A DNA stretch of 64,000 nt from Sulfurospirillum sp. UBA6810 (GTDB lineage: Bacteria; Campylobacterota; Campylobacteria; Campylobacterales; Sulfurospirillaceae). How positions within the stretch are numbered: the first letter of the stretch is position 1; each line of letters opens with the position of its first letter. A program made the translations under genes and the position numbers. The notes beneath the pieces are model-generated. The model was not told the DNA's origin, searched no databases, and saw nothing but the letters and a program-made list of their open reading frames with translations. Shown in pieces: positions 1 through 64,000 of the stretch. The DNA is taken from assembly GCA_002469305.1 (NCBI GenBank), contig DKEY01000016.1, positions 72,501 through 136,500 on the forward strand, written 5' to 3'.

Positions 1-422
1 TCATTTTTAGTTGGAACAATAAAGATTATCTTCTCATCCAAAGTTATATTTGCAAGCGTATCAAGTGCTTTTGTAGATGGTCCAACACCTATATCAAAAA
101 CAATAGGATAATCTCTTTCTAAGCTAGCACACTCATTGATAAAGATGTCTTCGAGCTCTTTTTCTGGATTTACCACCAAATGGGTATCCATAATTTGAGA
201 GTTGCCAAAATTTTGTTTGGAATCATTGTTTTCATCAATTTCATAAAGCTTTATTTTTTTAGTTTCATTTGATGGTGTTGCAGATTTATTAATTCTTTCA
301 AAGAGCCAAGGAATTACTACTTGTAAAGAAGTTGTTGTTTTACCAACGCCGCCTTTGGTATTTACTACTATATAAATTGCTTTTAAAGCTTCGGCTAAAG
401 CATTTTTAGTTTTTGCTGGCAT
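1..422 (-). CDS. ParA/Soj-family ATPase, partial (N-terminal ~140 aa; C-terminus runs off the left edge)
   Basis: Open-ended, so absent from the ORF track. Reverse translation from ATG at 422..420 gives MPAKTKNALAEALKAIYIVVNTKGGVGKTTTSLQ. This contains the deviant Walker A KGGxGKT of ParA/MinD ATPases. Promoter-like motif 455..484 lies ~33 nt upstream. Confidence 0.7.
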   Translation of the reverse strand, partial: MPAKTKNALAEALKAIYIVVNTKGGVGKTTTSLQVVIPWLFERINKSATPSNETKKIKLYEIDENNDSKQNFGNSQIMDTHLVVNPEKELEDIFINECASLERDYPIVFDIGVGPSTKALDTLANITLDEKIIFIVPTKN

Positions 423-454
423 ATACTATCCTTTGTGTATTGATAGCATTGATG

Positions 455-484
455 GTAATAAATATATAATTAAATAAAGCTTAA
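455..484 (-). promoter_or_regulatory. conserved promoter/operator-like motif P1
   Basis: Minus-strand reading TTAAGCTTTATTTAATTATATATTTATTAC. 33 nt upstream of the ParA start. Confidence 0.55.
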
Positions 485-547
485 TAATACCTATAGGGAG
501 GGTTCTATTTTAAAGAAGTTTATAACAAAAGCCAACAAATCACTAAG

Positions 548-1093
548 TTATTGGCTTGGCTCGTTTACCTCTGAAAGAATTTTTCTAAACTGATCAATAA
601 TATCTTTTGTATAAGGGTGAATGTCAACTTTTTCTTCAAATGGAATATTCGCAGAAAGGAATGGTTGGTATAAAAAGTCTCTCAGCTTTTCTAAATAGTC
701 AGCTTTATTTCTTTGTATGTAATTTAACCAGATAATATTGTAGTAAGTAACTTTCGGTATTTTATAGCCTACGCTTTTGCAAAGTTTAGTGTGCAGAGTA
801 TCCGACCTCTCTTTTAGAGAAGTCGGAATTTCAAACGGATAATTTTTTCTATCAAGAGAAATATTATTTTTCAATGTTTCTTTGTCAATCGACATAGTAC
901 GTTCAAGTAGAGCAACAAAATCTTCCGATGTAGCTTTTTCGTACTTGTCACAAAATCTTTCTAATTGAATAGATAAGTTTTTATTGATTGTATCAGCTTC
1001 TTTATAATCAATAAACTTATTAAATTTTGTAAAAGTATCTATCGCAAAATGCAATCTATTATCTAAGTACAACGTAATTTTTTTTGTTTTCAT
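548..1093 (-). CDS. hypothetical protein (181 aa)
   Basis: Long ORF packed with same-strand neighbours. N-terminus KKITLYLDNRLHFAID is reminiscent of a ribbon-helix-helix strand, but no family recognised. Confidence 0.5.
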   Translation of the reverse strand: MKTKKITLYLDNRLHFAIDTFTKFNKFIDYKEADTINKNLSIQLERFCDKYEKATSEDFVALLERTMSIDKETLKNNISLDRKNYPFEIPTSLKERSDTLHTKLCKSVGYKIPKVTYYNIIWLNYIQRNKADYLEKLRDFLYQPFLSANIPFEEKVDIHPYTKDIIDQFRKILSEVNEPSQ

Positions 1094-1113
1094 GTACTCT
1101 CTTTTTGTTTTTT

Positions 1114-1578
1114 TTATTGACTAAAACATCCTGTTGCTATTATACCAGTTCCCCACTGATAGCCAGAACCAGTTATAGGTGCAAATCCTGCTACTACTGC
1201 ATCTGAGATATAGGATTTAACAACTTTTTTTGCACAACCCTCTTTGCCGTCTGGAAAAACTCCATCAAGTACCGATAGAGTACTAATATAAGTAGCTACA
1301 CCTAAACCAAGGGCTATAAATACAGCCCCTACTGTTTTTCCTAATCCTCTATCTTTTTGTTGGAATTGCCAAAAATAAAAACCTATTATCAAAACAGCAA
1401 TAGCAATTCCTAAGACCAATGGAATAGCAAATAGTCCATGAACAATACCTTGTCCAAAAACACCAGCTAGAAAACCGCCACCTTTTACAAAACTCTTTAA
1501 TGCATCTTCGTACTGATCTGCGAACAAAGAAGATGTGCTTAGTGCTATTGCTAGCATAATGAAAAATAATTTTCTCAT
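1114..1578 (-). CDS. small secreted/membrane protein (signal peptide plus two hydrophobic segments)
   Basis: MRKLFFIMLAIALSTSSLFA signal-like N-terminus, then Gly-rich hydrophobic stretches. No family recognised. Confidence 0.55.
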   Translation of the reverse strand: MRKLFFIMLAIALSTSSLFADQYEDALKSFVKGGGFLAGVFGQGIVHGLFAIPLVLGIAIAVLIIGFYFWQFQQKDRGLGKTVGAVFIALGLGVATYISTLSVLDGVFPDGKEGCAKKVVKSYISDAVVAGFAPITGSGYQWGTGIIATGCFSQ

Positions 1579-1607
1579 ATTGTACCCTTTTTTATTTAAT
1601 TTTTTAT

Positions 1608-2396
1608 TTACCGAACATTAATCAAGCCTGTTCTAACCCAAAATCCTATTGATTTTTTTGTTATCTCAATTGTTGAAGAGACTTTCCCAACTCCCTCAAT
1701 ATTTGGCGAAGTAGAAAAGAGAAATGTTGACGTTGCCACGCTAAAAGCGGTAACAAGCACTACACCAACAACTAAGGTTAGACCACTATTTACAACTCTT
1801 TTAAGTAGTGCCATGCTACTCATGTCTCCCCCACCCATATTTAAACTAGAAATTATCGCAATTAGGTAACCCCCTATCATAATATAAAAAAATATCAATA
1901 TTGCTGGAATACTCCAAAAAAGAAATTGAGAAGCCATTTCTAAAAACATTAAAGTCGTTTTAGCAATTGCTAATTGATTTGCTTTTACCACTAGATTTGG
2001 TTCAAGCACAGACATCCTTGCCTCCCAAAAAAATTGTATTCTACTAAACATATCAACATTGTAATTCCACTTTACGAGCACGCTCAAAAAAACAAAAATA
2101 ACCACCCCCATTGTAAGCCAAGAGAGGGGCATTAGTAAAAGTTTTAACACATTAGCACCGCTTTCGGGAGAAACGCTTTTTCCAGAGGGGGCTTGTGACT
2201 CAAAATAGTAACCAAGCGTGAACATGAACCCAAATAAAAATAATCCAACTATAAGAATATAAGATAAAACTCCTGCTCCAAATGCACCTAGCAAATCGCT
2301 AATATCAATTTTATCTCCTATTCCAACATTGCCATTTGAGAAGATATTCAAACTATCACTAATATTGGAACTAGAATCAACTGTGGATACTGGCAT
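1608..2396 (-). CDS. polytopic inner-membrane protein (262 aa)
   Basis: Several long hydrophobic segments. 1-nt gap to the upstream gene (2398..3174). Confidence 0.55.
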   Translation of the reverse strand: MPVSTVDSSSNISDSLNIFSNGNVGIGDKIDISDLLGAFGAGVLSYILIVGLFLFGFMFTLGYYFESQAPSGKSVSPESGANVLKLLLMPLSWLTMGVVIFVFLSVLVKWNYNVDMFSRIQFFWEARMSVLEPNLVVKANQLAIAKTTLMFLEMASQFLFWSIPAILIFFYIMIGGYLIAIISSLNMGGGDMSSMALLKRVVNSGLTLVVGVVLVTAFSVATSTFLFSTSPNIEGVGKVSSTIEITKKSIGFWVRTGLINVR

Positions 2397-2397
2397 T

Positions 2398-3174
2398 TTA
2401 TTTCTTTGAGTGGTCTATTTCTGGATGCTGTAATTTAAAGCTTGTAAATTTCAAACCTCTCGGATTGGCCACATTCATCTCTCTTAAGTTAAAATAACCC
2501 TCTGCATTAATTTGGGCATAAACAGTTCCCTCATCAATAACATTGTTTTTGTTCCTTGATGAAGCAAAAATTGGTATTTTAAAAGCTATTTTAAAATTTT
2601 GTCCCTTAGTATCCCATCCTAAAGGGACGATTTTAGACTCTTTTTTATCAACAATATGCACAAGCCTATTTTCATTGATAGCCAACATGAAATAAGTCAT
2701 TATCTGCTCCCAATCTTTAATGGCAGAAGCATAACCCTCTAACTGCTTTTTGGTTGCATTTTCTTTGTTGATTGCTATAAAATTTTTGTAAAAATCTCTA
2801 AAATCGAGTGTAGCTTTAAAAAGCGCATCAGCTGATGGAAAGTAAGCTTTAGTATAGTTATCTGTTAAGTTATAGGTTGATTGTATAAGGTATTTAGAGA
2901 GATAGTTTTGGACGTTTTTTTCTTCGTTATCAACATCAAATACTTCTTGTTCGTATTGTTTGGTTACACCACTATCGGAAATATAAGTAACATAAGAACT
3001 GATCTTTTCTACATAGCCATCTTTCCTGATATCTTTTTCAACCAAAGTATCAATTACAAATGCTAATTTTAAAAAAGCAAGTGCGATTAAAAAAAGAGAG
3101 AACGAATGGTTATATTTTATAAAACGATTAATACTCTCTTTTGCAGTAACTAATAAGTTGTTTTTATTAAGCAC
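2398..3174 (-). CDS. bitopic membrane protein (258 aa), GTG start
   Basis: Single N-terminal hydrophobic segment SFSLFLIALAFLKLAFVI. AGGAG 7 nt upstream of GTG at 3174. Promoter-like motif at 3203..3232. Confidence 0.55.
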   Translation of the reverse strand: MLNKNNLLVTAKESINRFIKYNHSFSLFLIALAFLKLAFVIDTLVEKDIRKDGYVEKISSYVTYISDSGVTKQYEQEVFDVDNEEKNVQNYLSKYLIQSTYNLTDNYTKAYFPSADALFKATLDFRDFYKNFIAINKENATKKQLEGYASAIKDWEQIMTYFMLAINENRLVHIVDKKESKIVPLGWDTKGQNFKIAFKIPIFASSRNKNNVIDEGTVYAQINAEGYFNLREMNVANPRGLKFTSFKLQHPEIDHSKK

Positions 3175-3202
3175 TTAAATCTCCTATATATTTATTCTCA
3201 TA

Positions 3203-3232
3203 TTAATAAATATATAATTAATTATTGCTTAA
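3203..3232 (-). promoter_or_regulatory. conserved promoter/operator-like motif P2
   Basis: TTAAGCAATAATTAATTATATATTTATTAA. 28 nt upstream of GTG 3174. Overlaps the stop of 3229..4026. Confidence 0.55.
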
Positions 3233-4026
3233 TTTTGTTCTTGTGTTGCGCTTTTAGTCTCTGTTTTTGCTGCTATTTCAGTATTAGCAGAGTTGATTAG
3301 ACTGCTTACTTCTTTATTGCACATAGCGTAAGTCTTTTCCATAATTTCCTCTATAGCGGTTGTATCTCCAAAGGCAACTTTTTCCGATAAGCTCGTAACA
3401 AGAGCCTCCGTTCCATTTCTTACATTATCAAGATAATTTTTTGCTCCATCTTCTAATCCAAGCATTTTTCTCTCAGCACCATCTACTTCTTTGCCAAAGG
3501 TTTCATTATCACTCTTATGACCAAAAAATGCAGCTATAGTATCAAGATTATCTACCACTTCTACAAGCTTTTTATTTAAAGCCTCTTTGCGATCTTGTGG
3601 TAAATCTTCTCTTTGTAGTTGTTTCTCTATTTGAGATTTTTGAAGATGCAACTTTGTATAATTGTTATAGTTTGTTAAAGACTCTTTGTGTTTTTTAATA
3701 GAGTCTATGCGCGCTTGATATACATTAACAGTATTAAGCTCTCTATCTTTGATGGCTTGCGCTTTTTGGAGCTCTAAGAAAGCAAGCGCTCCTTGTATAT
3801 CGCCTGCAAGGTTGGCTAAGAATGACATCATAATAGCTTCATCCACTTGGGCATGTTCGCCGATTGAGCCAATTCCTTTTTTTGCATTTCTCAAAGTATC
3901 TTTAAATTTTCCTGTCAACTCAAGCACTTCTTTAGCAGCGGCTTTGAATTTAGCTTGAGCTTCATCTATCTTTTGTCTATATACATTCCCCAAGGATGCT
4001 AAAGTTGTTTTTTGACTATTTGACAT
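3229..4026 (-). CDS. hypothetical coiled-coil protein (265 aa)
   Basis: Long ORF with AAGGAG-type RBS upstream of the ATG at 4026 and heptad-like charged sequence. Promoter-like motif 4051..4080. Confidence 0.55.
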   Translation of the reverse strand: MSNSQKTTLASLGNVYRQKIDEAQAKFKAAAKEVLELTGKFKDTLRNAKKGIGSIGEHAQVDEAIMMSFLANLAGDIQGALAFLELQKAQAIKDRELNTVNVYQARIDSIKKHKESLTNYNNYTKLHLQKSQIEKQLQREDLPQDRKEALNKKLVEVVDNLDTIAAFFGHKSDNETFGKEVDGAERKMLGLEDGAKNYLDNVRNGTEALVTSLSEKVAFGDTTAIEEIMEKTYAMCNKEVSSLINSANTEIAAKTETKSATQEQN

Positions 4027-4050
4027 AGTTAACTCCTTTTTATTAAAAAT

Positions 4051-4080
4051 ATAATAAATTTATAATAAAAATTTACTTAA
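4051..4080 (-). promoter_or_regulatory. conserved promoter/operator-like motif P3 (more divergent)
   Basis: TTAAGTAAATTTTTATTATAAATTTATTAT. 24 nt upstream of ATG 4026. Overlaps the mobC stop. Confidence 0.45.
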
Positions 4081-4417
4081 GCAAATTTGAAAGTTGGATA
4101 TTTATATACATTAATTCTTCAGCAACTTCTTTAGCAGTTTTTTCTGTAACCTTACCTGTAGTAAAAGCTTTATTAACAGCATAGGCAACTTGGTTTAAAT
4201 TGTTACCAATTCTAGCAAGATGATAAGTTTCATTTTGGATATTTGAAGAAATTCTTTTTTGTGCTGGTGTAGGCTTTTTTGTAAAAGAGCTAAGGGCTTT
4301 TAGAGTATAAGCAGATAAGGAACCAAAGCCCATTTTTTTTCTTGCCTCTTCCAACTCTTGTTTATGAGCCGAAGTTACCCTAATTCTTATTACCGTATCT
4401 TTGGAAATTTCTTTCAC
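4073..4417 (-). CDS. mobC: MobC-family relaxosome accessory protein
   Basis: N-terminal RHH-like IRIRVTSAHKQELEEARKK. C-terminal HLARIGNNLNQVAYAVNKAF matches the MobC/BmgB signature (riGnNLNQiA..lN). Confidence 0.7.
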   Translation of the reverse strand: MKEISKDTVIRIRVTSAHKQELEEARKKMGFGSLSAYTLKALSSFTKKPTPAQKRISSNIQNETYHLARIGNNLNQVAYAVNKAFTTGKVTEKTAKEVAEELMYINIQLSNLLK

Positions 4418-4665
4418 GGTCTATGCACTCTTCTAACAAGAAAATTATAAACCAAGACTTCAATCGCAATATAGCAAAGATAAAAAGAATATGGTTCAAA
4501 AACTTCCATTACTATATCCACAAGAAATGATATAGCATATGCTATTAAAAACTTTAATATAAATCCCCACCACGGATAAAAGATGGTTGTCCATATGGGA
4601 GTTTTATATATTTGACCATCAAGTAACTCTTTGTCGCTAACATTTAATTCTTTATAAAATAACAA
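4414..4665 (-). CDS. small membrane protein (83 aa)
   Basis: Two hydrophobic segments. 4-nt overlap with mobC-like gene and 14-nt overlap with the upstream gene. Confidence 0.4.
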   Translation of the reverse strand: MLFYKELNVSDKELLDGQIYKTPIWTTIFYPWWGFILKFLIAYAISFLVDIVMEVFEPYSFYLCYIAIEVLVYNFLVRRVHRP

Positions 4666-5308
4666 GTTTTAGCCTTAAAAGAAAAAATAGTGCAATAACT
4701 ATAAAAAGAACACCTATAATTATCAAAGAGCTCTCTTTTTTAGAAAGATTTTTATCGCGATTTTCAACAAATAAAATATTTATCTGTGGGAGCCTATACA
4801 TGCCTTTCCATGTTTTATTTTTGATATCAAAATATAATTTATAGATAAAGTGTATTGACAAAGTCATAGGAAAACAAAAAACACATATTTTTGCGAAGTC
4901 ATTGAATGTATCAAAATTTACACCATACTTCATATACAAAAGCGCTAAAGACATAAACAATACAAAAATGCCAGAGAAAGTCCATAAAATTTTTAAAAGA
5001 GTAGTTGAAGCGATTTGCTTTTGGAAAGCAGTTGCAATTAAAAAAGATGCAAAAATTACATAGGATGCTCTCATATTGTTTGTAATCGTTGGAAAAAGCG
5101 TTAAAACGAATGCAAGAGCAAGCAAGTATCTTATAAGAAAAGCACTTAAAGAACCAATCTTAATTGCATCTCCTTTATAGATGTTGCTTTCAAAAAACCT
5201 AGTGCCGTTTGCCAATACTCCTAGTTCAACACTTTTTTCTTTTTGCTGGTAAGGCATAAACCAAAATATAGAGTTGAAGTATGCGCTAAAGAAAATGCTT
5301 TTTTTCAT
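4652..5308 (-). CDS. polytopic membrane protein (218 aa)
   Basis: Multiple hydrophobic segments. Promoter-like motif 5373..5402 upstream. Confidence 0.5.
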   Translation of the reverse strand: MKKSIFFSAYFNSIFWFMPYQQKEKSVELGVLANGTRFFESNIYKGDAIKIGSLSAFLIRYLLALAFVLTLFPTITNNMRASYVIFASFLIATAFQKQIASTTLLKILWTFSGIFVLFMSLALLYMKYGVNFDTFNDFAKICVFCFPMTLSIHFIYKLYFDIKNKTWKGMYRLPQINILFVENRDKNLSKKESSLIIIGVLFIVIALFFLLRLKLVIL

Positions 5309-5372
5309 ATATAATATCCATTTGACTATGGGTTTTTATGGCCAAATATTCTATATTAGCCTTTATTGGATA

Positions 5373-5402
5373 TTAATAAATATATAATTAATTATAGCTT
5401 AA
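5373..5402 (-). promoter_or_regulatory. conserved promoter/operator-like motif P4
   Basis: TTAAGCTATAATTAATTATATATTTATTAA. 64 nt upstream of ATG 5308. Confidence 0.55.
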
Positions 5403-5679
5403 CAAAAAACTTGGTATCTACAGATAAATACTATAAAGAGTTATTTAGATAAACACGCTTTTTTAAAATAAACGATATATTTATTTCATCTTATAAATTA
5501 TGTTCTGTATCATACATTTTAGATTCAGCATTTTTCTAAAGAATTGTTTTTACCAAATATCGCTTATTCTTCAAAAGTTGAAAAAATATTTAGTGGCTAT
5601 TCAGTTCTAAAAGTTTGTTGCAATGTAAAATATGAAATAATAATGATTAAATATCACTTATAAGATTAAGGAGTACCTA

Positions 5680-6813
5680 TTGGTTCAGAGCGAGATTGCT
5701 AATATACTAGAGTATTGGAAATTATGTGAGATAAGTGATTTTGATAGATTTACATTAAAAGACATGAAACTTCTTAGTGAATTTGAACCTATAAAATATA
5801 GAAAAGAGGATAACCTTAACTTTTTAAAATCTTCTAAAGTATTAATACATAGGGTTTACTATGGTTTAATAAAAACTGAATTACTAATTGAACACGTATA
5901 TAAATATCTGAAAGAAAAAGATAAATTAATTAATTTTGATGACAGCTCTCTTATGAAAGATTTAGAGAGAATAAAGACACAAGAATATACATATTTAGCA
6001 TATTTTTTTGTTAATCATGCTTTAAAACCACAATCAATCAACAGTACTACAGTTGTTATAAATCCTATTTTTTATATATTAAAATATATTAACGAAAAAG
6101 AAAAACTAAACAACAATGCTTATAAAAACTATATTGCAGATCAATCCAATGCTTACGGCTCTTATTATAAAGTTAATGGTAAAAATGAGTGGGTTGGTAT
6201 GCCATTAGTTGTTCATAGAAGATGTATAGAGCCTATGTTCTCTATATCAAATGCTATTTCATATAATAATAAAATGGTCCTTATGACACCTAACTTAAAA
6301 GCAGATGACAAAATACATAATTTACCAGCGAGTTGCTGGATTGATATAAAATCATCAATGTCAGATTTTGAAAATAGTAGTAATTCTTCTATAAAAGAAA
6401 GGAAATCTTTTGAAATATTTTTTAAAAAATACAAAAAATATTTAGAAAAAAATTTCTACGTTATTTCTCCATTTAAAAGTATATATAAAATCATGGAGAA
6501 AGAAGATTACTATGAAAACAATGAAGAAGACTATATAGGTACCGTACATACTTTTCAAGGCAAAGAAGCTGAAGTAGTATTTTTTATGTTAGGAGGAAAT
6601 GTGCAAAGACCTGGTTCAAAGGGATGGGTTTCTTCTAAAGCTAATATTTTAAATGTTGCAAATACCAGGGCTAAAAAGAGATTTTATATTATTGGTGATT
6701 ATGACTTATGGAAAACACATCAATATTTCAATACGGTTACTAAGATTTTAAATAGGAAAAGTATTAGTGAATTAGTTGAAATCGAGCTTCATGATAACTC
6801 TTTTACTATTTAA
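5680..6813 (+). CDS. SF1 helicase C-terminal (AAA_12-like) domain protein lacking an ATP-binding N-domain; possible gene remnant
   Basis: HRRCIEPMFSISNAISYNNKM, GTVHTFQGKEAEVVFF and NVANTRAKKRFYIIGD match SF1 (UvrD/Dna2-like) motifs IV-VI. No Walker A in the 377 aa. TTG start with AAGGAG 7 nt upstream. Confidence 0.6.
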   Translation: MVQSEIANILEYWKLCEISDFDRFTLKDMKLLSEFEPIKYRKEDNLNFLKSSKVLIHRVYYGLIKTELLIEHVYKYLKEKDKLINFDDSSLMKDLERIKTQEYTYLAYFFVNHALKPQSINSTTVVINPIFYILKYINEKEKLNNNAYKNYIADQSNAYGSYYKVNGKNEWVGMPLVVHRRCIEPMFSISNAISYNNKMVLMTPNLKADDKIHNLPASCWIDIKSSMSDFENSSNSSIKERKSFEIFFKKYKKYLEKNFYVISPFKSIYKIMEKEDYYENNEEDYIGTVHTFQGKEAEVVFFMLGGNVQRPGSKGWVSSKANILNVANTRAKKRFYIIGDYDLWKTHQYFNTVTKILNRKSISELVEIELHDNSFTI

Positions 6814-9325
6814 ACTCCCATTCCAAATTACCTTTGGAATCATTACCTAACCAAGCAATCACTTTAAAGGTTTCATCTGACTCTTTTTTCTTCCTAGTTA
6901 GAGTAATCTCATCCCCATTAAAAAGCTTCTGGGCTTGTTCTTTTGTAAGAGCTTTCCCAAAAAAGTTTTTAAAGCAGAAGTTACCGCCTAGTCTAAAAGT
7001 CTTTTCTGTTTCTATAAGTTCATTACTGTTTTGTGGAGTTGAGTAATTTTCTGAATAGTCAATTTTTGTAAAGAAATCGTTTGTTAAATCAAGAGATATT
7101 TTATTTCCATTTGGAGCTTCTAAAGTTTCTCCTTTTAACAATAGTTCAATTTGGGGCACGGATAATGTTGCTTGTAACAGTTTTTGTACTTTTATAATCG
7201 AGAATTTGCAACCTGATTGTTTATTGTCTTTAAATTTGTTTTTTTCACAGCGAAATACCTTAGTTGCTTCTATTATTTTTGACCTACATAAGGGGCATAC
7301 AAGCTCAGTCTCTTTTTTAATCTGCTTAACAGGCTTATTAAATCCTTTTTTGCGATAATAGTTAAAGATTGATGGAATCATTTTATGCATGGTGCTATTA
7401 TCAACCGCTTTTATAAAGTTTTCGTAAGAGTATTCCCCTCTTCTTATCTCCTCAAACTTCATTTCCCACATAGCAGTTGTTGTTACAGATTTTAAAGAAG
7501 TCGGTGTTGCTGCATTTACTTCATAACCTAATGGGAGCACTTCGATTACTGTACTACTCGAAACTTTCCAATATCCTCTTTTTGTTAAAATGGCTATAAA
7601 ATTCTCTCTAGTTCTATCTGTACCTATACCATTTGCACCATCAATGGTTTTTTTTAACTTTTTTAAATAAGCTTTTTTTTGCGGTTCTACTTCTTCGGAT
7701 ATCAAAGCATCAAAATACTTTTGAATATTTAACATTGCACTTAAAATTGAGCCCTCAGTGTGTTTTCTTGGTTTTTTTGTTTTTCCCTCTTTGATTTCAA
7801 TACCAATAAGAGAACAGATGTCCCCATCTTTCAATGGTAAATAACACGAAGAGTCGCTTATCTCTTCTTGCATAAAGACTCTCCAACCTTGTTTAATCGG
7901 CTTTTTAAAGCTTGCATCAAACATATGCCCAGCAACATTAACCACTATTGAAGTACTCTCGAACAAATCATCTTCTAAAAAACTTACCAATATTCTTTTT
8001 GCAATTAGTTCATAAGCTTCTTTTACAAAAGGCAATTTACCGCCTTTTTTAGTTGTGGCTTCTTTCCAGTTTTCTATATCTTTTGAAGTAGGAACTTTAG
8101 AGGTTAAATGTAGAGGTGGATGGTTTTGTTTTTGAGCTTTTTTATCATCAAACAAAGGCGCTTCAATGCTAAACTCTGCTTCAACATTAAAATAAGCCTT
8201 TGCGCTTTGCAATGCTGTCTCAACCTCTGCACTATCACATAATTCAAAATAGACACCATTGGTACCCTCATAGGTAGTAAAACCCTCTGCTCTTAAATAA
8301 GATAGAAGTTCATTACATTTTTTATATGTGATTTTATATTCTTTCATCATTTCTTCTGCAAAATCACTTCCACTAAGAGGAAGAGGTCTTGATTTAGTTG
8401 AGGATTTTTGAGTAACTAAAGACTCTACTTTACCACTATTATTAACAATTCTCATGCTCTCAATAACGGCTTGTGCTTCTGATGATGTAAAATACTCTCT
8501 TCTTTTTATTTGTTTGTTCTCTTCATCTAATGCATAATAAAAATGAGAGAGCGTAAGTTCTCCTAATTTGGCATTAATAGAATAAAACTTCTTAGGTCCA
8601 TTTGTTTCAAAATCTTGTATTTCTCTTTCTCTTTGTATAGCAAGTTCCAATACAACAGATTGCACACGTCCAGCAGATAACAGTTTTCCACCACCACCGA
8701 AATCAGTTAATGCTTTAGTGTTTTTAACCCCAACTAAATAATCGCCCTCACTTCTTGATTTTTGAGAGAACCAAAGATTTATATACTCTTGAGCATCATA
8801 GTCTTTTAGCTCATTCATGGCTTTGGTAACGCCCTCTTTGCTAGAAAAACTTCCCCTACTCCAAAACCTTAACTTTTTTATATGTTGCTTGTCTTTTGGA
8901 AGGGCGTAATTAAGAATGTCTCTAACGATAGCTTCACCCTCTGCATCTGCATCACCAGCGTGGATAATTAAATCGTAATCATCTCGTTTGAGAACTTTAC
9001 ATATAGTATTTAAACATCTTTTTTTATTTGGATTTTCATCTGGCGTGTTACACATATAGCTACAAAGTTCTTTTAACATGTAGTCTTGAGGATTTTTTAA
9101 AAGGTTGAAAGGTTTCCACTCTTTTTTAAACTCATCTGGCTTTTTAGAACGAAACAGATGCCCTGCTCCAAAAACAAGAATGTATTTCTCTCCCTCTAAA
9201 AAGCATTTTCTATTTGCTTCATTTTCTAGCGTAGTTTTATTATTGCGTTTAAATACGTTATCATCGAGACAAGAGGCCATGCCAACCATTGCCTCTTTTT
9301 TCTCTCCAATAATTACTGTTTTCAT
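6806..9325 (-). CDS. type IA DNA topoisomerase (plasmid Topo III-like) with C-terminal zinc ribbon
   Basis: Toprim motifs VIIGEKKEA and GDADAEGEAIVRDI. Type IA signature SAGRVQSVVLE. C-terminal CPLCRSK...FRCEK...SGCKF cysteine cluster. Confidence 0.85.
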   Translation of the reverse strand: MKTVIIGEKKEAMVGMASCLDDNVFKRNNKTTLENEANRKCFLEGEKYILVFGAGHLFRSKKPDEFKKEWKPFNLLKNPQDYMLKELCSYMCNTPDENPNKKRCLNTICKVLKRDDYDLIIHAGDADAEGEAIVRDILNYALPKDKQHIKKLRFWSRGSFSSKEGVTKAMNELKDYDAQEYINLWFSQKSRSEGDYLVGVKNTKALTDFGGGGKLLSAGRVQSVVLELAIQREREIQDFETNGPKKFYSINAKLGELTLSHFYYALDEENKQIKRREYFTSSEAQAVIESMRIVNNSGKVESLVTQKSSTKSRPLPLSGSDFAEEMMKEYKITYKKCNELLSYLRAEGFTTYEGTNGVYFELCDSAEVETALQSAKAYFNVEAEFSIEAPLFDDKKAQKQNHPPLHLTSKVPTSKDIENWKEATTKKGGKLPFVKEAYELIAKRILVSFLEDDLFESTSIVVNVAGHMFDASFKKPIKQGWRVFMQEEISDSSCYLPLKDGDICSLIGIEIKEGKTKKPRKHTEGSILSAMLNIQKYFDALISEEVEPQKKAYLKKLKKTIDGANGIGTDRTRENFIAILTKRGYWKVSSSTVIEVLPLGYEVNAATPTSLKSVTTTAMWEMKFEEIRRGEYSYENFIKAVDNSTMHKMIPSIFNYYRKKGFNKPVKQIKKETELVCPLCRSKIIEATKVFRCEKNKFKDNKQSGCKFSIIKVQKLLQATLSVPQIELLLKGETLEAPNGNKISLDLTNDFFTKIDYSENYSTPQNSNELIETEKTFRLGGNFCFKNFFGKALTKEQAQKLFNGDEITLTRKKKESDETFKVIAWLGNDSKGNLEWEFK

Positions 9326-9336
9326 GTTTATTGAAT

Positions 9337-10329
9337 TTAACTACTACTAGAGTCCACTTTATTAACTATCGAGAGATAATCTTGATAAATTTCTTTCAAT
9401 AATATATAGAATTTTTCACTATTAACAACATCATCTATTGTTAAACCTGAAATAAAACCACCTGAGAATGGTTCATCTTTTACAATATCCAAAAAAACTT
9501 CTGCCGCTGTACTGCTTGAATCAAAATGCAAGATACGTTCTATTGTTATTGCTTTTAAAAAATCTAATATTTCTCTTTCAAATAATGATTTTTTAAAATT
9601 TTCTACGTCATCAAAACAATCTGAAATATTTTTTGCATTTGCAAATAAAAGAGAGAGAAGAATTGGTCTTTTAACTTCTTCTAAAACAAATGAGGTGTCG
9701 TATTTAGCTTTTAATTCTAAAAACTCTTTTACACTATTGATATACTTTGCATAATCATCTTTAGATTTTATAAATTTGTATATATAAGGCTTTAAGTCAG
9801 GATTACTGTCATCGAGACTTCCAATTAAGTTGAAAGGCCTAAGTTTAATGAGGTCAACATACATAGAAAAAGTCTTTTCAACAAAACAATCTGCAAAATT
9901 TTTTTTGAAGCGATAACTAAAAAATGAAGAGAAATACTCCTCTGGATCTGTATTCTTGTAAGTCAAAAGTGTATCTAATAATGTTTGCTTAACTTCATTA
10001 TTTTTCTTTGCACCTTCAAGAGCATAAAAAATAGCTCTCCCCTTAGAGTTTTTGATTGCAGAGATTACAACTTCTTTGTCGTTTTTTAAACTAGCAGAAC
10101 AATACTTTAAAAACATTCCGCTTATATCCATAAGCAAAAGCGCTTTTTCTTTTTTTACGAATGAGCTATTATTTATTTTCCCAGGAAATAATGTTTTCAA
10201 CAATTCTATCTCAAAAGATATCCTATTACCATAATCATTTTCTTTTACTAAATTCAAAACTAGGCTTTCCAAATTTGAAACTTTTCTTTCTAGTGGTATT
10301 TCTTCTAGTTCTTCAATTTCAGTTTCCAT
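9337..10329 (-). CDS. hypothetical protein (330 aa)
   Basis: Long ORF with AGGAGG RBS upstream of ATG 10329. No family recognised. Confidence 0.55.
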   Translation of the reverse strand: METEIEELEEIPLERKVSNLESLVLNLVKENDYGNRISFEIELLKTLFPGKINNSSFVKKEKALLLMDISGMFLKYCSASLKNDKEVVISAIKNSKGRAIFYALEGAKKNNEVKQTLLDTLLTYKNTDPEEYFSSFFSYRFKKNFADCFVEKTFSMYVDLIKLRPFNLIGSLDDSNPDLKPYIYKFIKSKDDYAKYINSVKEFLELKAKYDTSFVLEEVKRPILLSLLFANAKNISDCFDDVENFKKSLFEREILDFLKAITIERILHFDSSSTAAEVFLDIVKDEPFSGGFISGLTIDDVVNSEKFYILLKEIYQDYLSIVNKVDSSSS

Positions 10330-10382
10330 TATATATACCTCCTGTTAGTTGATTGGAAATATCTTTTTCTGTAAAGGAAAAA

Positions 10383-10402
10383 GAGCCAAATGCTATTGGC
10401 TC
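10383..10402 (-). terminator. candidate intrinsic terminator after the giant gene
   Basis: Minus-strand GAGCCAA-TAGCAT-TTGGCTC followed by TTTTTCCTTT. 7-bp stem only. Confidence 0.45.
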
Positions 10403-10436
10403 ATATTTCCATAAAGAAATTAGTGTGACTCACATG

Positions 10437-10466
10437 CTAATAAATTTATAATTAATTTAACCTTAA
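10437..10466 (-). promoter_or_regulatory. conserved promoter/operator-like motif P5
   Basis: TTAAGGTTAAATTAATTATAAATTTATTAG. Overlaps the giant-gene stop. 107 nt upstream of ATG 10329, with a hairpin in between. Confidence 0.45.
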
Positions 10467-13400
10467 TATGTGTCCAGACTAGTGTTGCTCTCTTTTGTGC
10501 TTGCATTTGCACTTGCAACAACATTGGCAATCTGCGAAGATATGTCAATCTCGTTTTCTTTTAGTACGTCCTTTATCCTAACCAAGCCCTCTTCATTGAA
10601 AACTACCGCTTGCATACTTTTATCCCATTTACCACCAAAGCTCTCAAAGAGTTTTTGAAATCTAAGGTATACATCTCTCTCTAAAGCTGTATCAATTACA
10701 AGACAATTTCCAACATATCTATACTCTTCTATATGTTCAAGAATTGAAATATCTACTCTTCTTTTTTGTAATAGCTCTATCGAACTAAGCTCTTTATCAT
10801 TATCAACCCAATAGCTTTTGATAGAGCTGATTTTTTGTTTGTTCAACTCTTTGACAGCGTTCTGACCTGTGTTTGGTTTTTTATCATCTGCTTGGAGCTC
10901 TTGCACAACAGCTTTATGTCTTTGCTTCAACAACGAGAGTTCTTCTTCTTTTGGAAAGGCAACATTTGCTTTTACCAATATAGGCAACTCATCTTTCATT
11001 TTGGCAATATTTTCAAGATACATTCTGTATTCTAAGTCAATTTTAGAAGCTAAGAAGTTTATCTTTTGAGCCAAACCGCCTGCATTTTGTTCTTTTATAT
11101 CAATGCCATCAAGTACATACTCATTTTGACCATTTAGGTAGATATCAACTTTATTTCCTAAAGGATTGAGATTATAAATTGATATTTCAAACCCTGCAAA
11201 AGTACCAACAGTTATATGCCTCTCTTCCCTAGAACTTGAGGAGTTTGTATCAATCTTTAATTCACGTGCTTTTTTCAAGAGTGCAGCCCCCGCATCTTCT
11301 CTTTTAGAATATTCTGTGGGACCTACGGCTAATAGAAACTTAGAAAAATCTGGTATTTTCTCTTTGCTTTCTGATAACTTGTTTTGAACCTTTTTTATCT
11401 CATGCTCTTTTTCAAGTTTATCCATCTTAGCCTCATAAGATGAGTAAGTTTTGACATCAATTTCATAGTTCTCGATATTTTTATCAGATTGTTCAATCAA
11501 AGAAGTAAATTTCTTTATTTTTTCCTCTCTATCATAAAGACTTCTGTTATGCTCTCGCTTGATGGCTTCCATCTTTTTAATATTTTGCTTTAGAGTCATT
11601 TCCTCTAAGATTAGAGGGTTTCCAGAAGAGGCAGCTTTCATCTCTGCTGCGTTTGTTGCCTCACTTGCTATATCTTCAACCTCTCTAGCATCAACATTAC
11701 CAAGCTTTAATTGTTCAATAAATCTCCCTTTAGTCTCTAAAATCTCCCACATTCTACTATCAAGAGTATTCTTAGTAGCATATCTAAGTACTTCTATTTC
11801 AAAGCCCTCTGGATCTTCTTCATAAAGCTCATTGCCTTGCCTAATACCTCTACCTTCTCTTTGTTCTAATTGGTCAGGCCTCCAAGGAGCATCCAAACTA
11901 TGAAGTCCTACTATTTTCTTCTGTACGTTTGTACCCGTACCCATTTTGGTAGTACTACCAAAAAGAAATCGAACTCTACCACCATTGACTTTGGCAAATA
12001 AGTCCTCTTTTTGTTTATCGGTTTTAGCATCATGTATAAAAGCAATTTCACTTTGAGGCACACCTGCTTTTATAAGCTTTGCTTTCATATCATCATATAC
12101 GCTAAAGTTGTTATTTAAAGAAGCAATATCATCTGTAGAGAGTTTATCTAGCTCTTCAATAGCTTTATCTTCCCCTGCATCTGCTTTTCTTATCAACTCT
12201 TCAATCCTAGCTTTCTCGTCACTAATTGCACCTTTAGGTGTTGAAAGGTCACAAAATATAAGCTGAGTTCCTCTTTTATCAGCCCACTTATGATAAAGTC
12301 TTAGTGATTGTCTAATACACTCATTAACTTTAGAACCCTCAAAATCCTCATAGTAATCGCCATGCATCCTCATATCAAGTGAAGCTTTTCTAGCATCACT
12401 CATAATGACTAGCATATTATCATCACCTTTTTTTGGTTGCCCTTGGGGAAGATGCTCACTTCTATAAACTAAGCTATTTTCATTATATTCTCCATTTTCA
12501 TCTGCTACACCAATATAATTGGCTTGGTCTTCACTCCTTTCAACAATCACATTTTGAGGTTTTCCACCTTTAACTTTTGGAACAGGAAGTTTTTTGCCAT
12601 CTTTGGCTAACTGTTTATTGATATGCTCTCTTGTAATGACATCAGCAAATTGTGAGTATGATGCAATGAGCTCTGGGACATTTTTAAATTTAGAGAGTCT
12701 ATTTTTTAGTTTATACTTTCCACTAGCACTCAACTCCCAATCCGCTACGGCTTCAGCATACTGTTTTACCCAAGCATCGAAATGGTTTAATCTATCCTCT
12801 GCGAGCTCTTGACCTTGTAGATATCTTTGAATAGTAAACATCTCAGCTATCGTATTAGATATAGGAGTACCTGTTAGAAACATAAGATTTTTGTTGCCTG
12901 TTTTTTCTAAAAGACTTTGAGTTTTGATATATAAATCAAAGGCTTTTTTGCTTCCCTCTGGATTACCAAGCCCTGCTACTCTTTGCATAGATGTAAAGAA
13001 TTGGAGATTTTTAAATTCATGAGACTCATCAACAACCATAGCATCAATACCAAGCTCTAAAAATGTTAAGTTATCATCTTTATCAACCTCTCCAAGTTTT
13101 TTAATCTTTGCTTCTAGGCTTTTTTGAGTTGTTTGCCATTGCTTAATACTTCTAGTCTCTTTTCCCTCTGCTCTTCTTATCGCATCTATACCAGATTGAA
13201 TATCTCTTATCTGTTTTTCAAGGAAAGAGATTTCAAATTTAGGATCATTGGTAATTTTTATAAGTTGAGAGTGCGCGATAATAATTGCATCATATTCGCC
13301 TGTAGCAATCCTTGACATAAGCACTTTTCTTCTATTTGCAGAAAAATCATTCTTAGTAGGTAAGAGAATGTTTGCATTTGGGTAGAGCTCTAAAAACTCT

Positions 13401-16400
13401 TTTCCCCATTGTTCAACAATATGATTTGGAACAACAATAAGCGGTTTTTTAGCCTTACCTGTTCTCTTAAGTTCCATAACACTAGCAATAGCTGTCATGG
13501 TTTTACCTGTACCTACTGTGTGGTCGCAAAGAACTCTACCACTTTGCAACGCCCTCCAAACAGCATTCTTCTGATGTGGGCGTAGCTCAATAATGCTATC
13601 ACTTATTTTACCAGGGAGTTTTAAGTGACTACCATCATACTCTCTTCGAGCATAAACATTGAATTTTTCATTATAGAGTTTTGCTAGGCGCTCTCTTCTC
13701 TCACTATCTTTCCATATCCAATTTTCCCAAGCTATCTTAACGGCTTCTAATTTATCATTGGCAGCTATCGTGTCTTCTTGGTTTATAACAGATTTTTTAT
13801 TGCCATTTTCATCCTCATAATAATCATAAACAGTAACTTGTTTATTGTTAAGTGCAGCATCTAAAATAGAGACAACTTTTTTTCTACTTGTTCCATATTG
13901 AGCTTTTTTCTCTGTTGTCTCAGCAGATGAAATATGCCAACTTGCAGAGTATTCAATATACTTGGCTATTGGTTCCTTATCTCCTGTGATTTCTCTCACG
14001 AAGTTTCTAATATCAGAAGCGGGTATCCAGCTTGCGCCAGGTTGTACTGAAATATCAATAGCTTCTATATCTTTTGGGATAACTTCTTTTAATGCAGCAA
14101 TGTTTATAGGATTATTAGTCTCTCTTAGCTTTTGCTTGACATTACCACTTAAGTACTCCTCTTTTGTAACCCAACCATAATTTGGATCATCAAAAATTAA
14201 GCCATTTTTACTTAAGTACTCCTCAACCTCTTTTTCTTCTTTACTAACCAAAGAAGCGATATATCTCATATCTACAAAGGCTTTTTCAGAAAGGGAGATA
14301 ACAAAAGCATCTTTTATGCTACTAGCACTTGTTGGGGCTACATATGGTGTTTGTGTTCTTTTAAAGAAGATATCTGCTTTTTTTGCGGACTCTTTTTTAA
14401 CAGTTTCGCCAGATTTAAGGCTGGCTGCTTTTGAAACTCCTTTATCATACTTACTTTCCAATGCCAACAAGAAAGGAGCTCTTACGTCATCTTCAAAGTA
14501 CTTTTTATTATTTGCATTGTTTAAAAAGCCAAAAGATTTTTTAAAAGCATCATATGTTCGATTTAACTTTGCTCTTAATTCCTCAAGCTCATCTTCGGTA
14601 GAATTTTCGTTTAGTTGTTCATTTTTTAGAAGTGTTGCCACATGAGCAACCTCTATCATCCCTTTAATTCTCTCTATCTCTTTAGGACTTAAATCAACTT
14701 CACTACCTTGGGAGTTAATTCTAGTTGTTATCTCTTTGGCCACAGCTTCGCCATTAACATCTGGAAATCTCATATAAAGTTTATCATCATTCACAAAATA
14801 TGTATTTATTCTTGCATCGCAAGTCATTGTTTCGCCATTTTGAGATTGAAGAGTAATTGCTAACTTATTATTAAAACCAGCTGTTTCCATTAACTTAGAA
14901 GTATTCTCTCGTCTATAGGTTGAATAGTAGTAGTTGCCATTGTTAAACTGTACATATCTTGGAAGCTCCTCAATGGCTTTATCTAATAAGGCTTTTGTAT
15001 CTTGCTCTGGTCGTGCAACAAGCGCAGGTGTGCCACCTTGATACATGGTCCCATATCGCCCCCATTTACCTAAAAGCTTCTCTTGATGATCCACAAAGTA
15101 TTTATTAATAGGAGTATCGTTAAGTTCTCCTACATGTAACCACTCATCTAAATTACTTTTCATACCGTATGCACTTCTTTTTTGGAAAAAGAGAATATCC
15201 GTAGTTACCTCTGTATTGGCATTTTTACTAAAAGCATTATTTGGAAGTCTAATAGCGCCTATCAAATTTGCCTTTTCGCCAATATAAGCTCTTGCGTTTA
15301 AATCTTGTGAATCCATAAAACTATTTGAGACAACCATAGCCATTACTCCATTTGGCTCTACTTTGTCTATTGTTTTACACATGAAGTAATTGTGAATGCT
15401 CATCCCATCTAGTTTTTCATTAACCTTACAATGGATTTTATGACTTCCATAAGGGGGATTACCGATAGCTAAAGTTACGCTATTATCGCTTAAAGAGGTA
15501 TCTTCAAATGGCATATTTAGAATTTTAGCTTTTGGATAGAGGGCTTTAGCTATTTTTGCAGTTGTAGGTTCAATTTCAACCCCTAAAAGCTGAGTATTTG
15601 GTTTTAAATGCTTTGGCATATATCCAAAGAAGTTACCAACACCAACTGAAGGCTCTAGTACCGAACCTCTGTTAAAACCAAAGTTGTCTACCGCTTTCCA
15701 CATTGCTTTGGTTATGATGTCATTTGTATAAAAGGAGTCTAACACACTTCCACGTGCTTGTTTATACTCCTCTTCGGTCATAGTATGCTTTAGCTCTTCT
15801 GCTTCATTCTCCCAGCCTTTTGTAACTGTGCCATCTGTTTTATAGAATGCTTGAGATAATCCACCCCAACCAACATACTTTGATAAAGCAATTTTATCCT
15901 CTTTTGTAAGCTCTTCATCTCTCTCAAGCTTTCTAATAACCTCTATGGCAACAATATTGTTTTTAAATTTTGTTTTAGCACCACCTGCTGAAATATCCTC
16001 TTCAATAGTAAAATCTTCTTGCGTATATGCCTCGTCTAAAATATCCTCAATGGCTTTAAAAGAAATATTCTCACTATTTTCTTTATTTAGAGTATTCCAA
16101 GCCATAGTCTTAAGTACTTGATAAGAGCTCTTACCACCATCTAGGACTTTGGCGCTCTCATAAGCTTCATATATCTTAGTTTCAAATTCAGTAGGATTGT
16201 CTTTTACATGTAAAGATGGTTGAATGATGTTTGTTTCAACATCATTAGTTGTAGTTACAGCAACCTCTTTGGTTGTTTTCTCTTCATCTTCAAATATAAT
16301 CTGATTAGTGATGTAGCTTTTATATCTATCAGTAGTCTTTATTTCATTCAAATATGCATCAAGTGGTTTAAATTCATCATCTACACCAAAGACACTCATA

Positions 16401-19400
16401 GCTACATTATTACTTCCATCTCTATCAGTTGTAAATTTTGCATACTTTAACCACTCTTTGGGACTCTCAAAACCTAAGTCTATTGCAATTTTATGAGTTC
16501 TCTTAGAGATAACACTATCTAATATATCTTCATGTTCTTGCTTCTCTTCATCATCCATAAAAGGATAAGTGAGTGACAAATAGTACTCTTGGCTTATTGC
16601 ATTACTTTCAAGTAGGTTGTAAAGATTATAAAGATTGTTTCTCAAAAACTGTAAATTTGCAACCTTATCACTCCCTATCCAGCTATCATATACTCCTCTG
16701 TCCCACATAGATTGTAAACTTGCTGTCCACTCTTTACCATAATAGTCTCTTACTTCATTGAGTATAGGATAAAGATTAAGTACTCTACTTAGATATGTAT
16801 TTTCATCTTTCACATCTGAAGATGTTTGAGTGATGTTTTTTGCTATCTCGTTATGTTTATCCATATCCGTAACACTATCAAAACCACCAGCATGACTCAT
16901 TAATTGAGAAAACCACTCTTTAGGAATATCTAAATCTTGATAAGGGGATATCCTCAGTATTCCACCAAATAGTGTTGCAGCAACCTTTTCATCATTAAGA
17001 TACAGAGCAATTTCACCATTAGACTCATCTCTTATACTAAACTCCTCACTAAATGAAAGATCTTGTGAGATTTTTTCCACCTCTTCACCCTTTGTTTCAA
17101 AGTGCATATTTAACTCATTTTGAAGTAAGTCCAAATGCTCTTGATTTGATAGGTCAAATATATATTTATTGGAAAATATTTCCCACCCAACAGTTTTATT
17201 TATAAAGAGAGTTTTTATCTGGTCACTATTGTAAAACTCTTTTAAATTAAGAATTTTAAACTCTTTTTTAGATGGAACAATCTCGTATCGCAAGTTTTTG
17301 TTACTACTTTTCACAGCTTTATCAAAGAGAACTCGCAAAGACTCTTCATCTAGTGTATTCACTAAGGTTTTGATATCTGTATTTTTTGAATTTTTGGCAT
17401 CTTCTTTTCTCTTTAGAACAGAATTAAGTGACTCTATAAATTGTGGTTCACTCCCATCAAGGTGTGCTTGATATAGAAAAGCTTCTATTTCATTAATACC
17501 CATATCTTCAAAAGAGTATTCGTGAAACAAGTTGTGCATAGAAGCTGCTCTTAACTCTCTGAAAAACTCAAAATCTTTATTGGTCATATCATAAGATGGT
17601 TTAACAAGTTGTATCCCACTTGCAATAGTGCTTGACTTGCTTTTATTGAGCTCAGAGATTTGAATGATTTTTTGTTGAATCTCTTTTGGAAGATTTGCGT
17701 TAATCTCTTTAAAAAAAGAATATCCCTCTTCAATATCTTCAATGTCATCTTCTATGTAATCTACATAACCATTCTTTTTAATAACTATAGGGATATATTC
17801 ACTAAGCTCACTAGGAGAGAATACCAAAGAAGTATCCCCATCATCTAACTCTTTAAAAGAGTATAGCGATGGGTTATCAACTAATCCATCAGCAAAAACT
17901 TTTAAAGTTTTTTCACTTTTATATCCTATTGCAATGCCACTTTCATTGAAAGCAATAAGTCTTAAATGATTATTTATAAGTGTTTCTCTCTCATCATAAG
18001 AGAGTTTTTTATCTGCATAAAACATCACTAACTGTTTAGTAAGGATTTCTCTTCCATAAGGTTTTACTTCAAACTGTGTATTTGGAACTAGAAAAGGTGC
18101 CTCTTTAAAAGCTTTTAAAAGGCTTTCATCTTTTATAATAAACCCTTTTGCTATATTTGAATAGTAGGCAAAATGGTTTTTTTTCAAATAAGAGTTGAAC
18201 GCCCCATATTCCTCTTTGCTTAATCTTTTTGATATTTTGAAAATATTTAATGTTTCAGAGGTTTTAGTATGTTCAAAATCTTCTAAGACAGCATCTTCAA
18301 GTAAATGTCTAAACTTCAATGTTATCATCTCAAAATTTGAAGTAGTTTGTGGTACCTCTTCAACAACTTCATTTTTATATAAGAATTCTTCTAGGTTTTG
18401 GTTTTTAATCCCTTCAGCAGGTTCACTTTCCAAGTTTTTTTGGTGCTTACTATTAACCGCTTGCGCAATCTTTTTAACAAAGTTCTCAGAAGCTAAATCT
18501 TCTACTTTTATCCATTGATTGCCGTGTCCTGTATATTTGTCTTTTTTACTTGTGGTTCTCCAAAGATGTTCTCCTTTATCTAGCTCATATGTATCATATC
18601 TATCATCGTCAAACCCTAATCTATATGATAGGCAGATATATACTCCATAATCACTATTTGGCTTCCATAAGATAAAAGTTGCACCACCACCAGCTGGAGC
18701 AATATTATCAGAGACTCCATTGTGAGTGAGTTTTTTACCGTTTTTGCCTACATCATACTCATAACCCAAATTTTCTGCTAATTGTTGTGCATATTTTGCG
18801 ACATCTTTTTGAATAAGTTTGGAGATTTTATTAGAGGGATAATCTTGATATATCCCTTTTGTAGAATAGCTTTTATTGATATCAAACTTTATAGATTTGT
18901 AATCTCTTCTTTGATGAGTGTTTTCATGCACTCCAAAGCTATCTCTTTGGGATGCTCCATACTCAGCTGGTCCTTGTATATCTGCTGTGAGTGATTGACT
19001 AATTCGCTCATCTTCTGGTTGGATATTTCCTTCTTCATTTCTTGAAGTACTTCTTGTATCCAACTCTGAATAGTTTCTAAGTTCACGTTCATTTTTATAA
19101 TCCTCTCTTGTTATATTAAGCTCTTTCCCCATTATTTCTAAATGGTGAGCATTTTGATTTAATTGCCTTATTGTATGAGTATTGATAGGCAGCTTGCCAT
19201 CATTTAATTTTTCTATAAAAAGTTTATACCCATTCAACGACTGTTTATATAAGGCTTTTGTATTTCCAACTGCTTGTCCTTTAGGATAAAAACCTGTACC
19301 ATCAGAATAGCTAGGAATATTCCCTATGTGTCCTACCTTTGCTCTAATTTTATCTTCAAGTTCTTTTGTTAGGTTTTGGATTACCCAAGTAGTATTGCTT

Positions 19401-21214
19401 TTTCTACACACACTCCCATCATCATATACCCTGAAAAGAACATCATCGCTTGTAACCTCACTATAGTATGTATTGAGCTCTTTATCTAAATGTAGATGTA
19501 CTCCTTGCTTACTATTTCCCAAGCTTCCGACTCCTGCAATCCATTCTTGATTAGCGTGTTCATCTCGTGAAGTGCTTGTTGGGAACTTCTTGTCAGCAGA
19601 TCCCCCAATGTTTTCGTTCTCACTAGCTCTTGAAACCTCTCTGGCCTGTACTCTTCCAGGTAGTTTCTCATTATCGTGTATATGCTCCCCTCGCTGTAAT
19701 TCCTCGTTTCTTGAAGATTTAGTAGTTGACTCATCCCTCTTTCCTTTTAAGATATTTAGTTCTGTAGTGTTATATTCTACACTACTTTTACTTTTCAAAG
19801 ATTTTTTTATTTCATTTTGCAAGAAATCTTTTTTTAATTGCATAAGTGCATCAGCATCACTTAAATCACCATCCAAATGAAAGGCAACACCTTTTAGACC
19901 ACCTTGTGTAATAGTAATAACCTTTGTGGATAAAAAGAGGTTTTGCATAATAGACTCTATTTTATAAAAACCATTATCCACGATATAGTTTGCGAGATTT
20001 TCTACAAAAAACTGCTTTGTATCATCTTTTACAAAACCTGAGTCATACCCTTTTTTGTAAAGGTTTTTATCATTGATATTAGCGATTTTTTTGCACTCTT
20101 TTGTTGCCTCTTTTGTACTGATTTTAGAAGCATCTTTTTTACCGATTTCATAAAAAATATTCTTTTCAACTTTTGAAGAATAAGCGATATTTGGTAAAAA
20201 CAATTCTTTAGAAAAATGATTGAAAGTTGTTACAACATTTATTAAATTTTCTTTTGTTACTCCATATGCAAACAATACATCCTCAACTCCAAAGCTTTTA
20301 AAGAATAAATACTCAAACATGTTACGTTCATTCTGATTAAAAAAGAAATATTCACTACTCTTTTTTGCCAATATTTTCATTTTTTCTATTGGGTCCATAT
20401 CGCTTTTAAAATCTTTTGATACGGTGTCAAAAAGAGAACTGAGACTAGACTTTGAAAATGAATAAGCAAGTTCTTCAATAGTTTTACTACTTACTTCATT
20501 TTTTATGACTAAAAAATTAGTCTTATCCAATGAAGTTTGAGAAATATCATAGTAATGCTTTCTAAAATACTCTGCACCATTCCCACTCTTTGGATTGAGA
20601 ACGATAACCTGAAAGGGAGGAGTTGCGATTTTTATTTCAGCATCTATCTCTCTCCACTCATGCACACTTTTTAATAATGAAATCTCAATATCATATTGTT
20701 GCGCATGAAAAAAAGTTGAAAGGGCATTTCCAAAAGAGGTATTATGTAGTTTTGAAACATGTTGTAAAAATTTCTCTACGAACTCCTCTTCCTCTAGCGC
20801 AGCATCAACTCTATTTAAGCTATCTCCTATTGTAGCTTTATATAAACTATCCTCATATAAACTTTTATTTGATAGCACAAGTTGTATATTTCTTTGTGTG
20901 TTGTGTCTTTGGTGTTCAAACAATCTGGCTTTGGCTCCATCTAAAAAGCGATATGCCCTGTCCTCTTGTTTTAAAAAGCCCTCTTGTAGTAAGTATTGAC
21001 AATCTTCCTCTACAAAACTAAAAAAACTTTTGCTGTTATTATTAACAGCCCAAATTTCTAATGTATCTAAGTTTACTCCATTTGACTTAATTAGCATCAT
21101 GCGAATGTAATCAAGTTGAAGCATTTTTATAATAGAAGTATCTAATCCGTAAGCTATAGCATCTTGATATGCTGACTTTGCAGCATTAAATAGGGTTGTG
21201 ACATTTGACTCCAT
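10463..21214 (-). CDS. giant (3583 aa) N6-adenine DNA methyltransferase / SNF2-family helicase fusion protein
   Basis: Methyltransferase motif I VLEPSVGVGNFF (15630..15662) and motif IV GNPPY (15449..15463). SNF2 motifs: I CDHTVGTGKTM (13497..13529), II DESHEFKN (~13007..13039), LTGTPISN, VI QREGRGIRQGN (11831..11863). GGAG RBS before ATG 21214. Confidence 0.9.
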   Translation of the reverse strand: MESNVTTLFNAAKSAYQDAIAYGLDTSIIKMLQLDYIRMMLIKSNGVNLDTLEIWAVNNNSKSFFSFVEEDCQYLLQEGFLKQEDRAYRFLDGAKARLFEHQRHNTQRNIQLVLSNKSLYEDSLYKATIGDSLNRVDAALEEEEFVEKFLQHVSKLHNTSFGNALSTFFHAQQYDIEISLLKSVHEWREIDAEIKIATPPFQVIVLNPKSGNGAEYFRKHYYDISQTSLDKTNFLVIKNEVSSKTIEELAYSFSKSSLSSLFDTVSKDFKSDMDPIEKMKILAKKSSEYFFFNQNERNMFEYLFFKSFGVEDVLFAYGVTKENLINVVTTFNHFSKELFLPNIAYSSKVEKNIFYEIGKKDASKISTKEATKECKKIANINDKNLYKKGYDSGFVKDDTKQFFVENLANYIVDNGFYKIESIMQNLFLSTKVITITQGGLKGVAFHLDGDLSDADALMQLKKDFLQNEIKKSLKSKSSVEYNTTELNILKGKRDESTTKSSRNEELQRGEHIHDNEKLPGRVQAREVSRASENENIGGSADKKFPTSTSRDEHANQEWIAGVGSLGNSKQGVHLHLDKELNTYYSEVTSDDVLFRVYDDGSVCRKSNTTWVIQNLTKELEDKIRAKVGHIGNIPSYSDGTGFYPKGQAVGNTKALYKQSLNGYKLFIEKLNDGKLPINTHTIRQLNQNAHHLEIMGKELNITREDYKNERELRNYSELDTRSTSRNEEGNIQPEDERISQSLTADIQGPAEYGASQRDSFGVHENTHQRRDYKSIKFDINKSYSTKGIYQDYPSNKISKLIQKDVAKYAQQLAENLGYEYDVGKNGKKLTHNGVSDNIAPAGGGATFILWKPNSDYGVYICLSYRLGFDDDRYDTYELDKGEHLWRTTSKKDKYTGHGNQWIKVEDLASENFVKKIAQAVNSKHQKNLESEPAEGIKNQNLEEFLYKNEVVEEVPQTTSNFEMITLKFRHLLEDAVLEDFEHTKTSETLNIFKISKRLSKEEYGAFNSYLKKNHFAYYSNIAKGFIIKDESLLKAFKEAPFLVPNTQFEVKPYGREILTKQLVMFYADKKLSYDERETLINNHLRLIAFNESGIAIGYKSEKTLKVFADGLVDNPSLYSFKELDDGDTSLVFSPSELSEYIPIVIKKNGYVDYIEDDIEDIEEGYSFFKEINANLPKEIQQKIIQISELNKSKSSTIASGIQLVKPSYDMTNKDFEFFRELRAASMHNLFHEYSFEDMGINEIEAFLYQAHLDGSEPQFIESLNSVLKRKEDAKNSKNTDIKTLVNTLDEESLRVLFDKAVKSSNKNLRYEIVPSKKEFKILNLKEFYNSDQIKTLFINKTVGWEIFSNKYIFDLSNQEHLDLLQNELNMHFETKGEEVEKISQDLSFSEEFSIRDESNGEIALYLNDEKVAATLFGGILRISPYQDLDIPKEWFSQLMSHAGGFDSVTDMDKHNEIAKNITQTSSDVKDENTYLSRVLNLYPILNEVRDYYGKEWTASLQSMWDRGVYDSWIGSDKVANLQFLRNNLYNLYNLLESNAISQEYYLSLTYPFMDDEEKQEHEDILDSVISKRTHKIAIDLGFESPKEWLKYAKFTTDRDGSNNVAMSVFGVDDEFKPLDAYLNEIKTTDRYKSYITNQIIFEDEEKTTKEVAVTTTNDVETNIIQPSLHVKDNPTEFETKIYEAYESAKVLDGGKSSYQVLKTMAWNTLNKENSENISFKAIEDILDEAYTQEDFTIEEDISAGGAKTKFKNNIVAIEVIRKLERDEELTKEDKIALSKYVGWGGLSQAFYKTDGTVTKGWENEAEELKHTMTEEEYKQARGSVLDSFYTNDIITKAMWKAVDNFGFNRGSVLEPSVGVGNFFGYMPKHLKPNTQLLGVEIEPTTAKIAKALYPKAKILNMPFEDTSLSDNSVTLAIGNPPYGSHKIHCKVNEKLDGMSIHNYFMCKTIDKVEPNGVMAMVVSNSFMDSQDLNARAYIGEKANLIGAIRLPNNAFSKNANTEVTTDILFFQKRSAYGMKSNLDEWLHVGELNDTPINKYFVDHQEKLLGKWGRYGTMYQGGTPALVARPEQDTKALLDKAIEELPRYVQFNNGNYYYSTYRRENTSKLMETAGFNNKLAITLQSQNGETMTCDARINTYFVNDDKLYMRFPDVNGEAVAKEITTRINSQGSEVDLSPKEIERIKGMIEVAHVATLLKNEQLNENSTEDELEELRAKLNRTYDAFKKSFGFLNNANNKKYFEDDVRAPFLLALESKYDKGVSKAASLKSGETVKKESAKKADIFFKRTQTPYVAPTSASSIKDAFVISLSEKAFVDMRYIASLVSKEEKEVEEYLSKNGLIFDDPNYGWVTKEEYLSGNVKQKLRETNNPINIAALKEVIPKDIEAIDISVQPGASWIPASDIRNFVREITGDKEPIAKYIEYSASWHISSAETTEKKAQYGTSRKKVVSILDAALNNKQVTVYDYYEDENGNKKSVINQEDTIAANDKLEAVKIAWENWIWKDSERRERLAKLYNEKFNVYARREYDGSHLKLPGKISDSIIELRPHQKNAVWRALQSGRVLCDHTVGTGKTMTAIASVMELKRTGKAKKPLIVVPNHIVEQWGKEFLELYPNANILLPTKNDFSANRRKVLMSRIATGEYDAIIIAHSQLIKITNDPKFEISFLEKQIRDIQSGIDAIRRAEGKETRSIKQWQTTQKSLEAKIKKLGEVDKDDNLTFLELGIDAMVVDESHEFKNLQFFTSMQRVAGLGNPEGSKKAFDLYIKTQSLLEKTGNKNLMFLTGTPISNTIAEMFTIQRYLQGQELAEDRLNHFDAWVKQYAEAVADWELSASGKYKLKNRLSKFKNVPELIASYSQFADVITREHINKQLAKDGKKLPVPKVKGGKPQNVIVERSEDQANYIGVADENGEYNENSLVYRSEHLPQGQPKKGDDNMLVIMSDARKASLDMRMHGDYYEDFEGSKVNECIRQSLRLYHKWADKRGTQLIFCDLSTPKGAISDEKARIEELIRKADAGEDKAIEELDKLSTDDIASLNNNFSVYDDMKAKLIKAGVPQSEIAFIHDAKTDKQKEDLFAKVNGGRVRFLFGSTTKMGTGTNVQKKIVGLHSLDAPWRPDQLEQREGRGIRQGNELYEEDPEGFEIEVLRYATKNTLDSRMWEILETKGRFIEQLKLGNVDAREVEDIASEATNAAEMKAASSGNPLILEEMTLKQNIKKMEAIKREHNRSLYDREEKIKKFTSLIEQSDKNIENYEIDVKTYSSYEAKMDKLEKEHEIKKVQNKLSESKEKIPDFSKFLLAVGPTEYSKREDAGAALLKKARELKIDTNSSSSREERHITVGTFAGFEISIYNLNPLGNKVDIYLNGQNEYVLDGIDIKEQNAGGLAQKINFLASKIDLEYRMYLENIAKMKDELPILVKANVAFPKEEELSLLKQRHKAVVQELQADDKKPNTGQNAVKELNKQKISSIKSYWVDNDKELSSIELLQKRRVDISILEHIEEYRYVGNCLVIDTALERDVYLRFQKLFESFGGKWDKSMQAVVFNEEGLVRIKDVLKENEIDISSQIANVVASANASTKESNTSLDTY

Positions 21215-21223
21215 AAGAAACTC

Positions 21224-21433
21224 CTACATAGCACTCTGATACTGTTCGTACTTCGTAAGAATTTCCGCTTCACTAAACTTTTCCTCAAGAGCTTGAACTG
21301 TATCAATTCCGACTATTTGCCATGCCGTAATTTTTTCAGTCCCAAAAGTAACTTCTTGGTTGTTTTCCATTGCAGCATTGCCGTATACTGCTTTTACAAA
21401 CTTTATTTTTCCATTGTTTAGATTTGCCATCTT
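21224..21433 (-). CDS. small hypothetical protein (69 aa; start moved to internal ATG)
   Basis: AAAGGAGG RBS directly upstream of ATG at 21433 (MANLNNGKIKF...). The 43-codon upstream extension in the ORF track overlaps a promoter-like motif and has no RBS. Confidence 0.5.
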   Translation of the reverse strand, partial: KMANLNNGKIKFVKAVYGNAAMENNQEVTFGTEKITAWQIVGIDTVQALEEKFSEAEILTKYEQYQSAM

Positions 21434-21455
21434 TGCCTCCTTTGATTTCAGAAAT

Positions 21456-21488
21456 GTTAATAAATTTATAATTAATTGAAACTTATAA
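21456..21488 (-). promoter_or_regulatory. conserved promoter/operator-like motif P6
   Basis: TTATAAGTTTCAATTAATTATAAATTTATTAAC. 22 nt upstream of ATG 21433. Confidence 0.5.
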
Positions 21489-21589
21489 ACGGGGTATGAG
21501 CGTACATTCAATTGGCAAAGGCGGCAAATCCTTTCGGGTAGAAAAATACGCTCAAAATTCATGAAATGGAGTCAATGTCGAAAAAAATT

Positions 21590-21618
21590 TTAATAAATTA
21601 ATAATTAAATTTGCTTAA
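21590..21618 (-). promoter_or_regulatory. conserved promoter/operator-like motif P7 (tandem with P6)
   Basis: TTAAGCAAATTTAATTATTAATTTATTAA. 134 nt upstream of P6, same orientation. Confidence 0.45.
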
Positions 21619-21692
21619 TTTATTAAATAAACAAAAGTTTTTTTTAATAATAAATTTATTATAATCAGAATATCTCAAAAAAAGGTTTGACT

Positions 21693-24107
21693 ATGAACGA
21701 GCCTATTAAAATTTATTCACCCAATAAGAAAGTTTTTCTGGAGCTGTTTGCTAATGGTCTTGTTAAAATTTTAGACAAGAGTTATTTAAACCAAGAGAAT
21801 GGTTTAGAAATATCATTTGATACAATTTCACTTTTTACAAAAAATAATGAAATATCAATAGATGAACTCCCCTATAATACAAGAAAGAAACTCAACGAGA
21901 CTCTTTTTAATGTTTTTAAAGATGAGCAACGCAAACATGACTCAATGGAAATGCTGAATTACTTTAAATCATTTGGTCTTACAAAAGAGCGAGAGACTTT
22001 ACTTAAAAAACATAGATTGTCTACTCTAAAAAATGTTCTAACACTTGGAATTGAGGGGCTTGAAGAAATGTATTTAAAATCTATTTATGATACACTTTCT
22101 TTTATTGGGATAACTCCTGCTACTAAACAAGTTGATAGAGAAAAAGTAGCCGTATTTGTAGATGAGTACAGGACTAAGGGTATCCAAGATTTTAACTATT
22201 TCAGGGATGCCTTAAAAGAGTTTGGTGTAGAAGATGAAAAAGAGGTTTTACAGGAGTATAATGACTCCATTGATAGCTCTTTTAGCACAGAAGAGTTTGC
22301 TTTTGCAAGCAGAGCGAAAAGCAAGATACTAGAGTCTCAATTAGCTATTATTGAAGCTGCTATTGAAGATGGCCTTTTACCTCCATCTGATTTGACAAAA
22401 TTTTCCAATAAAATCAATCCGATATATGATGAAAAAATAGCCCCACAGATAGTTGATACTATCAGTCAAATTGACTTTCATAAAGAAGAAAAGTCTTGGT
22501 TATTTAACAACAATAGTATCAATGGCGAAACAGATCAACAACTTCGAGAGATGTTTTCCAAGGAATTTAAAAACTTTAACGCAGACAAGAGCATTAATAT
22601 AAATCTCGTAAATCTTTTCACTATAAGAAATAACGGTCTTAGTTATGAGAAGATGTTAGAGTGGGCTAAGTTTTCTAGTGAAAGCAAGTTAGTTGGAACA
22701 AGTGAAGCTTACTCCTTTGCTATATTAGCTGCTAAACACAATCAAAAGCTAGTGCAATGTGGTATTTTATCTAGCGAAGATGGTAAAAACTTTAAATTTA
22801 CTTCACAAAAAGCAAGGGAAATTTTATATAACAACTACGACAGAGGGTACAATGTATTAGCACAAGAGATTATGAGTCTATACAACATAACACCTCCTGT
22901 AGTTACTTCAAATTCAATAGCCAATAAAGAGGCTAAAGATGGTTACGAATACGTCAGAGAACCGAAGCTATCAACCCATGCTTTAAATGGCAAGATAAAA
23001 GATAAGTGGAGTGAATTACAATCTCTTAACAGAAATAGTGAAGATATGGAAATTGAAAGACAATTTATTATACTCTCAGCATTAAAGTTTGATGGTGTCT
23101 CTTTGGATAGTTTAGAGAGTTGGAAAACGTGGAGTATGGAAAAAAGAAATATTAATGAAGAAGTAGCGGATAAGTTTATTGAAAACTCAATAGCAAATGC
23201 GGAAGAGCTTACTCAAATTGGTATTTTAAAAAAAGCTGGAGACGATACTTGGAAATTTACAGACAGATATGCAAAAGAGACTCTTTTTAATCATTATGCT
23301 TCTTCTTATCTCGATATAGAACTCGCTAACTTTGGAGAGCTCATTAAAATTGAAAGCAAACAAAATAGCGATACTACCCCAATAGAAGAAACACCGAATG
23401 TAACAAAAGAGGAGCAAAAGGTACAAGTACGAGAGAAAGCTGTAAAAACTACTACAAAAGAGCCTCAACCAAAAGACAAATCTCAAAAGAAAGCAAGACC
23501 TTTGGTAGAACCTTTAACAATAAGTTCTTCGCTCACTCAGCCTCAACAAAATCTACTTAAAAGCTTGTTGCAATTCAACTTCTCTTACACCAAAAGTAAA
23601 GATACCTCTTTTGTTGAAGAAGCACGTTCTCAAGAGCGCGAAATGATGGAAGAAATAAGAGAACACTTCATGTTTGACAAAACCTTTGCAAATGAATTAA
23701 AAAAGGTTTTAGAGCATAAGACTACACAAGTTGATATTGCAAAAGCATTAGGCAGAAATGGAATCAACCCTTATATGGGAAATTTTGATTTTTCAACAAT
23801 AAATTCACTCGATAAATTATCTTTAGAAGAGATAGCTTTAACAGGCAGTTCGATAGAGAAATTTATAAAAGTATCCCCTTTTTATACAAAAGATACCCAA
23901 ATTACCCTATTAACACTACTAAGAGATATTATAGAAAATGTAAATAATAAAATCATTACAACAAAAGAGGAAGTTATAAACGAGCTTAAGAAGTTTGTAG
24001 ATGATTTTTCTTTACATGTAATGATTGAATCACAAAAAGCTTCAAAGAGCATAGCACAAGCGGTTTCTGAAATCAATAAGGATACAACGCAGGAGTTACA
24101 GCAATAA
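21693..24107 (+). CDS. hypothetical acidic protein (~804 aa)
   Basis: One of the few plus-strand ORFs. ATG at 21693 lies 7 nt after AAAAAGG, and TATAAT sits at ~21659. No family recognised. Confidence 0.6.
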   Translation: MNEPIKIYSPNKKVFLELFANGLVKILDKSYLNQENGLEISFDTISLFTKNNEISIDELPYNTRKKLNETLFNVFKDEQRKHDSMEMLNYFKSFGLTKERETLLKKHRLSTLKNVLTLGIEGLEEMYLKSIYDTLSFIGITPATKQVDREKVAVFVDEYRTKGIQDFNYFRDALKEFGVEDEKEVLQEYNDSIDSSFSTEEFAFASRAKSKILESQLAIIEAAIEDGLLPPSDLTKFSNKINPIYDEKIAPQIVDTISQIDFHKEEKSWLFNNNSINGETDQQLREMFSKEFKNFNADKSININLVNLFTIRNNGLSYEKMLEWAKFSSESKLVGTSEAYSFAILAAKHNQKLVQCGILSSEDGKNFKFTSQKAREILYNNYDRGYNVLAQEIMSLYNITPPVVTSNSIANKEAKDGYEYVREPKLSTHALNGKIKDKWSELQSLNRNSEDMEIERQFIILSALKFDGVSLDSLESWKTWSMEKRNINEEVADKFIENSIANAEELTQIGILKKAGDDTWKFTDRYAKETLFNHYASSYLDIELANFGELIKIESKQNSDTTPIEETPNVTKEEQKVQVREKAVKTTTKEPQPKDKSQKKARPLVEPLTISSSLTQPQQNLLKSLLQFNFSYTKSKDTSFVEEARSQEREMMEEIREHFMFDKTFANELKKVLEHKTTQVDIAKALGRNGINPYMGNFDFSTINSLDKLSLEEIALTGSSIEKFIKVSPFYTKDTQITLLTLLRDIIENVNNKIITTKEEVINELKKFVDDFSLHVMIESQKASKSIAQAVSEINKDTTQELQQ

Positions 24108-25196
24108 ATGATTTATCGTTTTACTATATGCTTTTTTTGCTTTTTCCATCTCTAAAATAGCATATCGTTGTGTGGATTGAATGTTTTGATGTCCAAGAAC
24201 TTTCGCAGTTACTTCTAGAGAATACCCATTATTGACTATTAAAAAAGCGATAAGATGCCTAATAGAGTGTATTGTAAAATCTGGTAAATTTAGCTTTTCT
24301 CTACACTCTTGATGAACACGAAAGAAAGTTGTATAAGTAATAGGGTTTTTAGTTTTAGGTTTTTCAAATACATACTTAGCATCTGGATACATCAATCTTA
24401 GTTTTTGTAAAGCTTTTATTTGAAAATCTTCCAAATAATAGTACTGATTTTTCCTTGTCTTAGTTTTTGTATAATTTAGAAAATATAACCCTTTTGTTAA
24501 ATCAACACTACTCCAGGGCAACGTCACAGTTTCGTTAAATCTTCTACCATGCAAAAGAACTAAATAGAGAGTTTTATGCAATTGATTTTCTATATTATTC
24601 ACATAGACAAGAAACTTCTTAACATCCTTTTTAGGCATAGAGAAATACTTTTTATTATCATATTTTGGCATTATCAAACTAGCAGATGGATTATACCTAT
24701 ATATCCCATTATCCTGTAGATAAGTATAGAATTTTTTAAATGCCGATACTATCTTTTCAACTGTGGCAGGCCTTCTATATGTAAGAAGTTTATTGATATA
24801 TATTTGAAGGTCATTTGCGGTTACATTTCTGACATCCGTTGTTTTAAAATCAGCACTAATATATTGATTGTATATTGATTTGTAATTCTCTCTAGTATTT
24901 TTAGCAATCATAGGGTTTTTAAACTCTAAAAACTCTAAAAATAGTTTTGGGAAGAAAAGGTTTTCAACATCATTTCCATTCAAAGCTGATGCTAATTGTA
25001 AATCAGCTATTAGATTTAATCTTATTTTATAAGCATCATACGCTGACATGCCATTCTTTTCATAGCCAACGATTTGTGTTCTTGTTTTCTTATTTGATGT
25101 AAAACGAACTATAAAAGCTTTTCCTTTTTTAGTCTCTTTTAGATAGACTCCTTGGAACTCGCTCTTTTGAGTTAGTGACAATAAAGAGTTACTCAT
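24096..25196 (-). CDS. tyrosine site-specific recombinase; candidate shufflon (Rci-like) recombinase
   Basis: Catalytic signature LLHGRRFNET (Arg), HSIRHLIAFL (H-x-x-R), LGHQNIQSTQRYAIL (His...Tyr). It is the only recombinase in the window and lies 0.8 kb from the first cassette site. ATGA start/stop overlap with the upstream XRE gene. Confidence 0.85.
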   Translation of the reverse strand: MSNSLLSLTQKSEFQGVYLKETKKGKAFIVRFTSNKKTRTQIVGYEKNGMSAYDAYKIRLNLIADLQLASALNGNDVENLFFPKLFLEFLEFKNPMIAKNTRENYKSIYNQYISADFKTTDVRNVTANDLQIYINKLLTYRRPATVEKIVSAFKKFYTYLQDNGIYRYNPSASLIMPKYDNKKYFSMPKKDVKKFLVYVNNIENQLHKTLYLVLLHGRRFNETVTLPWSSVDLTKGLYFLNYTKTKTRKNQYYYLEDFQIKALQKLRLMYPDAKYVFEKPKTKNPITYTTFFRVHQECREKLNLPDFTIHSIRHLIAFLIVNNGYSLEVTAKVLGHQNIQSTQRYAILEMEKAKKAYSKTINHLLL

Positions 25197-25498
25197 TTTT
25201 TCAATATCTTGTTACTGTTTTTCAAAAGAGTGCGTGAAATTTCTTGACTATTTGGAATGATTTTATGCATATCTACATTGAATATTTTTGAGATCATGTA
25301 GATATGCTCCATATTAAAGTACTTATTTTCTCTATTTGCTTCTGCATGTCCAAAAAAAGTTGGTGAATTAAACCCCATTAAATTTGCTATTTCTAATTGA
25401 GAATACCCTTTTTCTATTCTAATACTTTTAATTTTTAATGAAATAAGTTTATTTACAACATCTATTTCATCTTTTTCGGCAGTTAGATTATCTTTCAA
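25193..25498 (-). CDS. XRE-family helix-turn-helix regulator
   Basis: IRIEKGYSQLEIANLMGFNSPTFFGHAEAN is HTH_3-like. TTG start with AGAGGA RBS. Translationally coupled to the recombinase. Confidence 0.7.
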   Translation of the reverse strand: MKDNLTAEKDEIDVVNKLISLKIKSIRIEKGYSQLEIANLMGFNSPTFFGHAEANRENKYFNMEHIYMISKIFNVDMHKIIPNSQEISRTLLKNSNKILKK

Positions 25499-25511
25499 AA
25501 TATCCTCTCGT

Positions 25512-25523
25512 TTCCTATAGGAA
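25512..25523. promoter_or_regulatory. perfect 12-bp palindrome TTCCTATAGGAA upstream of the XRE-recombinase operon
   Basis: 14 nt upstream of the TTG start at 25498. A second imperfect dyad ATTATTC-N10-GAATAAT lies at ~25535..25558. Confidence 0.4.
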
Positions 25524-25619
25524 TGATTGGACGTTATTATTCTATATAGAAGGAATAATTTCTACACCGTATAGGGAGGATTAGAGTAAAAAAGAAGATT
25601 TTGAGACTTTATTTATGTA

Positions 25620-25853
25620 CTAATCTTTTATAAGATCGTTGATTGATATGTTAAAAATTTTTGCTATTTTAAAAATATGTTTTAAATTGAACCGTTTACT
25701 TGATGAACCGTTTTCCGCTTCAGCATAAAAACTTGAAGATTGAAAATCCATCTCTTTAGACATTTGCAATTGAGATAAATTTCTATTTTCTCTCTCTCGT
25801 CTAATATTTTTAATAATCGTAAGGTAAAACTTATCAAACTCTTGTTCACTCAA
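25620..25853 (-). CDS. XRE-family helix-turn-helix regulator (paralog of 25193..25498); start uncertain
   Basis: IRRERENRNLSQLQMSKEMDFQSSSFYAEAEN...FNLKHIFKIAKIFN parallels the neighbouring XRE protein. I prefer the TTG at 25853, which has GGAG 7 nt upstream. The track start at 25910 abuts an operator-like motif and covers a TATAAT. Confidence 0.55.
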   Translation of the reverse strand: MSEQEFDKFYLTIIKNIRRERENRNLSQLQMSKEMDFQSSSFYAEAENGSSSKRFNLKHIFKIAKIFNISINDLIKD

Positions 25854-25909
25854 AAGGAGTCTCCATAAATAAAAAGTATGTATTATATATAAAATAGAAC
25901 TTATTATCA

Positions 25910-25930
25910 ATCACGTATTAGTGGTAATTT
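25910..25930. promoter_or_regulatory. operator-like motif ATCACGTATTAGTGGTAATTT upstream of the distal XRE gene
   Basis: Near-copy of 54660..54680 (19 of 21 positions). Contains the imperfect dyad CAC-N7-GTG. Confidence 0.4.
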
Positions 25931-25981
25931 AATTTAATTTCAATAATTTCAAGTAAAAGATATTATTAGAAAAAATTATTT

Positions 25982-25993
25982 TGTAACGGGTAC
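25982..25993 (+). repeat. shufflon core site R1 (TGTAACGGGTAC)
   Basis: Exact 12-mer heading cassette S1. Confidence 0.85.
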
Positions 25994-26543
25994 GATTACA
26001 AACAGATTGCTGGATGCTATCGTTATAACAAGTAAAGTTTATCAAGAAAAAAGCAATTCTGATGTTGCTTTGGCTAGAACAGTTGGATATGGAATTTCAA
26101 ATAATACACTAGGATATTATGATGGAAAATTTTGGAGAAAAGTAAGTAATAATTATATTTTAAGCGATTCTTTTACTTCTCAAAGAGTATATGACTCTTG
26201 GGTGTCAACCAATGCTTCAAAACTAGAAGGACTTAGTGATAATGGGTTGCTTTATAGTGTTGGATATGGTTCGAGAGTTTGGGGAATTGTAGATTATTAC
26301 AACCCAGGATACGGTGCAAAAGATTATTGTGCTGACCAGGAAATGAGACTTCCAGAGTTATCTGAAACACGAGCATCAACAAGTGCTGGTATCCCTAGTC
26401 TTTCTGGTTGGACTTGGACTAATACAAATAATCCAAATATCCCTAGTGGAGGAGCTTATAAAAGATATACTTGGAGTGGGACATCCACTAGTAGTCAATA
26501 TGTCCACTTAAACTACAAAGAAGTGTTTAGATGCATTAAATAA
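25983..26543 (+). CDS. silent shufflon cassette S1 (alternative C-terminal module, lectin-like class)
   Basis: Frame open from the core site: VTGTITNRLLDAIV... No RBS or ATG. Contains CADQEMRLPELSET and ends FRCIK. Confidence 0.8.
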   Translation, partial: VTGTITNRLLDAIVITSKVYQEKSNSDVALARTVGYGISNNTLGYYDGKFWRKVSNNYILSDSFTSQRVYDSWVSTNASKLEGLSDNGLLYSVGYGSRVWGIVDYYNPGYGAKDYCADQEMRLPELSETRASTSAGIPSLSGWTWTNTNNPNIPSGGAYKRYTWSGTSTSSQYVHLNYKEVFRCIK

Positions 26544-26563
26544 TAGTCGATTATAAAGCATTA

Positions 26564-26575
26564 TGTAACGGGTAC
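26564..26575 (+). repeat. shufflon core site R2
   Basis: Exact 12-mer, 20 nt after the S1 stop, heading S2. Confidence 0.85.
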
Positions 26576-27083
26576 GGTAACTAATTATTTATTAGATGCT
26601 GTACCTTGCGTAACAGATGGAACATCAAACTGCTATAACAACACCGTAGCCAAAAATGTCACAAAAGCTATAGTTAATAATGTCGTTTATTCATGGGATG
26701 GAACATCTTGGTTTAGTGGGAGTAATTATTTAATAAACGATAAAAATTCAAAAATAACTGAAGTGACAACAGATAACCTTCTTTGGGCAACCGTAGGCTC
26801 TTTGGCAGTAGCAGGGAAAACCACAGCAAATAATTTATACTATGATGGTGGGAATAGTAGAAGGAGTTGGTCAAGTGCGAATTCTCTTTGTCAAAGCAAA
26901 GGAATGAGGCTTCCATATTTCAATGAAACAAACAATCAAATAAGTGGAGGGGTTTCTTCTTACCTTGATGGAACAATTACAGGAACTTTATCTGGAGGAA
27001 ATTATAAAAATTGGTTTAACACAAACTATAGCGATTGGCAACCACTTACATTTACGGGAGATTATGTTAGGTGCGTAAAGTGA
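26565..27083 (+). CDS. silent shufflon cassette S2 (lectin-like class)
   Basis: Frame open from the core site: VTGTVTNYLLDAVPCVTDG... The track ORF 26763.. is only its distal part. Contains CQSKGMRLPYFNET and ends YVRCVK. Confidence 0.8.
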   Translation, partial: VTGTVTNYLLDAVPCVTDGTSNCYNNTVAKNVTKAIVNNVVYSWDGTSWFSGSNYLINDKNSKITEVTTDNLLWATVGSLAVAGKTTANNLYYDGGNSRRSWSSANSLCQSKGMRLPYFNETNNQISGGVSSYLDGTITGTLSGGNYKNWFNTNYSDWQPLTFTGDYVRCVK

Positions 27084-27095
27084 TGTAACGGGTAC
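27084..27095 (+). repeat. shufflon core site R3
   Basis: Exact 12-mer immediately after the S2 stop, heading S3. Confidence 0.85.
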
Positions 27096-27597
27096 TGTGA
27101 CTAATAGCTTATTAGATGCCGTACCTTGTAGTTATTCTGCTTGCTATAGTAACACAATAGCAAAAATGGCAAAAATAGGAATTAATAGTGACAATATTCT
27201 ATTATCTTATGATGGTACGTATTGGAAACAAAAAAGTAATTTTTCTTTATATGTTAAAAACCACACCATTGATGGCAACACATATACTACTGTTCAAAAC
27301 TTTGCATTAAAGCCTAGTTGGAGTGAAGGATGGGCATCAAGACCTATGCTTTGGTATGATAGCGGTCACTCTATTCAGTCAAAACTTAATGCATATAATT
27401 ACTGTGTTTCTTTAGAAAGAAAGATGATAACACTTTCTGAAAGTACAGCTGGCGGTGCAAATGGTGTGCCATATTATTATACATGGAATTGGTTTGATAA
27501 TGGAATTTTTACAGGGTACGGTACTCATCTCTACATGAATAGTAGCACAGGTGCCGTATATGCTACAGATGCTAAATATTTTAGATGTGCCAAGTAA
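27085..27597 (+). CDS. silent shufflon cassette S3 (divergent lectin-like class)
   Basis: VTGTVTNSLLDAVPCSYSACYS... ending YFRCAK. The first ~143 nt are nearly identical to S13, in inverted orientation. Confidence 0.8.
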   Translation, partial: VTGTVTNSLLDAVPCSYSACYSNTIAKMAKIGINSDNILLSYDGTYWKQKSNFSLYVKNHTIDGNTYTTVQNFALKPSWSEGWASRPMLWYDSGHSIQSKLNAYNYCVSLERKMITLSESTAGGANGVPYYYTWNWFDNGIFTGYGTHLYMNSSTGAVYATDAKYFRCAK

Positions 27598-27618
27598 TAT
27601 AACCCTTATTTAAATTTT

Positions 27619-28182
27619 CTATTGAGGAACACACAAAAATTGATTACCAATTGTCGTTGGACAACTAGCTATCTTATTATCGCTAGATAACTGGCAAGAG
27701 CTGCTTGGCGCAGCTCTTAGTTTCCAATTATCTTCACACCAAAATACCCTTTTTGGTGTCATAGAAAAATCACTTAATGTTGCGGTTATTTTTGTAGTAG
27801 GAATACCATACCCTAATATTGTAGAACACCCATATGAGCTATTAACATTGGGGGAAACTAGCCACCATGATGTGCAATGTCTTATTGTTTGATTGTTTAA
27901 AATAGGAACCGTACTACCATAGCCAACTGATATTTTTCCACTTGCATTACTACTTGTTTCTGTTAGCCAATTCCATCCATTATAGGGAGCTTTACTAAAA
28001 TGAGCCGTTTTGTATGGATATGCTATATCAGAGGTAAGCACCATAAAGTTATTCCAAGAAAAACCTGATAAGTTAAATAAGAAAAATCCACTATCCCCAT
28101 TTGATCCCAAGCTTATATCAAATAATGAATAGTGAGTACTTTTAGCATCCAACATAGAGTTAGTAATAGCCGTACCCGTTAC
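27619..28182 (-). CDS. silent shufflon cassette S4 (FLCVP class)
   Basis: VTGTAITNSMLDAKSTHYSLF... ending IGNQFLCVPQ. Shares identical 5' (~52 nt) and 3' (128 nt) blocks with S8. Confidence 0.8.
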   Translation of the reverse strand, partial: VTGTAITNSMLDAKSTHYSLFDISLGSNGDSGFFLFNLSGFSWNNFMVLTSDIAYPYKTAHFSKAPYNGWNWLTETSSNASGKISVGYGSTVPILNNQTIRHCTSWWLVSPNVNSSYGCSTILGYGIPTTKITATLSDFSMTPKRVFWCEDNWKLRAAPSSSCQLSSDNKIASCPTTIGNQFLCVPQ

Positions 28183-28183
28183 A
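28172..28183 (-). repeat. shufflon core site R4
   Basis: GTACCCGTTACA on the + strand, heading S4. Confidence 0.85.
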
Positions 28184-28191
28184 ACGCACTA

Positions 28192-28827
28192 CTATCTTAC
28201 ACAACGAACATATTTTTCTTCAGTCGCAGGTCTTCTGTCTCCACTGCTAGAATTTCTCCATACCCAATAATTTGATGTGCCACTTGTGCTTGTTGTTGAA
28301 GTCCATGTATATGCCTCAGAAAAGCTCGGGACTCCGCCTGATGTACCAGCAGAGCCACAAGGATTATATGAGCTATTTCCCTCAAGATGTGTTTCTGTAT
28401 ATGAAGGCAATCTCATTCCTCTAACGGCACAGATATTTGTGCTATTCATGTGTTCATTAACATAATTACACCCTGCTGTCACCCAAGTTGAAATACCAAA
28501 ATGAGTCAATGTGTATCTTATATTAAAAGGCGTACTTGTATCAGTATAATATAAGCCATTGCTTGCTTCTAGATATGATGTTTTTACAACTAATATATTT
28601 TCATTAGACTGAGAACCAAGAAGTAGCATATTGTCACTTAATCGTTCCCATTTAGATAGATAAGGCTTTCCTAATTCTGTATATCTAGCAACAACATCGG
28701 ATGAGTTTTTAAAGTAACCATATCCAATACTTCTTGCTAAAGCACATTCTCCACTTCCAGTGTATGCTGAGCAATTTGTTGTTACAAGCACAGCATCTAA
28801 TAAATAATTAGTCACCGTACCCGTTAC
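28192..28827 (-). CDS. silent shufflon cassette S5 (lectin-like class)
   Basis: VTGTVTNYLLDAVLVTTN... Contains CAVRGMRLPSYTET and ends YVRCVR. Confidence 0.8.
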   Translation of the reverse strand, partial: VTGTVTNYLLDAVLVTTNCSAYTGSGECALARSIGYGYFKNSSDVVARYTELGKPYLSKWERLSDNMLLLGSQSNENILVVKTSYLEASNGLYYTDTSTPFNIRYTLTHFGISTWVTAGCNYVNEHMNSTNICAVRGMRLPSYTETHLEGNSSYNPCGSAGTSGGVPSFSEAYTWTSTTSTSGTSNYWVWRNSSSGDRRPATEEKYVRCVR

Positions 28828-28828
28828 A
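28817..28828 (-). repeat. shufflon core site R5
   Basis: Exact reverse-complement 12-mer heading S5. Confidence 0.85.
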
Positions 28829-28833
28829 TATTA

Positions 28834-29424
28834 CTATTTATACCAAACATCAGTTCCATATGAAGAGCAAGAAGCTACTTTGCTGCTGTAAGGATAATAT
28901 TCATACCAACAGCCACTATATCCATATAACCAAGCTGAAGCAAATGAAGCTCCATCCAGTTTCCAATCCCTTAAAAGTTTATTTATGTTTGTGTCATATG
29001 TTAATGAATTGCATTCTGTTCTCCAGTTTAAAGGTATTTGCTCATAGCAATATTTATTATACCCCTTTGCTGTAATCGTAGAAGCTACATTATTGGAATC
29101 TCTATAAAGTGTAGAAGTTGAAAAGCTTCCATATGAAGATATCGCTTTATCATCAAATGTTTCATTTCCCCAAGTGGTAGCTATTGGCAACACATAATAG
29201 CCTGCATAACTTTGAGCTATAGCTTGAACGTAGGTAGTTGATGAACGAACTGTTAGGTCTTTATCAACTAAAGATGGGCCATAATACCAATAGTTACCAC
29301 TTTTAGTAATTAGTTTACTGTTTTTCAAAGCAACGCCAACGCTAATGGCATTACTATTGGTATATGGGTTATCAGTAACTAAAATTGCATCCAACATAGA
29401 GTTGGTAATTTTACTACCCGTTAC
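28834..29424 (-). CDS. silent shufflon cassette S6 (WYK class, related to the currently expressed tail)
   Basis: VTGSKITNSMLDAILVTDNPYTN... ending CSSYGTDVWYK. Preceded by the only degenerate core copy. Confidence 0.75.
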   Translation of the reverse strand, partial: VTGSKITNSMLDAILVTDNPYTNSNAISVGVALKNSKLITKSGNYWYYGPSLVDKDLTVRSSTTYVQAIAQSYAGYYVLPIATTWGNETFDDKAISSYGSFSTSTLYRDSNNVASTITAKGYNKYCYEQIPLNWRTECNSLTYDTNINKLLRDWKLDGASFASAWLYGYSGCWYEYYPYSSKVASCSSYGTDVWYK

Positions 29425-29425
29425 A
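29414..29425 (-). repeat. shufflon core site R6, degenerate (TGTAACGGGTAG)
   Basis: CTACCCGTTACA on the + strand. Single substitution at the last core position, changing VTGT to VTGS. Heads S6. Confidence 0.7.
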
Positions 29426-29920
29426 TTAGAAATTCTTATAGCATTTTATCTCATCTAAAAGTGGTGTTAAAGTGTCACATTTTGGAGAATAAGAATATTT
29501 TCCTTGTATTAACCTATAAGTACTTGCTTGGTCATTCATATAGGTATTCCCTGATGAGACAGCCCACTCTGATGTTATTGTTAAGCTAGGTGTAGTGTCT
29601 ATTCCATCTTGAAATAAGATTAAAGTTGCACCATTATAAACTCTTGCTGAAGAATAGCAGTCATTACATCCCACTTGTGTCCCTGTTGGTGATATTAGTA
29701 CCCACATAGGTGAACTATCAAGCCCATCTTGCCATACTTTAGCATATCCATCAGTTCTAGTTTTTTGGCACATTCCTGAAATATAAACAAAACCACTCCC
29801 ATATATATCGCAAGCATAAGTACTGTTGGGATTGTAGCATCTTAACATTGTATAATCTGGGGATAATCCATCCATAATACAAGGATTATCCAAAAGCCCG
29901 TTGGTGACAGTACCCGTTAC
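29426..29920 (-). CDS. silent shufflon cassette S7 (unique Cys-rich class)
   Basis: VTGTVTNGLLDNPCIMDG... ending IKCYKNF. Confidence 0.75.
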   Translation of the reverse strand, partial: VTGTVTNGLLDNPCIMDGLSPDYTMLRCYNPNSTYACDIYGSGFVYISGMCQKTRTDGYAKVWQDGLDSSPMWVLISPTGTQVGCNDCYSSARVYNGATLILFQDGIDTTPSLTITSEWAVSSGNTYMNDQASTYRLIQGKYSYSPKCDTLTPLLDEIKCYKNF

Positions 29921-29921
29921 A
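29910..29921 (-). repeat. shufflon core site R7
   Basis: Exact reverse-complement 12-mer heading S7. Confidence 0.85.
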
Positions 29922-29926
29922 TATTA

Positions 29927-30484
29927 CTAAGGAACACACAAAAATTGATTACCAATTGTCGTTGGACAACTAGCTATCTTATTATCGCTAGATAACTGGC
30001 AAGAGCTGCTTGGCGAAGCTCTTAGTTTCCAATTATCTTCACACCAAAATACCCTTTTATCAACAAAGGAATAATCATATATGTCTGAATATATCTTAGT
30101 AGTGGGGATGCCATATCCAAATAGTCCACCATCTCCAAAAGTGCTTATTGAGTTATTAGAAGCCATAAAGTCCATATTGGCATCTTTATAAATAGTTTGC
30201 TGTCCACCTATTGAAATTGTGCTTGCATATCCTACACCAGCATAAGAACTAGATGCATTATCTGTTATCCAATAAAAACCATTATGCGCAAACTTTCTTA
30301 TGTAAGATGTTTTATATGGATAAGATGAGTCTGCGGTTAAAAGTAAAAAATCTCTCCAGTTTGCATTATACCAACCAAAGACATACGCTCCATCTGTTCC
30401 ATTCACTCCTAAACCAATATTAAAAAAAGAGTAGTGAGTACTTTTAGCATCCAACATAGAGTTAGTAATAGCCGTACCCGTTAC
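29927..30484 (-). CDS. silent shufflon cassette S8 (FLCVP class)
   Basis: VTGTAITNSMLDAKSTHYSFF... ending IGNQFLCVP. Its ends are identical to S4 and its middle has diverged. Confidence 0.8.
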   Translation of the reverse strand, partial: VTGTAITNSMLDAKSTHYSFFNIGLGVNGTDGAYVFGWYNANWRDFLLLTADSSYPYKTSYIRKFAHNGFYWITDNASSSYAGVGYASTISIGGQQTIYKDANMDFMASNNSISTFGDGGLFGYGIPTTKIYSDIYDYSFVDKRVFWCEDNWKLRASPSSSCQLSSDNKIASCPTTIGNQFLCVP

Positions 30485-30485
30485 A
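30474..30485 (-). repeat. shufflon core site R8
   Basis: Exact reverse-complement 12-mer heading S8. Confidence 0.85.
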
Positions 30486-30487
30486 TT

Positions 30488-31168
30488 TTAAAATGCAAAT
30501 GTTATATTTAGTGTAAATGTACCATCTGCAAGAGTGCAAGACTCAATCCATTCTGCACCTATCGTAGTAAAATACTGTGAAGAAAATGAGCCACTCATGG
30601 AAACAGTTGAATATGTAGCACTTCTTTGTCTATCTCCATTTGCACCATACAAAGTACCCACCTGAGAACTGTATGGAATTGATGTCATATATGGAGCAGA
30701 AGAAACGAGAGATGGTTTTACATACATAAATGCTATATGGTTATATTCTCCGCAAGAAGCATACTGTGCCGCACTTTGTGTGGCTGAATAACTAAAACTT
30801 CTTACTTTTCCAAAATTAAATTGTTTTGCACCATACATATTTGTTTTATCTTGGTTTGATGCCGAATAGCTTGCTGTATATTTACAATTATTTGGACTTA
30901 TAAAGCTAAATGCTGGAGTAGCCTCCGTACATGCATTATAATATCCTGCATATGATGTTCCTATACTTCTTATTTGAGCAGTATTTCGTATAACCAAGTC
31001 TTTATCTATATAACTAGTTGTATTGTATTTGCTCCAGTAGTCTCCATTTTTTTCAATTAACTGATTTTCTTTTATAGCAATCCCTATGCTAATTGCTTCA
31101 TTATTAGTATAGGGATTATCTGTTACCAATATAGCATCAAGCAACCGATTGGTAACAGTACCCGTTAC
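30488..31168 (-). CDS. silent shufflon cassette S9 (unique class)
   Basis: VTGTVTNRLLDAILVTDNPYTNNEAIS... ending LNITFAF. N-terminal module shared with S6. Confidence 0.75.
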   Translation of the reverse strand, partial: VTGTVTNRLLDAILVTDNPYTNNEAISIGIAIKENQLIEKNGDYWSKYNTTSYIDKDLVIRNTAQIRSIGTSYAGYYNACTEATPAFSFISPNNCKYTASYSASNQDKTNMYGAKQFNFGKVRSFSYSATQSAAQYASCGEYNHIAFMYVKPSLVSSAPYMTSIPYSSQVGTLYGANGDRQRSATYSTVSMSGSFSSQYFTTIGAEWIESCTLADGTFTLNITFAF

Positions 31169-31169
31169 A
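31158..31169 (-). repeat. shufflon core site R9
   Basis: Exact reverse-complement 12-mer heading S9. Confidence 0.85.
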
Positions 31170-31775
31170 TCACCTTACACAACGTATATAGTAAGTATTA
31201 TCATAAGCGTTATTATCACCTGTTGATGTCCATCTGTAATAATATTTTGTATCTGATTTATGACTAGTGGCGGTCCATGTTCTTCCGCTAGGATGTTGAG
31301 GAACGCCGAGAGAGCTCCCTGCACTAGAACAGGGGTTATTGCTGTTTGTATTTGTAGCAGATGTTTCGTCATACCTTGGCAACCTCATTCCTCTAATAGC
31401 ACAAATATTTGTGCTATTCATATTGTCATTGACATAATTACAAGTAGCAGAAGCCCAGTTAGCAACTCCAAATTCACCATTAAGACTTTTGCCCACTCCA
31501 AAAACACCTGATGTTTTGGTATAATACAGTCCATTTCCTGCCTGAGCAAAAATATCTGATACTACGCTAGATAAAGACAAACCTTCTTCGTTATTTTTAA
31601 AGTTCAAAACATTCCCATTACTAGGGAAATACCAAATTTTATAATTAGACAACTCAACGTGCTTTCCATTAGTGGTTATTGCATGTTTTATACTTTTAGC
31701 ATTATCGCAACCTTCTTGTCCAGCAAATAAACAAAGGGCACCATCTAACATATTATTAGTAACCGTACCCGTTAC
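31170..31775 (-). CDS. silent shufflon cassette S10 (lectin-like class)
   Basis: VTGTVTNNMLDGALC... Contains CAIRGMRLPRYDET and ends YIRCVR. C-terminal half parallels S5. Confidence 0.8.
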   Translation of the reverse strand, partial: VTGTVTNNMLDGALCLFAGQEGCDNAKSIKHAITTNGKHVELSNYKIWYFPSNGNVLNFKNNEEGLSLSSVVSDIFAQAGNGLYYTKTSGVFGVGKSLNGEFGVANWASATCNYVNDNMNSTNICAIRGMRLPRYDETSATNTNSNNPCSSAGSSLGVPQHPSGRTWTATSHKSDTKYYYRWTSTGDNNAYDNTYYIRCVR

Positions 31776-31776
31776 A
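31765..31776 (-). repeat. shufflon core site R10
   Basis: Exact reverse-complement 12-mer heading S10. Confidence 0.85.
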
Positions 31777-31783
31777 AACTCAA

Positions 31784-32287
31784 CTAAAAAGAATTAATAC
31801 AATCATTATTTGAAAAAGCTTTAATAGTAGAATCCTCTCTTGTGCAAAAATGATGCTGATAACCAGTAGAAGAAACATTCGCATAAGAACAGTCATACCA
31901 AGAATAGGAACTGCTACATCCTGAACTTGTGCATTTTACAAAAGAAGGTCGAATATTTATATTTGAAGAAATCCACCCAGTCCCATATTGTGTATCTGCC
32001 TTAATATGAGAAGGATTGTTTTCATAAAAAGAATATGATTCTAATACAATATTACTGTAAATTACTTTGTTGATATTTTTACACTGAGTGGTTGAACTAT
32101 ATACCCAAGTTTTTGTTAAATATCCACTACCATTGTCATAATACAAAAACAAACCATCTCTGTTAATTATCTTATTGTTAAAAACAAATTTAGGAACGCT
32201 AGAGTACGTTCTGCTAGTAGAATAGCAATTATTTTCACTTGTGCAAAGTACGGCATCTAACAACCGATTGGTAACAGTACCCGTTAC
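31784..32287 (-). CDS. silent shufflon cassette S11 (unique Cys-rich class)
   Basis: VTGTVTNRLLDAVLCTSENNCYS... ending NNDCINSF. Confidence 0.75.
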   Translation of the reverse strand, partial: VTGTVTNRLLDAVLCTSENNCYSTSRTYSSVPKFVFNNKIINRDGLFLYYDNGSGYLTKTWVYSSTTQCKNINKVIYSNIVLESYSFYENNPSHIKADTQYGTGWISSNINIRPSFVKCTSSGCSSSYSWYDCSYANVSSTGYQHHFCTREDSTIKAFSNNDCINSF

Positions 32288-32288
32288 A
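32277..32288 (-). repeat. shufflon core site R11
   Basis: Exact reverse-complement 12-mer heading S11. Confidence 0.85.
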
Positions 32289-32303
32289 ACTTAAACTTGT
32301 GGC

Positions 32304-32795
32304 TTATTTTACACAACGGATATAAATATAAGCATCTGTTCTATATGGATATTCACTTACACCACTATAACAAGCAGAATAATAAGATGCGGAATAAGGA
32401 GAGGTCCATGTCCATGTAGTACAAGATGGTACACCATTTGTATTTCCATCAAGTTTAGATTGTGCTCTTGTAACCATGCTCATACCTTTGTCGGTACAAT
32501 ATGTTGTACTTGGACCATATTGTTTTTGTCCTCCTTGACACTTATCATAGAGAAGCCCATTCCCAGCAACACCATCTATCTCTGATTTTGTTCCACGCCA
32601 AGAGGAAAATGTATTATCTAATACTTGTGTGACATTGCTAATCGGTGACCAAAAAACACCATCATACTTGGCAACGATATTATTTTTATATCCATAACCG
32701 ACATTCCTAGCTAAAACTGAATTAGATGTGCCATTGTAGGCGTTATCAGTAAAAAGTACGGCATCCAAAAGGTAGTTTGTCACAGTACCCGTTAC
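32304..32795 (-). CDS. silent shufflon cassette S12 (lectin-like class)
   Basis: VTGTVTNYLLDAVLFTDNAYNG... Contains CTDKGMSM and ends YIRCVK. Confidence 0.8.
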   Translation of the reverse strand, partial: VTGTVTNYLLDAVLFTDNAYNGTSNSVLARNVGYGYKNNIVAKYDGVFWSPISNVTQVLDNTFSSWRGTKSEIDGVAGNGLLYDKCQGGQKQYGPSTTYCTDKGMSMVTRAQSKLDGNTNGVPSCTTWTWTSPYSASYYSACYSGVSEYPYRTDAYIYIRCVK

Positions 32796-32796
32796 A
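32785..32796 (-). repeat. shufflon core site R12
   Basis: Exact reverse-complement 12-mer heading S12. Confidence 0.85.
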
Positions 32797-32811
32797 ACTT
32801 AAACTTGTGGC

Positions 32812-33360
32812 TTATTTTACACAACGAAGATACAAGCTATATCCATCATGAATCCAATATCCTTGCTCCCCGCTATTATTCCATCCTAAAATATTTGGAT
32901 AAGGTGTATTTGCTATATAGTTTATGTAAGTATGTGCCCCTATTCCACCGCTAGACACAATAGGAGGTACTCCATTTGTTATCGCAAAAGTTGTTTCTGT
33001 TTTTAAAGGAACTCGCCATCCTATATTTGTGCATTGTTGAAAAGCCGAGGCATAGTTTAAAGTTGAATAATATCCTTTATTATCTGTATACCAGAGACTA
33101 GGTCCAGAAGCCCATCCAATGCCACCACTAGGCTGTAGGGCTTCTTTGCTAATTGAAGTATAGGAATTTCCAGTAATGGTGTGGTCTTTAACATATAAAG
33201 AAGAATTGTTTTTCTGTGTCCAATACGTACCATCATAAGATAATAGAACATTGTCACTATTAATTCCTATTTTTGCCATTTTTGCTATTGTGTTACTATA
33301 GCAAGCAGAATAACTACAAGGTACGGCATCTAATAAGCTATTAGTCACAGTACCCGTTAC
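32812..33360 (-). CDS. silent shufflon cassette S13 (lectin-like class)
   Basis: VTGTVTNSLLDAVPCSYSACYS... Contains CTNIGWRVPLKTET and ends YLRCVK. Confidence 0.8.
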   Translation of the reverse strand, partial: VTGTVTNSLLDAVPCSYSACYSNTIAKMAKIGINSDNVLLSYDGTYWTQKNNSSLYVKDHTITGNSYTSISKEALQPSGGIGWASGPSLWYTDNKGYYSTLNYASAFQQCTNIGWRVPLKTETTFAITNGVPPIVSSGGIGAHTYINYIANTPYPNILGWNNSGEQGYWIHDGYSLYLRCVK

Positions 33361-33361
33361 A
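33350..33361 (-). repeat. shufflon core site R13
   Basis: Exact reverse-complement 12-mer heading S13, 5 nt after the stop of the expressed gene. Confidence 0.85.
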
Positions 33362-33366
33362 TAATG

Positions 33367-36018
33367 CTATTTATACCAAACATCACTTCCTGCTGTGTTA
33401 CAAGAAGCTGTTGCATTTGCTTTTGTTGAATAAAATCCTCTACAGCTATAGCCTCCACTTTGTGTAACTGAGCTGTTCGGAATTTCAGAGATTGGATTAG
33501 AGCATGAGAAAAGTTGTCCGAAAGTAAAAATATTTACACCATTTACATAAACAAGACATCTTACAGTATCACCTGAGATATTATATGCACATGGATTCGT
33601 AATAGCCCAATTACTTAAATATGTTGCTCCACTACTATACCAATTTTTAGATGTCGTTGTATTGCTATTTAATACATTTGTTTCATAGCAATATTTACTA
33701 TAACCCTTTGATGTAATAGTGCCTATGACATTGTTAGAATCAATATAAATATCTGTTAAGGAAAATCCCCAAGCACTTTGAGCTTTATCATCGAAGTCTT
33801 CAGCTCCCCAAGTTGAAGCAACGGGCTTGGCATCCAACAATCGATTTGTCACCGTACCCGTTACAGAGTAGTACCATTGTTTCGCAGATGGGTTGTTTAC
33901 ATATGCTATACCGCCATCTAAATAGTTATTTGCAGGTGTCCCTGTGTAATTTGTTTCAGTGCCAGTATTAAGTGTTAAGTTTATTCTTGTACTGTTACTA
34001 GGTGCGCTTAAGTCTTCCCTTGAACCATCTGTTATTGCATAAGCTGTACTTGACTCATTAGCACAATCACTTGACCAGACTTTTTGACCTGAGGAATAAG
34101 TAGTATATCCTGAGTCTCTACAGTACTCAAGAGCCGATGTAATTCCCTCACCACTTAAATAAACTTTATATCCCACTAAAGAACTAGGCACTACTGACAC
34201 AAATTGATTTAAGCTTGTAGTGTTTATTTTTTGATTTACACCTGTGCCATTAAAACTTGCCATATTTACACCTGTGCAAGTTCTATCAAGTAGATTATTG
34301 CCTAAATGGTCTTGGACAACTACAGCTGCTTGTGTAACAAAATTCCCATCATATGTGTAACATACGGAACCATTTACAAGAGATGGGTATTTTAATATAA
34401 CACTTCCTGCAGGCACATTGCCTGAAGTATTTTGAATTAAATGAGCAGCTCCATTGCTAGAATAAGCATTTGCTACGCTTGAAACAGGAATTGCATCTGT
34501 AAGCAGGTTTTTAACATTTAAAGCACTCGGAGCGAAATAAAAAGGATACATATTATCAGTAAGTTCGCCTGCATAAGTGCCATCCGTTCCATTACATGTG
34601 CCTATTGAACAATCAGACACATTTATAAAATATGTTACACCTGTTGCTAAATCTGAAAAAATATCTCTTCCATTTACATGATTGCTCACTTGATGAATAC
34701 CGTCAGTAGAAGTCCAAATACTGTTTGATAAATAATAGTATTTATTTTGAGAAACAACGTAAGCATACACTCCATCATTTCCAGACTGAGAAGCATCATT
34801 AAACTCAAAAATATCCTCTAAAGTATCAGCTTGGTATATCCATACATTTGTCTCACCTGATACAGCAACATTTCCTTTTATCAGCTTATCAATGCCTCCT
34901 GTTTTATTTGCAATCCAAGCAGTTGTACCACTTGCAAACAAGTCAGATAGAGTAGAAAGAGCTGAAATATCTTTAGTAACCACAAAAGAGTTGCTTGGAA
35001 CTACCCAATAACCACCTGTTTCATAATCATCTTTTTTAGTAAAATCTAAACTTCCACCGAACTCCCCATTAGGCGCAGATGATGAAACTACAGAACCACC
35101 CGATTTGTCAAATAAAGAAGTAGCCATTAACAAAACCGTTCCTGTACCGTTATATAGTCCACCTGCGGAACTTCCACCATCCATATTGTGTTCGACCCAT
35201 TTATCACCGTTATGAGTATAAAACTTTATAACATCATCTATCTCAACTTTGGCACATAACCCTCTAGTTCCTGGTGTTGTATCTTCATTAAAATTTGACT
35301 CTTGAGTAAAAAATAGATTTCCAGTACAACCATCAGATGTGGTTTTTGTTGCATTTTCGCCACCAACTGTTCCAAGTTTGATGTACTCTCCTGTATTTGG
35401 ATCCCATCCATACACATCTAGTCCACCATTTCCATTTGGCACAAAATACTGTTTGCCCTCTTCCCCTGGATTTGGCAAATCAGAGATGTTTGATACAAGT
35501 ATTTTATCTGGATCGGAATTGATATCTTCAATAATATCTAATATTGTTTGAGTCTCTTGAGGTATGTTGATATAAAATGTTGAATAATCTGATGAAATCT
35601 TTTGGTTTGGTTCTAAAAATAAACTCGTATTAAAAAGTCTTTTGATATCATCGTTGACACCCGTTAAAACATTTTTGAGTGAAATTTTGCCATCAGCAAG
35701 TTCTATCGTGATACCACCTGACTCTCCACAGTAAGAGCCAGAGACATCACAAGGTTCATTTAATAAAGTTGTAAATTTTGCATTGACTATTATAGAGTTA
35801 AATGTTTGAAGCTCTGCTCTAGTTGGTGTTGCGTCCCCTGTATTGTTTATGTAACCAACTATTTCATTTAATAAAAAAGTTAATCTTTTGACATATTCAT
35901 CTATAGTTGCTTGTCTATCTTGTTCTAGCATTGTACCTGTAACTGAGGCATTAGAGAATGTCAGAACAGATACTATCATTATGATTGATAAAAATGATTT
36001 AAAAGCCTTGTTTTTCAT
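33367..36018 (-). CDS. 883-aa secreted protein: 718-aa constant part plus exchangeable 165-aa C-terminal tail (candidate pilus-associated adhesin, functional analogue of R64 PilV)
   Basis: Sec-type signal MKNKAFKSFLSIIMIVSVLTFSNA. In-frame core site at codons 719-722 (YYSVTGTVTNRLLDAKP). Tail ends CNTAGSDVWYK. Own promoter-like motif 36048..36078. Directly downstream of the pilus operon. Confidence 0.85.
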   Translation of the reverse strand: MKNKAFKSFLSIIMIVSVLTFSNASVTGTMLEQDRQATIDEYVKRLTFLLNEIVGYINNTGDATPTRAELQTFNSIIVNAKFTTLLNEPCDVSGSYCGESGGITIELADGKISLKNVLTGVNDDIKRLFNTSLFLEPNQKISSDYSTFYINIPQETQTILDIIEDINSDPDKILVSNISDLPNPGEEGKQYFVPNGNGGLDVYGWDPNTGEYIKLGTVGGENATKTTSDGCTGNLFFTQESNFNEDTTPGTRGLCAKVEIDDVIKFYTHNGDKWVEHNMDGGSSAGGLYNGTGTVLLMATSLFDKSGGSVVSSSAPNGEFGGSLDFTKKDDYETGGYWVVPSNSFVVTKDISALSTLSDLFASGTTAWIANKTGGIDKLIKGNVAVSGETNVWIYQADTLEDIFEFNDASQSGNDGVYAYVVSQNKYYYLSNSIWTSTDGIHQVSNHVNGRDIFSDLATGVTYFINVSDCSIGTCNGTDGTYAGELTDNMYPFYFAPSALNVKNLLTDAIPVSSVANAYSSNGAAHLIQNTSGNVPAGSVILKYPSLVNGSVCYTYDGNFVTQAAVVVQDHLGNNLLDRTCTGVNMASFNGTGVNQKINTTSLNQFVSVVPSSLVGYKVYLSGEGITSALEYCRDSGYTTYSSGQKVWSSDCANESSTAYAITDGSREDLSAPSNSTRINLTLNTGTETNYTGTPANNYLDGGIAYVNNPSAKQWYYSVTGTVTNRLLDAKPVASTWGAEDFDDKAQSAWGFSLTDIYIDSNNVIGTITSKGYSKYCYETNVLNSNTTTSKNWYSSGATYLSNWAITNPCAYNISGDTVRCLVYVNGVNIFTFGQLFSCSNPISEIPNSSVTQSGGYSCRGFYSTKANATASCNTAGSDVWYK
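33854..33865 (-). repeat. shufflon core site R14, the active site inside the 883-aa gene
   Basis: Exact reverse-complement 12-mer in frame at codons 719-722 of 33367..36018. Confidence 0.85.
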
Positions 36019-36047
36019 TTCAGACTCCTTACGAAATTATTCTAGAA

Positions 36048-36078
36048 TATAATAAATTTATAATTAAATAAGGCTTAA
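36048..36078 (-). promoter_or_regulatory. conserved promoter/operator-like motif P8 (in front of the adhesin gene)
   Basis: TTAAGCCTTATTTAATTATAAATTTATTATA. 29 nt upstream of ATG 36018. Overlaps the stop of 36075... Confidence 0.55.
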
Positions 36079-37049
36079 TTTATGGCAATATTTAGGGAAG
36101 TAGATAAACTCTCTGTTTCTGATAACTTTTCTGTATCACTCATAAAAGAAAAATTTTCATAGACGACATCTTCAACAAGAGTATTCAATTCAGCAGGAGA
36201 GACTTCTTTGATATAGTTTTTTAATTCCGCATTCAAAGAACCATACTCTATTTTTTTTATAATTCCCCTCAAGACACCTTTTGTGAGACTTGCTAGTAAT
36301 TGCTCCCTCTCTTCAGAGCTTATTACATCTCCTCCAACTTCATACTGTTTTGAGAGATATGCAACGCGGTTTAAAATAGTAAAAATTTTTGTAGTTGAAT
36401 CATATCTTGGTAAAAGTGCTGATGCAAAAGCAGCTTTACCAAACTCTTTATTTACAAGGTACTCATTTGTTTGTTCTAGTCTTTGCTCATAAAGAATTTT
36501 TCTTTTTTTCTTATAAGTATCAAGTTTTTCATCACTTGATTTAATTATTGTAACTGTTTCACCATCTACTGTTCCATTTTTTAAGATAGAGCTAACTTTG
36601 GTCCCTTGTTCCCCTCTCGCACTAAATGTAACTTTATCTGCTTCTACTTGCAAGAAAGAGGTGTCTTTTGATACTATTGTATTACACTCTTCTAAAGTAA
36701 TTTTATTCGTAGCCACTAAATCTGCGCACGTTGGCGTACCTTGTATATTTCCTTTTAAGTAAATTTTTACCGCTTCGCTGTATTTATTTAAAAGCAATCC
36801 ATCTTGATCTGAAAAATCATCATCATAAACCACTAATTCACTTGGCTTAACTCCATTTTGGAATAAAGACCTCGTTCCATCACCACTTTCATTAAAATAA
36901 ATTTGATTATATTTATGAGCTTCATTTGCTTTTTCAATAGTTTTTTGTGCTCTTTTCTCTGAAAATAAATCATTTACATCTTCTATACTTATTAAAGCAT
37001 CCCCTATCAAAAAAACAACAAGACTTATAAGTAAAAATGGAAATGGCAT
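36075..37049 (-). CDS. membrane-anchored hypothetical protein (start moved to MPFPFLL)
   Basis: AAGGAAAG RBS before the ATG at 37049. N-terminal hydrophobic anchor FPFLLISLVVFLIG. Part of the pilus operon. Confidence 0.55.
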   Translation of the reverse strand: MPFPFLLISLVVFLIGDALISIEDVNDLFSEKRAQKTIEKANEAHKYNQIYFNESGDGTRSLFQNGVKPSELVVYDDDFSDQDGLLLNKYSEAVKIYLKGNIQGTPTCADLVATNKITLEECNTIVSKDTSFLQVEADKVTFSARGEQGTKVSSILKNGTVDGETVTIIKSSDEKLDTYKKKRKILYEQRLEQTNEYLVNKEFGKAAFASALLPRYDSTTKIFTILNRVAYLSKQYEVGGDVISSEEREQLLASLTKGVLRGIIKKIEYGSLNAELKNYIKEVSPAELNTLVEDVVYENFSFMSDTEKLSETESLSTSLNIAIN

Positions 37050-37059
37050 TTTTCTTTCC

Positions 37060-37656
37060 TTACTTCTCAAACACAAATAAAATCATATTATCTGTATCGG
37101 TTCCACCCTCTGTATCAAAAGATGTTGCTTTGTCATTATAACTTTTTAAAATCGTGTCATAATTGTTTTTATAGTAAGACAAAAAGTCATATTCTAGCCC
37201 CTCAGATAAGGACAGAGGCAAGTCAGAACAATCGATAAAAACTTCGAAGCTTTTCGAGTTATTACTATCCTCTTGATAATACTTTCTGCAACCTTTACCC
37301 GTATTTCCCCATGTAACCATATACTCAAAATACGATTTAGTACCATCTTTTTCATCGGTTTCAGAAGAGCCTGTGTAAACCATATCGTGATTAGATAGTG
37401 TTGAGCAATTTGCTATTCTATAAGCGGTCATATCATTGTAGTAACCAAGCATAGAACAACTAGAATTTCTTTTGCTAACATACCCTATAAAAGGGTTAAA
37501 TATACCTGTTTCTAACTCTTTTCCACTATCATCAAACATTTTTTCTACTGCATTTTCATAACGCATAGCATGTATTTTACCAACAGCGAAATAGGAAAGA
37601 ATACCAATAATAACCAATACAAAAGTAAGCTCCACAAGAGTCATACCTTTTCTCAT
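37060..37656 (-). CDS. type IV prepilin-like protein (minor pilin/pseudopilin candidate)
   Basis: Class III signal MRKG|MTLVELTFVLVIIGILSYFAV with Glu at +5. ATGA overlap with the ATPase gene. Confidence 0.8.
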   Translation of the reverse strand: MRKGMTLVELTFVLVIIGILSYFAVGKIHAMRYENAVEKMFDDSGKELETGIFNPFIGYVSKRNSSCSMLGYYNDMTAYRIANCSTLSNHDMVYTGSSETDEKDGTKSYFEYMVTWGNTGKGCRKYYQEDSNNSKSFEVFIDCSDLPLSLSEGLEYDFLSYYKNNYDTILKSYNDKATSFDTEGGTDTDNMILFVFEK

Positions 37657-39611
37657 GATGCAGCCTTTTTGTTCATCTCTTCTGCGATAGCTTTAATTTT
37701 CTCTATTTGAGCTCCTAGCACACCCTCGTAAACCGCCTTACTTATTTTGCCATCTTTATATTTTTGTCTTGCCACATCTTCTGCGCTTCTATAAATAATA
37801 GCTCCACTAGCAATAAGTTTATCAAAGTCTTTAGAAGGGTTGCAATCTAGTGGCACTTTGCCAGGAATTAAATAGGCAAGCTCATATATAAGCTCTCTAT
37901 CATGGCTACCTGTTCCAAAACAATTTTCGCATACAACTTCTTTACCATTCTCTGCTAATTTTCCTGTACCTTTGCATTTTGGACATAAGGCAGGTACGAG
38001 CCTATGGTGCAAAAGTGTTCTCAAAAGAGGAAGATAAGAGACTGGCTTTAATCCCGCATTATCTAAAACGGTAAAAATAGACCGAACATCATTTGTATGC
38101 ACAGAGAAAGCCATTAAACGTCCTCTAGCTGCTCCATTTACTGCTGCTACTATTTCATCAGCACCTCTTACCTCTCCAACAATTAGTCCATCAACATACT
38201 GCTTTAACATAAAGTTAACCGCTTTAGTGATGGTTACTTTTTTCTCTTCTTTTGAGGCCCTTTTTGTGTCATCAGTAGCTATTTGTCTAAAGCCCTTATG
38301 TTGAAATTCAACTGAGCTATCAATTGTAACAATTTGTGCATCATGGTTATCATGTAGATCTGCAAAAATTGAAGAGAGAGCCGTAGACTTCCCTGAACTT
38401 GGAGGACCAGCAACAATGTTACAACCAACATGTAACTGCTCATCATTAATCATAGCAGAGTGGATGATTTTTAAATCTTCTGGATAATAGCCTATTTCAT
38501 CAATTTTTCTTAGTGAGTCACCTGAATCTAAAAGACGGATATGAATACTTCTTGCAAAATCTTGGTGGCCATGTGCTCTGCTTGATATATACTGTCTTGC
38601 CATACTCACACGAAATGTTTTATCTCCAATAGGAATATCTGTGTAATCCTCCCCTGTTCTATCAAAAGAGCCTTTATGGATGGTTCCACTTACATCAAAC
38701 TCTTGATTATTTGTATTTTCCCCTATGTCGATTAAAAGAGCTTGGATAATCAATTTTGCATCAGAGTTTGTAAAAGCATCTTTGCCTAAACATATTTTTT
38801 TACCATTTTTTACAGCCCACATTGACCATAGAGCATCATCATATTGATAAATTAATAAATCTGAATAGTTATGTGTTGCAATATAGGCATATAGATTGGC
38901 TGTTGAAATTTTGTTTGTTTTTCTGTCAATAATATCTAACTTATCTTGTGTGCCAAATTGCTTTTGGGCAACATCTGGACCAATGAAGACCATTTCATCA
39001 TAATAAAATGGAGCAATCGCAGGAGTGGGGTAAAAAATGCCTATCATTTTTTTTCCTTTATTCCATGCTTTTTTGCCTGTTCCCAATACCATATAATGTC
39101 TTTTTAAAATCTTATACTTTTCTGCATTTCTCTCTTTGTTTTCCATTGCAACATTAGATGAGTCTAAATCATTCTCAGAATGCTTATCCCCTTTCCTTAC
39201 ATACAAAAAGGCATCTTCAATAGCTCTGGTGTCTTTTAAATCCCAATCACTTGTAATTGCAGAGTAAGTTTTGTAATAAATTCTAGAATTTGCCAAAAGT
39301 TCTACTTCACTACTAGCCTCATTAACAGCATTTTTTATCATCTCAAGTCTCTCTGGAGTCTTGTTGTTGATAACTTTAGCATACTCTTCCATCATCTTTC
39401 TGTGTTCAATGGAATTATCTAAAAAAGCAGCTATCCCAGCTATATTCCCTTTTTTATTTTTTTTGAAATAATTGTTTATTATCTGCTCTGTTTTCCCATG
39501 AATTTCTATCGAGCTCTTATTTTCAGAAGATGGTTGAGCTTTCTTCTCAGAACCCCATTGACTAATCACTCTTCCTGCGGCGTTAATTAATTTTATTAGA
39601 CTATTTTTCAT
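37653..39611 (-). CDS. GspE/PilB-family type IV pilus assembly ATPase
   Basis: Walker A GPPSSGKST, Walker B region DGLIVGEVRGADE, His box FSVHTNDV, tetracysteine CPKCKGTG...CENCFGTG. Confidence 0.9.
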   Translation of the reverse strand: MKNSLIKLINAAGRVISQWGSEKKAQPSSENKSSIEIHGKTEQIINNYFKKNKKGNIAGIAAFLDNSIEHRKMMEEYAKVINNKTPERLEMIKNAVNEASSEVELLANSRIYYKTYSAITSDWDLKDTRAIEDAFLYVRKGDKHSENDLDSSNVAMENKERNAEKYKILKRHYMVLGTGKKAWNKGKKMIGIFYPTPAIAPFYYDEMVFIGPDVAQKQFGTQDKLDIIDRKTNKISTANLYAYIATHNYSDLLIYQYDDALWSMWAVKNGKKICLGKDAFTNSDAKLIIQALLIDIGENTNNQEFDVSGTIHKGSFDRTGEDYTDIPIGDKTFRVSMARQYISSRAHGHQDFARSIHIRLLDSGDSLRKIDEIGYYPEDLKIIHSAMINDEQLHVGCNIVAGPPSSGKSTALSSIFADLHDNHDAQIVTIDSSVEFQHKGFRQIATDDTKRASKEEKKVTITKAVNFMLKQYVDGLIVGEVRGADEIVAAVNGAARGRLMAFSVHTNDVRSIFTVLDNAGLKPVSYLPLLRTLLHHRLVPALCPKCKGTGKLAENGKEVVCENCFGTGSHDRELIYELAYLIPGKVPLDCNPSKDFDKLIASGAIIYRSAEDVARQKYKDGKISKAVYEGVLGAQIEKIKAIAEEMNKKAAS

Positions 39612-40173
39612 TATTCTTCTTTGCCTCTAGTTTGAAGTAGACCAAAACAGAAGAGTTATCAACCTCTCTTAGTTCTCCAACAATTTTTGGTAAAGTTTTA
39701 GACTCTTTTAAAAGAGAATGCAACAAATTATTTGCTGCCTTAAACCCATCTTTAAAGCCATAAATCCAATCAACTTGTTTATACTTAATGGTAACAAGTG
39801 CAAGATTGAAATATTTTGGGGATATTTCTACTTTTTCTACCGTAACGTAAAAAGGAGAAAAGCCATATTTTCTTTGTGTTTTATTTTTCAAATCTTCATC
39901 AATGAGTTTTTGAAAATCTTTCTTAAGCTCATCCATGTCATATTCATAGGAAAGTATCATTTTCAAATATGGCTCTGCTTCCTTGATATTTGCATCAAGA
40001 ACGGTAAGACGTTGACTTAAAGATTTATGTGTATTTCTAGCCTCATTACCTCGCACATTTTTATAGTTGATAAAAAACTTTACAGAAAAAAACAGAACCA
40101 TTAAAACAGATAAAAAGACCATCGCTATAATAGCAACTGCTTTTCTTCTGCTTTTCAAAGAGTTTATTGTCAT
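39601..40173 (-). CDS. bitopic pilus-assembly accessory protein candidate (190 aa)
   Basis: Single N-terminal TM AVAIIAMVFLSVLMVLFF. Overlaps both neighbours in the operon. Confidence 0.5.
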   Translation of the reverse strand: MTINSLKSRRKAVAIIAMVFLSVLMVLFFSVKFFINYKNVRGNEARNTHKSLSQRLTVLDANIKEAEPYLKMILSYEYDMDELKKDFQKLIDEDLKNKTQRKYGFSPFYVTVEKVEISPKYFNLALVTIKYKQVDWIYGFKDGFKAANNLLHSLLKESKTLPKIVGELREVDNSSVLVYFKLEAKKNNEK

Positions 40174-41018
40174 TGGTAAACCTCTTTTTTTATTTTAAGT
40201 TTTTCTTGAGCATCTTTAAAAGTTTGCTCTTTCTTTCTTACATCTATTTCCTTAGTGGCAATCTGTTTGTTTAAATCAGAAACCTCTTTTCTCTCTTTTT
40301 CTAAAAAATAGCTAGGTACATGCAAACCCAATATAAAAACAGAAATAAGAGGTAAAATAAGGGGTATAAAATACTGATTTAACACATTCGATTGGTACTC
40401 TTTTTTTGTTTGAACAGGTATTGTTAAATCGAACAAGGTTTTAATGCTTTTCAAATCTAAGAAAGTTACCTCTTTGAAATTAAAAAATCTTGATTTCTGA
40501 GAACCAATAAAAATTATTTTTTCCGCATATCCAGAATAAACTGCTAAGATATCTTGTATTCTTGATTCAATCACATTTGGGCGTTCCCACTCAGGATCAC
40601 TAGCCCTTGCTTGAAAATAGGCAGGAGGAATAAAGGTATCGTAAGGATTGTTAGTTTTTATAAAAAAATACTCGATTTTTGTATTATCTTCCACACCAAA
40701 AACTACCAATGAAATCTCATTCTTGTAAAGCTTTTTATATGTTCTCACTAAATCGTAAATAGAGTATTTTGCTTTTTCGCCATCAATAATTTGGATAATG
40801 TTTTCTTCTTTATCCTCTTTTACCATTTTCCCTATAAAGTCCTCTTTGGGAGAATCCATATAATTTCTATAACTCATTACTTCTGGCAATACAATATCAT
40901 CAATAGATATTTCTACTTTTTTTAAAGTTGGGACCACAGACTCTAAAAAAGAGATAACTTGTGAAAATTTATAGCCTACTTGTAAAAAAGGTCTATATGC
41001 TTTTTTTGCTGTTTGCAT
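40170..41018 (-). CDS. hypothetical protein with C-terminal TM segment and coiled coil (282 aa)
   Basis: Operon position between the platform and ATPase genes. TM segment YFIPLILPLISVFILGLHV. Confidence 0.5.
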   Translation of the reverse strand: MQTAKKAYRPFLQVGYKFSQVISFLESVVPTLKKVEISIDDIVLPEVMSYRNYMDSPKEDFIGKMVKEDKEENIIQIIDGEKAKYSIYDLVRTYKKLYKNEISLVVFGVEDNTKIEYFFIKTNNPYDTFIPPAYFQARASDPEWERPNVIESRIQDILAVYSGYAEKIIFIGSQKSRFFNFKEVTFLDLKSIKTLFDLTIPVQTKKEYQSNVLNQYFIPLILPLISVFILGLHVPSYFLEKERKEVSDLNKQIATKEIDVRKKEQTFKDAQEKLKIKKEVYQ

Positions 41019-41019
41019 T

Positions 41020-42135
41020 TTATTTACTCCCGATTTTTTCTGCTAAGTCTCTAATAGTGTCAAGATTGTTCATAAGCGTATAATAAAAAGTTAATATAAA
41101 GCCAAAAAATATACTATACCAATACCAAGAGAGAATATTTTTTAGCCCTATTCCAAACTTCTTTTTAAGTAGAAAATTTAACCTTGTATCAATTGTCTTA
41201 TCGCAGTATTCTAACAACCAATCAATAGGAGTGATTGAATTGTTTTTAGACTCTTTTTTTGTGCTTCTAATATAAGAAGATGCCTCATAAAGAGTATCAG
41301 ACTTTTCATGTGCTTCAAAAAAGCTTGTGATATCATAAGGGATATTAAACCTTCTAAAGAGCTTAGAAAAAGAAGTAAAAGTGTCATTTTTTCCAACCGC
41401 AAACATTTTTCTAATCCCTACAGGAGAGGCATAAACACTCAATGTTTTTGCCATGCTTACATCATTTAAACCTTTTTCTGAGTATATTTGAAGAGATTTT
41501 AAGATATTTGGAAAATCTTCATACGCTTTTAAAGGGAATAGCTCATAAAGTCTTTGCAGATCACTCTTCTCTAAATGCTTATAGTAAGCAATAAATGAAA
41601 CATATGCTATCAATACAAAAAATCCAAAAGCAATTAAATACTCTGGATGGTTCATAAAAGCAAAAAAATCTAATTCTTTGGCACCATTTTTCTTTACTTT
41701 ATTTGCCATATCAGACAAAAATAGTACAAATTTATAAGAAAAGAGTCCTGCTAAAATAGGAACTATTACCGTAACCAAAAAAGGAAGAGTAGTTGTACTT
41801 CGAAACGCCTCTTTAATTCTATTATTTCCCTCTCTAAGAGACAAAATGATATCAATAGCTTTTGCAAAATCATCGACTTCATCTAGTAACTTATACTCAG
41901 ATTGTGTTATCAAGTTGTATTTATAAAATACTTGAGCAAGTGGCTCTAGCCTTCTAATATGAAGTGTTTTCATCTCACTTAAAAGATTTCTTCTAGCGCC
42001 GACTTCTGTTCCAATAAGTGCATCAAATATATTTTCTATGCTACGTCCACTACTTGCATAAGTAGCCATATTTGTTAGAATGAGACTTGACTCACTTTTG
42101 ACGAACTTGTCATTACGAAAGAAACCAAAAAGCAT
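41020..42135 (-). CDS. GspF/PilC-like inner-membrane platform protein candidate
   Basis: 371 aa with three hydrophobic segments separating two soluble regions. Sits in the operon with the ATPase, secretin and pilins. Assignment by architecture only. Confidence 0.5.
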   Translation of the reverse strand: MLFGFFRNDKFVKSESSLILTNMATYASSGRSIENIFDALIGTEVGARRNLLSEMKTLHIRRLEPLAQVFYKYNLITQSEYKLLDEVDDFAKAIDIILSLREGNNRIKEAFRSTTTLPFLVTVIVPILAGLFSYKFVLFLSDMANKVKKNGAKELDFFAFMNHPEYLIAFGFFVLIAYVSFIAYYKHLEKSDLQRLYELFPLKAYEDFPNILKSLQIYSEKGLNDVSMAKTLSVYASPVGIRKMFAVGKNDTFTSFSKLFRRFNIPYDITSFFEAHEKSDTLYEASSYIRSTKKESKNNSITPIDWLLEYCDKTIDTRLNFLLKKKFGIGLKNILSWYWYSIFFGFILTFYYTLMNNLDTIRDLAEKIGSK

Positions 42136-42816
42136 TTATCTACCCTTTACCGCTAAAACTAAAAAGTCTTTATTCAAATCTTTAACATAGACAATATCAT
42201 CTATGAAAACATCTTTTTTTACTATCATAGTTTCATTGTTAACTACTTTTCTTATATTTGTATTTTTTGTTTGTTGGTTTCTGATCAAATTCAGAACATT
42301 TTGAGAGAGTTTCTTTTCAGTATCAATCAACAATGCCAAATTATCAGAAGCAAGAGATTTTTGAAGATAAGCAATTGTATTGTCGATATCTTTTCTTTTT
42401 AGAAAGTTTTGCTGTAAAGACTCTGTAGCACTCTCAACAAGACCTATTTTAATAGAAGCTTCTTTGCTATCCCCAATTTCACTATAAGAAGAAACTCCAT
42501 GAACAGTTTTTACTAAAGGGTATTTAATAGCTTCACCTTTTAACACAGTTACCAATTGGCTCAATTTTGCTTTATACGTTTGCGGATTGCTTTTTGCCAT
42601 CTTTTCATAACTGTTAAACTCTTTTTCTGTATCGGTAGCTTGTTTTTCTAACTCCATAATAGGACTAACTTCTACAGCAGGAGCCACACCCTTTGTTGCA
42701 ACGTTAGCACTTTTACCTTGTCTAATTTGGGCAATTTTATTCATCTCCTCATCAAAAGGGGAGTTTGCTGCAAATAGCGAAGAAATTAAAACAAAAAAAG
42801 TTAATAAGAATTTCAT
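42136..42816 (-). CDS. secreted hypothetical protein (226 aa)
   Basis: Signal peptide MKFLLTFFVLISSLFA. Abuts the platform gene. Confidence 0.55.
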   Translation of the reverse strand: MKFLLTFFVLISSLFAANSPFDEEMNKIAQIRQGKSANVATKGVAPAVEVSPIMELEKQATDTEKEFNSYEKMAKSNPQTYKAKLSQLVTVLKGEAIKYPLVKTVHGVSSYSEIGDSKEASIKIGLVESATESLQQNFLKRKDIDNTIAYLQKSLASDNLALLIDTEKKLSQNVLNLIRNQQTKNTNIRKVVNNETMIVKKDVFIDDIVYVKDLNKDFLVLAVKGR

Positions 42817-42832
42817 TGATTATCCCTTTAAA

Positions 42833-42859
42833 ATAAGACGAGGTAAAACCTCGTCTTAT
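42833..42859 (-). terminator. intrinsic terminator/attenuator hairpin after the major pilin gene
   Basis: Minus-strand ATAAGACGAGG-TTTTA-CCTCGTCTTAT (11-bp stem) followed by TTTTAAA. Lies between the pilin stop (42868) and the next start (42816). Confidence 0.6.
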
Positions 42860-42867
42860 ATCTTTAT

Positions 42868-43449
42868 CTAGTTAATTTTTGTAGCACAGATAAAGCCATC
42901 GTTATCTGGTACTGCTGCCGTTGCTGCTTCAGCCGTTGCTGCATCTGCATACTCTGCCACTACATCGCCATCAATTACTGCACCAGGGAAAGCACTAACT
43001 ATAGCATTTGCAAATTCATTCTCTGCGGACTCCTTTGTATCAGCATCCCAATCCATTGAAGTTGCATCCATACAAAGATAGGCACGAATATCAGTATTTC
43101 CTACTGGTCCGTGAGGTCCTGTGTAATATTTCACATCTATTGCCTCTGGAGGGTATATGAAATCATTTGTTGTGTCATATGCAAGAGGTCTTACATATGT
43201 TTTTATAGTCTCTTCTGTCAAATTAGAGTATCTTTTATTTGATTGGAAATAGCCTTTATATTTTGAAAAACCCAAAGTTAATGTTGTCATTGGCTCTTTT
43301 ACATAACTCTTGATTTCAGAATCTTTCATCATTGCAAGTCCACGTGTAATAGCAACAGCTAGAGCAATTCCTATAATTACAAAAACGAAGGTAGTTTCTA
43401 TTAAAGTCATACCTTTTCTCATTTTTGGTTTTTTATCTTTTTTAAGCAT
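42868..43449 (-). CDS. type IV prepilin (major pilin candidate)
   Basis: MLKKDKKPKMRKG|MTLIETTFVFVIIGIALAVA: basic leader, Gly-1, Glu+5. AAGGAG RBS 6 nt before the ATG at 43449. Followed by a strong hairpin (42833..42859). Confidence 0.8.
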   Translation of the reverse strand: MLKKDKKPKMRKGMTLIETTFVFVIIGIALAVAITRGLAMMKDSEIKSYVKEPMTTLTLGFSKYKGYFQSNKRYSNLTEETIKTYVRPLAYDTTNDFIYPPEAIDVKYYTGPHGPVGNTDIRAYLCMDATSMDWDADTKESAENEFANAIVSAFPGAVIDGDVVAEYADAATAEAATAAVPDNDGFICATKIN

Positions 43450-43921
43450 TTTTCTCTCCTTGATTTTTTTCAATTTCTTTGCGTCTTAACTCGACAGAAG
43501 TCACAAGCGCCCGATGTTGCCTTTTCACTTCTATAACTTTTGAAAGAAAAGATTTCTCACCCTCTTCTCTTATATCATCAGCCTCTATAATAGCCTCTAT
43601 ATCATCAACAAGTTCCCAATCGTTACTTCTATTGATAAATTCAGCAACAACAATCTCATCTCTCTCTTGAAGAACCTTATCTTTTTTGTATTCAAAGAGA
43701 TAAAAGGACAATTTGGAGAGAGCCAAAACCCTTTCATCCTCAGACTTAAACCTATTTTCGATTATCTCATTGGCTTTGAGTTTTTCTAAATCATGCTCTT
43801 CTGCATCAGAATAGATGGTCACAGCCAAAGCTTTCGTAACATGATCTATCTCAACTTTTTGTTTTTCACTTAAGCCTTGAGATTGTAGTTTTATACCTAG
43901 CCTCATAAGTAGTTTTTTCAT
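43442..43921 (-). CDS. hypothetical acidic protein (159 aa)
   Basis: ORF in operon between the secretin and pilin genes. No family recognised. Confidence 0.5.
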   Translation of the reverse strand: MKKLLMRLGIKLQSQGLSEKQKVEIDHVTKALAVTIYSDAEEHDLEKLKANEIIENRFKSEDERVLALSKLSFYLFEYKKDKVLQERDEIVVAEFINRSNDWELVDDIEAIIEADDIREEGEKSFLSKVIEVKRQHRALVTSVELRRKEIEKNQGEKNA

Positions 43922-43928
43922 TCTAACC

Positions 43929-45689
43929 CTAATTTCTGATTTTTACTTTTCCTAATAGGATAAGTTCTCTTTTAACATATTCATTGTTATTTGCACCACC
44001 TAACACAAAATCTGGAATAGGAACAATACCTTTATAGTTTTCTGCTTTACCTTTGATACTCAAAGAGTCAATAACAAAGACATCTCCATCTGTAGCTTTT
44101 ATTTCACCTGCAAAGCTATCATCACTTATCTCAGGTTCTGCCCAAGTTTCAGTTCCAGAAACTTTTTCATTCAAATTCAAGAGGGCTGAAAAATAAATGT
44201 TTAGATTTAAAGATACTTTGCTTCCATCTATCATAGGTTTACCTTTAAACACAAAACCATCATACGCCTCTGCCATCTCTCTTTCAGTATTGTATGTAGG
44301 AGAGCCTGTTGGTGTAGTTCCTGTTTGAACTAATTTGGAATTTTTGGCATATGTTGTGATAGTCGCTTTTTTTCTAGAGTAAGGGATATGGTTGTGCATA
44401 GTAAAAACATATTTTTTTCTATTTACAATAGTTCCAAAATCATTTATTGCATCAACCAAAAAGGAAGAAGAACCATTGCCTCTAGTGTTTGTTACAGTAG
44501 CAATAGAGTTTGCACTAAAATCGGTTGCTATAGTTAATGCCGTATCTTTAATGACAGCATTTTTAATCAAATCTATATCAATTCCCACACCTACTTTTCT
44601 TTTAACTAAAACATCAATCACATCTAACTCAAATTCTGTCATTTTGCTATAAGTAGAGTTAAAGCGGTGTATCATCTCTTGAATCTGGTTCATTGTTTTT
44701 TTGCTTGCTTTTGCAGTAACTTCACCTGTAACCTTATCAATTCGTGCATAAGCATTTTTTTTGTCAAACTCTGAATTTTTTTCAATAACGTTATTTATAT
44801 CCTCTTCTAACTCATCAAAGACTTTTATAGAAGCTTGAGTTGCGATATTAGAACCACCACTCTCTGTCATTGCAGTCTCACTAGAACCTATTGCCTTTGC
44901 TTCAAGAGAGCCTTGTATGTCAAGATTATTCATTGCCAATTTAAAGTATTTAACTTGATACTTTCCTATTTTAATGAGCTTGTTTTCATGGTCTATATCA
45001 ATGTATAAGTTAAGAGCATTTGATATGTAGTTTAACACTTCCAGAGCATCGGAAGTTTCTGATGCGAATGATATGTGGCTTGCTTTTATAAACTCAATTT
45101 CACCACTATTTTCTTGTGTTTGTGTTGCGATTTTGATACCATCATCTTGCAGATAAACAACATTATATCCTGTAGCATGCGCAACCCTATCTAAAGTATC
45201 TGCAACCGAAGTATCTTTTGAAGCAAGTTCAACTTTTTGTTTTTTAAACATCTTGTTTGACTTATGAGAAACTTTAACAACCTTTGGACGAGCTTTATGA
45301 AACATGTTTTTTTCTATCGTAATTGTATAGTTGGTTCTATCTTCGATATATCTCTTTAAAATAAAGAAGTCCGTTACCTTGAAAATATTACTTGGAATTG
45401 TTGGGACATCTATATTCTCTGAATTTATATCAAGCACATAAATACGATTTGTGATATTCCCCAAGTCTTTTAACACTTCATTGAGCTTTTTTGGATGCGA
45501 CAAGTTTACATAGGTTTGTTTCGCATAAGACTCATTTATCATGCTTCTTAGTGTTTTTTCATCCTCTTTAAAGGATAGTTGCTTGAGCTCACTATTGTAA
45601 GTGGTTTCAACTTTGTTTTGATGATAATTACAACCGCTAAAAAGTAGTGCTATACTAAAAGCGGAAAATAGAACTTTAATCATTTCCAA
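43929..45689 (-). CDS. secretin-family outer-membrane lipoprotein candidate (PilN/GspD-like)
   Basis: Lipobox LLFSGC. The 586-aa size and the C-terminal GIVPIPDFVLGG...RELILLGKVKI resemble the secretin C-terminal signature. Operon context. Confidence 0.6.
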   Translation of the reverse strand: MEMIKVLFSAFSIALLFSGCNYHQNKVETTYNSELKQLSFKEDEKTLRSMINESYAKQTYVNLSHPKKLNEVLKDLGNITNRIYVLDINSENIDVPTIPSNIFKVTDFFILKRYIEDRTNYTITIEKNMFHKARPKVVKVSHKSNKMFKKQKVELASKDTSVADTLDRVAHATGYNVVYLQDDGIKIATQTQENSGEIEFIKASHISFASETSDALEVLNYISNALNLYIDIDHENKLIKIGKYQVKYFKLAMNNLDIQGSLEAKAIGSSETAMTESGGSNIATQASIKVFDELEEDINNVIEKNSEFDKKNAYARIDKVTGEVTAKASKKTMNQIQEMIHRFNSTYSKMTEFELDVIDVLVKRKVGVGIDIDLIKNAVIKDTALTIATDFSANSIATVTNTRGNGSSSFLVDAINDFGTIVNRKKYVFTMHNHIPYSRKKATITTYAKNSKLVQTGTTPTGSPTYNTEREMAEAYDGFVFKGKPMIDGSKVSLNLNIYFSALLNLNEKVSGTETWAEPEISDDSFAGEIKATDGDVFVIDSLSIKGKAENYKGIVPIPDFVLGGANNNEYVKRELILLGKVKIRN

Positions 45690-46140
45690 TATCCTTCACA
45701 GCTTCTAAGAGCTCTGTTAAATTACTTTTATCAATCTTCATCTGCTTTATAAACTCAATATCTAAGTCTTTGTTTTTAGAAGCAAGCCTAATTATTTCAT
45801 CCTTTAAATCTTTGAGATTTATCTTAGAGAAATGGTTAATACCAAATTCGACTGTTTCTTTAAGTGTTTTTTCTTTATAAATCTTCTTTTCTGCTTGTAT
45901 GATAGTTGATTTAATCTCTATATTTTGCGCTGGCTGATTTTTAATAACTTTTTCTTCTTTTAAGGACTTTTCTTTTTTCTTTTTAAGCTCTTTTAACATT
46001 TCATCAGCTTTGTTTTTTTCCAAAATCTGAACTTCATACTTACCGCTTTTCTCTATCTCTTTGACCTTTTTAAGGGATAAATTGTCGTTTTCTGCAAATA
46101 AAATAACAGAAAATAAAAAAAACATCAAAACTTTTTTCAT
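45676..46140 (-). CDS. secreted Lys/Glu-rich protein (154 aa)
   Basis: Signal peptide MKKVLMFFLFSVILFA. Promoter-like motif 46165..46194 upstream. Confidence 0.55.
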   Translation of the reverse strand: MKKVLMFFLFSVILFAENDNLSLKKVKEIEKSGKYEVQILEKNKADEMLKELKKKKEKSLKEEKVIKNQPAQNIEIKSTIIQAEKKIYKEKTLKETVEFGINHFSKINLKDLKDEIIRLASKNKDLDIEFIKQMKIDKSNLTELLEAVKDIGND

Positions 46141-46164
46141 TATTGCTTCCTTTGTAAATCCATT

Positions 46165-46194
46165 TTAATAAATATATAATTAATTATTGCTTAA
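46165..46194 (-). promoter_or_regulatory. conserved promoter/operator-like motif P9
   Basis: TTAAGCAATAATTAATTATATATTTATTAA, identical to P2. 24 nt upstream of ATG 46140. Confidence 0.55.
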
Positions 46195-47591
46195 TTTCCG
46201 CCTATGATAGCGTAGACTTCTGCCTTGGCTTTTGCTACATTAAAGAGCTCTGATGCTATCATTCTTTTATGCATCAGGGTCTTCAACAAATCCGCTTTTT
46301 CATCCGCCTTTCTTCTCCACTTTTGCATTATTTTTGACTCAAAATATTGTTGCCTTTTTATCTTATAAATAAAAGCTATTTTATTTGATACAGGATCGTT
46401 TGTTCCAGGAGACTTTTCTACTGTTGCAATACTCTCATTAAAAATATAATACATGTTTCCTAATTGCATAGGTAATTCAAATTCAATCTCTTCTTTAGCT
46501 TTTCCCTCAGCCCACTCTTGTGCTAACTCTCTGTATCCTTTTTTATCCCCAGCAGACTCACTTTTTTTATCTATATAATTGCTGATAAAAGTTATTTTTT
46601 CTTGTGTAGCTTGTTGAAAATCTGTTTCGCTAGGAGCTGACTTTGAAGCGATATTTGTAGAGTTAATAGACTTAAATTTTGACTCTGCAATATCTAAGTG
46701 CTGCGTAAAAGCGAGCTCTCTCTCAAGTCCATAATATTTACTTGCATGGTAGTGGGTATCATCATTGTACTCTTGTAAGCTTTCATAAGGAATTTTGACA
46801 TCTTCTTTTTTAAGCTCTTTGTTTGGATCCACCTCTCCACTTAATTTAGTTAGAGAGTCTATATAGCTTTTAGCGATGTAACCTTTTTCATTTTTGTTAA
46901 GAGCATTTATTGCTTTACCTAATGTATTCTCTTTGTTTGCCGTTTTGAATTTATCAATTTGTGCAGCAGTCTCTTTTTCTGCTTTTTTTGCAACTTCTGA
47001 GTTAAAATTAGTATCTTTAGTTCCTGCTTGGTTTTTGCCTGTAAGTGTAATTTGTTTTGTAGCCTCTTCAAAAGATATCTTTTCTTTTATACTATTTGTA
47101 TACTCTTCACACCAATCTTTAAATGGTAATTGAGTATTCCATCTCTCTTGCTGTGATAACTTTTTAAAAGGCCCAAGAGTGTTTGGCAATGCAGAACATG
47201 GATCAAGAGTAGTATTGCTAAAAAGCCCACAAAGATTTGGTGTTGTATCACTAGGTTGATAGTTTGGATTGTATTTGTAACACATTTTCATAGTACTTGT
47301 GGTCCATGAGTTATTTCCTGACCACCATGTTCCAAAATCACTTCCAAAAATAGCATCTGTAACGGCTGATGCACCACTACCTAAAATAGAGTCTTGAATA
47401 CTGTTTGTGTACCCATCAATAATTCCACCAATGGAACCTGATTTAATAACTCCACTTAAACTACCAATGTTACTTGTGCTAAATGACTCACTCACTTTTA
47501 CATTGCTTTTCATTGTCCCAAGAAAGTCCGCACAAAGTTGAACTTGAGTAAAAACCCCCAGCAAACAAAATGCTTTGATGAAATTTTTCAT
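46191..47591 (-). CDS. secreted hypothetical protein (466 aa)
   Basis: Signal-like N-terminus MKNFIKAFCLLGVFTQVQLCA. No family recognised. Confidence 0.55.
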   Translation of the reverse strand: MKNFIKAFCLLGVFTQVQLCADFLGTMKSNVKVSESFSTSNIGSLSGVIKSGSIGGIIDGYTNSIQDSILGSGASAVTDAIFGSDFGTWWSGNNSWTTSTMKMCYKYNPNYQPSDTTPNLCGLFSNTTLDPCSALPNTLGPFKKLSQQERWNTQLPFKDWCEEYTNSIKEKISFEEATKQITLTGKNQAGTKDTNFNSEVAKKAEKETAAQIDKFKTANKENTLGKAINALNKNEKGYIAKSYIDSLTKLSGEVDPNKELKKEDVKIPYESLQEYNDDTHYHASKYYGLERELAFTQHLDIAESKFKSINSTNIASKSAPSETDFQQATQEKITFISNYIDKKSESAGDKKGYRELAQEWAEGKAKEEIEFELPMQLGNMYYIFNESIATVEKSPGTNDPVSNKIAFIYKIKRQQYFESKIMQKWRRKADEKADLLKTLMHKRMIASELFNVAKAKAEVYAIIGGN

Positions 47592-47599
47592 GCAAATCC

Positions 47600-48592
47600 T
47601 TATTTATCTAAAATATAGTAGATTTCCGCATCTACCATAGAGTTTCTAGGGATATAGTAGATATATCCTAAATCTTGATATATCTGATTTAATCCTGCGC
47701 TTAATCCTTTGCCAGCCATATCAAAGAGTAAAGTAATAGCATAATCAATCGCATCTGGCTTTGGTGTAGTTGTTGCAGTAACCGTAGTAGTATCATTTTG
47801 AGAGACTTCGCTTTGAGAAGCATTTTTCTTATCTAAGTACTCTTTAGATAAAACAGGTATTTGGCTAGCTGCTTCTTCGGCCATCGCTCTCGAAACTTTT
47901 TCCAAAGCTCTCTTGTCAGCGTATGTAGCCAAGTTACTACTTCCATTAACAGCATTGAAAAGTTTTGATTTAGGAAGAATTGGATACATTTTACCCATCT
48001 CATCTTCATACATGTAAGGAGTTGCCTCTAAAATCGCCTTTTCTCCATTAAGAGCTATTGTAAGTTCAGCGAATATCTGCATCTCTTTACCTGTTTTATC
48101 TCTACACAACATCTTCATATTTGTCTTTTCATTAATCTGATAATCTTTAAATGTTTTACATTGTGCTAAAAACAGAACCTCTTTTTGACTCACTTGAGAA
48201 TCAATGCTTTGTTGAGCTTGGGCTTGCGCAATTTGAAGATTTTTTCTATACTCTTCTAAGTCTTTTTTATAAGTAGATGGCAAAGATAATAACGAAGTCC
48301 CTTCTGCCTGAGCAGTAGCTGTTTTTTTTGATTTACTTGATTTAATAACTTTTAAAATAGTTGCTTTTGTAGTATCAATCTCAACACTTTCTTGATAAGG
48401 AGTAGGAGTTGCTGTTGGTTTTTCTTGCATAACTCTTGGCATGGCCTCTTTAATAGAAGTACCACTTACTTTTAACTCATCACTTTTACCGTGTCTTATA
48501 AGATATTCACTCCCTGCAACCTCTTGTCTATCTAAACTAAAAGCTGATGAAATAAACACCAAAAGAAAAATCAATATCGCTCTTGCTTTCAT
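47600..48592 (-). CDS. secreted hypothetical protein (330 aa)
   Basis: Signal peptide MKARAILIFLLVFISSAFS. Confidence 0.55.
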   Translation of the reverse strand: MKARAILIFLLVFISSAFSLDRQEVAGSEYLIRHGKSDELKVSGTSIKEAMPRVMQEKPTATPTPYQESVEIDTTKATILKVIKSSKSKKTATAQAEGTSLLSLPSTYKKDLEEYRKNLQIAQAQAQQSIDSQVSQKEVLFLAQCKTFKDYQINEKTNMKMLCRDKTGKEMQIFAELTIALNGEKAILEATPYMYEDEMGKMYPILPKSKLFNAVNGSSNLATYADKRALEKVSRAMAEEAASQIPVLSKEYLDKKNASQSEVSQNDTTTVTATTTPKPDAIDYAITLLFDMAGKGLSAGLNQIYQDLGYIYYIPRNSMVDAEIYYILDK

Positions 48593-48882
48593 TGAACGCT
48601 CTCTTTCTTAAGCTTAACTAGCTCTTCATGTAAAACTTTTAACTCTTTACTTTGTGCCAAAAGAGGGATGAGTATATTCTTCAACTTCTCTTCATCAAAG
48701 CTTTCTATAAACTCATCATCACTAGCTTTCAAGAGTACTTTTGTGCCTATTACAATGGTTTGATAATCTTCAATGATTTCAAACTCTTCTTCCTGCTGTT
48801 GAATTGTTTCTAGAACTTCTAAGAGTTTTTTTCTTGCTTCTTTTATCTTTTTTAATATGTTTGCTTTACTAAATGCCATCAC
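48589..48882 (-). CDS. small acidic hypothetical protein (97 aa)
   Basis: 4-nt overlaps with both neighbours. Confidence 0.45.
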   Translation of the reverse strand: MMAFSKANILKKIKEARKKLLEVLETIQQQEEEFEIIEDYQTIVIGTKVLLKASDDEFIESFDEEKLKNILIPLLAQSKELKVLHEELVKLKKESVQ

Positions 48883-49124
48883 AAGCCTTCTTCAAAAAAA
48901 AAGTCATATCCCAAATATGTTATAGGCTTATCAAAATTTTCATCTTGTTTTTTTAGTCCAAGCTTATTTGAAAAAAGAGAAACTATTTCATTCTCTTTTT
49001 TTTCCAATATTGGCACATTATCAAAACTCTCTACACTTGAGAGTGTTACAGGTTGAGTTGATGCTGCACATCCTATAAAAAGAAATGAAAAGCAGATGGT
49101 TAGTAAGATAGAACTTTTACTCAT
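48879..49124 (-). CDS. small lipoprotein (81 aa)
   Basis: Lipobox FLFIGC. Confidence 0.5.
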   Translation of the reverse strand: MSKSSILLTICFSFLFIGCAASTQPVTLSSVESFDNVPILEKKENEIVSLFSNKLGLKKQDENFDKPITYLGYDFFFEEGL

Positions 49125-50052
49125 TTAAAAACCTCACGTTTGAAGTTTCTATAAAGAGGTTTTTTCTATATAACTTCACATATTGAGTCCCATCATTATC
49201 CTTTAGAACAGTTGAGTATTCATAAGTACTCCCATCTTTTTCAACAATTCTTACTACTTCAAATTTTTCAACATTATAAGAGCTTTGTGAAAGAATCTCT
49301 TCTTGTGTATTTAATTTAAACACAACAACATTATCTGCTATCAGCTCAAACTTACCAAGAGTAGGTACTTCTTTCTTTGGAAGAACATCTTTTCGAGGCT
49401 CCACTACTCTTGTTTGTTCTTGTTGTTGCAGTAACTCTTTTTTAAGAGCTTCATCTTTTATAACTTCATTTGTCGCTTTATCAACAAACAAAATAGCTAC
49501 TTGCTGATTTTCATTTAACTCTTTTTTATGCTGATCCAACTTCTCTTTGTACTCTTTTTCAAATTGAGCTTTCATAATATCTGCTAAGTCTTTTATCTCC
49601 TCTGCAAAAATAGTTTTTGCAGCATAAAACACCCTATTCTCTTCGTTATCAAAAAGTTGCAATTTGTCTTTTACTTTTTTATCTTTGAATATTGTTTTAT
49701 TTAACATGTCCAACTCTTGCTTTGCAGTTGGCAAAGAGTCGGAACTTGTAAAAATAATCCAACCTGATTTGGTGCGTATTGGAGAGTGGATAGAGCGAGT
49801 ATAACCGAACATTAATATCAACAACTCATCCCACTTAGCTAGCTCGGCTTTTTTACCATCGAAGTAGAGAATATACCTCTTTGTTTTGATTGGAGCTTCT
49901 AGTAGCCCTTGTATATTTGCATCTGCTTTTGTTGCTTTAAAACAAGTGATAAAACCATTTTTCCAAGCATCCGCTTTGTCTTCGCCAAATTCATAAGCTT
50001 GCAAGCTTAATGCTAGAAGCATAAGAATGAGAGTAGTCTTTATAAAATTCAT
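49117..50052 (-). CDS. secreted hypothetical protein (311 aa)
   Basis: Signal peptide MNFIKTTLILMLLALSLQA. Confidence 0.55.
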   Translation of the reverse strand: MNFIKTTLILMLLALSLQAYEFGEDKADAWKNGFITCFKATKADANIQGLLEAPIKTKRYILYFDGKKAELAKWDELLILMFGYTRSIHSPIRTKSGWIIFTSSDSLPTAKQELDMLNKTIFKDKKVKDKLQLFDNEENRVFYAAKTIFAEEIKDLADIMKAQFEKEYKEKLDQHKKELNENQQVAILFVDKATNEVIKDEALKKELLQQQEQTRVVEPRKDVLPKKEVPTLGKFELIADNVVVFKLNTQEEILSQSSYNVEKFEVVRIVEKDGSTYEYSTVLKDNDGTQYVKLYRKNLFIETSNVRFLNE

Positions 50053-50777
50053 TTATCAGCCTTTAAACATATTGTGTATTTATTACAGAACTCTTCGGCA
50101 TCTTTAGCAGAAGCAAACTCTGCTATAAGTGTTTGGTTCTCTCCTTCTATAATATTGCTGATAGCAATATTGGAGTTACGCAAAATAAGCCTATTGGTTT
50201 GTGTATTTTTTACGGGGATATTTTTAACCTCTTCTTTTGCACCTGGTGTATTTGGAAAAAAGGTTCGATTTACTTCTGGTATCTCTACACTTGCTGGAAC
50301 AAAAGAGGTATTGACTTGCGAAAGAGTAGTAGTGTTTTGTTTTATATCATTTACATTAACGTACTCTTCGGGCAAACCTGGTATACCACCTTTTACAAGT
50401 TTTAAAACATCATCAACTGTAAAATTCTTACATACATGAGCTTTCCCTAAAAGCATTTTAACTTGGTCTTTGTTACTATAATCCATAAACAAAGGAGGCA
50501 AACACAATCCACCTGCTCCTTTTAACTCAGCAGAAGCTCTTAATGCCTCGACATAAGGAAGAATTTTTTCAAACTCTTTTTTGGCAGCTTCATAACCACT
50601 GTTATACCCTCTGTTAAAAAGTACCTCTTCTTTTTTGTTTTTAACCTTCTTTTGTTCAAACGCTATCTCCTCTGCTGATTTGATATAACTATCAGCTGAA
50701 GGGTTTATCTGCTCTTTTGTAGAACAACCTGAAAAAGAGATAATCAAAGCAATCAAAAATAAATAACTATTTTTCAT
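50049..50777 (-). CDS. lipoprotein (242 aa)
   Basis: Lipobox IISFSGC. Confidence 0.55.
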   Translation of the reverse strand: MKNSYLFLIALIISFSGCSTKEQINPSADSYIKSAEEIAFEQKKVKNKKEEVLFNRGYNSGYEAAKKEFEKILPYVEALRASAELKGAGGLCLPPLFMDYSNKDQVKMLLGKAHVCKNFTVDDVLKLVKGGIPGLPEEYVNVNDIKQNTTTLSQVNTSFVPASVEIPEVNRTFFPNTPGAKEEVKNIPVKNTQTNRLILRNSNIAISNIIEGENQTLIAEFASAKDAEEFCNKYTICLKADK

Positions 50778-50778
50778 G

Positions 50779-52311
50779 TTATTTTCCTATCCATATAGGT
50801 TTAAAATCTGCGGTTATAAAAAGAATTTTGCCACCACTTGTAGCTTTCTCAAACCTGAAACCATTGATAATATCCCCTTTTGTAAACTCTTTATTGTTTA
50901 TTTTTATTTGTGTTGTTCCCAAAAGCTCAAATTGATTTTTTTCAAACTCTTCCAAAGTAAGTTCTTTTACAAAGTCATACTCTGGCTCTTTTTCTTCTAC
51001 AATGGGTGTGCTTGATTGTGGTGGAGTAGGCTCATTTAAACTTTTTGCATACGGATCATCTATTTGGATGGCAGGTTCTTCTTTTTGTTCTGTAACAGGT
51101 TTTGGGACTTCCACAGCTTTTGGTTCTTCCACAGTAGTGGGTTCTGTTGATTTGCTAACCTCTTCTTTAGACATATACTGCGCTGGTTGTGGGGATTTTA
51201 ATGACTCATCCATTGTTATATATGCAATAGAGACACCTGCGATCATTAGAGTAATGATTGCACCAAGAGTTATGAGAAATATTTTAAAGATAGACTTTTT
51301 CTTTGGAGGGGTTTCTTCTGTATATTCACTTGTTTTATCGCTTTCATAAGAGTTATCTGAAGCAGGGATATTTTGAGATTGTGTGAAAGATAGCTCTTCT
51401 TTCAATCGAGCAATTTCAGCATCTTTTTCCTCCACCATATTTTCCCATAAGCTAATGTCCTTTTTTAGCTTCATTATTATATTTTCAAGATGCCCATTTT
51501 TTTCCATAATTTGCAAGAGTGTTTCATCTTCTTCCTCTTCCTCGCTCTCACTAGATGGCTCAATAGCATTTTCAGTATTTTTAATACTGTCAATCTCTGA
51601 AGTTAATTCAATTACTTTTGCTTCGTAAGTTTTCTGTGCGGTATCTAGTTGTTCCTGAAGAGTGGCACTTTTACCCAAAGCTTCTGCTAAAGAGGTTTTT
51701 AATCCTTCTATTGTTTTTATCTCTTCTTCTGATAGTTCTTTATCTTCAACTTCTTCTTTGTGCACTAGTTGGTTCTGTATATAAATAGTAACTGCACTTT
51801 GATACTCTTGAATGAGATCTAAACATCTTTTTTTTATAATTAAATTTTGTTTTGAAACAAATTTGGTTTGTATGGCCATATCTACCAAGTGCCTCAAACT
51901 TTTTAATTTATAAAGTTTTTGGATAAATCCATCATCTTTTGAAAGTTCTTTATTCTCTTCAAGTTCAAAGATAATGTCATCTATTTGTGATTTTACTTCT
52001 TCAGAGACAGGAATATCAGAAATGTCTACATCTTGAAAAGATGTCTCTTGAAGATATCTGCTTATAGTTGATTTATCTTTGAGTTTACTCATGTGTACCT
52101 GAATTGCTTCATATGCTTTGAGTGGATCAATAGCATCTAAATCCAATAGTATCTGTTCTGACTCAACTTTTGTTTTTGCTATTTCTTCTTCAACTACTTC
52201 TATCTCTTTTAGAAAAGAGGCGCTGTTTGGACTAAGAGCCAGATTGAAAGTCCCTTCTTCTTTTTCTTTGATATCCGTTTGTGTTCCAAATTCTAAATCT
52301 TCATTGCTCAT
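50779..52311 (-). CDS. bitopic acidic coiled-coil protein with Pro-rich periplasmic linker (510 aa)
   Basis: Acidic N-terminal half, TM IFLITLGAIITLMIAGVSIAYI, PKAVEVPKPVTEQKEEP linker and a small C-terminal domain. Family not recognised. Confidence 0.55.
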   Translation of the reverse strand: MSNEDLEFGTQTDIKEKEEGTFNLALSPNSASFLKEIEVVEEEIAKTKVESEQILLDLDAIDPLKAYEAIQVHMSKLKDKSTISRYLQETSFQDVDISDIPVSEEVKSQIDDIIFELEENKELSKDDGFIQKLYKLKSLRHLVDMAIQTKFVSKQNLIIKKRCLDLIQEYQSAVTIYIQNQLVHKEEVEDKELSEEEIKTIEGLKTSLAEALGKSATLQEQLDTAQKTYEAKVIELTSEIDSIKNTENAIEPSSESEEEEEDETLLQIMEKNGHLENIIMKLKKDISLWENMVEEKDAEIARLKEELSFTQSQNIPASDNSYESDKTSEYTEETPPKKKSIFKIFLITLGAIITLMIAGVSIAYITMDESLKSPQPAQYMSKEEVSKSTEPTTVEEPKAVEVPKPVTEQKEEPAIQIDDPYAKSLNEPTPPQSSTPIVEEKEPEYDFVKELTLEEFEKNQFELLGTTQIKINNKEFTKGDIINGFRFEKATSGGKILFITADFKPIWIGK

Positions 52312-53063
52312 TTTACTTCTCCAGTTTTTACAAAGTAGTTGTATTTCTTACCATTAAAAATAAATCCACTATTAATAAATTTATCGTCTTTAAGTCTTAG
52401 TTCTGTTTTGAGTTCACTCACAATAGAAACTAAATAAACATCATAAACAACACCCATATATTCAACTTGTGAGTGAGGTAGTTCATATTCAAATGGTTTT
52501 AAATTAGAGAGAACTTCTATGTTTGATAGCTTTTTGGGTATATAGTATATTGCTTGCGTGTAAAGTTTTTCATCAATCAAGTCTTCACTATTTGGCTTTA
52601 AAATATATTTATCTAATTTGATTGAAATATAATTACCTTGCTTTTCGTTGTCCCCTATTATGTAAACAATATCCAAAAGACCTGACTCAAATTCATCATC
52701 TACATTAACAGTAACAATATTTTCACTAGCCGATGGTTGTGAGCTTGAATTACTTAAAATTGCTTTTGAAACAGTTGTACCATTTGGTAGAAATATTTTT
52801 AAAGGATACGCATGATGTATTTTAAGTGTATCAAATGGCTTTATAGGAGCGCTATATGGAGTCATAGAAAAATTGATATTATTCAATCTGTCAATTATCT
52901 TCTGGGCTTGGCTCTTTTCAAAGTGCACTTCATAAACTTCATTATAGTTTTTAGCAACTTCTAAAAAATTATAATCCTCTAATACATCTTGTGGAATTTT
53001 TTCACTACTAAAAACAAAAGAAGTTAATAATAAAAATATAGTAATAGTTTTTGTAAAATACAA
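52308..53063 (-). CDS. secreted hypothetical protein (251 aa), TTG start
   Basis: Signal-like TITIFLLLTSFVFS. AAGGGG RBS. Promoter-like motif 53092..53122. Confidence 0.5.
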   Translation of the reverse strand: MYFTKTITIFLLLTSFVFSSEKIPQDVLEDYNFLEVAKNYNEVYEVHFEKSQAQKIIDRLNNINFSMTPYSAPIKPFDTLKIHHAYPLKIFLPNGTTVSKAILSNSSSQPSASENIVTVNVDDEFESGLLDIVYIIGDNEKQGNYISIKLDKYILKPNSEDLIDEKLYTQAIYYIPKKLSNIEVLSNLKPFEYELPHSQVEYMGVVYDVYLVSIVSELKTELRLKDDKFINSGFIFNGKKYNYFVKTGEVK

Positions 53064-53091
53064 GTAAACCCCTTTTATATATTTATTCGAT

Positions 53092-53122
53092 AATAATAAA
53101 TATATAATTAAAGTTTACTTAA
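53092..53122 (-). promoter_or_regulatory. conserved promoter/operator-like motif P10
   Basis: TTAAGTAAACTTTAATTATATATTTATTATT. 28 nt upstream of TTG 53063. Confidence 0.5.
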
Positions 53123-53124
53123 TA

Positions 53125-54303
53125 TTAATCAATTTCAACGATTACTTTGTCTTTTTTGATAAAAGATTTTGCGCTAACAGGATAGTATAAAAAAGGGGTT
53201 TTTGTATCGTTAAAAAACGAAAAACCTACCTTGCCTGATTGGAGCACGCCTCTCGCTTCTAAATATTGAAAGGCTTTTAATTTAAGTTCTAAGTTATCAA
53301 TTTTAGTTTTATACTTAGAGTCTATTTCCATAGTTTTATCTGTTATTGTAGTGGCAAAAGTATTGCTAAACTCTTTTGTGGCATAAGAATAAGCAAAAGC
53401 TCCGCCCAGAAAAAAAGATGTAATTGTGAGTGGAACCATCAATAAGAAGTTTACTTTAAATTGCATCTTCTCTAAAGAAGTATTTAAAGTGCTAATGTTT
53501 TTTAACAATTTTCCAACAAGTCCAACTTTAGAGTCATTGCCAACCATTTCTTCTATTGCTACATTTAACTTAATACTCGTGTCTTCAATGGATGAAACAA
53601 CAGAGGATAGACTATCAACAGATGATTTTTTTATAAGATGTGTCAACTCTTTTTCTAAAGCTTCTACAATAGGTTTTGTGTTAATGCTCTCAGCAACATA
53701 CTCAAAATGTTTTGTGATTTTTTCTGTTGCAAGCTTTAGTGAAGTTGCATATGAAGATTGTGCATTTAAAAGATCTTCTTTGATTGCTTCAAAATCTTTA
53801 TTGATAGCTCTTTTAAATTGTGAAAGATCTTTTACAACTTCTTTATTTTGGTCGAAATAATTTTGTGTTTGAGAGATGGTATCAAAAATACTTTTTCTTG
53901 CAATATTGTATCTTTCAACAATCTCTTTCATTTCGATATTTTTATTATCTGTAACCTCGGTAACTTGTTGTATGTGGTTTAAAGTCACATTTACCAAAGT
54001 AACCAATTCTGTAGTTGCTTCATATATGCTGGTAAAGGTAGTTACCATTTGTTGTGCTGCATTATTACTAGGAGGTGTTGGAACGGATGGTTGTTCTACT
54101 TTTTTTGCGGGATTGCCTTGAGTAATGGCTTCTTTTTCTTGGACTTCTTTTGAAACTCCAGGAAGCTCTACATGTTCAAAATCGTTTTGTTCACCAAGAT
54201 ACTCTTCATTTCCATCTTCATCACCATATTCTCCCCAATCACTATTGCTTGGCAAAGCTTCTGGATTATCAAAATCTGGCATATCATCATCTAAAGTGGA
54301 CAC
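53125..54303 (-). CDS. hypothetical protein with highly acidic N-terminus and C-terminal TM segment (392 aa)
   Basis: MSTLDDDMPDFDNPE... N-terminus. TM LLMVPLTITSFFLGGAFAYSY. Confidence 0.55.
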   Translation of the reverse strand: MSTLDDDMPDFDNPEALPSNSDWGEYGDEDGNEEYLGEQNDFEHVELPGVSKEVQEKEAITQGNPAKKVEQPSVPTPPSNNAAQQMVTTFTSIYEATTELVTLVNVTLNHIQQVTEVTDNKNIEMKEIVERYNIARKSIFDTISQTQNYFDQNKEVVKDLSQFKRAINKDFEAIKEDLLNAQSSYATSLKLATEKITKHFEYVAESINTKPIVEALEKELTHLIKKSSVDSLSSVVSSIEDTSIKLNVAIEEMVGNDSKVGLVGKLLKNISTLNTSLEKMQFKVNFLLMVPLTITSFFLGGAFAYSYATKEFSNTFATTITDKTMEIDSKYKTKIDNLELKLKAFQYLEARGVLQSGKVGFSFFNDTKTPFLYYPVSAKSFIKKDKVIVEID

Positions 54304-54312
54304 TTTAAACCT

Positions 54313-54603
54313 TTAAATTTTATTTATTTGACTATAAACCAATGGAAGTTTGTCCAGAAGAGAAAGCTTTTTCTGCTCTTCAACTTTCTTATCCAATAAG
54401 GTTTCTTTTGTTAACATAAGTACTTCTAATAACTCCGTAGCAAGTAAAGTGCTGACCATACCTTTTTCTTTTGATATTATTTTTTTTGTGAGGATATCTA
54501 TATTCCCCTCTAAGGTATCTAGCCCATCTTTAACAATTTCTTTCACACTAATCCTTTTTGTTATCATTTTTTTCAATGGTTTTAGTATCGTCTTATAGTG
54601 CAA
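54313..54603 (-). CDS. small hypothetical protein (96 aa), weak call
   Basis: ORF only. TTG start with no clear RBS. Confidence 0.35.
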   Translation of the reverse strand: MHYKTILKPLKKMITKRISVKEIVKDGLDTLEGNIDILTKKIISKEKGMVSTLLATELLEVLMLTKETLLDKKVEEQKKLSLLDKLPLVYSQINKI

Positions 54604-54659
54604 TTTTTTTTAACTTTTTTTTGAATTAAAAAAAATAGTTTTATCTTTCGATTACAACC

Positions 54660-54680
54660 ATCACGTATAAGTGATAATTT
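54660..54680. promoter_or_regulatory. operator-like motif ATCACGTATAAGTGATAATTT
   Basis: Contains the dyad ATCAC-N6-GTGAT. 57 nt upstream of ORF 54313..54603. Confidence 0.35.
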
Positions 54681-54725
54681 TTGGTCGAAATTATACCATC
54701 TTTTACAAACTAATCAATTTATTTT

Positions 54726-55112
54726 TTATTTGCCATGCTCTCTTTCAAATTCTGCTTTAGCTTCTTCCTCAAGCTCTAATCGTTTTTTTATTTCTAGTTT
54801 TTCGATGTCTCTAGCAATATTCCTCCAAAGAGGAAGCCCTAATTTTTTACGATTTTTCTGAATAGGAAGTTCAAAAAAGAAAAAGAGAACTAATGCCATT
54901 GGTGCAAAAGGTAGGCTTATCATATAAAAAATGGCAAAAATTGTTCCTTCAAAAGGAACATAAAGATTTTCTTGATCCATAATAATTACAAAGAGTAATA
55001 ATGCTGTTACTGGAACATAGCAAATTAAATAAAAAAGTAATCTCACCCAAATTCCAGAAGCACTCACTCCTCTGCCTATTTTTATAGATTGCTCAAAATC
55101 TTCTGGTTTCAT
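54726..55112 (-). CDS. small membrane protein (128 aa)
   Basis: Three hydrophobic segments and a charged C-terminus. Confidence 0.5.
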   Translation of the reverse strand: MKPEDFEQSIKIGRGVSASGIWVRLLFYLICYVPVTALLLFVIIMDQENLYVPFEGTIFAIFYMISLPFAPMALVLFFFFELPIQKNRKKLGLPLWRNIARDIEKLEIKKRLELEEEAKAEFEREHGK

Positions 55113-55189
55113 CGTTCTTTCCTTTTAATTATATAAAACTAATTTTATTTTAGTATCACTTAAAATTTACTTAATTAAATATAAATTTA

Positions 55190-57727
55190 TTAAATTTTTG
55201 TTCCCCAATTTCCACCTTCATTTTTTATTGCATCTAACGAATTATCAAGAGCTTGGCTACCCTTTAGTTCAAAGAGTTCAAAAATTGAATTTGGTAAAGT
55301 TATAATAAATTTATATATTATAATAACAGCAAAAATGGCAATTCCTACTTCCATAACCCCATCATATAAATATATTTTAATTTTAGCAAGCCATTCACCG
55401 TTTCCAAGCGTTGACAATGCTCCTAATGACATGTTGGTTGCATTTTCCATGGCTGAACCTATTCTGGTTTGTTGCTCGCTATATTGAATTGCATTATTCT
55501 CAAGCATTCCTAAAATTATTTTTTTATTAAATATATCTCCTAATGACGCTATTATCTGATTTGCTGTGATTGCAAGCCAAATGGAAAGCGTAAATATTGG
55601 GAGTTCCAGCATTGTAGCAAAAATTTTTAGTGAAAATTCTATAATAGTGCGAATATTTTCTCTTGCAAACATTACTGGCATTAAAAATACCGATGCAAAG
55701 TGGAATGTAAAAATTTTTAAATATATAATTACAAATCTGACTAGTCCTATTAAAACGATTCCTATAATTGGACCTAGTGTTAAAAGGGTTTTACCAACTA
55801 GAAAAGCGACATATAGCCCAAGAGCACCACCTGCAATAGTTCCTGTTACGCCACCAACAACGCCTCCTACAGTTCCTGTAAACCAAGAAAAAGCACCCCC
55901 TCCACTAGCAGTTCCTCCTGCCCCACCTGCTAGTGCCCCTAATTTACCACTATTTTCGGTGACAACTTGAAATGTTGTGCCTCCTCCTGGAATCCAAAGA
56001 TATGGTAAGGAGCTAATTATCATATGGGCTCCCCAAGAGTCCTTTTTAATATCTTTTTGGATTTCGTCTATTACTCTGGACTTTTTATCAATTAATGCTC
56101 CAATGTGTTCAGTTTGCATAATGGTGACAGGAAGCCCTAAAATAGAAAGTGGTCCTAGTTCTCTAAATAATTCATATTGAAATTTTATTAACTCTCTTAT
56201 AACTTTAATTTTATTATTAGCTGTTTGCTCATTCATGTTAATACTCATTTGGAGTTTCTCATTATAATCATTGGCTTTTTGTTGGTATATAGTTATTTTT
56301 TGATATGATTTTCCACAAGCACTAATCATATACTCTGGATAAAATTCGCCATTTATAAGCTTTGTACCATAAGGATATGATTTTACAGCACCATTATTAC
56401 TTGTTGGAAAATAATATATCGGACCATTGTTTACAACGAGGCTTCTCGCATATAGAAAATTTTCACTTGTTGGAAATTTTGTATTTTTACTTTCAGTATA
56501 TACTTTTATATTTTCAGCATCATATATTTTTTCACACTGAGCATAGAACATTTCAGAAAACTTTTGCATTTTTTCATATTTTTTCTGCCCAGTATATGAA
56601 GAAATAATTGTATCTTTTGTGCTAACTCCTGATCTCGAAATCAAATTATCAAGCTCACTATCTATAATAGCCTCAGTTGAGTCATGAGCCCAATTCATAA
56701 ACAAGTAATAACCATCCTTTTCAAATTTTTGATATCTAGTGTGCATTACATCATACTGCTGCTGAATACTATTGGCATCTTTTACAGTTACATCTGCTGT
56801 TGGGAAAAACATCAATACGCCAACTACCATACCTGCTAAATGAGGTATTTTCCTATCTGGCGAGTTAATACCTTCGATTTTATCAACAAGAGGTCTTGCA
56901 ATAGCCCCGCCAATTCCCCAAATACCAAAGAAAACGACAAGTAACAGAAGATAACTCATACTTAAATCACTAAGCTTAGTGTATACATCTATTATTGTTT
57001 CTGCATGAGCTTCTATGTACTCTGCATTATTTGAAACTTCCCCTGTTTGAGTATCTGTTATTTGTGAATTATAACCCTCTTTGAGTTGAAGTTTGTTTGT
57101 TGTTTTTGTGGCTTCCACATCTATGATATCTGTGTCAGTTAATATAGCAGAGAGAAGAACATCTGGAATATTTAAATATTGGTTCCCAGAGTAGTTTGTT
57201 ACTGATTGTTTTATATCTAATTTGTCTTTATATAAAACATTAAATCTATCAATACTTTGCTTGATTTGAGTACTCATTTTCTCTTTTGCTTCTACTTCAT
57301 CTCTCTCGAAAGCTTTTTTCATATTTGGAAAAGAAACAGTAAAGTAGCCAAAAGGATTATATAAATCATTCACTTCACTAACAGCACACCTTATAGTTGC
57401 AGAGTTTAAATCATAATCCCATACTGAAACTGTATAATTTTCCCCAACCGTAGGACATTTGATATATTTGTCTATATATCCCCCTGCACCATATAAAAAA
57501 GCATTTACTACGGCATCGTTTACGGATTCATTGACCAACAACGAAGTATCTGTTAATATCCCTTTATCCACCAAAGTTTTCAAGGTTAGCTCATTTAAGT
57601 AATCGTTTCTATACTTTAAAGTATCTCCTGCGTTAAAATCTTTTAACACCTGCTCTTGAGAATACCTTCCTTGATAAGAAAAGGCAACACTTGCTAAGAG
57701 GATGAGAGAAAGCAGAATTTTATTCAT
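55190..57727 (-). CDS. large polytopic membrane protein with signal peptide and Gly-rich segment (845 aa)
   Basis: Signal MNKILLSLILLASVAFS, a ~250-aa soluble N-domain, then many TM segments and GGAGGTASGGGAFSWFTGTVGGVVGGVTG. No family recognised by eye. Confidence 0.6.
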   Translation of the reverse strand: MNKILLSLILLASVAFSYQGRYSQEQVLKDFNAGDTLKYRNDYLNELTLKTLVDKGILTDTSLLVNESVNDAVVNAFLYGAGGYIDKYIKCPTVGENYTVSVWDYDLNSATIRCAVSEVNDLYNPFGYFTVSFPNMKKAFERDEVEAKEKMSTQIKQSIDRFNVLYKDKLDIKQSVTNYSGNQYLNIPDVLLSAILTDTDIIDVEATKTTNKLQLKEGYNSQITDTQTGEVSNNAEYIEAHAETIIDVYTKLSDLSMSYLLLLVVFFGIWGIGGAIARPLVDKIEGINSPDRKIPHLAGMVVGVLMFFPTADVTVKDANSIQQQYDVMHTRYQKFEKDGYYLFMNWAHDSTEAIIDSELDNLISRSGVSTKDTIISSYTGQKKYEKMQKFSEMFYAQCEKIYDAENIKVYTESKNTKFPTSENFLYARSLVVNNGPIYYFPTSNNGAVKSYPYGTKLINGEFYPEYMISACGKSYQKITIYQQKANDYNEKLQMSINMNEQTANNKIKVIRELIKFQYELFRELGPLSILGLPVTIMQTEHIGALIDKKSRVIDEIQKDIKKDSWGAHMIISSLPYLWIPGGGTTFQVVTENSGKLGALAGGAGGTASGGGAFSWFTGTVGGVVGGVTGTIAGGALGLYVAFLVGKTLLTLGPIIGIVLIGLVRFVIIYLKIFTFHFASVFLMPVMFARENIRTIIEFSLKIFATMLELPIFTLSIWLAITANQIIASLGDIFNKKIILGMLENNAIQYSEQQTRIGSAMENATNMSLGALSTLGNGEWLAKIKIYLYDGVMEVGIAIFAVIIIYKFIITLPNSIFELFELKGSQALDNSLDAIKNEGGNWGTKI

Positions 57728-58130
57728 CGTTCAGCCCTTTTAAAAAATACCCATAAACATAACTTGATAGTGTGATATCTGTGGGTTTGTTGTTTAAGAT
57801 TCCTTTATAATCACTGTTTGAGAATGAGACAAGAATTCTATTTCTTCTAAAACTTTTATTTTGAAACGTAATGTTTTCTCCAGAGAGAAAAGAGAGCTCC
57901 AGCCCTTTTTTATATGTTTTATATATAAAAGTTGCTAGCTTTGTTTCTTTTGACTTATACTCATTTACCAAACTTAATTCCTCGTCAGTTAATGTAACAA
58001 GTTTTCTGATTGGCTTAATCGTTTTTTTTGACTTTTTTCTTGTATTAAAGAGAAATTTTTGCATTTTAAATATTTTTTTCATGTTTTGGTTAAACCCTAT
58101 AATTTCTCTGTAGACAATGTCCGAACTCAT
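57720..58130 (-). CDS. hypothetical basic protein (136 aa)
   Basis: 8-nt overlap with the downstream membrane-protein gene. Promoter-like motif 58167..58196. Confidence 0.5.
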   Translation of the reverse strand: MSSDIVYREIIGFNQNMKKIFKMQKFLFNTRKKSKKTIKPIRKLVTLTDEELSLVNEYKSKETKLATFIYKTYKKGLELSFLSGENITFQNKSFRRNRILVSFSNSDYKGILNNKPTDITLSSYVYGYFLKGLNDE

Positions 58131-58166
58131 AAAAACACCTTGGTAAATTTTAGTAGTTTTTCGATA

Positions 58167-58196
58167 GTAATAAATATATAATTAATATAAACTTAA
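58167..58196 (-). promoter_or_regulatory. conserved promoter/operator-like motif P11
   Basis: TTAAGTTTATATTAATTATATATTTATTAC. 36 nt upstream of ATG 58130. Confidence 0.5.
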
Positions 58197-58334
58197 TATA
58201 TTTGCACTAATTGTAATTTAGGCTTTATAAAATTTTCCATATCAATAAAAAAGTTATTGTTTTGTATATTTTGTTGTATTTTTGAGATTGAGTAAGGATA
58301 AATTTATTGCTTTAAAAGAAGAATTGTTTGCTTT

Positions 58335-58349
58335 GTTTCCGCAGGAAAC
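58335..58349 (-). repeat. 15-nt hairpin motif GTTTCC-TGC-GGAAAC, copy H1 (inverted relative to H2-H4)
   Basis: GTTTCCGCAGGAAAC on the + strand, extendable to a 9-bp stem (58332..58352). 15 nt downstream of the relaxase stop. Confidence 0.6.
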
Positions 58350-58363
58350 AAAACTCATGTGTC

Positions 58364-60730
58364 TTAGATTTCAATAGAAACTTGGGTATTTTCTTTTGCC
58401 CTACTCTCTTTTGCTAATCTATCAACTATATCGTGAATATCTTTACTATAAACACTTACTTTCTTATCTCTAAATTGAAAGGTTCCATACTCTCCTAGCT
58501 TAGTGTCTTTTCCTGCACGCACAATATTAATACCTAATGTGTTGCAGCACGCTTCCAAGATTGTTTTATCCATTTTAGACAACTCTTCCATTAGTTTTCT
58601 AAATTCATTCTGACCTTGTCTTGTATTTATATCCAGAGATTTTATTTCATTTAGAATTTCAACAATTGACTTAGAAGAAGTTTGAATACCATTTTGAAGT
58701 CTAGTTCTGATTTCTTTTGCTATGTTTTCTACTTGTTTTGATACATCTTCATTAGGTGTTTGAGCAGGGGCATAAAGAAGGTTTCCCTTTTCATCTATTA
58801 CTCTAATGCCATATTTTTTTTCTTTAATCCTTTCTACCAATCCTTGTTTAAATTCATCTGATTTTGTATCAACTGAAATATAATCGGAACCCTTTAAAAA
58901 AAACATATCGGCACAATTTTTTCCACTTCTTTTATCATTGATACTTTTAACTACTGATACAGTTTTACCATAATCTCTTATTTCATCAAATTTAGAGCGT
59001 TCTTGATTTTTATATATAAACCCTGTTTTATTGTTCCCAGAGAGAGAAAAATTTTTAAGGGGCGAGTTTAGGAGTTGATAATCATATACGGTATTTATGC
59101 TATTGCCTTTTTGTAGGATATCCGAACAAACCCCCTCTATATAAAATCTCGTAAATTTTTTATTTAGTTCTTCGGAAACTGTATCTTTTCTTTTTTGTAT
59201 ATACTCTTCGTGAGAGGAGTTGCTATTTACCAAGGAATAAATTACATCGTTATAAAGGCTAAATTTTCCTGTTTCATTTGAGAGTGTAATATAAGAACCT
59301 TTTCTTTTATCTACCCCTCCCCTTTCAATCTTCAAACCTAGTAAATCTAATAGCTTTTCAAATTCTTCTTTATTTTTAATTTTTTGTATATAAAAGAGCT
59401 TTTCTAGTAGTTCTCTTGCTAGAGCTCTGTTTCTGTTTGTACTTAAATCCGTAAGTGATTTTGTTAAAGACTCTTGCATCTCTTTCAAATCATCATTTTC
59501 AGAAAAATCGAGCTCTTGAATACCAGTAAAATACCTATACAAGTTTTCATTATAAATTTCAATACTATGTCCTTGAACTGAAAAAGAGACATAGCCCTCT
59601 TCTATTACATAACTATCGAATTTAAACTTTTGCAAAAATTCTTCAATATCATATTTACTTCGACACACTTGAAGATATCTCTCTATATTTGAAGATAAAA
59701 TATCAAAGCTTCGCTGATCTGCAAATGTAAAATTAAAGTTAAGGATTTTTGCTAATTCATTTGACACCAAATCAAAGTAATTATTTTTTACAAACTCTTT
59801 GCCTACAAATCTCTCAGTAATATCCTCCAAATGCTTTTGAGTTGTTTCATTAAAAATCTTTTCATACGCCTCTTTACTTTTTCTACTTTGTGAGTACTTT
59901 ATGTTTGTAATTGATGTTTTTTCTAAAGCTTCTTTTATCTTGTCAAGATTATCATTAAACCATTTCTTGTCAAATAATTTTGATATATATCTATAGTTCC
60001 CCCCTGTAGTGTTTTCCTTTTCTTTTAACACCAAGTGCTTTTCTTTTAAAAATTTAGCTTTATCAAAGAGAGCTTTATCTATCTTGTCATAGGTTTGAAT
60101 TTCTATGTTTCCTGCGGAAACAGAAAGTTTTTCAATAAACTCATCATAATTTTTACTGATTTTTATTGTATTTTCAATCTCTTCATAGAAGAAATCATCA
60201 AATACCTCATAATATGTTTCACCTTTTTTATGGACCCAATCTCTTTTTTTTTGCTCATTTGTCAAAGAGAGGAGGTTGATATTGTTAAAAGGACTTGCTA
60301 AAGAGTATTCATAGTTTATTTTCTCTTGTATTGCTTCAACTCTTGGAAAATCTGGATAGCCTCGATAGAGTCTCAAATTTTTATTGTTGAGCATAGAGTA
60401 GTTGATTACATAACAATGAATGTGAGGTTTTTTATCATCCCAATGGATTACGCTTAAAATTTCTAACTCTAGTGGATTATAATTTGCGAACATGAGCTCT
60501 TTAAATCTTTGATAATATTCATAGAGTTCGTTTTTGGTTAAATTTTCTTCTTTAAATGAAAGAACATAAGAATAATGACTAACTTTTCTGTTCATACTAT
60601 GAGATAAAACTTCTGAAGAAATTTTATCAATTCTGAGAGGATCACCTTCAATAATAGTATAGGCCTTATCTTCTCTATCTGTAGAGTATTGTGCAAATCC
60701 TTTTTTTCCAGGTTTTATGCTTATTATCAT
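58364..60730 (-). CDS. conjugative relaxase / mobilisation protein (788 aa)
   Basis: N-terminal relaxase histidine triad HWDDKKPHIHCYV (H-x-D-x4-PH-x-H), as in MOBQ/MOBP-type relaxases. Flanked by four copies of a hairpin motif. Confidence 0.7.
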   Translation of the reverse strand: MIISIKPGKKGFAQYSTDREDKAYTIIEGDPLRIDKISSEVLSHSMNRKVSHYSYVLSFKEENLTKNELYEYYQRFKELMFANYNPLELEILSVIHWDDKKPHIHCYVINYSMLNNKNLRLYRGYPDFPRVEAIQEKINYEYSLASPFNNINLLSLTNEQKKRDWVHKKGETYYEVFDDFFYEEIENTIKISKNYDEFIEKLSVSAGNIEIQTYDKIDKALFDKAKFLKEKHLVLKEKENTTGGNYRYISKLFDKKWFNDNLDKIKEALEKTSITNIKYSQSRKSKEAYEKIFNETTQKHLEDITERFVGKEFVKNNYFDLVSNELAKILNFNFTFADQRSFDILSSNIERYLQVCRSKYDIEEFLQKFKFDSYVIEEGYVSFSVQGHSIEIYNENLYRYFTGIQELDFSENDDLKEMQESLTKSLTDLSTNRNRALARELLEKLFYIQKIKNKEEFEKLLDLLGLKIERGGVDKRKGSYITLSNETGKFSLYNDVIYSLVNSNSSHEEYIQKRKDTVSEELNKKFTRFYIEGVCSDILQKGNSINTVYDYQLLNSPLKNFSLSGNNKTGFIYKNQERSKFDEIRDYGKTVSVVKSINDKRSGKNCADMFFLKGSDYISVDTKSDEFKQGLVERIKEKKYGIRVIDEKGNLLYAPAQTPNEDVSKQVENIAKEIRTRLQNGIQTSSKSIVEILNEIKSLDINTRQGQNEFRKLMEELSKMDKTILEACCNTLGINIVRAGKDTKLGEYGTFQFRDKKVSVYSKDIHDIVDRLAKESRAKENTQVSIEI
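60107..60121 (+). repeat. 15-nt hairpin motif copy H2 (inside relaxase CDS)
   Basis: Exact GTTTCCTGCGGAAAC. Encodes VSAGN on the minus strand. Confidence 0.6.
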
Positions 60731-60752
60731 TTTCTATCTTTTTATCTATTTT

Positions 60753-60767
60753 GTTTCCTGCGGAAAC
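60753..60767 (+). repeat. 15-nt hairpin motif copy H3 (relaxase upstream region; candidate oriT element)
   Basis: Exact GTTTCCTGCGGAAAC, with an 8-bp stem if extended (60751..60769). 23 nt upstream of the relaxase ATG. Confidence 0.6.
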
Positions 60768-60779
60768 AAGAAACAAACA

Positions 60780-61472
60780 TTACACTTTTTTAAGTTTGTT
60801 TCCTGCGGAAACTTTTCTAATTGAATTTTCCAAAAAAATAACTATTACAAAAAATACGATTGTAAAATATTTCATAACTTTTTCCATTTCGCTTAAAAGA
60901 AAATTTATATCTGATGTGCTTATGTTTGTAGACTCTGTTGGCAAAACATAGCCTTGCGGAGTTATTTCACTAAAGAGATAAAAAATATGAAAATAGTAAA
61001 CAACTTGCATTGATATAAAATAAAGAGCACAATAAAATAATATTCGAACAAAGAAGTGATAGTTCCTTAATCTCCACCACTCTTTTTTATATTTTGCAGT
61101 AACAAGGCAAACTTCATTCTTGTTTTCAATAACTTTTTCTACATTAACATGTTTAAATAGAGTTAAATAAAGTAAAGGAAGTGAGCCGATAGCTAAAACT
61201 AAATAGCAAATTATAGTCTTTAACAAAATAACCAAATCTCTAACTATTGACTCCTCAAAAGAGAAGAGGGTATTAAAAATCAGATTTGCAAAAAATAGAG
61301 AAAATACTAAGAGGGAAAAATATCCACAGTAAAGTGCCCCTTTTAAAACAGGGCTTCTTTTTTCTAATAATTTAAAAAAACTTACTTTTTTACTCTGTTT
61401 GGAATCAATATTGCTATAGAAGAATATAGCAAGTTTTTGAAGTACGTTAAGGTCATAGTAGTTTATTTTCAT
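60780..61472 (-). CDS. polytopic membrane protein (230 aa)
   Basis: Multiple hydrophobic segments. Promoter-like motif 61495..61525. Confidence 0.5.
   Translation of the reverse strand: MKINYYDLNVLQKLAIFFYSNIDSKQSKKVSFFKLLEKRSPVLKGALYCGYFSLLVFSLFFANLIFNTLFSFEESIVRDLVILLKTIICYLVLAIGSLPLLYLTLFKHVNVEKVIENKNEVCLVTAKYKKEWWRLRNYHFFVRILFYCALYFISMQVVYYFHIFYLFSEITPQGYVLPTESTNISTSDINFLLSEMEKVMKYFTIVFFVIVIFLENSIRKVSAGNKLKKV
60798..60812 (+). repeat. 15-nt hairpin motif copy H4
   Basis: Exact GTTTCCTGCGGAAAC, 45 nt from H3, in the last codons of 60780..61472 (again VSAGN). Confidence 0.6.
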
Positions 61473-61494
61473 TTTTATCCTTTGAAATTCAGAG

Positions 61495-61525
61495 AATAAT
61501 AAATATATAATTAATTATAGCTTAA
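61495..61525 (-). promoter_or_regulatory. conserved promoter/operator-like motif P12
   Basis: TTAAGCTATAATTAATTATATATTTATTATT. 22 nt upstream of ATG 61472. Confidence 0.55.
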
Positions 61526-61610
61526 GTTTCAATAAGTTAAACTTCTGGCTGAAGTTTTAAATTTAAATAGTTTCAAAATGACTAAAGTTAGGTGTTTTGC
61601 AAAGGGTAAA

Positions 61611-61904
61611 TTTCCCAAAACGAGGACTTTGTTTCCTATCGTGAGGACTTTACTTGTTAAAATATTTATTTTTTCCCAAATTGAGGACTTTATGGTTGTT
61701 TATTATTTAAAATTTAAAATCTTGTTAAATAGCCACTTATAGGTGGAAATATTAGCTTTTTTTCCCATCGTGAGGATAAAATTTCTTATATTGAGGACTA
61801 TTTTCCCTCAGTATCCAAGTAATTTTTCCCATATTGAGGTATAATAAAGTCAATTTTTTCCCAAATTGAGGATGACTGAAATATGTTTTCCTATCGTGAG
61901 GACT
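61611..61904 (+). repeat. iteron cluster 1 (8 direct 18-bp iterons upstream of rep)
   Basis: Copies start at 61611, 61632, 61672, 61761, 61782, 61825, 61857 and 61887. Consensus TTTCCYAWMKTGAGGAYT, e.g. TTTCCTATCGTGAGGACT. Confidence 0.85.
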
Positions 61905-61908
61905 TGAT

Positions 61909-62895
61909 ATGAACAATGCTAGTAGTAGTGCTTTAAAAAAAGCAAAACAACAACATTTTGATTTTCTTAGGAAAAATAACGCTATCACAGATGCTAAAAA
62001 TGGGGAATTATCATTAGGAGCTATGAGATCACTCGATGTTATCTTGCAAAAATATCAAGAGAGTCAAGAAACTCAAATGCAGCTAGAGCTCTCTTATTTG
62101 AGAAAAAAACTAGGATTAGAAAATAATAACGATTATATTAAGCGCATTAAAACTTATCTACTAGAACTAAAACTTCCATTTGAGTTAAGAGACTTTAATG
62201 ATATGAGAACAGGTAAGGCTGTAGAGTGGGCATTAACATCATTTTTAAATGATGTTAAATCATATAAAGAGTCTCAACATCTAGTTGAAATAAATATCTC
62301 TGAAGATTTTATAAATTATATGGTAGATAAAGCTGGTTATACTCAAATTGACCTTTCTTTATCTAAACAATTTAAAACAAAGTACGGATATAAAATATAT
62401 GAAATGTATTTACGATACTATGCTCTTCCAAATAAAATAGAGGGTAATAGAGGAATTATTTATAAAAATATTAATGAACTCAATGATAAGTTTGGAACCA
62501 CGCATAAACATGTTTCAAAAATGTTAGAGGGTATAAATAGAGGAATAAAAGAAATATACACTCTAACAAATTCACAAATAATATGCACCTACGATAAAAT
62601 CGAAAAAAGATTTATATTCTCTTGGGAAAAAGGAGCTAAAAAAATACTCCAATGTAATAAATGTAAAATTCCAGAAGAGAGAATTGATGAGTTATGTGAA
62701 TGGATAATTGAACATTCTCAAAAAGATATTGATGACGAATCTGCATACACGAGAAAAGTAAAAGATTTACTTCTTAAAGATTCATTTGTTGGCTGGGAAG
62801 AGTCTTATAGGGGTATGCTCTCTATAAGATATGGTTTTGAAACGGAAAAAATAGACTCATTAAAACAAGAAGATGGAACCTACTTAAACTTTTAA
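61909..62895 (+). CDS. iteron-type plasmid replication initiator (Rep_3/RepB-like)
   Basis: N-terminal LRKNNAITDAKNGELSLGAMRSLDVIL resembles the Rep_3 N-terminal signature. The gene is bracketed by 18 direct 18-bp iterons, the last ending 4 nt before the ATG. Confidence 0.75.
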   Translation: MNNASSSALKKAKQQHFDFLRKNNAITDAKNGELSLGAMRSLDVILQKYQESQETQMQLELSYLRKKLGLENNNDYIKRIKTYLLELKLPFELRDFNDMRTGKAVEWALTSFLNDVKSYKESQHLVEINISEDFINYMVDKAGYTQIDLSLSKQFKTKYGYKIYEMYLRYYALPNKIEGNRGIIYKNINELNDKFGTTHKHVSKMLEGINRGIKEIYTLTNSQIICTYDKIEKRFIFSWEKGAKKILQCNKCKIPEERIDELCEWIIEHSQKDIDDESAYTRKVKDLLLKDSFVGWEESYRGMLSIRYGFETEKIDSLKQEDGTYLNF

Positions 62896-62981
62896 CCCCT
62901 TTACTACTTTTAAATTTAAAAAAGATATTAAGAGTTAAAAGTAGTGCAAATCCCCTTTTTTAGGGAATAACAAAGAATTTA

Positions 62982-63083
62982 TTTCCTATCGTGAGGATAA
63001 AATTTCTTATATTGAGGACTATTATTTCCTATCGTGAGGACTTTATTTCCTAAATTGAGGATAAATTTCCTATCGTGAGGACT
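62982..63083 (+). repeat. iteron cluster 2 (5 direct iterons downstream of rep)
   Basis: Copies start at 62982, 63003, 63025, 63046 and 63066, spaced 20-22 bp, same orientation as cluster 1. Confidence 0.85.
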
Positions 63084-63209
63084 TTGCCTCTAATTTCTTT
63101 TTTTTACGAGGAAAATGTATTCTTATACTACATTTTAGAGATTAAAGAGATTACTTAAGAGTTAAAAGTAGTGCAAATATTGAAAAAAACGTGGTTCATT
63201 AGACATTAA

Positions 63210-63311
63210 TTTCCCAAAACGAGGACTTTTTTTCTTATATTGAGGACTATTATTTCCTATCGTGAGGACTTTATTTCCTAAATTGAGGACTCTTTTCTTG
63301 TATTGAGGATA
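63210..63311 (+). repeat. iteron cluster 3 (5 direct iterons; tandem duplicate of cluster 2 block)
   Basis: Copies start at 63210, 63231, 63253, 63274 and 63294. Offset by 228 bp from the cluster 2 copies. Confidence 0.85.
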
Positions 63312-63445
63312 AGTACCTTAAATAAAAAAATAAACTATAATTTTATTATATTCAGTTTTGTTTAAGTAGTATCGTTATAAACTTACAAATAATAAATAAT
63401 TGCTTTTTATCGAAAGCACTTAATTTTAACTTAATAGGAGTTATT

Positions 63446-64000
63446 ATGATTTTGAATACTCTTGATAAAATAGCCAGCTCTGTTGGTGTTCATAGAGATA
63501 CAATGAAAAAGTATGCTAAGTATCTTCCTGTTTTTGGCCACAAAAGTAAAAGACAGAGTTACATTACTACTGATAAGCTTTTGGACTTTATAACAAAGAG
63601 AGTAAAAGAAGAGGGTGTTAAAAAGAGCTTACCTCTTTATTCTATAAAAGATGCTATAGAAATTTGCGGAGAAGAGCTATTTGCTTCTACTAACCTTTAT
63701 GAAAAAAAGACTCAAAAGGCAATTACAGTTGCTTTCAATAACTTAAAGGGAGGTGTTGCTAAAACAACAACTGTTGCAAACCTCGGCGCTGTTCTTGCAA
63801 GCCTTAATCAGAAAGTGCTTTTAGTGGATATGGATATGCAAAACCAGCTCTCTACATACTTTGATAATAGTACAGGGATAGATTTAGCTGATGATGATGA
63901 TACTAGAACTATTGAGGAACTCGAAAAAACATTTGCAGAGTATAGTGATGAAGATATTGATAGTATATGTAGTATGGTTGCGACAGAGAAGTTTGCAAAA
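63446..64000 (+). CDS. ParA-family partition ATPase with N-terminal extension, partial (runs off right edge)
   Basis: Open-ended, so absent from the ORF track. ATG 63446 preceded by TAGGAG. Translation contains ITVAFNNLKGGVAKTTTVANLG (deviant Walker A) and VLLVDMDMQ. Confidence 0.75.
   Translation, partial: MILNTLDKIASSVGVHRDTMKKYAKYLPVFGHKSKRQSYITTDKLLDFITKRVKEEGVKKSLPLYSIKDAIEICGEELFASTNLYEKKTQKAITVAFNNLKGGVAKTTTVANLGAVLASLNQKVLLVDMDMQNQLSTYFDNSTGIDLADDDDTRTIEELEKTFAEYSDEDIDSICSMVATEKFAK

Follow-up and report, generated by a model that had tools for sequence, protein, structure and literature searches.

A probable shufflon of alternative C-terminal tails beside a type IV pilus operon in Sulfurospirillum

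Results

Why should a 12-nt motif that lies in frame inside an 883-aa gene recur 13 more times in the adjoining DNA, each time at the start of an open frame? The gene and its array lie in a 64-kb window (the whole stretch of Sulfurospirillum DNA that we analyzed). We propose that they form a shufflon, that is a multiple inversion system by which a Sec-secreted protein, encoded with a type IVb pilus operon, would exchange its C-terminal receptor-binding tail, and we regard this reading as probable. A first-pass annotation had offered the shufflon interpretation, which is now supported by the constraint on the 12-mer, the silence signals of the cassettes, the linkage of recombinase and array, an inversion between two sister loci (L011 and L012), and a signed-reversal model.

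Searching the window for TGTAACGGGTAC at up to one mismatch returns 14 copies, three on the plus and 11 on the minus strand and all inside 25982-33865, just as first annotated. The chance expectation is 0.06 copies, and none of 100 shuffles reached 14. The sole variant, TGTAACGGGTAG, has one mismatch and lies at 29414 on the minus strand. Every copy had been described as encoding VTGT followed by (V/I/A)TNx(L/M)LD; the shared frame holds at all 14 cores, while the peptide is somewhat wider, VTG(T/S) and then (V/I/A/K)(I)TNx(L/M)LD. All 14 cores use the codons GTA-ACG-GGT even though ACG represents just 6.4% of the Thr codons in the element, and the Val, Thr, Asn and Leu codons of the linker that follows vary synonymously. 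Thus, the 12-mer is constrained as DNA, beyond the peptide that it encodes. The non-coding T preceding the core is also invariant. The site is asymmetric (the cassette side is conserved, the left flank is not), and only 12 nt are identical without a break across all 14 window sites.

The cores open frames of 163-226 codons that stop 0-20 nt from the neighboring core (at 27597/27619, the only place where two tails meet, the gap is 21 nt), which agrees with the wall-to-wall packing of frames of about 165-225 codons first described (Table 1). Upstream of the core, 13 of the frames remain open for 1-12 codons versus 724 codons at the carrier copy, bearing out the proposed division of the carrier into a 718-aa constant part and a 165-aa tail. 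All 13 frames are intact, with neither stops nor frameshifts. As had been claimed for ribosome binding sites, an SD-like motif precedes none of them, compared to 15 of 19 real genes. The further claim that most lack a nearby ATG can be refined: four of the 13 have one, the Met of an N-S-M-L-D linker, and none of these has an SD-like motif. Gene callers nevertheless give each cassette an ORF (106-218 aa) whose start, an ATG, GTG, or TTG, is placed within or past the linker. By eye, we find no signal peptides in the 13 cassettes, though they encode Cys-rich domains of an extracellular type. By these signals the 13 cassettes look silent. There are no immunity-like genes between them. The tails are diverse Cys-rich domains, half of them possibly C-type-lectin-like, with lectin-like signals that fall below threshold.

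Table 1. Coordinates of the array, its carrier gene, and neighboring genes in the 64-kb window
Feature	Position	Strand	Remarks
Tyrosine recombinase, 366 aa, presumed invertase	24096..25196	-	Phage_integrase 8e-20
Second small HTH-like gene	25193..25498	-	4-nt overlap with recombinase start
Small Xre-type HTH gene	25620..25910	-	between array and recombinase; HTH_3 2e-7
Core copies	25982, 26564, 27084	+	
Core copies	28172, 28817, 29414, 29910, 30474, 31158, 31765, 32277, 32785, 33350, 33854	-	
Apparently silent cassette, 186 aa	25982..26543	+	class A, inverted; one inversion from expression; far end of array, left flank fixed non-coding DNA
Apparently silent cassette, 172 aa	26564..27083	+	class A, inverted; one inversion from expression
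Apparently silent cassette, 170 aa	27084..27597	+	class A, inverted relative to carrier; one inversion from expression
Apparently silent cassette, 187 aa	27619..28183	-	class B; last of 11 sites oriented like carrier
Apparently silent cassette, 211 aa	28192..28828	-	class A, GMRLP...YVRCVR; Lcl_C E=6e-4, below cut-off
Apparently silent cassette, 196 aa	28834..29425	-	behind variant core; C-terminus ...DVWYK resembles that of the expressed tail
Apparently silent cassette, 164 aa	29426..29921	-	'LLDNPC' type, also in L003, L005, L010, L014, L025
Apparently silent cassette, 185 aa	29927..30485	-	class B, ...CPTTIGNQFLCVP; 59% identity to cassette at 28172 (-); tail class expressed in P0057
Apparently silent cassette, 226 aa	30488..31169	-	N-terminal part in common with cassette at 29414 (-)
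Apparently silent cassette, 201 aa	31170..31776	-	class A, GMRLP...YIRCVR; weak Lcl_C/DUF1566 match (Lcl_C E=1.5e-4, below cut-off)
Apparently silent cassette, 167 aa	31784..32288	-	own type, ...DCINSF
Apparently silent cassette, 163 aa	32304..32796	-	class A, ...IYIRCVK
Apparently silent cassette, 182 aa	32812..33361	-	class A, ends ...LYLRCVK; first ~70 aa nearly identical to cassette at 27084 (+)
Carrier gene, 883 aa	33367..36018	-	constant part plus expressed tail
Currently expressed tail, 165 aa	33367..33864	-	counted from V of VTGT
Expression-site core	33854..33865	-	carrier codons 719-722; left flank encodes QWYYS
Carrier constant part	33866..36018	-	codons 1-718
Conserved gene, ~330 aa	36075..37076	-	between minor pilin and carrier; syntenic homologues in L002, L025
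Minor pilin, 198 aa	37060..37656	-	prepilin N-terminal methylation motif
Type IV pilus assembly ATPase, 652 aa	37653..39611	-	27% identity to R64 PilQ, core
Platform (GspF/PilC-like) protein, 371 aa	41020..42135	-	weak profile match and synteny
Major pilin candidate, 201 aa	42868..43473	-	prepilin motif
PilN-type (type IVb) lipoprotein secretin, 586 aa	43929..45689	-	TIGR02520 1.8e-11, below cut-off; synteny

By eye, the carrier begins with a signal peptide of the Sec type (MKNKAFKSFLSIIMIVSVLTFSNA/S). It has no match in Pfam or NCBIfam, and its structure model has no significant match in the PDB. Among 1.84 billion proteins, we find 86 representatives of its family, and the junction QW(F/Y)YS-x-(S/T)GT..N.LLD is kept in at least 30 of the 55 that exceed 450 aa. 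Classes found among the window's own silent cassettes recur as expressed tails in other family members, and the short ORFs in this comparison begin exactly at the linker. The carrier is the final gene of a syntenic type IV pilus (T4P) operon at three divergent loci; in the window the operon lies directly upstream of it, as had been recognized, on a replicon whose relaxase and Rep (Rep3) genes indicate a plasmid context. The view that the carrier is not a pilin is correct for the window gene but not family-wide: P0090 has a prepilin N-terminus. In addition, P0076, P0079, and the protein of locus L011 are Rhs-repeat proteins, and the same module serves Rhs-type and pilin-fused proteins too. Gene order suggests that the window carrier is associated with, and presumably located on, the pilus and that its tails may act as adhesins.

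The recombinase ORF lies 786 nt past the last core site, matching the 0.8 kb first reported. Its family comprises about 45 proteins, and R219, K246, H310, R313, H336, and Y345 are invariant across 13 homologues. Its top-scoring models are those of XerA, XerD, and XerC. It is not Rci: the similarity between the two proteins is generic, 22% identity along 188 aa, and confined to the catalytic domain. Because the best models are Xer-type and the resemblance to Rci is generic, the role that we assign to this enzyme rests on its association with the array. The region's best sigma-70-like match (25910..25882, 11/12) falls at the 5' end of the Xre-type gene, whose translation probably begins downstream of the TTG given as its start, and points toward the recombinase. 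Homologues of the second HTH-like gene precede the recombinase in every related locus (22-51% identity, 8 loci).

The association extends across the family. Recombinase homologues of 58-67% identity, all of them preceded by an HTH gene, adjoin arrays of CGGGTAC cores that fall in the same peptide linker in seven lineages (the window, L003, L005-L010, L011/L012, L014, L024, and L025/L026), and the recombinase-HTH pair accompanies arrays in plasmid T4P and in chromosomal Rhs contexts. A homologue with 49% identity in a chromosomal context has no array. L025 carries a minimal version on one contig: a T4P operon, a carrier, one inverted silent cassette, an HTH gene, and a recombinase. A common fixed flank continues into a different cassette in each of L005, L006, L008, and L010; cassette order is permuted between L005 and L008 with orientation kept. 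L011 and L012, from two near-identical Arcobacter genomes with an identical recombinase and flanks of 99.9-99.99% identity, provide a natural isomer: the segment between two sites is inverted and the expressed tail is swapped. As L012 also has one extra cassette and three substitutions lie beside one site, more than one event separates the two loci.

Discussion

Based on these data, we propose that the tyrosine recombinase recombines oppositely oriented pairs of TGTAACGGGTAC, probably with help or control from the small HTH protein(s) whose genes immediately precede its own, and that each exchange would join the 718-aa constant part to another tail of 163-226 aa. The reading frame would be kept because the core sits within the conserved linker VTGT-VTNxLLD. 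The tails most likely set the binding of a pilus-associated protein, with PilV in R64 liquid mating as the analogy. The first-pass annotation held that serial inversions can reach all 13 silent tails, and the signed-reversal model agrees: a single inversion would bring any of the three plus-strand cassettes to expression, and two would be needed for each of the remaining ten. Support for the shufflon comes from comparison and not from isomers of the window's own array. We find no rearranged copy of this array in the contigs of Logan SRR5324008 and SRR1290771 or of JGI 3300001592 and 3300002596, four datasets in all. The sites at 31158, 29910, 29414, and 28817 are spanned by these contigs, which are collinear with the window and 100% identical to it, and all contig ends with a traceable cause fall at static repeats longer than 31 nt. 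Therefore, switching is too infrequent to break or reorder these assemblies. We infer that the array is still active and that the window recombinase catalyzes the exchange; the array could be inactive.

Three other explanations deserve consideration. Homologous recombination or gene conversion, as in Neisseria pilE/pilS or the displacement of orphan Rhs/CDI cassettes, might replace tails through the ~35-60-nt linker, in which case the recombinase would have no part in the array and would serve plasmid dimer resolution or integration. The Xer-type models of the recombinase fit this scenario, as do the extra cassette of L012 and the 11 of 14 cassettes oriented like the expressed copy, an arrangement shared with orphan-cassette arrays; sister loci have repeats of 37-60 nt, and RecA acting between these may have produced the L011/L012 inversion. 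However, the 12 nt common to all window sites are too short for efficient RecA exchange and are kept at synonymous and non-coding positions, the presence of the recombinase-HTH pair with arrays in two such different contexts is unexpected for a replicon maintenance enzyme, and the L011/L012 difference is a site-bounded inversion with no conversion tract. We consider this explanation unlikely.

Tyrosine recombinases can generally resolve direct sites, and ten of the silent cassettes lie in direct orientation to the expression site, so the system might work mainly by deletion or excision, possibly with re-insertion of circles as in integrons, which would make variation largely one-way. The one-cassette difference between L011 and L012 and the permuted order in L005 and L008 are also expected from such a process. 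Nonetheless, pairs of inversions in the signed-reversal model yield same-orientation permutations too, both orientations occur in the window, L011/L012, and L025, the inverted pair of L025 is able only to invert, and the one reconstructable event is an inversion. Efficient deletion would also quickly erode an array of 14 cassettes; with 11 of 14 sites in direct orientation, the array is stable only if its enzyme avoids deletion, as Rci does. A mainly deletional system is, in our judgment, quite improbable. Finally, each cassette could be expressed on its own as a small gene of a tandem family with a common N-terminal motif, and no programmed rearrangement would occur. Their intact frames and the ORFs annotated by gene callers are in line with this idea, but cassettes that are silent yet expressed from time to time would be just as likely to stay intact. 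Stand-alone genes would leave the missing SD-like motifs and signal peptides, a common motif with fixed rare codons and a non-coding base, and the in-frame copy internal to an 883-aa gene, at a position conserved in its family, to be explained, and we view them as very improbable.

The proposed shufflon resembles several known systems. In the Mycoplasma vsa and hsd systems, one tyrosine recombinase acts at many short sites within coding sequence, and a single expression site is joined to any one of numerous silent gene bodies. The window shares the single tyrosine recombinase, the short intra-coding sites, and the one expression site, but in Mycoplasma a promoter-bearing 5' end is joined to whole silent lipoprotein genes, and host phylum, site, and cargo differ. 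M. pulmonis vsa/hsd and related mycoplasma inversion systems with a tyrosine recombinase (HvsR) are cited in PMC9881135 and PMC11852207. In the tail-fibre systems of phages and plasmids (Mu Gin, P1 Cin, and p15B Min), inversion likewise gives a constant N-terminal part different C-terminal receptor-binding domains. Those enzymes are serine invertases that work with an enhancer and Fis, in contrast to the tyrosine recombinase of the window, and p15B Min has six crossover sites. Tail-fibre inversion is likewise mentioned in PMC9881135. Arrays of Rhs/CDI orphan cassettes have the same layout, a long constant protein followed by promoterless C-terminal cassettes that start at a conserved peptide motif, and some carrier-family members are Rhs-repeat proteins, as described above. 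Rhs/CDI orphans are exchanged by homologous recombination and accompanied by immunity genes, whereas the window has a dedicated recombinase, both site orientations, no immunity-like genes, and tails that look like binding domains, not toxins.

A close parallel is the R64 (IncI1-IncI2) shufflon. Both loci place a type IVb pilus operon, a carrier, an array of partial C-terminal ORFs, and a tyrosine recombinase on one strand of a conjugative-type plasmid, both join one constant N-terminal part to alternative C-termini, and in both the sites fall in frame toward the carrier's 3' end, are repeated in both orientations, and are conserved on the cassette side only. The likeness first noted is one of gene order and logic, not of kinship. 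Judged by its sequence, the locus is not a member of the R64 family: the recombinase is not Rci, the carrier has neither PilV similarity nor Shufflon_N and has a Sec signal peptide in place of a prepilin leader, and the site is not sfx. The 19-nt sfx, GTGCCAATCCGGTNNNTGG, has only a 6/7 sub-match with the 12-nt core, between its right arm TCCGGTAC and AACGGGTAC over C(C/G)GGTAC; the description of the core as unrelated was nearly right, and this match may be chance. The T4P genes are distantly related (the secretin was found by HMM only), and one or two HTH genes are additional to the R64 set. Lastly, R64 has seven tails in convergent pairs on four segments, while the window has 14 in full head-to-tail cassettes with 0-21-nt spacers, which to our knowledge would make it the largest shufflon known.

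The core site and its reading frame

A pattern scan with TGTAACGGGTAC, allowing at most one mismatch, finds 14 matches in the 64-kb window, all of them inside 25982-33865, with three on the plus strand and eleven on the minus strand, which is exactly the distribution that the first-pass annotation had described. The expectation from shuffled sequences is 0.06 copies. The common reading frame claimed for the copies also holds: 14 of 14 read V-T-G-(T/S), followed by (V/I/A/K)(I)-T-N-x-(L/M)-L-D, and one copy does lie at codons 719-722 of the 883-aa carrier ORF. Functionally, a shufflon has at least three short sites in both orientations, one of them within an expressed gene and each opening an alternative C-terminal ORF in frame, and this is what we find here.

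In an alignment of the 14 sites, the sequence left of the core is unconserved and that to its right is conserved at the codon level only; the site is asymmetric, with a variable upstream side and a conserved cassette side. The 12 bases of the core are invariant, including a T that is non-coding in the silent copies, apart from a C-to-G at position 12 of one copy. The codons GTA-ACG-GGT are used in all 14 copies, with ACG making up just 6.4% of Thr codons in the 18 genes of the element, and the Val, Thr, Asn and Leu codons 3' of the core differ synonymously among copies. The core is a DNA signal beyond a peptide motif. In the sole variant core (GGGTAG, Thr to Ser) the change is one that recurs in two other recombinase lineages, near 8896 in comparison locus L012 and near 952 in L003, and this recurrence suggests that position 12 may be tolerant or may lie at the edge of the functional site. 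A separate observation is that the N-terminus of the carrier after the predicted signal-peptide cleavage, S-V-T-G-T-M-L-E-Q, echoes the junction peptide S-V-T-G-T-V-T-N-R-L-L-D, and that two homologues (P0002 and P0048) keep (S/T)-x-L-L-E-Q at this place. We rejected it as a 15th site: of the 11 positions compared, its DNA, GTTACAGGTAC, has 2 unlike the core, and it gives no match at up to one mismatch.

Apparently silent cassettes and their classes

The array had been described as wall-to-wall cassettes and the scan bears this out, with frames of 163-226 codons that stop 0-20 nt before the next core and a gap of 21 nt where the plus and minus blocks meet tail to tail. The 13 cassettes outside the carrier look silent. 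Followed upstream from the core, each frame closes after 1-12 codons. Between -4 and -18 from the first possible start, 0 of 13 have an SD-like motif, versus 15 of 19 ordinary genes of the window, and reading the 13 sequences by eye we find no signal peptide at the cassette starts, despite their Cys-rich, extracellular-type domains. The proposal that these frames have no ribosome-binding site and mostly no ATG stands overall, with the refinement that four do have an ATG, namely the Met of an N-S-M-L-D linker.

All cassettes are distinct (22-59% pairwise identity) and fall into several classes. Seven, which we call class A, end in (Y/F)xRC(V/I/A)(K/R); two, class B, end in CPTTIGNQFLCVP; and the expressed tail and cassette 29414 (cassettes are named by their core-site coordinate) end in DVWYK. 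Cassettes 31158, 29910 and 32277 have C-termini of their own, and 31158 resembles 29414 in its N-terminal part only. Two class A cassettes match Lcl_C/DUF1566 (PF07603) with E values of 1.5e-4 and 6e-4 (22.5 and 20.5 bits, below the cut-off of 34.9), and the best match of a class A profile in PDB, a weak one (E = 0.13), is the mosquito C-type lectin mosGCTL-6. These sub-threshold matches are hints that class A tails may be a lectin-like binding domain. An AlphaFold (AF2) model of the class A tail, built from the seven window sequences, had a pLDDT of 38.8 and was discarded. The class B 3' ends are 99-100% identical across about 129 nt; both contain the same hairpin, with a 10-bp stem and a terminator-like score, yet in coding frame (ASCPTTIGNQF).

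Recombinase and plasmid setting

The 366-aa recombinase matches PF00589 (Phage_integrase; E = 8.4e-20), and its catalytic residues R219, K246, H310, R313, H336 and Y345 are invariant in 13 homologues, which places it in the tyrosine recombinase superfamily. Its best NCBIfam matches are XerA, XerD and XerC, all far under cut-off. It is accompanied by two small Xre-type HTH genes, likewise past the distal end of the array. Between this end and the HTH genes lies the strongest sigma-70-like match of 23500-37500, which faces the recombinase and, by consensus match, is a candidate promoter of an HTH-HTH-recombinase operon; the sigma-70 scan overall, with 79 matches found against 66 +/- 7 expected, is uninformative in such AT-rich DNA.

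Upstream of the carrier and on the same strand, the pilus operon reported earlier is present, encoding a PilN-type lipoprotein secretin, two prepilins, a platform protein and an assembly ATPase. Given a relaxase, a Rep3-type initiator and a topoisomerase in the same stretch, we assign the window (about 32% GC, from a contig of 174.8 kb) to a large mobilisable or conjugative plasmid. Searches of PLSDB gave no match to 24000-44000 (megablast) or to the carrier (tblastn), and the best match there to the recombinase is 25% identical. In a Sulfurimonas MAG contig (L015), a 3580-aa gene with Eco57I-methylase, SNF2/ResIII and helicase domains, as scanned in that gene, occupies the position by the recombinase that the 3583-aa ORF has in the window, which suggests that the two share a plasmid backbone.

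Positions of features in the window
Feature	Position	Strand	Remark
Topoisomerase (Topoisom_bac + Toprim)	6806-9325	-	
3583-aa ORF	10463-21214	-	~3 kb from recombinase
Tyrosine recombinase	24096-25196	-	
Candidate promoter	25882-25910	-	TTGATA-17-TATAAT, 11/12
Cassette array	25982-33865		
Meeting point of + and - blocks	27597/27619		
Class B 3' ends	27625-27753, 29930-30058		
Hairpins in class B 3' ends	27646-27669, 29951-29974		
Variant core	29414-29425		C-to-G at position 12
Carrier	33367-36018	-	
Core within carrier	33854-33865		
Carrier residues 290-560	~34339-35151		
Echo of junction peptide	35932-35943	-	carrier codons 26-29
MobA/VirD2-type relaxase	58364-60730	-	
Rep3-type replication initiator	61909-62895	+	

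Sister loci with the same module

About 45 homologues of the recombinase were found among 5.8 billion proteins, and all relatives come from Arcobacter, Aliarcobacter or Sulfurimonas; these homologues, together with the GC content, are the basis for calling the window Arcobacter-like and assigning it to Campylobacterota. We define here a Campylobacterota module family, 'CGGGTAC', by a recombinase at least ~55% identical to that of the window (P0003) with a small HTH gene upstream, a site that contains CGGGTAC and encodes x(S/T)GT at the head of a ..N.(L/M)LD linker, and a carrier whose ~550-aa module ends in QW(F/Y)YS before the site; all three are found in the window. Seven recombinase lineages with 58-67% identity (the window and the comparison loci L003, L005-L010, L011/L012, L014, L024 and L025/L026) share one order, in which a cassette array is followed by a homologous small HTH gene and then by the recombinase. 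Their sites contain CGGGTAC, being TGTAACGGGTAC in the window, TGTTTCGGGTAC in L011/L012, TTCTTCGGGTAC in L005-L010, TAATTCGGGTAC in L003, TAGTTCGGGTAC in L014 and L024, and TCT(A/T)CGGGTAC in L025, and all of them encode x-(S/T)-G-T at the head of the ..N-x-(L/M)-L-D linker. The array is absent beside a 49%-identical recombinase homologue in an ordinary chromosomal context. All parts of a minimal version lie on one contig in L025, where a type IV pilus operon and a site-bearing carrier of 812 aa are accompanied by a single silent cassette in inverted orientation and by the HTH and recombinase genes. Searches for related loci with the recombinase profile gave only 3 GTDB loci, and with the carrier profile none in genome contigs or metagenome contigs.

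Comparison of two of these loci captures an inversion. L011 (GCA_049727765.1) and L012 (Arcobacter sp. Pygsuia-1, CP182343.1) have identical recombinases, 61% identical to that of the window, and flanks that are 99.99% and 99.87% identical. Positions 7783-9258 of L011 correspond to 8903-7411 of L012 in reverse, with both ends within two oppositely oriented sites, so that the carrier is joined to a different tail and the intervening cassette is flipped. The loci also differ by one extra cassette of ~372 nt and three substitutions beside one site, which implies more than one event between them. In a second example, L005, L006, L008 and L010 come from different metagenomes and have an identical recombinase, and the same fixed flank, AATAAAAAACTATAG, leads into four different cassettes; cassettes common to L005-L010 occur in changed order. 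Since the sequence to the right of the core moves with the cassette and the left flank stays, the exchange point maps to the core.

These loci hold three further observations. In the chromosomal L011 (2929-9700) and L012 (2557-9700) the module diversifies the C-terminus of an Rhs-repeat protein of 1639-1790 aa, the last ~650 aa of which are homologous to the window carrier. On the other side of the recombinase in L005-L009 is a 2080-aa FG-GAP/RHS/TEN-YD-shell protein, which is without a site and is not the carrier; a small ORF downstream of it and a Y1 transposase of the IS200-like type are also present there. Six TAGTTCGGGTAC sites in a single orientation, with no called genes and with most frames broken by stops, occupy 532-3179 of L014, and this stretch is either a decaying array or the product of indel errors in a long-read contig.

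The carrier family

The carrier has a Sec-type signal peptide at its N-terminus, as read from the sequence, and no match in Pfam or NCBIfam. We considered a non-canonical prepilin leader and rejected it, as the hydrophobic segment precedes the putative cleavage point instead of following it. A word-indexed protein search gave one homologue even with a 4-sequence profile; the family described here comes from an exhaustive HMMER profile search, which in 1.84 billion proteins gave 86 representatives (37 with E < 1e-30). Most members have 690-960 aa and a similar N-terminal region, and the junction (K/Y)QW(F/Y)YS-x-(S/T)G(T/S)..N.(L/M)LD lies 100-250 aa before the C-terminus. Their expressed tails fall in the classes of the silent cassettes of the window: RCVR/K in P0049, P0051 and P0070, DVWYK in P0050 and P0076, class B in P0057, and the ILVTNNPYTN type in P0059 and P0087. 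Certain short representatives begin exactly at the linker, among them P0062, which is close to the expressed tail of the window. Such proteins are as expected of silent cassettes that a gene caller had taken for ORFs.

The family also extends beyond pilus operons. The carrier (P0001) is 26% identical to that of L011 over 576 aa (E = 6e-31), and the ~550-aa stretch that precedes the junction recurs as the C-terminal part of giant Rhs-repeat proteins (the L011 carrier, P0076 and P0079). In P0090 (790 aa), a genuine prepilin N-terminal methylation motif (N_methyl, 28 bits) is fused to the C-terminal carrier module and junction, and this protein represents the system in a PilV-like, minor-pilin form. 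Three divergent loci show one gene order, in which genes for an ATPase, a minor pilin and a ~340-aa protein are followed by the carrier as the final gene. For the carrier, AlphaFold gave a model with a mean pLDDT of 70, rising above 90 for residues 290-560. Compared with PDB, the model gave no significant match (best E = 0.028, TM at most 0.10, scattered weak beta-propeller matches) and the carrier profile none among the sequences; according to the model, residues 290-560 may have a novel fold or form a divergent propeller. Its Sec-type signal, its conserved position as the final gene of a type IVb pilus operon on a mobilisable plasmid and the precedent of R64 PilV lead us to infer that the carrier may be a pilus-associated adhesin whose tail would set partner or surface specificity.

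Proposed switching and its rate

The observation is confirmed and its interpretation as a shufflon is supported. In the best-supported reading, a tyrosine-recombinase multiple-inversion system would swap the C-termini of the carrier, and the recombinase, by its association with arrays in seven lineages, is the putative catalyst. A site within the conserved linker guarantees in-frame fusions. We modelled the array by signed reversals, with recombination between convergent sites only, and 33 inversions are possible from the present arrangement. The claim that every silent tail can be reached agrees with this model, which puts three of the 13 at one step and ten at two.

How often the array might switch is bounded by four datasets (Logan SRR5324008 and SRR1290771, JGI 3300001592 and 3300002596). 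Their contigs are 100% identical to the window and collinear with it through junctions 31158, 29910, 29414 and 28817, with no isomer found at these four internal junctions, which rules out very frequent switching in these datasets and is compatible with a low rate. Every contig end with a traceable cause sits at static repeats. Those of the Logan contigs L001 and L021 lie at static repeats longer than 31 nt and are uninformative on isomers, the ends of L021 being due to the class B repeat. In an exact-pattern scan of metagenome contigs, TGTAACGGGTACNGTNAC proved too unspecific, its 120 single matches being chance occurrences unrelated to the window. With eleven sites in direct orientation, the system would have to be biased against deletion, as Rci is, or else have low activity.

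Comparison with known systems

To our knowledge, shufflons are known almost solely from enterobacterial IncI-type plasmids, in which Rci acts on PilV, and the tail repertoire described here is the largest of any shufflon. The window has the gene order of R64 (NC_005014), that is, pil operon, carrier, array and recombinase, and its plasmid marks are a relaxase and Rep3. The sfx sites of R64 are asymmetric in the same way, with a variable upstream and a conserved cassette side. However, the window recombinase is 22% identical to R64 Rci over 188 aa of the catalytic domain (BLASTP, pairwise E = 1e-5) and does not belong to the Rci family; the carrier has no BLASTP similarity to R64 PilV, no Shufflon_N domain (PF04917), and a Sec-type signal instead of a prepilin leader; and the core TGTAACGGGTAC, set against the sfx copies recovered from R64 (comparison locus L019, 32200-34150), does not match the sfx consensus GTGCCAATCCGGTNNNTGG. 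The right arm of sfx, TCCGGTAC, has C(C/G)GGTAC in common with AACGGGTAC and TTCGGGTAC of the window's family at 6 of 7 bases, although the recombinases are only remotely related; this overlap could be chance or a shared preference. The array matches the R64 shufflon in architecture and putative function and departs from it in recombinase, carrier and site.

We found no paper tying shufflons to Arcobacter, Campylobacterota or Rhs proteins. Neither Arcobacter nor Rhs is named in a systematic survey of gene-altering inversions (PMC9881135), and a recent expansion of Rci-type invertases, from whose homologues a shufflon-invertase toolbox is now under construction, does not mention Arcobacter (PMC11852207). 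With its short asymmetric in-frame site and compact recombinase, the system is a possible orthogonal addition to that toolbox. There are also consequences for annotation, in that silent cassettes are prone to be called as hypothetical genes and short-read assemblies break at such elements because of the arrays, many recombinase contigs of the sister loci ending inside them.

The window array is best read as an independently built shufflon in a small Campylobacterota family, and its module also serves Rhs-type and pilin-fused proteins. Shufflon logic is here rebuilt with unrelated parts in another phylum and with twice as many tails, and the Rhs-type use suggests that programmed C-terminal swapping of surface-binding domains is broader than the PilV case. 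Should mating-partner or surface specificity depend on the tails, the plasmid would carry a 14-way host-range or adhesion switch. We lean slightly towards a wider proposal, in which Arcobacter-like Campylobacterota would have a portable tail-swapping module that combines a tyrosine recombinase outside the Rci family with an HTH protein and with a site set in a fixed peptide linker. Its pooled binding-domain cassettes would be shown on at least three display platforms, namely true prepilin fusions, chromosomally encoded Rhs/YD-repeat giants and, on plasmids, Sec-secreted proteins of type IVb pilus operons, making it a general, programmable diversifier of receptor specificity that evolved independently of the enterobacterial Rci shufflon. 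If this is true, the module would play a part much like that of phage tail-fibre invertases or DGRs.

Follow-up and report, generated by a model that had tools for sequence, protein, structure and literature searches.

Why does a 12-nt sequence that lies in frame within the gene of an 883-aa secreted protein recur at the start of thirteen silent reading frames beside it? Our analysis of the window, the whole stretch of 64,000 nt from Sulfurospirillum sp. UBA6810 to which all positions refer, suggests an answer: the locus is very probably a multiple-inversion switch (shufflon) for the C-terminal domain of this protein in a host from the Campylobacterota, of the Arcobacter or Sulfurimonas kind. 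Since the core lies in frame in the gene as well as before the 13 silent tails, and the gene of a DNA-flipping enzyme adjoins them, the tip of the protein should be swappable. The window has what a shufflon in the broad sense has, namely, sites in both orientations and one expression site, and an inversion that changes the product is documented by two sister loci (L013 and L014). Taken together, the shufflon reading is well supported.

A search that tolerated up to two mismatches returned 15 matches to the core, compared to 1.3 expected by chance. Fourteen of them are copies of TGTAACGGGTAC, 13 exact and one, at 29414, with a single mismatch (it ends ...TAG). The remaining match, at 12867, has two mismatches, lies within the giant ORF, and is regarded as an unrelated chance hit. 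Three cores are on the plus strand (25982, 26564, and 27084) and 11 on the minus strand, including the expressed copy at 33854 to 33865, which encodes (S)VTGT at the junction of the constant and the variable parts; the portion that is invariant throughout the family, CGGGTAC, corresponds to 33854 to 33860 as read on the plus strand. Within the 883-aa ORF (33367 to 36018, minus strand), the context of the expressed core is ...KQWYYS-VTGT-VTNRLLDAKPVAS.... All 14 cores encode VTG(T/S) followed by xTNx(L/M)LD, with one extra codon in the cores at 28172, 29414, and 30474 (VTGT-A-ITNSMLD or VTGS-K-ITNSMLD), and each is in frame with an open cassette ORF of 163 to 226 codons whose stop codon lies 0 to 21 nt ahead of the next core. 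The original prediction of an in-frame recombination core at the constant/variable boundary is thus borne out, since all 14 cores open in-frame cassettes. So is the shared peptide context that it ascribed to all 13 silent copies, apart from the three with an extra codon, and because every core is in the same frame, crossover within it always yields an in-frame fusion. The peptide SVTGT also occurs at residues 25 to 29 of the 883-aa protein, but with three mismatches and different codons, and was rejected as a 15th core. A site model based on the inverted repeat GTAAC-N7-GTnAC fails for the three extra-codon copies and for the related element L007.

The constant part of the expressed gene (33866 to 36018, minus strand) has a ribosome-binding site (aaggag), a Sec-type signal peptide, and a stalk that ends in ...KQWYYS. 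Homology to an Arcobacter protein of 1790 aa, namely to its C-terminal stalk, extends over residues 184 to 735; an exhaustive HMMER search collected roughly 40 members of the stalk family. The expressed variable cassette (33367 to 33853, minus strand; a frame of 165 aa counted from the VTGT codons at 33864) is followed by ten silent cassettes in the same orientation (27619 to 33361, minus strand), each with a core at its start (28172, 28817, 29414 [the TAG variant], 29910, 30474, 31158, 31765, 32277, 32785, and 33350), and by three inverted ones (25982 to 27597, plus strand), whose cores are the sole direct inversion partners of the expressed core. The two blocks meet tail to tail at a single convergence point between the cassettes at 27085 to 27597 and 27619 to 28182. 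With one core per cassette, at its 5' end, the array must always consist of two blocks converging on one point. Indeed, the two-block layout was invariant under inversion in a simulation, with approximately 2 × 13! DNA arrangements reachable, and it was found in every complete array (the window, L007, L013, and L014). The 11 direct copies that the original prediction singled out were counted correctly, but they are no anomaly, because they follow necessarily from this design of the cassettes.

The cassettes share only 16 to 56% identity with each other, and all 14 have remained open. The 883-aa protein had no Pfam or NCBIfam match, no N_methyl/prepilin motif, and no similarity to R64 PilV; a weak, subthreshold Lcl_C match was seen in one cassette only. 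AF2 modelling of one cassette on the basis of eight aligned sequences reached a pLDDT of 45, and the fold is not usable. The variable C-terminal domain is presumably receptor binding. Scans for promoters and terminators across the array gave no useful excess over shuffled controls.

In our model, the single expression site would provide the promoter, the ribosome-binding site, the signal peptide, and the stalk up to ...KQWYYS for thirteen promoterless cassettes, each of which opens with the identical 12-bp core in one frame. The adjacent tyrosine recombinase would pair two inverted cores and carry out the strand exchange within them, in all likelihood in the 7-bp sequence CGGGTAC that is common to the whole recombinase family, and the DNA between the paired cores would flip. 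With the expressed core as one of the partners, a different cassette would be fused in frame. The three cassettes of the far block would be expressible after one inversion, whereas the ten in direct orientation would need two. We infer catalysis by the window's own recombinase as well as the exact cleavage positions within the core; a bias toward inversion over other outcomes appears probable.

The presumed shufflon invertase is a tyrosine recombinase of 366 aa (24096 to 25196, minus strand) whose gene adjoins the cassette array. It matches Phage_integrase (8e-20) and Phage_int_SAM_3 in Pfam and the profiles of XerC-like proteins, XerD, and XerA in the PDB; the best Foldseek matches are Tn1549 Int, XerA, and lambda Int, and IntI4 is also among the matches. 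None of 44 homologues deviates at R219, K246, H310, R313, H336, or Y345. The complete catalytic set and the SAM-like core-binding domain place the enzyme in the tyrosine (lambda-Int/Xer) superfamily; it is the only recombinase at the locus, which therefore has no serine invertase of the Gin/Cin/Min type. The N-terminal domain consists of three strands and a helix, as in lambda Int and Tn916-type enzymes. The protein ends 21 aa past Tyr345, and the AF2 model has no extra C-terminal domain. BLASTP against R64 Rci gave 22% identity over 188 aa (E 1e-5), confined to the catalytic domain, and a search of PLSDB with the recombinase yielded no relative above 28% identity. An Rci-like mode of action, as the original prediction implied, is therefore not retained: the C-terminal domain on which the R64 model relies is absent, and a lambda-Int/Tn916-type N-terminal domain is present instead. 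The recombinase start is overlapped by the gene of a small XRE-type HTH protein (101 aa; 25193 to 25498, minus strand), and a second small HTH_3 protein (77 aa; 25620 to 25853, minus strand) is encoded in the gap that separates the first cassette from the recombinase operon. Homologous recombinases have a small upstream ORF as well, with a weak or faint HTH_3 match in L011 and L020 and none in L016.

At the DNA level, constraint is limited to the core of 11 to 12 nt, since even its wobble bases are invariant and a rare codon is always used. Positions 1 to 11 do not vary among 21 sites, which stem from three elements that are independent of each other (the window, L006, and L007), and all 14 cores of the window read GTA-ACG-GGT, with ACG making up only 5.7% of the Thr codons in the element. 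The SVTGT at residues 25 to 29, written tca-gtt-aca-ggt-aca, provides an internal control. Outside the core, the 5' flank carries less than approximately 1 bit per position; on the 3' side, conservation reaches about +24 nt but is limited to codon positions 1 and 2, with variable wobble positions and Leu alternating between TTR and CTN codons. This conservation is codon periodic and therefore reflects the peptide xTNx(L/M)LD. Thus, DNA-level selection holds only the core, and WYYS-V(T/S)G(T/S)-xTNxLLD is probably a structural linker that is maintained by selection on the protein. The asymmetry of the arms, which had been proposed to restrict the recombinase to inversion, has to be reassessed on these grounds. 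It does exist, with a weak 5' flank and approximately 24 conserved nucleotides on the 3' side, but the 3' pattern is codon periodic, and its peptide motif is found family-wide, which argues against a recombinase-binding arm. Furthermore, the 5' flank is conserved too in the sister array L016, and therefore, asymmetric arms do not characterize the family as a whole. With an enzyme that is not Rci-like, 3' conservation at the protein level, and the conserved 5' flank of L016, the idea that asymmetry enforces inversion only is not supported. What the original prediction said about the asymmetry of sfx in R64 itself agrees with a literature summary (PMC11852207).

Relatives from Arcobacter-like genomes extend this picture. 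Six other source sequences (loci L011, L013, L014, L016 to L019, and L020) encode a recombinase 61 to 67% identical to that of the window beside cassettes on the opposite strand. Each of these cassettes begins with xCG-GGT-ACn and continues with ..N.LLD, so that the 7-mer CGGGTAC is in the same frame throughout, and the junction motif reads WYYS-x(S/T)GT-xxNxLLD. Recombinase and array occur together in at least five unrelated genomic contexts, and some relatives are fused to RHS-repeat proteins. Two further sequences, L006 and L007, have exactly the same 12-mer and no other DNA similarity to the window. Scans of the contigs of GTDB species representatives gave no match to the core plus flank pattern and no confirmed relative with a degenerate peptide.

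Natural rearrangements were visible in these sister loci, and their ends fall on the core. L013 and L014, from two Arcobacter assemblies, encode identical recombinases and have flanks that are 99.97 to 99.99% identical. A reciprocal inversion, with the expressed core at one end and an inverted silent core at the other, separates the two loci and has changed the fused cassette; the exchange interval could be narrowed to 26 nt. The invertible region of L014 (CP182343.1) has indel errors that resemble a consensus of mixed cassettes. Moreover, three different cassettes are joined to one unique recombinase-proximal flank in the assemblies of L016, L017, and L019, and here the exchange is confined to TTCTTCGGGTAC, an interval of 12 nt.

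For the window's own element, no isomer of the expression junction was found, and the records contain no fusion other than the 883-aa protein. Contigs from SRR5324008 and JGI 3300002596 match the window wherever they cross a core. Six sequences retrieved by exact-protein look-ups (L001 to L004, L009, and L010) are 100% collinear with it and, if they extend as far as the array, stop at or near its repeats; three of them (L001, L004, and L009) end 30 nt inside a repeat, that is, at k−1 of the assembler. One contig from another sample, L023, is 100% identical to the window and joins the tail of the 26564 cassette via the core to the body of the 33350 cassette, the expected product of an inversion between 27084 (plus) and 33350 (minus). 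The two parental sites are perfectly identical over 113 nt, which exceeds the assembler's k-mer, and a gene with the reciprocal product is not on record. L023 is therefore ambiguous and may stem from inversion, from homologous recombination, from an array variant, or from an artefact of the assembly graph.

The direct orientation of most cores makes it conceivable that the array works like an integron, with cassette circles excised between direct cores and re-inserted at the expressed or the recombinase-proximal core. We regard this as unlikely on the whole, and such an activity is more plausible alongside inversion than in its place. It would suit a recombinase whose fold is nearest to integrating and excising enzymes such as Tn1549 Int and lambda Int, with IntI4 among the matches, and the paralogous cassettes of the window (28172/30474 with 56% and 27084/33350 with 49% identity) suggest duplication. 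Furthermore, L014 has one cassette (c') more than L013, in the recombinase-proximal position and bounded exactly by direct cores. This single gain or loss shows that direct copies do take part in such events, at least over evolutionary time. The order of the cassettes differs between L016 and L019 while cassettes and orientation are the same, but according to the simulation, reordering without a change of orientation is also attainable through repeated inversions. The inverted block is hard to accommodate, as its cassettes are intact and in frame but could never be expressed without inversion, and so is the clean reciprocal inversion that distinguishes L013 from L014. In addition, attC-like folded sites are not evident, and deletion is presumably rare, given that 14 cassettes have been kept.

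Two explanations dispense with a working invertase altogether. RecA-dependent homologous recombination or gene conversion could act at the cassette starts, as in pilE/pilS or the orphan toxin tips of Rhs/CdiA, the recombinase then being an unrelated integrase that belongs to the mobile element. We consider this very improbable. The conserved stretch around the core measures 35 to 45 nt at approximately 80 to 88% identity, but perfect identity extends over just 11 to 19 nt (median, 13) in 32 of the 33 inverted core pairs and over 12 to 15 nt between the expressed core and each of its inverted partners. In Escherichia coli, efficient RecA-dependent recombination needs a minimum of roughly 25 nt, and homologous recombination is thus disfavoured. 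The one exceptional pair, 27084/33350, is perfectly identical over 113 nt and 86% identical over 275 nt, and exactly this pair is involved in L023, the only variant junction of the element. The fusion of some relatives to RHS-repeat proteins, which are known bearers of orphan C-terminal modules, would also fit, but no immunity genes were found between the cassettes of the window. Gene-conversion tracts would homogenize longer and more variable stretches, whereas the invariant wobble bases end sharply at the 12-mer; exchange is confined to 12 nt in the L016 series, and the recombinase family accompanies the arrays in all of the unrelated contexts mentioned above. Alternatively, the array might be a fossil shufflon of static, inactive pseudo-cassettes whose core is conserved merely through recent duplication, which would be in line with the one arrangement seen, wherever determinable, in all data sets with the exact element except L023. 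This possibility is extremely slight: the cassette bodies have diverged to 16 to 56% identity, and still 14 frames are open and the core is exact; L006 and L007 share the exact 12-mer without other DNA similarity; the recombinase is intact; and sister loci rearrange. We therefore return to the inversion switch as the preferred reading.

The element is conjugative, and the locus closes its type IV pilus operon. This type IV pilus-like operon (36075 to 48592, minus strand) immediately precedes the variable gene and encodes a PilN-family secretin (43929 to 45689), prepilins (42868 to 43473 and 37060 to 37656), a platform protein (41020 to 42135), and a T2SSE ATPase (37653 to 39611); the same gene order is found in L005, and a relaxase and topoisomerase III are also encoded in the window. 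Gene order, the single basis for this assignment, suggests that the 883-aa protein is linked to the pilus. The switch may accordingly be involved in adhesion or recipient specificity and would probably determine for which recipients or surfaces a conjugative pilus is specific in Campylobacterota from the environment and from food (Arcobacter, Aliarcobacter, and Sulfurimonas); in the relatives, the specificity of giant RHS-type surface proteins would be set in this way.

A more far-reaching reading, to which in its full form we give rather little credence, is that the locus represents an undescribed Campylobacterota family of tip-swapping systems, a hybrid of shufflon and integron with a lambda-Int-type, heterobivalent-looking recombinase that acts on a 7-bp core. 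Such a recombinase would act on single-ended cassettes by inversion and, less often, by excision and insertion. It would select for inversion although it lacks the C-terminal domain of Rci, possibly via the N-terminal arm-type domain and the co-transcribed HTH protein, and one module would be coupled to machines as different as the type IV pili of conjugation and giant proteins with RHS repeats.

If confirmed, the switch would be among the largest programmed C-terminal switches known, with 14 alternative tips. Its recombinase would come from a clade that is unrelated to Rci, and the core and the design of the array would differ as well. It would offer a natural comparison of how a tyrosine recombinase keeps long arrays of direct repeats without deleting them, for which R64 relies on site asymmetry and a C-terminal domain. 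Invertase and site would be a new and possibly orthogonal pair with a very short core, of value for barcoding and for the construction of synthetic shufflons (PMC11852207). The family also accounts for recurrent assembly breaks and consensus errors at such loci.

How does the locus compare to known systems? The R64/IncI1 shufflon (reference sequence, NC_005014) has the same plan: a conjugative element bears a type IV pilus operon whose last gene contains multiple in-frame cores, and next comes the gene of a tyrosine recombinase, which is read in the same direction. Gene order matches from the 3' end of the type IVb pilus operon to the recombinase gene, one expression site serves alternative C termini, and the conserved side of the site points toward the variable part, the constant side not being conserved among silent copies. 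However, the similarity of the window's recombinase to Rci is only of the generic catalytic kind (22% identity, E 1e-5), and approximately 110 aa follow the catalytic Tyr in Rci, compared to 21 aa here. The core is GTGCCAA plus TCCGGT... in R64 and CGGGTAC in the window; sfx consists of a 7-bp spacer and a conserved 12-bp right arm, with a left arm that is not conserved. Our site, with 11 to 12 invariant nucleotides between a variable 5' and a conserved 3' flank, is formally similar, but its 3' conservation is at the protein level. PilV, the target in R64, is a prepilin-type minor pilin (PF04917), whereas the 883-aa protein has a Sec-type signal peptide. Finally, R64 has four double-ended segments with sites in the order + − + − + + −, in contrast to the 14 single-ended cassettes of the window (+++, then 11 on the minus strand, with one convergence point), and belongs to a different host phylum.

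Other switches share single features. The vsa locus of Mycoplasma pulmonis (HvsR, vrs sites) and the vpma/vsp loci of M. agalactiae and M. bovis (Xer1) are served by an adjacent Xer-like tyrosine recombinase and rearrange by inversion only. As here, one expression site faces many promoterless silent genes in both orientations with a short recombination site at each start, which in vsa lies within coding sequence. However, nearly the whole lipoprotein is swapped after a short N-terminal leader, whereas only the last 160 to 220 residues of the 883-aa protein are exchanged, and site sequence, protein family, host, and mobile-element context differ as well. In the tail-fibre switches of phages (Mu Gin/gix, P1 Cin, and p15B Min), an in-frame crossover site likewise divides a constant N-terminal part from alternative receptor-binding C-terminal parts, in p15B Min with multiple sites, but these are serine invertases in which a Fis-dependent enhancer enforces inversion, and the enzyme of the window is a tyrosine recombinase. 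Orphan C-terminal toxin modules of Rhs and CdiA proteins, with their boundary motifs PxxxxDPxGL and VENN, resemble our system in the boundary peptide, in the downstream arrays of alternative C-terminal modules, and in that some members of the window's family are fused to RHS repeats. Unlike them, the window combines cassettes free of immunity genes and in both orientations with a dedicated recombinase and a DNA-level core, and reciprocal inversion was observed in its family (L013/L014). The system is very probably a shufflon whose enzyme, site, and layout are unrelated to those of R64, found in Arcobacter-like bacteria.

The recombination core of the expressed gene (33854-33865), which reads TGTAACGGGTAC on the minus strand, lies within an 883-aa ORF (33367-36018, minus strand) that is preceded by a ribosome-binding site and encodes a Sec-type signal peptide; the core's context is ...KQWYYS-VTGT-VTNRLLDAKPVAS.... 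The window contains 13 exact copies of the 12-mer and one with a single mismatch (29414, TAG), with 1.3 matches expected by chance in a search allowing up to two mismatches. Three copies are on the plus strand (25982, 26564, and 27084), and 11, including the expressed copy, are on the minus strand. Closer inspection revealed ORFs of 163 to 226 codons that open from every core in the VTG(T/S) frame and stop 0 to 21 nt ahead of the next core. Therefore, 13 silent C-terminal cassettes form a seamless array across the 7.9 kb from the recombinase operon to the expressed junction; pairwise cassette identities are only 16 to 56%. An independent repeat finder also recovered the core/cassette repeat families. 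The original prediction of a core in frame with VTG(T/S) and xTNx(L/M)LD holds in all copies, three of which have one extra codon (A-ITN or K-ITN), as does that of an in-frame fusion whichever copy is used; the 12-mer observation is confirmed, and its interpretation is supported in part.

To separate DNA-level from protein-level conservation, 21 sites were aligned: 14 from the window, six from L007, and one from L006, the latter two being metagenome contigs with no further DNA similarity to the window. Core positions 1 to 11 are invariant in all sites, whereas two of the 21 deviate from C at position 12. The 30 nt 5′ of the core carry about 1 bit or less at each position, which bears out the predicted variability of the constant-side flank. 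The predicted conservation of the 3′ flank over ~25 nt is correct in extent (~24 nt) but not as a DNA arm, since it is codon periodic: high information is limited to codon positions 1 and 2, wobble positions carry 0.1 to 1.0 bit, and Leu codons switch between TTR and CTN. Within the core, the three wobble bases do not vary, and the Thr codon is always ACG, which is rare in the element (5.7% of Thr codons). An internal control is provided by SVTGT at residues 25 to 29 of the 883-aa protein, which is encoded by common codons (tca-gtt-aca-ggt-aca); this copy of the core peptide opens the mature N terminus (35932-35946, minus strand). The fixed wobble bases and the recurrent ACG show the core to be a DNA-level element of 11 to 12 nt, and the codon periodicity marks the roughly 24-nt "3′ arm" as a protein-level linker. 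Four independent elements have a core variant ending in G (CGGGTAG, peptide ..GS; window 29414-29425, minus strand; L007:917-928; L011:946; L014:8890). The last core position therefore accepts C or G, and it may be the edge of the exchanged region.

An exhaustive HMMER search yielded 86 related clusters, ~40 of which are full-length proteins with the junction motif (K/Y)(Q/E)W(F/Y)YS-x-(S/T)-G-(T/S)-x(1-4)-N-x-(L/M)-(L/V)-D. Many profile matches end at this motif, and the small proteins that start there are silent cassettes annotated as genes. The 883-aa protein has its closest full-length homologue in P0002 of L005 (Logan SRR8925775_15637; 32% identity, same pilus operon), where the core has diverged and the junction reads QWFYS-SSGG-ITTNDMLD (codons agt tca ggt ggt) at 11720-11760. 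This contig breaks off 5 nt past the stop codon, which is probably where the next repeat begins.

In every relative with enough DNA, the cassettes adjoin a recombinase homologue on the opposite strand and start with xCG-GGT-ACn followed by ..N.LLD. The cores read aaTTCGGGTAC in L011, tgTTTCGGGTAC in L013 and L014, ttcTTCGGGTAC in L016 to L019, and tagTTCGGGTAC in L020; common to them is the 7-mer CGGGTAC of the window core TGTAA-CGGGTAC. The expressed gene of the Arcobacter sp. assemblies L013 (JBEGDI010000001.1) and L014 (CP182343.1) encodes a 1790-aa RHS-repeat protein ending FKQWYYS-VSGT-VVNNLLD, whose last ~500 constant residues are homologous to residues 184 to 735 of the window protein (E 6e-31). 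Here, the RHS protein itself is the shufflon target, with homology to the window in stalk, junction, and cassettes alike. Giant RHS-repeat/YD-shell proteins are often encoded near this recombinase family (L013:1-8301, L016:4482-10724). The 2080-aa RHS protein next to the L016 to L019 arrays lacks a core and is seemingly unrelated cargo.

These relatives also carry rearrangements at the core. L013 and L014 encode an identical recombinase, and their flanks are 99.97 to 99.99% identical, but they differ by an inversion that extends from the expressed core to the second inverted silent core. The junctions are reciprocal (constant 5′ flank with the c body; d-tail 5′ flank with the a body), with an exchange interval of the 26 nt common to both sites. 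The two loci (L013:7786-9700 and L014:7411-9755) are natural inversion isomers of a shufflon homologous to that of the window. In its invertible part, L014 is only ~98% identical to L013, with many indels like a blend of two cassettes, as would be expected of a consensus from a mixed population. In L016 to L019 (ENA BOEU19 metagenome scaffolds with the array in the first ~2.1 kb of each; flanks 99.6 to 99.8% identical; recombinase 67% identical to that of the window), a unique recombinase-proximal 5′ flank is fused to three different cassettes, which confines the exchange to TTCTTCGGGTAC. The same cassettes occur in different order (X1-X6 versus X5 X4 X1 X6).

Could general homologous recombination produce such exchanges? 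Inverted core pairs in the window have only 11 to 19 nt of perfect identity in 32 of 33 cases (12 to 15 nt for the expressed core with any of its three possible partners), which is too short for RecA-dependent exchange. The sole pair that would be long enough is 27084(+)/33350(−), whose cassette starts form a 275-nt inverted repeat (27083-27357/33088-33362; 86% identity) that opens, 1 nt ahead of the core, with 113 identical nt. This pair is also the one involved in L023 (Logan SRR1290764_137375, another sample), which matches, at 100% identity, first window 26253-27195 and then 33362-32782 of the opposite strand, joining the tail of the 26564 cassette to the body of the 33350 cassette via the core. 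The junction is as expected from a 27084(+) × 33350(−) inversion, and L023 is possibly an isomer of the window's own element. However, the 113 identical nt of the parental sites make L023 compatible with homologous recombination or a de Bruijn path artefact as well as with core exchange.

Since the cassettes carry just one core each, at the 5′ end, any inversion between a plus and a minus core keeps one plus block followed by one minus block. In simulations of inversion, this two-block layout was invariant, the expressed position kept its correct orientation throughout, and 2 × (n−1)! arrangements were reachable. One inversion suffices to express the three plus cassettes, whereas the 10 minus cassettes need two; the tail-to-tail pair at the convergence point (27085-27597/27619-28182) is permanently linked and rarely expressed. 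All complete arrays have this topology (window, 3+/11−; L007, 3/3; L013, 1/3; L014, 2/3), and thus the 11 direct copies are inherent to the design.

The original prediction had carried over from R64 that arm asymmetry restricts the recombinase to inversion. As a statement on R64, this agrees with a literature summary (PMC11852207). For the window locus, the data give no justification for it, because the recombinase has no Rci-type C-terminal extension, the 3′ flank is conserved at the protein level, the silent copies of L016 are also conserved over ~14 nt of their 5′ flank (repeats of ~45 nt in L016 to L019, gtagcaaaattctt-CGGGTAC), and L014 carries an extra cassette (c′) compared to L013. The latter, at the recombinase-proximal position with direct cores on both sides, shows that such cores have undergone an insertion or deletion at least once. 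That 14 cassettes have survived intact still speaks for deletion being strongly disfavoured, perhaps by way of the arm-type N-terminal domain of the recombinase or the HTH protein co-transcribed with it.

The variable gene is preceded by a type IV pilus-like operon (PilN-family secretin, two prepilins, platform protein, T2SSE ATPase). With a MobA/VirD2-type relaxase, topoisomerase III, and a 3583-aa ORF also present in the window, the element is conjugative. The ORF (10463-21214, minus strand; same element as the array) is probably a large fusion protein of a kind common on conjugative elements; a 3580-aa counterpart in the Sulfurimonas MAG L021 adjoins a homologous recombinase and has Eco57I methylase, SNF2/ResIII helicase, and acetyltransferase domains. 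The array is followed downstream by two small HTH genes and that of the 366-aa tyrosine recombinase (24096-25196, minus strand). The predicted structure of the recombinase (pLDDT 88) has a three-strand sheet and a helix at residues 17 to 74, followed by core-binding and catalytic domains. Structurally, it comes closest to Tn1549 Int, XerA, and full-length lambda Int, and the profile matches in the PDB are Xer type. About 45 homologues (39 to 67% identity) come, where named, from Sulfurimonas, Aliarcobacter butzleri, and Arcobacter.

The cassettes encode Cys-rich domains of 160 to 226 aa, about half of which end in ...Y(V/I/L/F)RC(V/A/I)(K/R); one has a weak, sub-threshold match to Lcl_C (PF07603; E 6e-4). 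Because no immunity-like genes were found between the cassettes of the array, and by analogy to PilV, they more likely form a receptor-binding tip than a toxin.

In-frame cores at constant/variable boundaries are well known from R64 pilV, Mu/P1 tail fibres, M. pulmonis vsa, and hsdS shufflons. With R64, the window locus shares the overall order of pilus operon, variable gene, cassettes, and recombinase, but the parts are not homologous. The variable protein has neither a prepilin motif nor similarity to PilV, and the recombinase matches Rci only generically, in the catalytic domain (22% identity, E 1e-5). The predicted structure ends 21 residues past Tyr345 and, therefore, lacks the C-terminal extension of Rci, on which the inversion-only model of R64 depends (PMC11852207). 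A literature search found no link between shufflons and Arcobacter, Sulfurimonas, or Campylobacterota, and Arcobacter is absent from a systematic survey of inversions (PMC9881135). In contrast to the alternating site orientations of R64, the window has the two-block layout, and this invariant with its single-ended cassette architecture appears to be new, as do the recombinase clade, core sequence, array size, and host phylum, and the coupling of one module to both a conjugative pilus protein and RHS-type giants.
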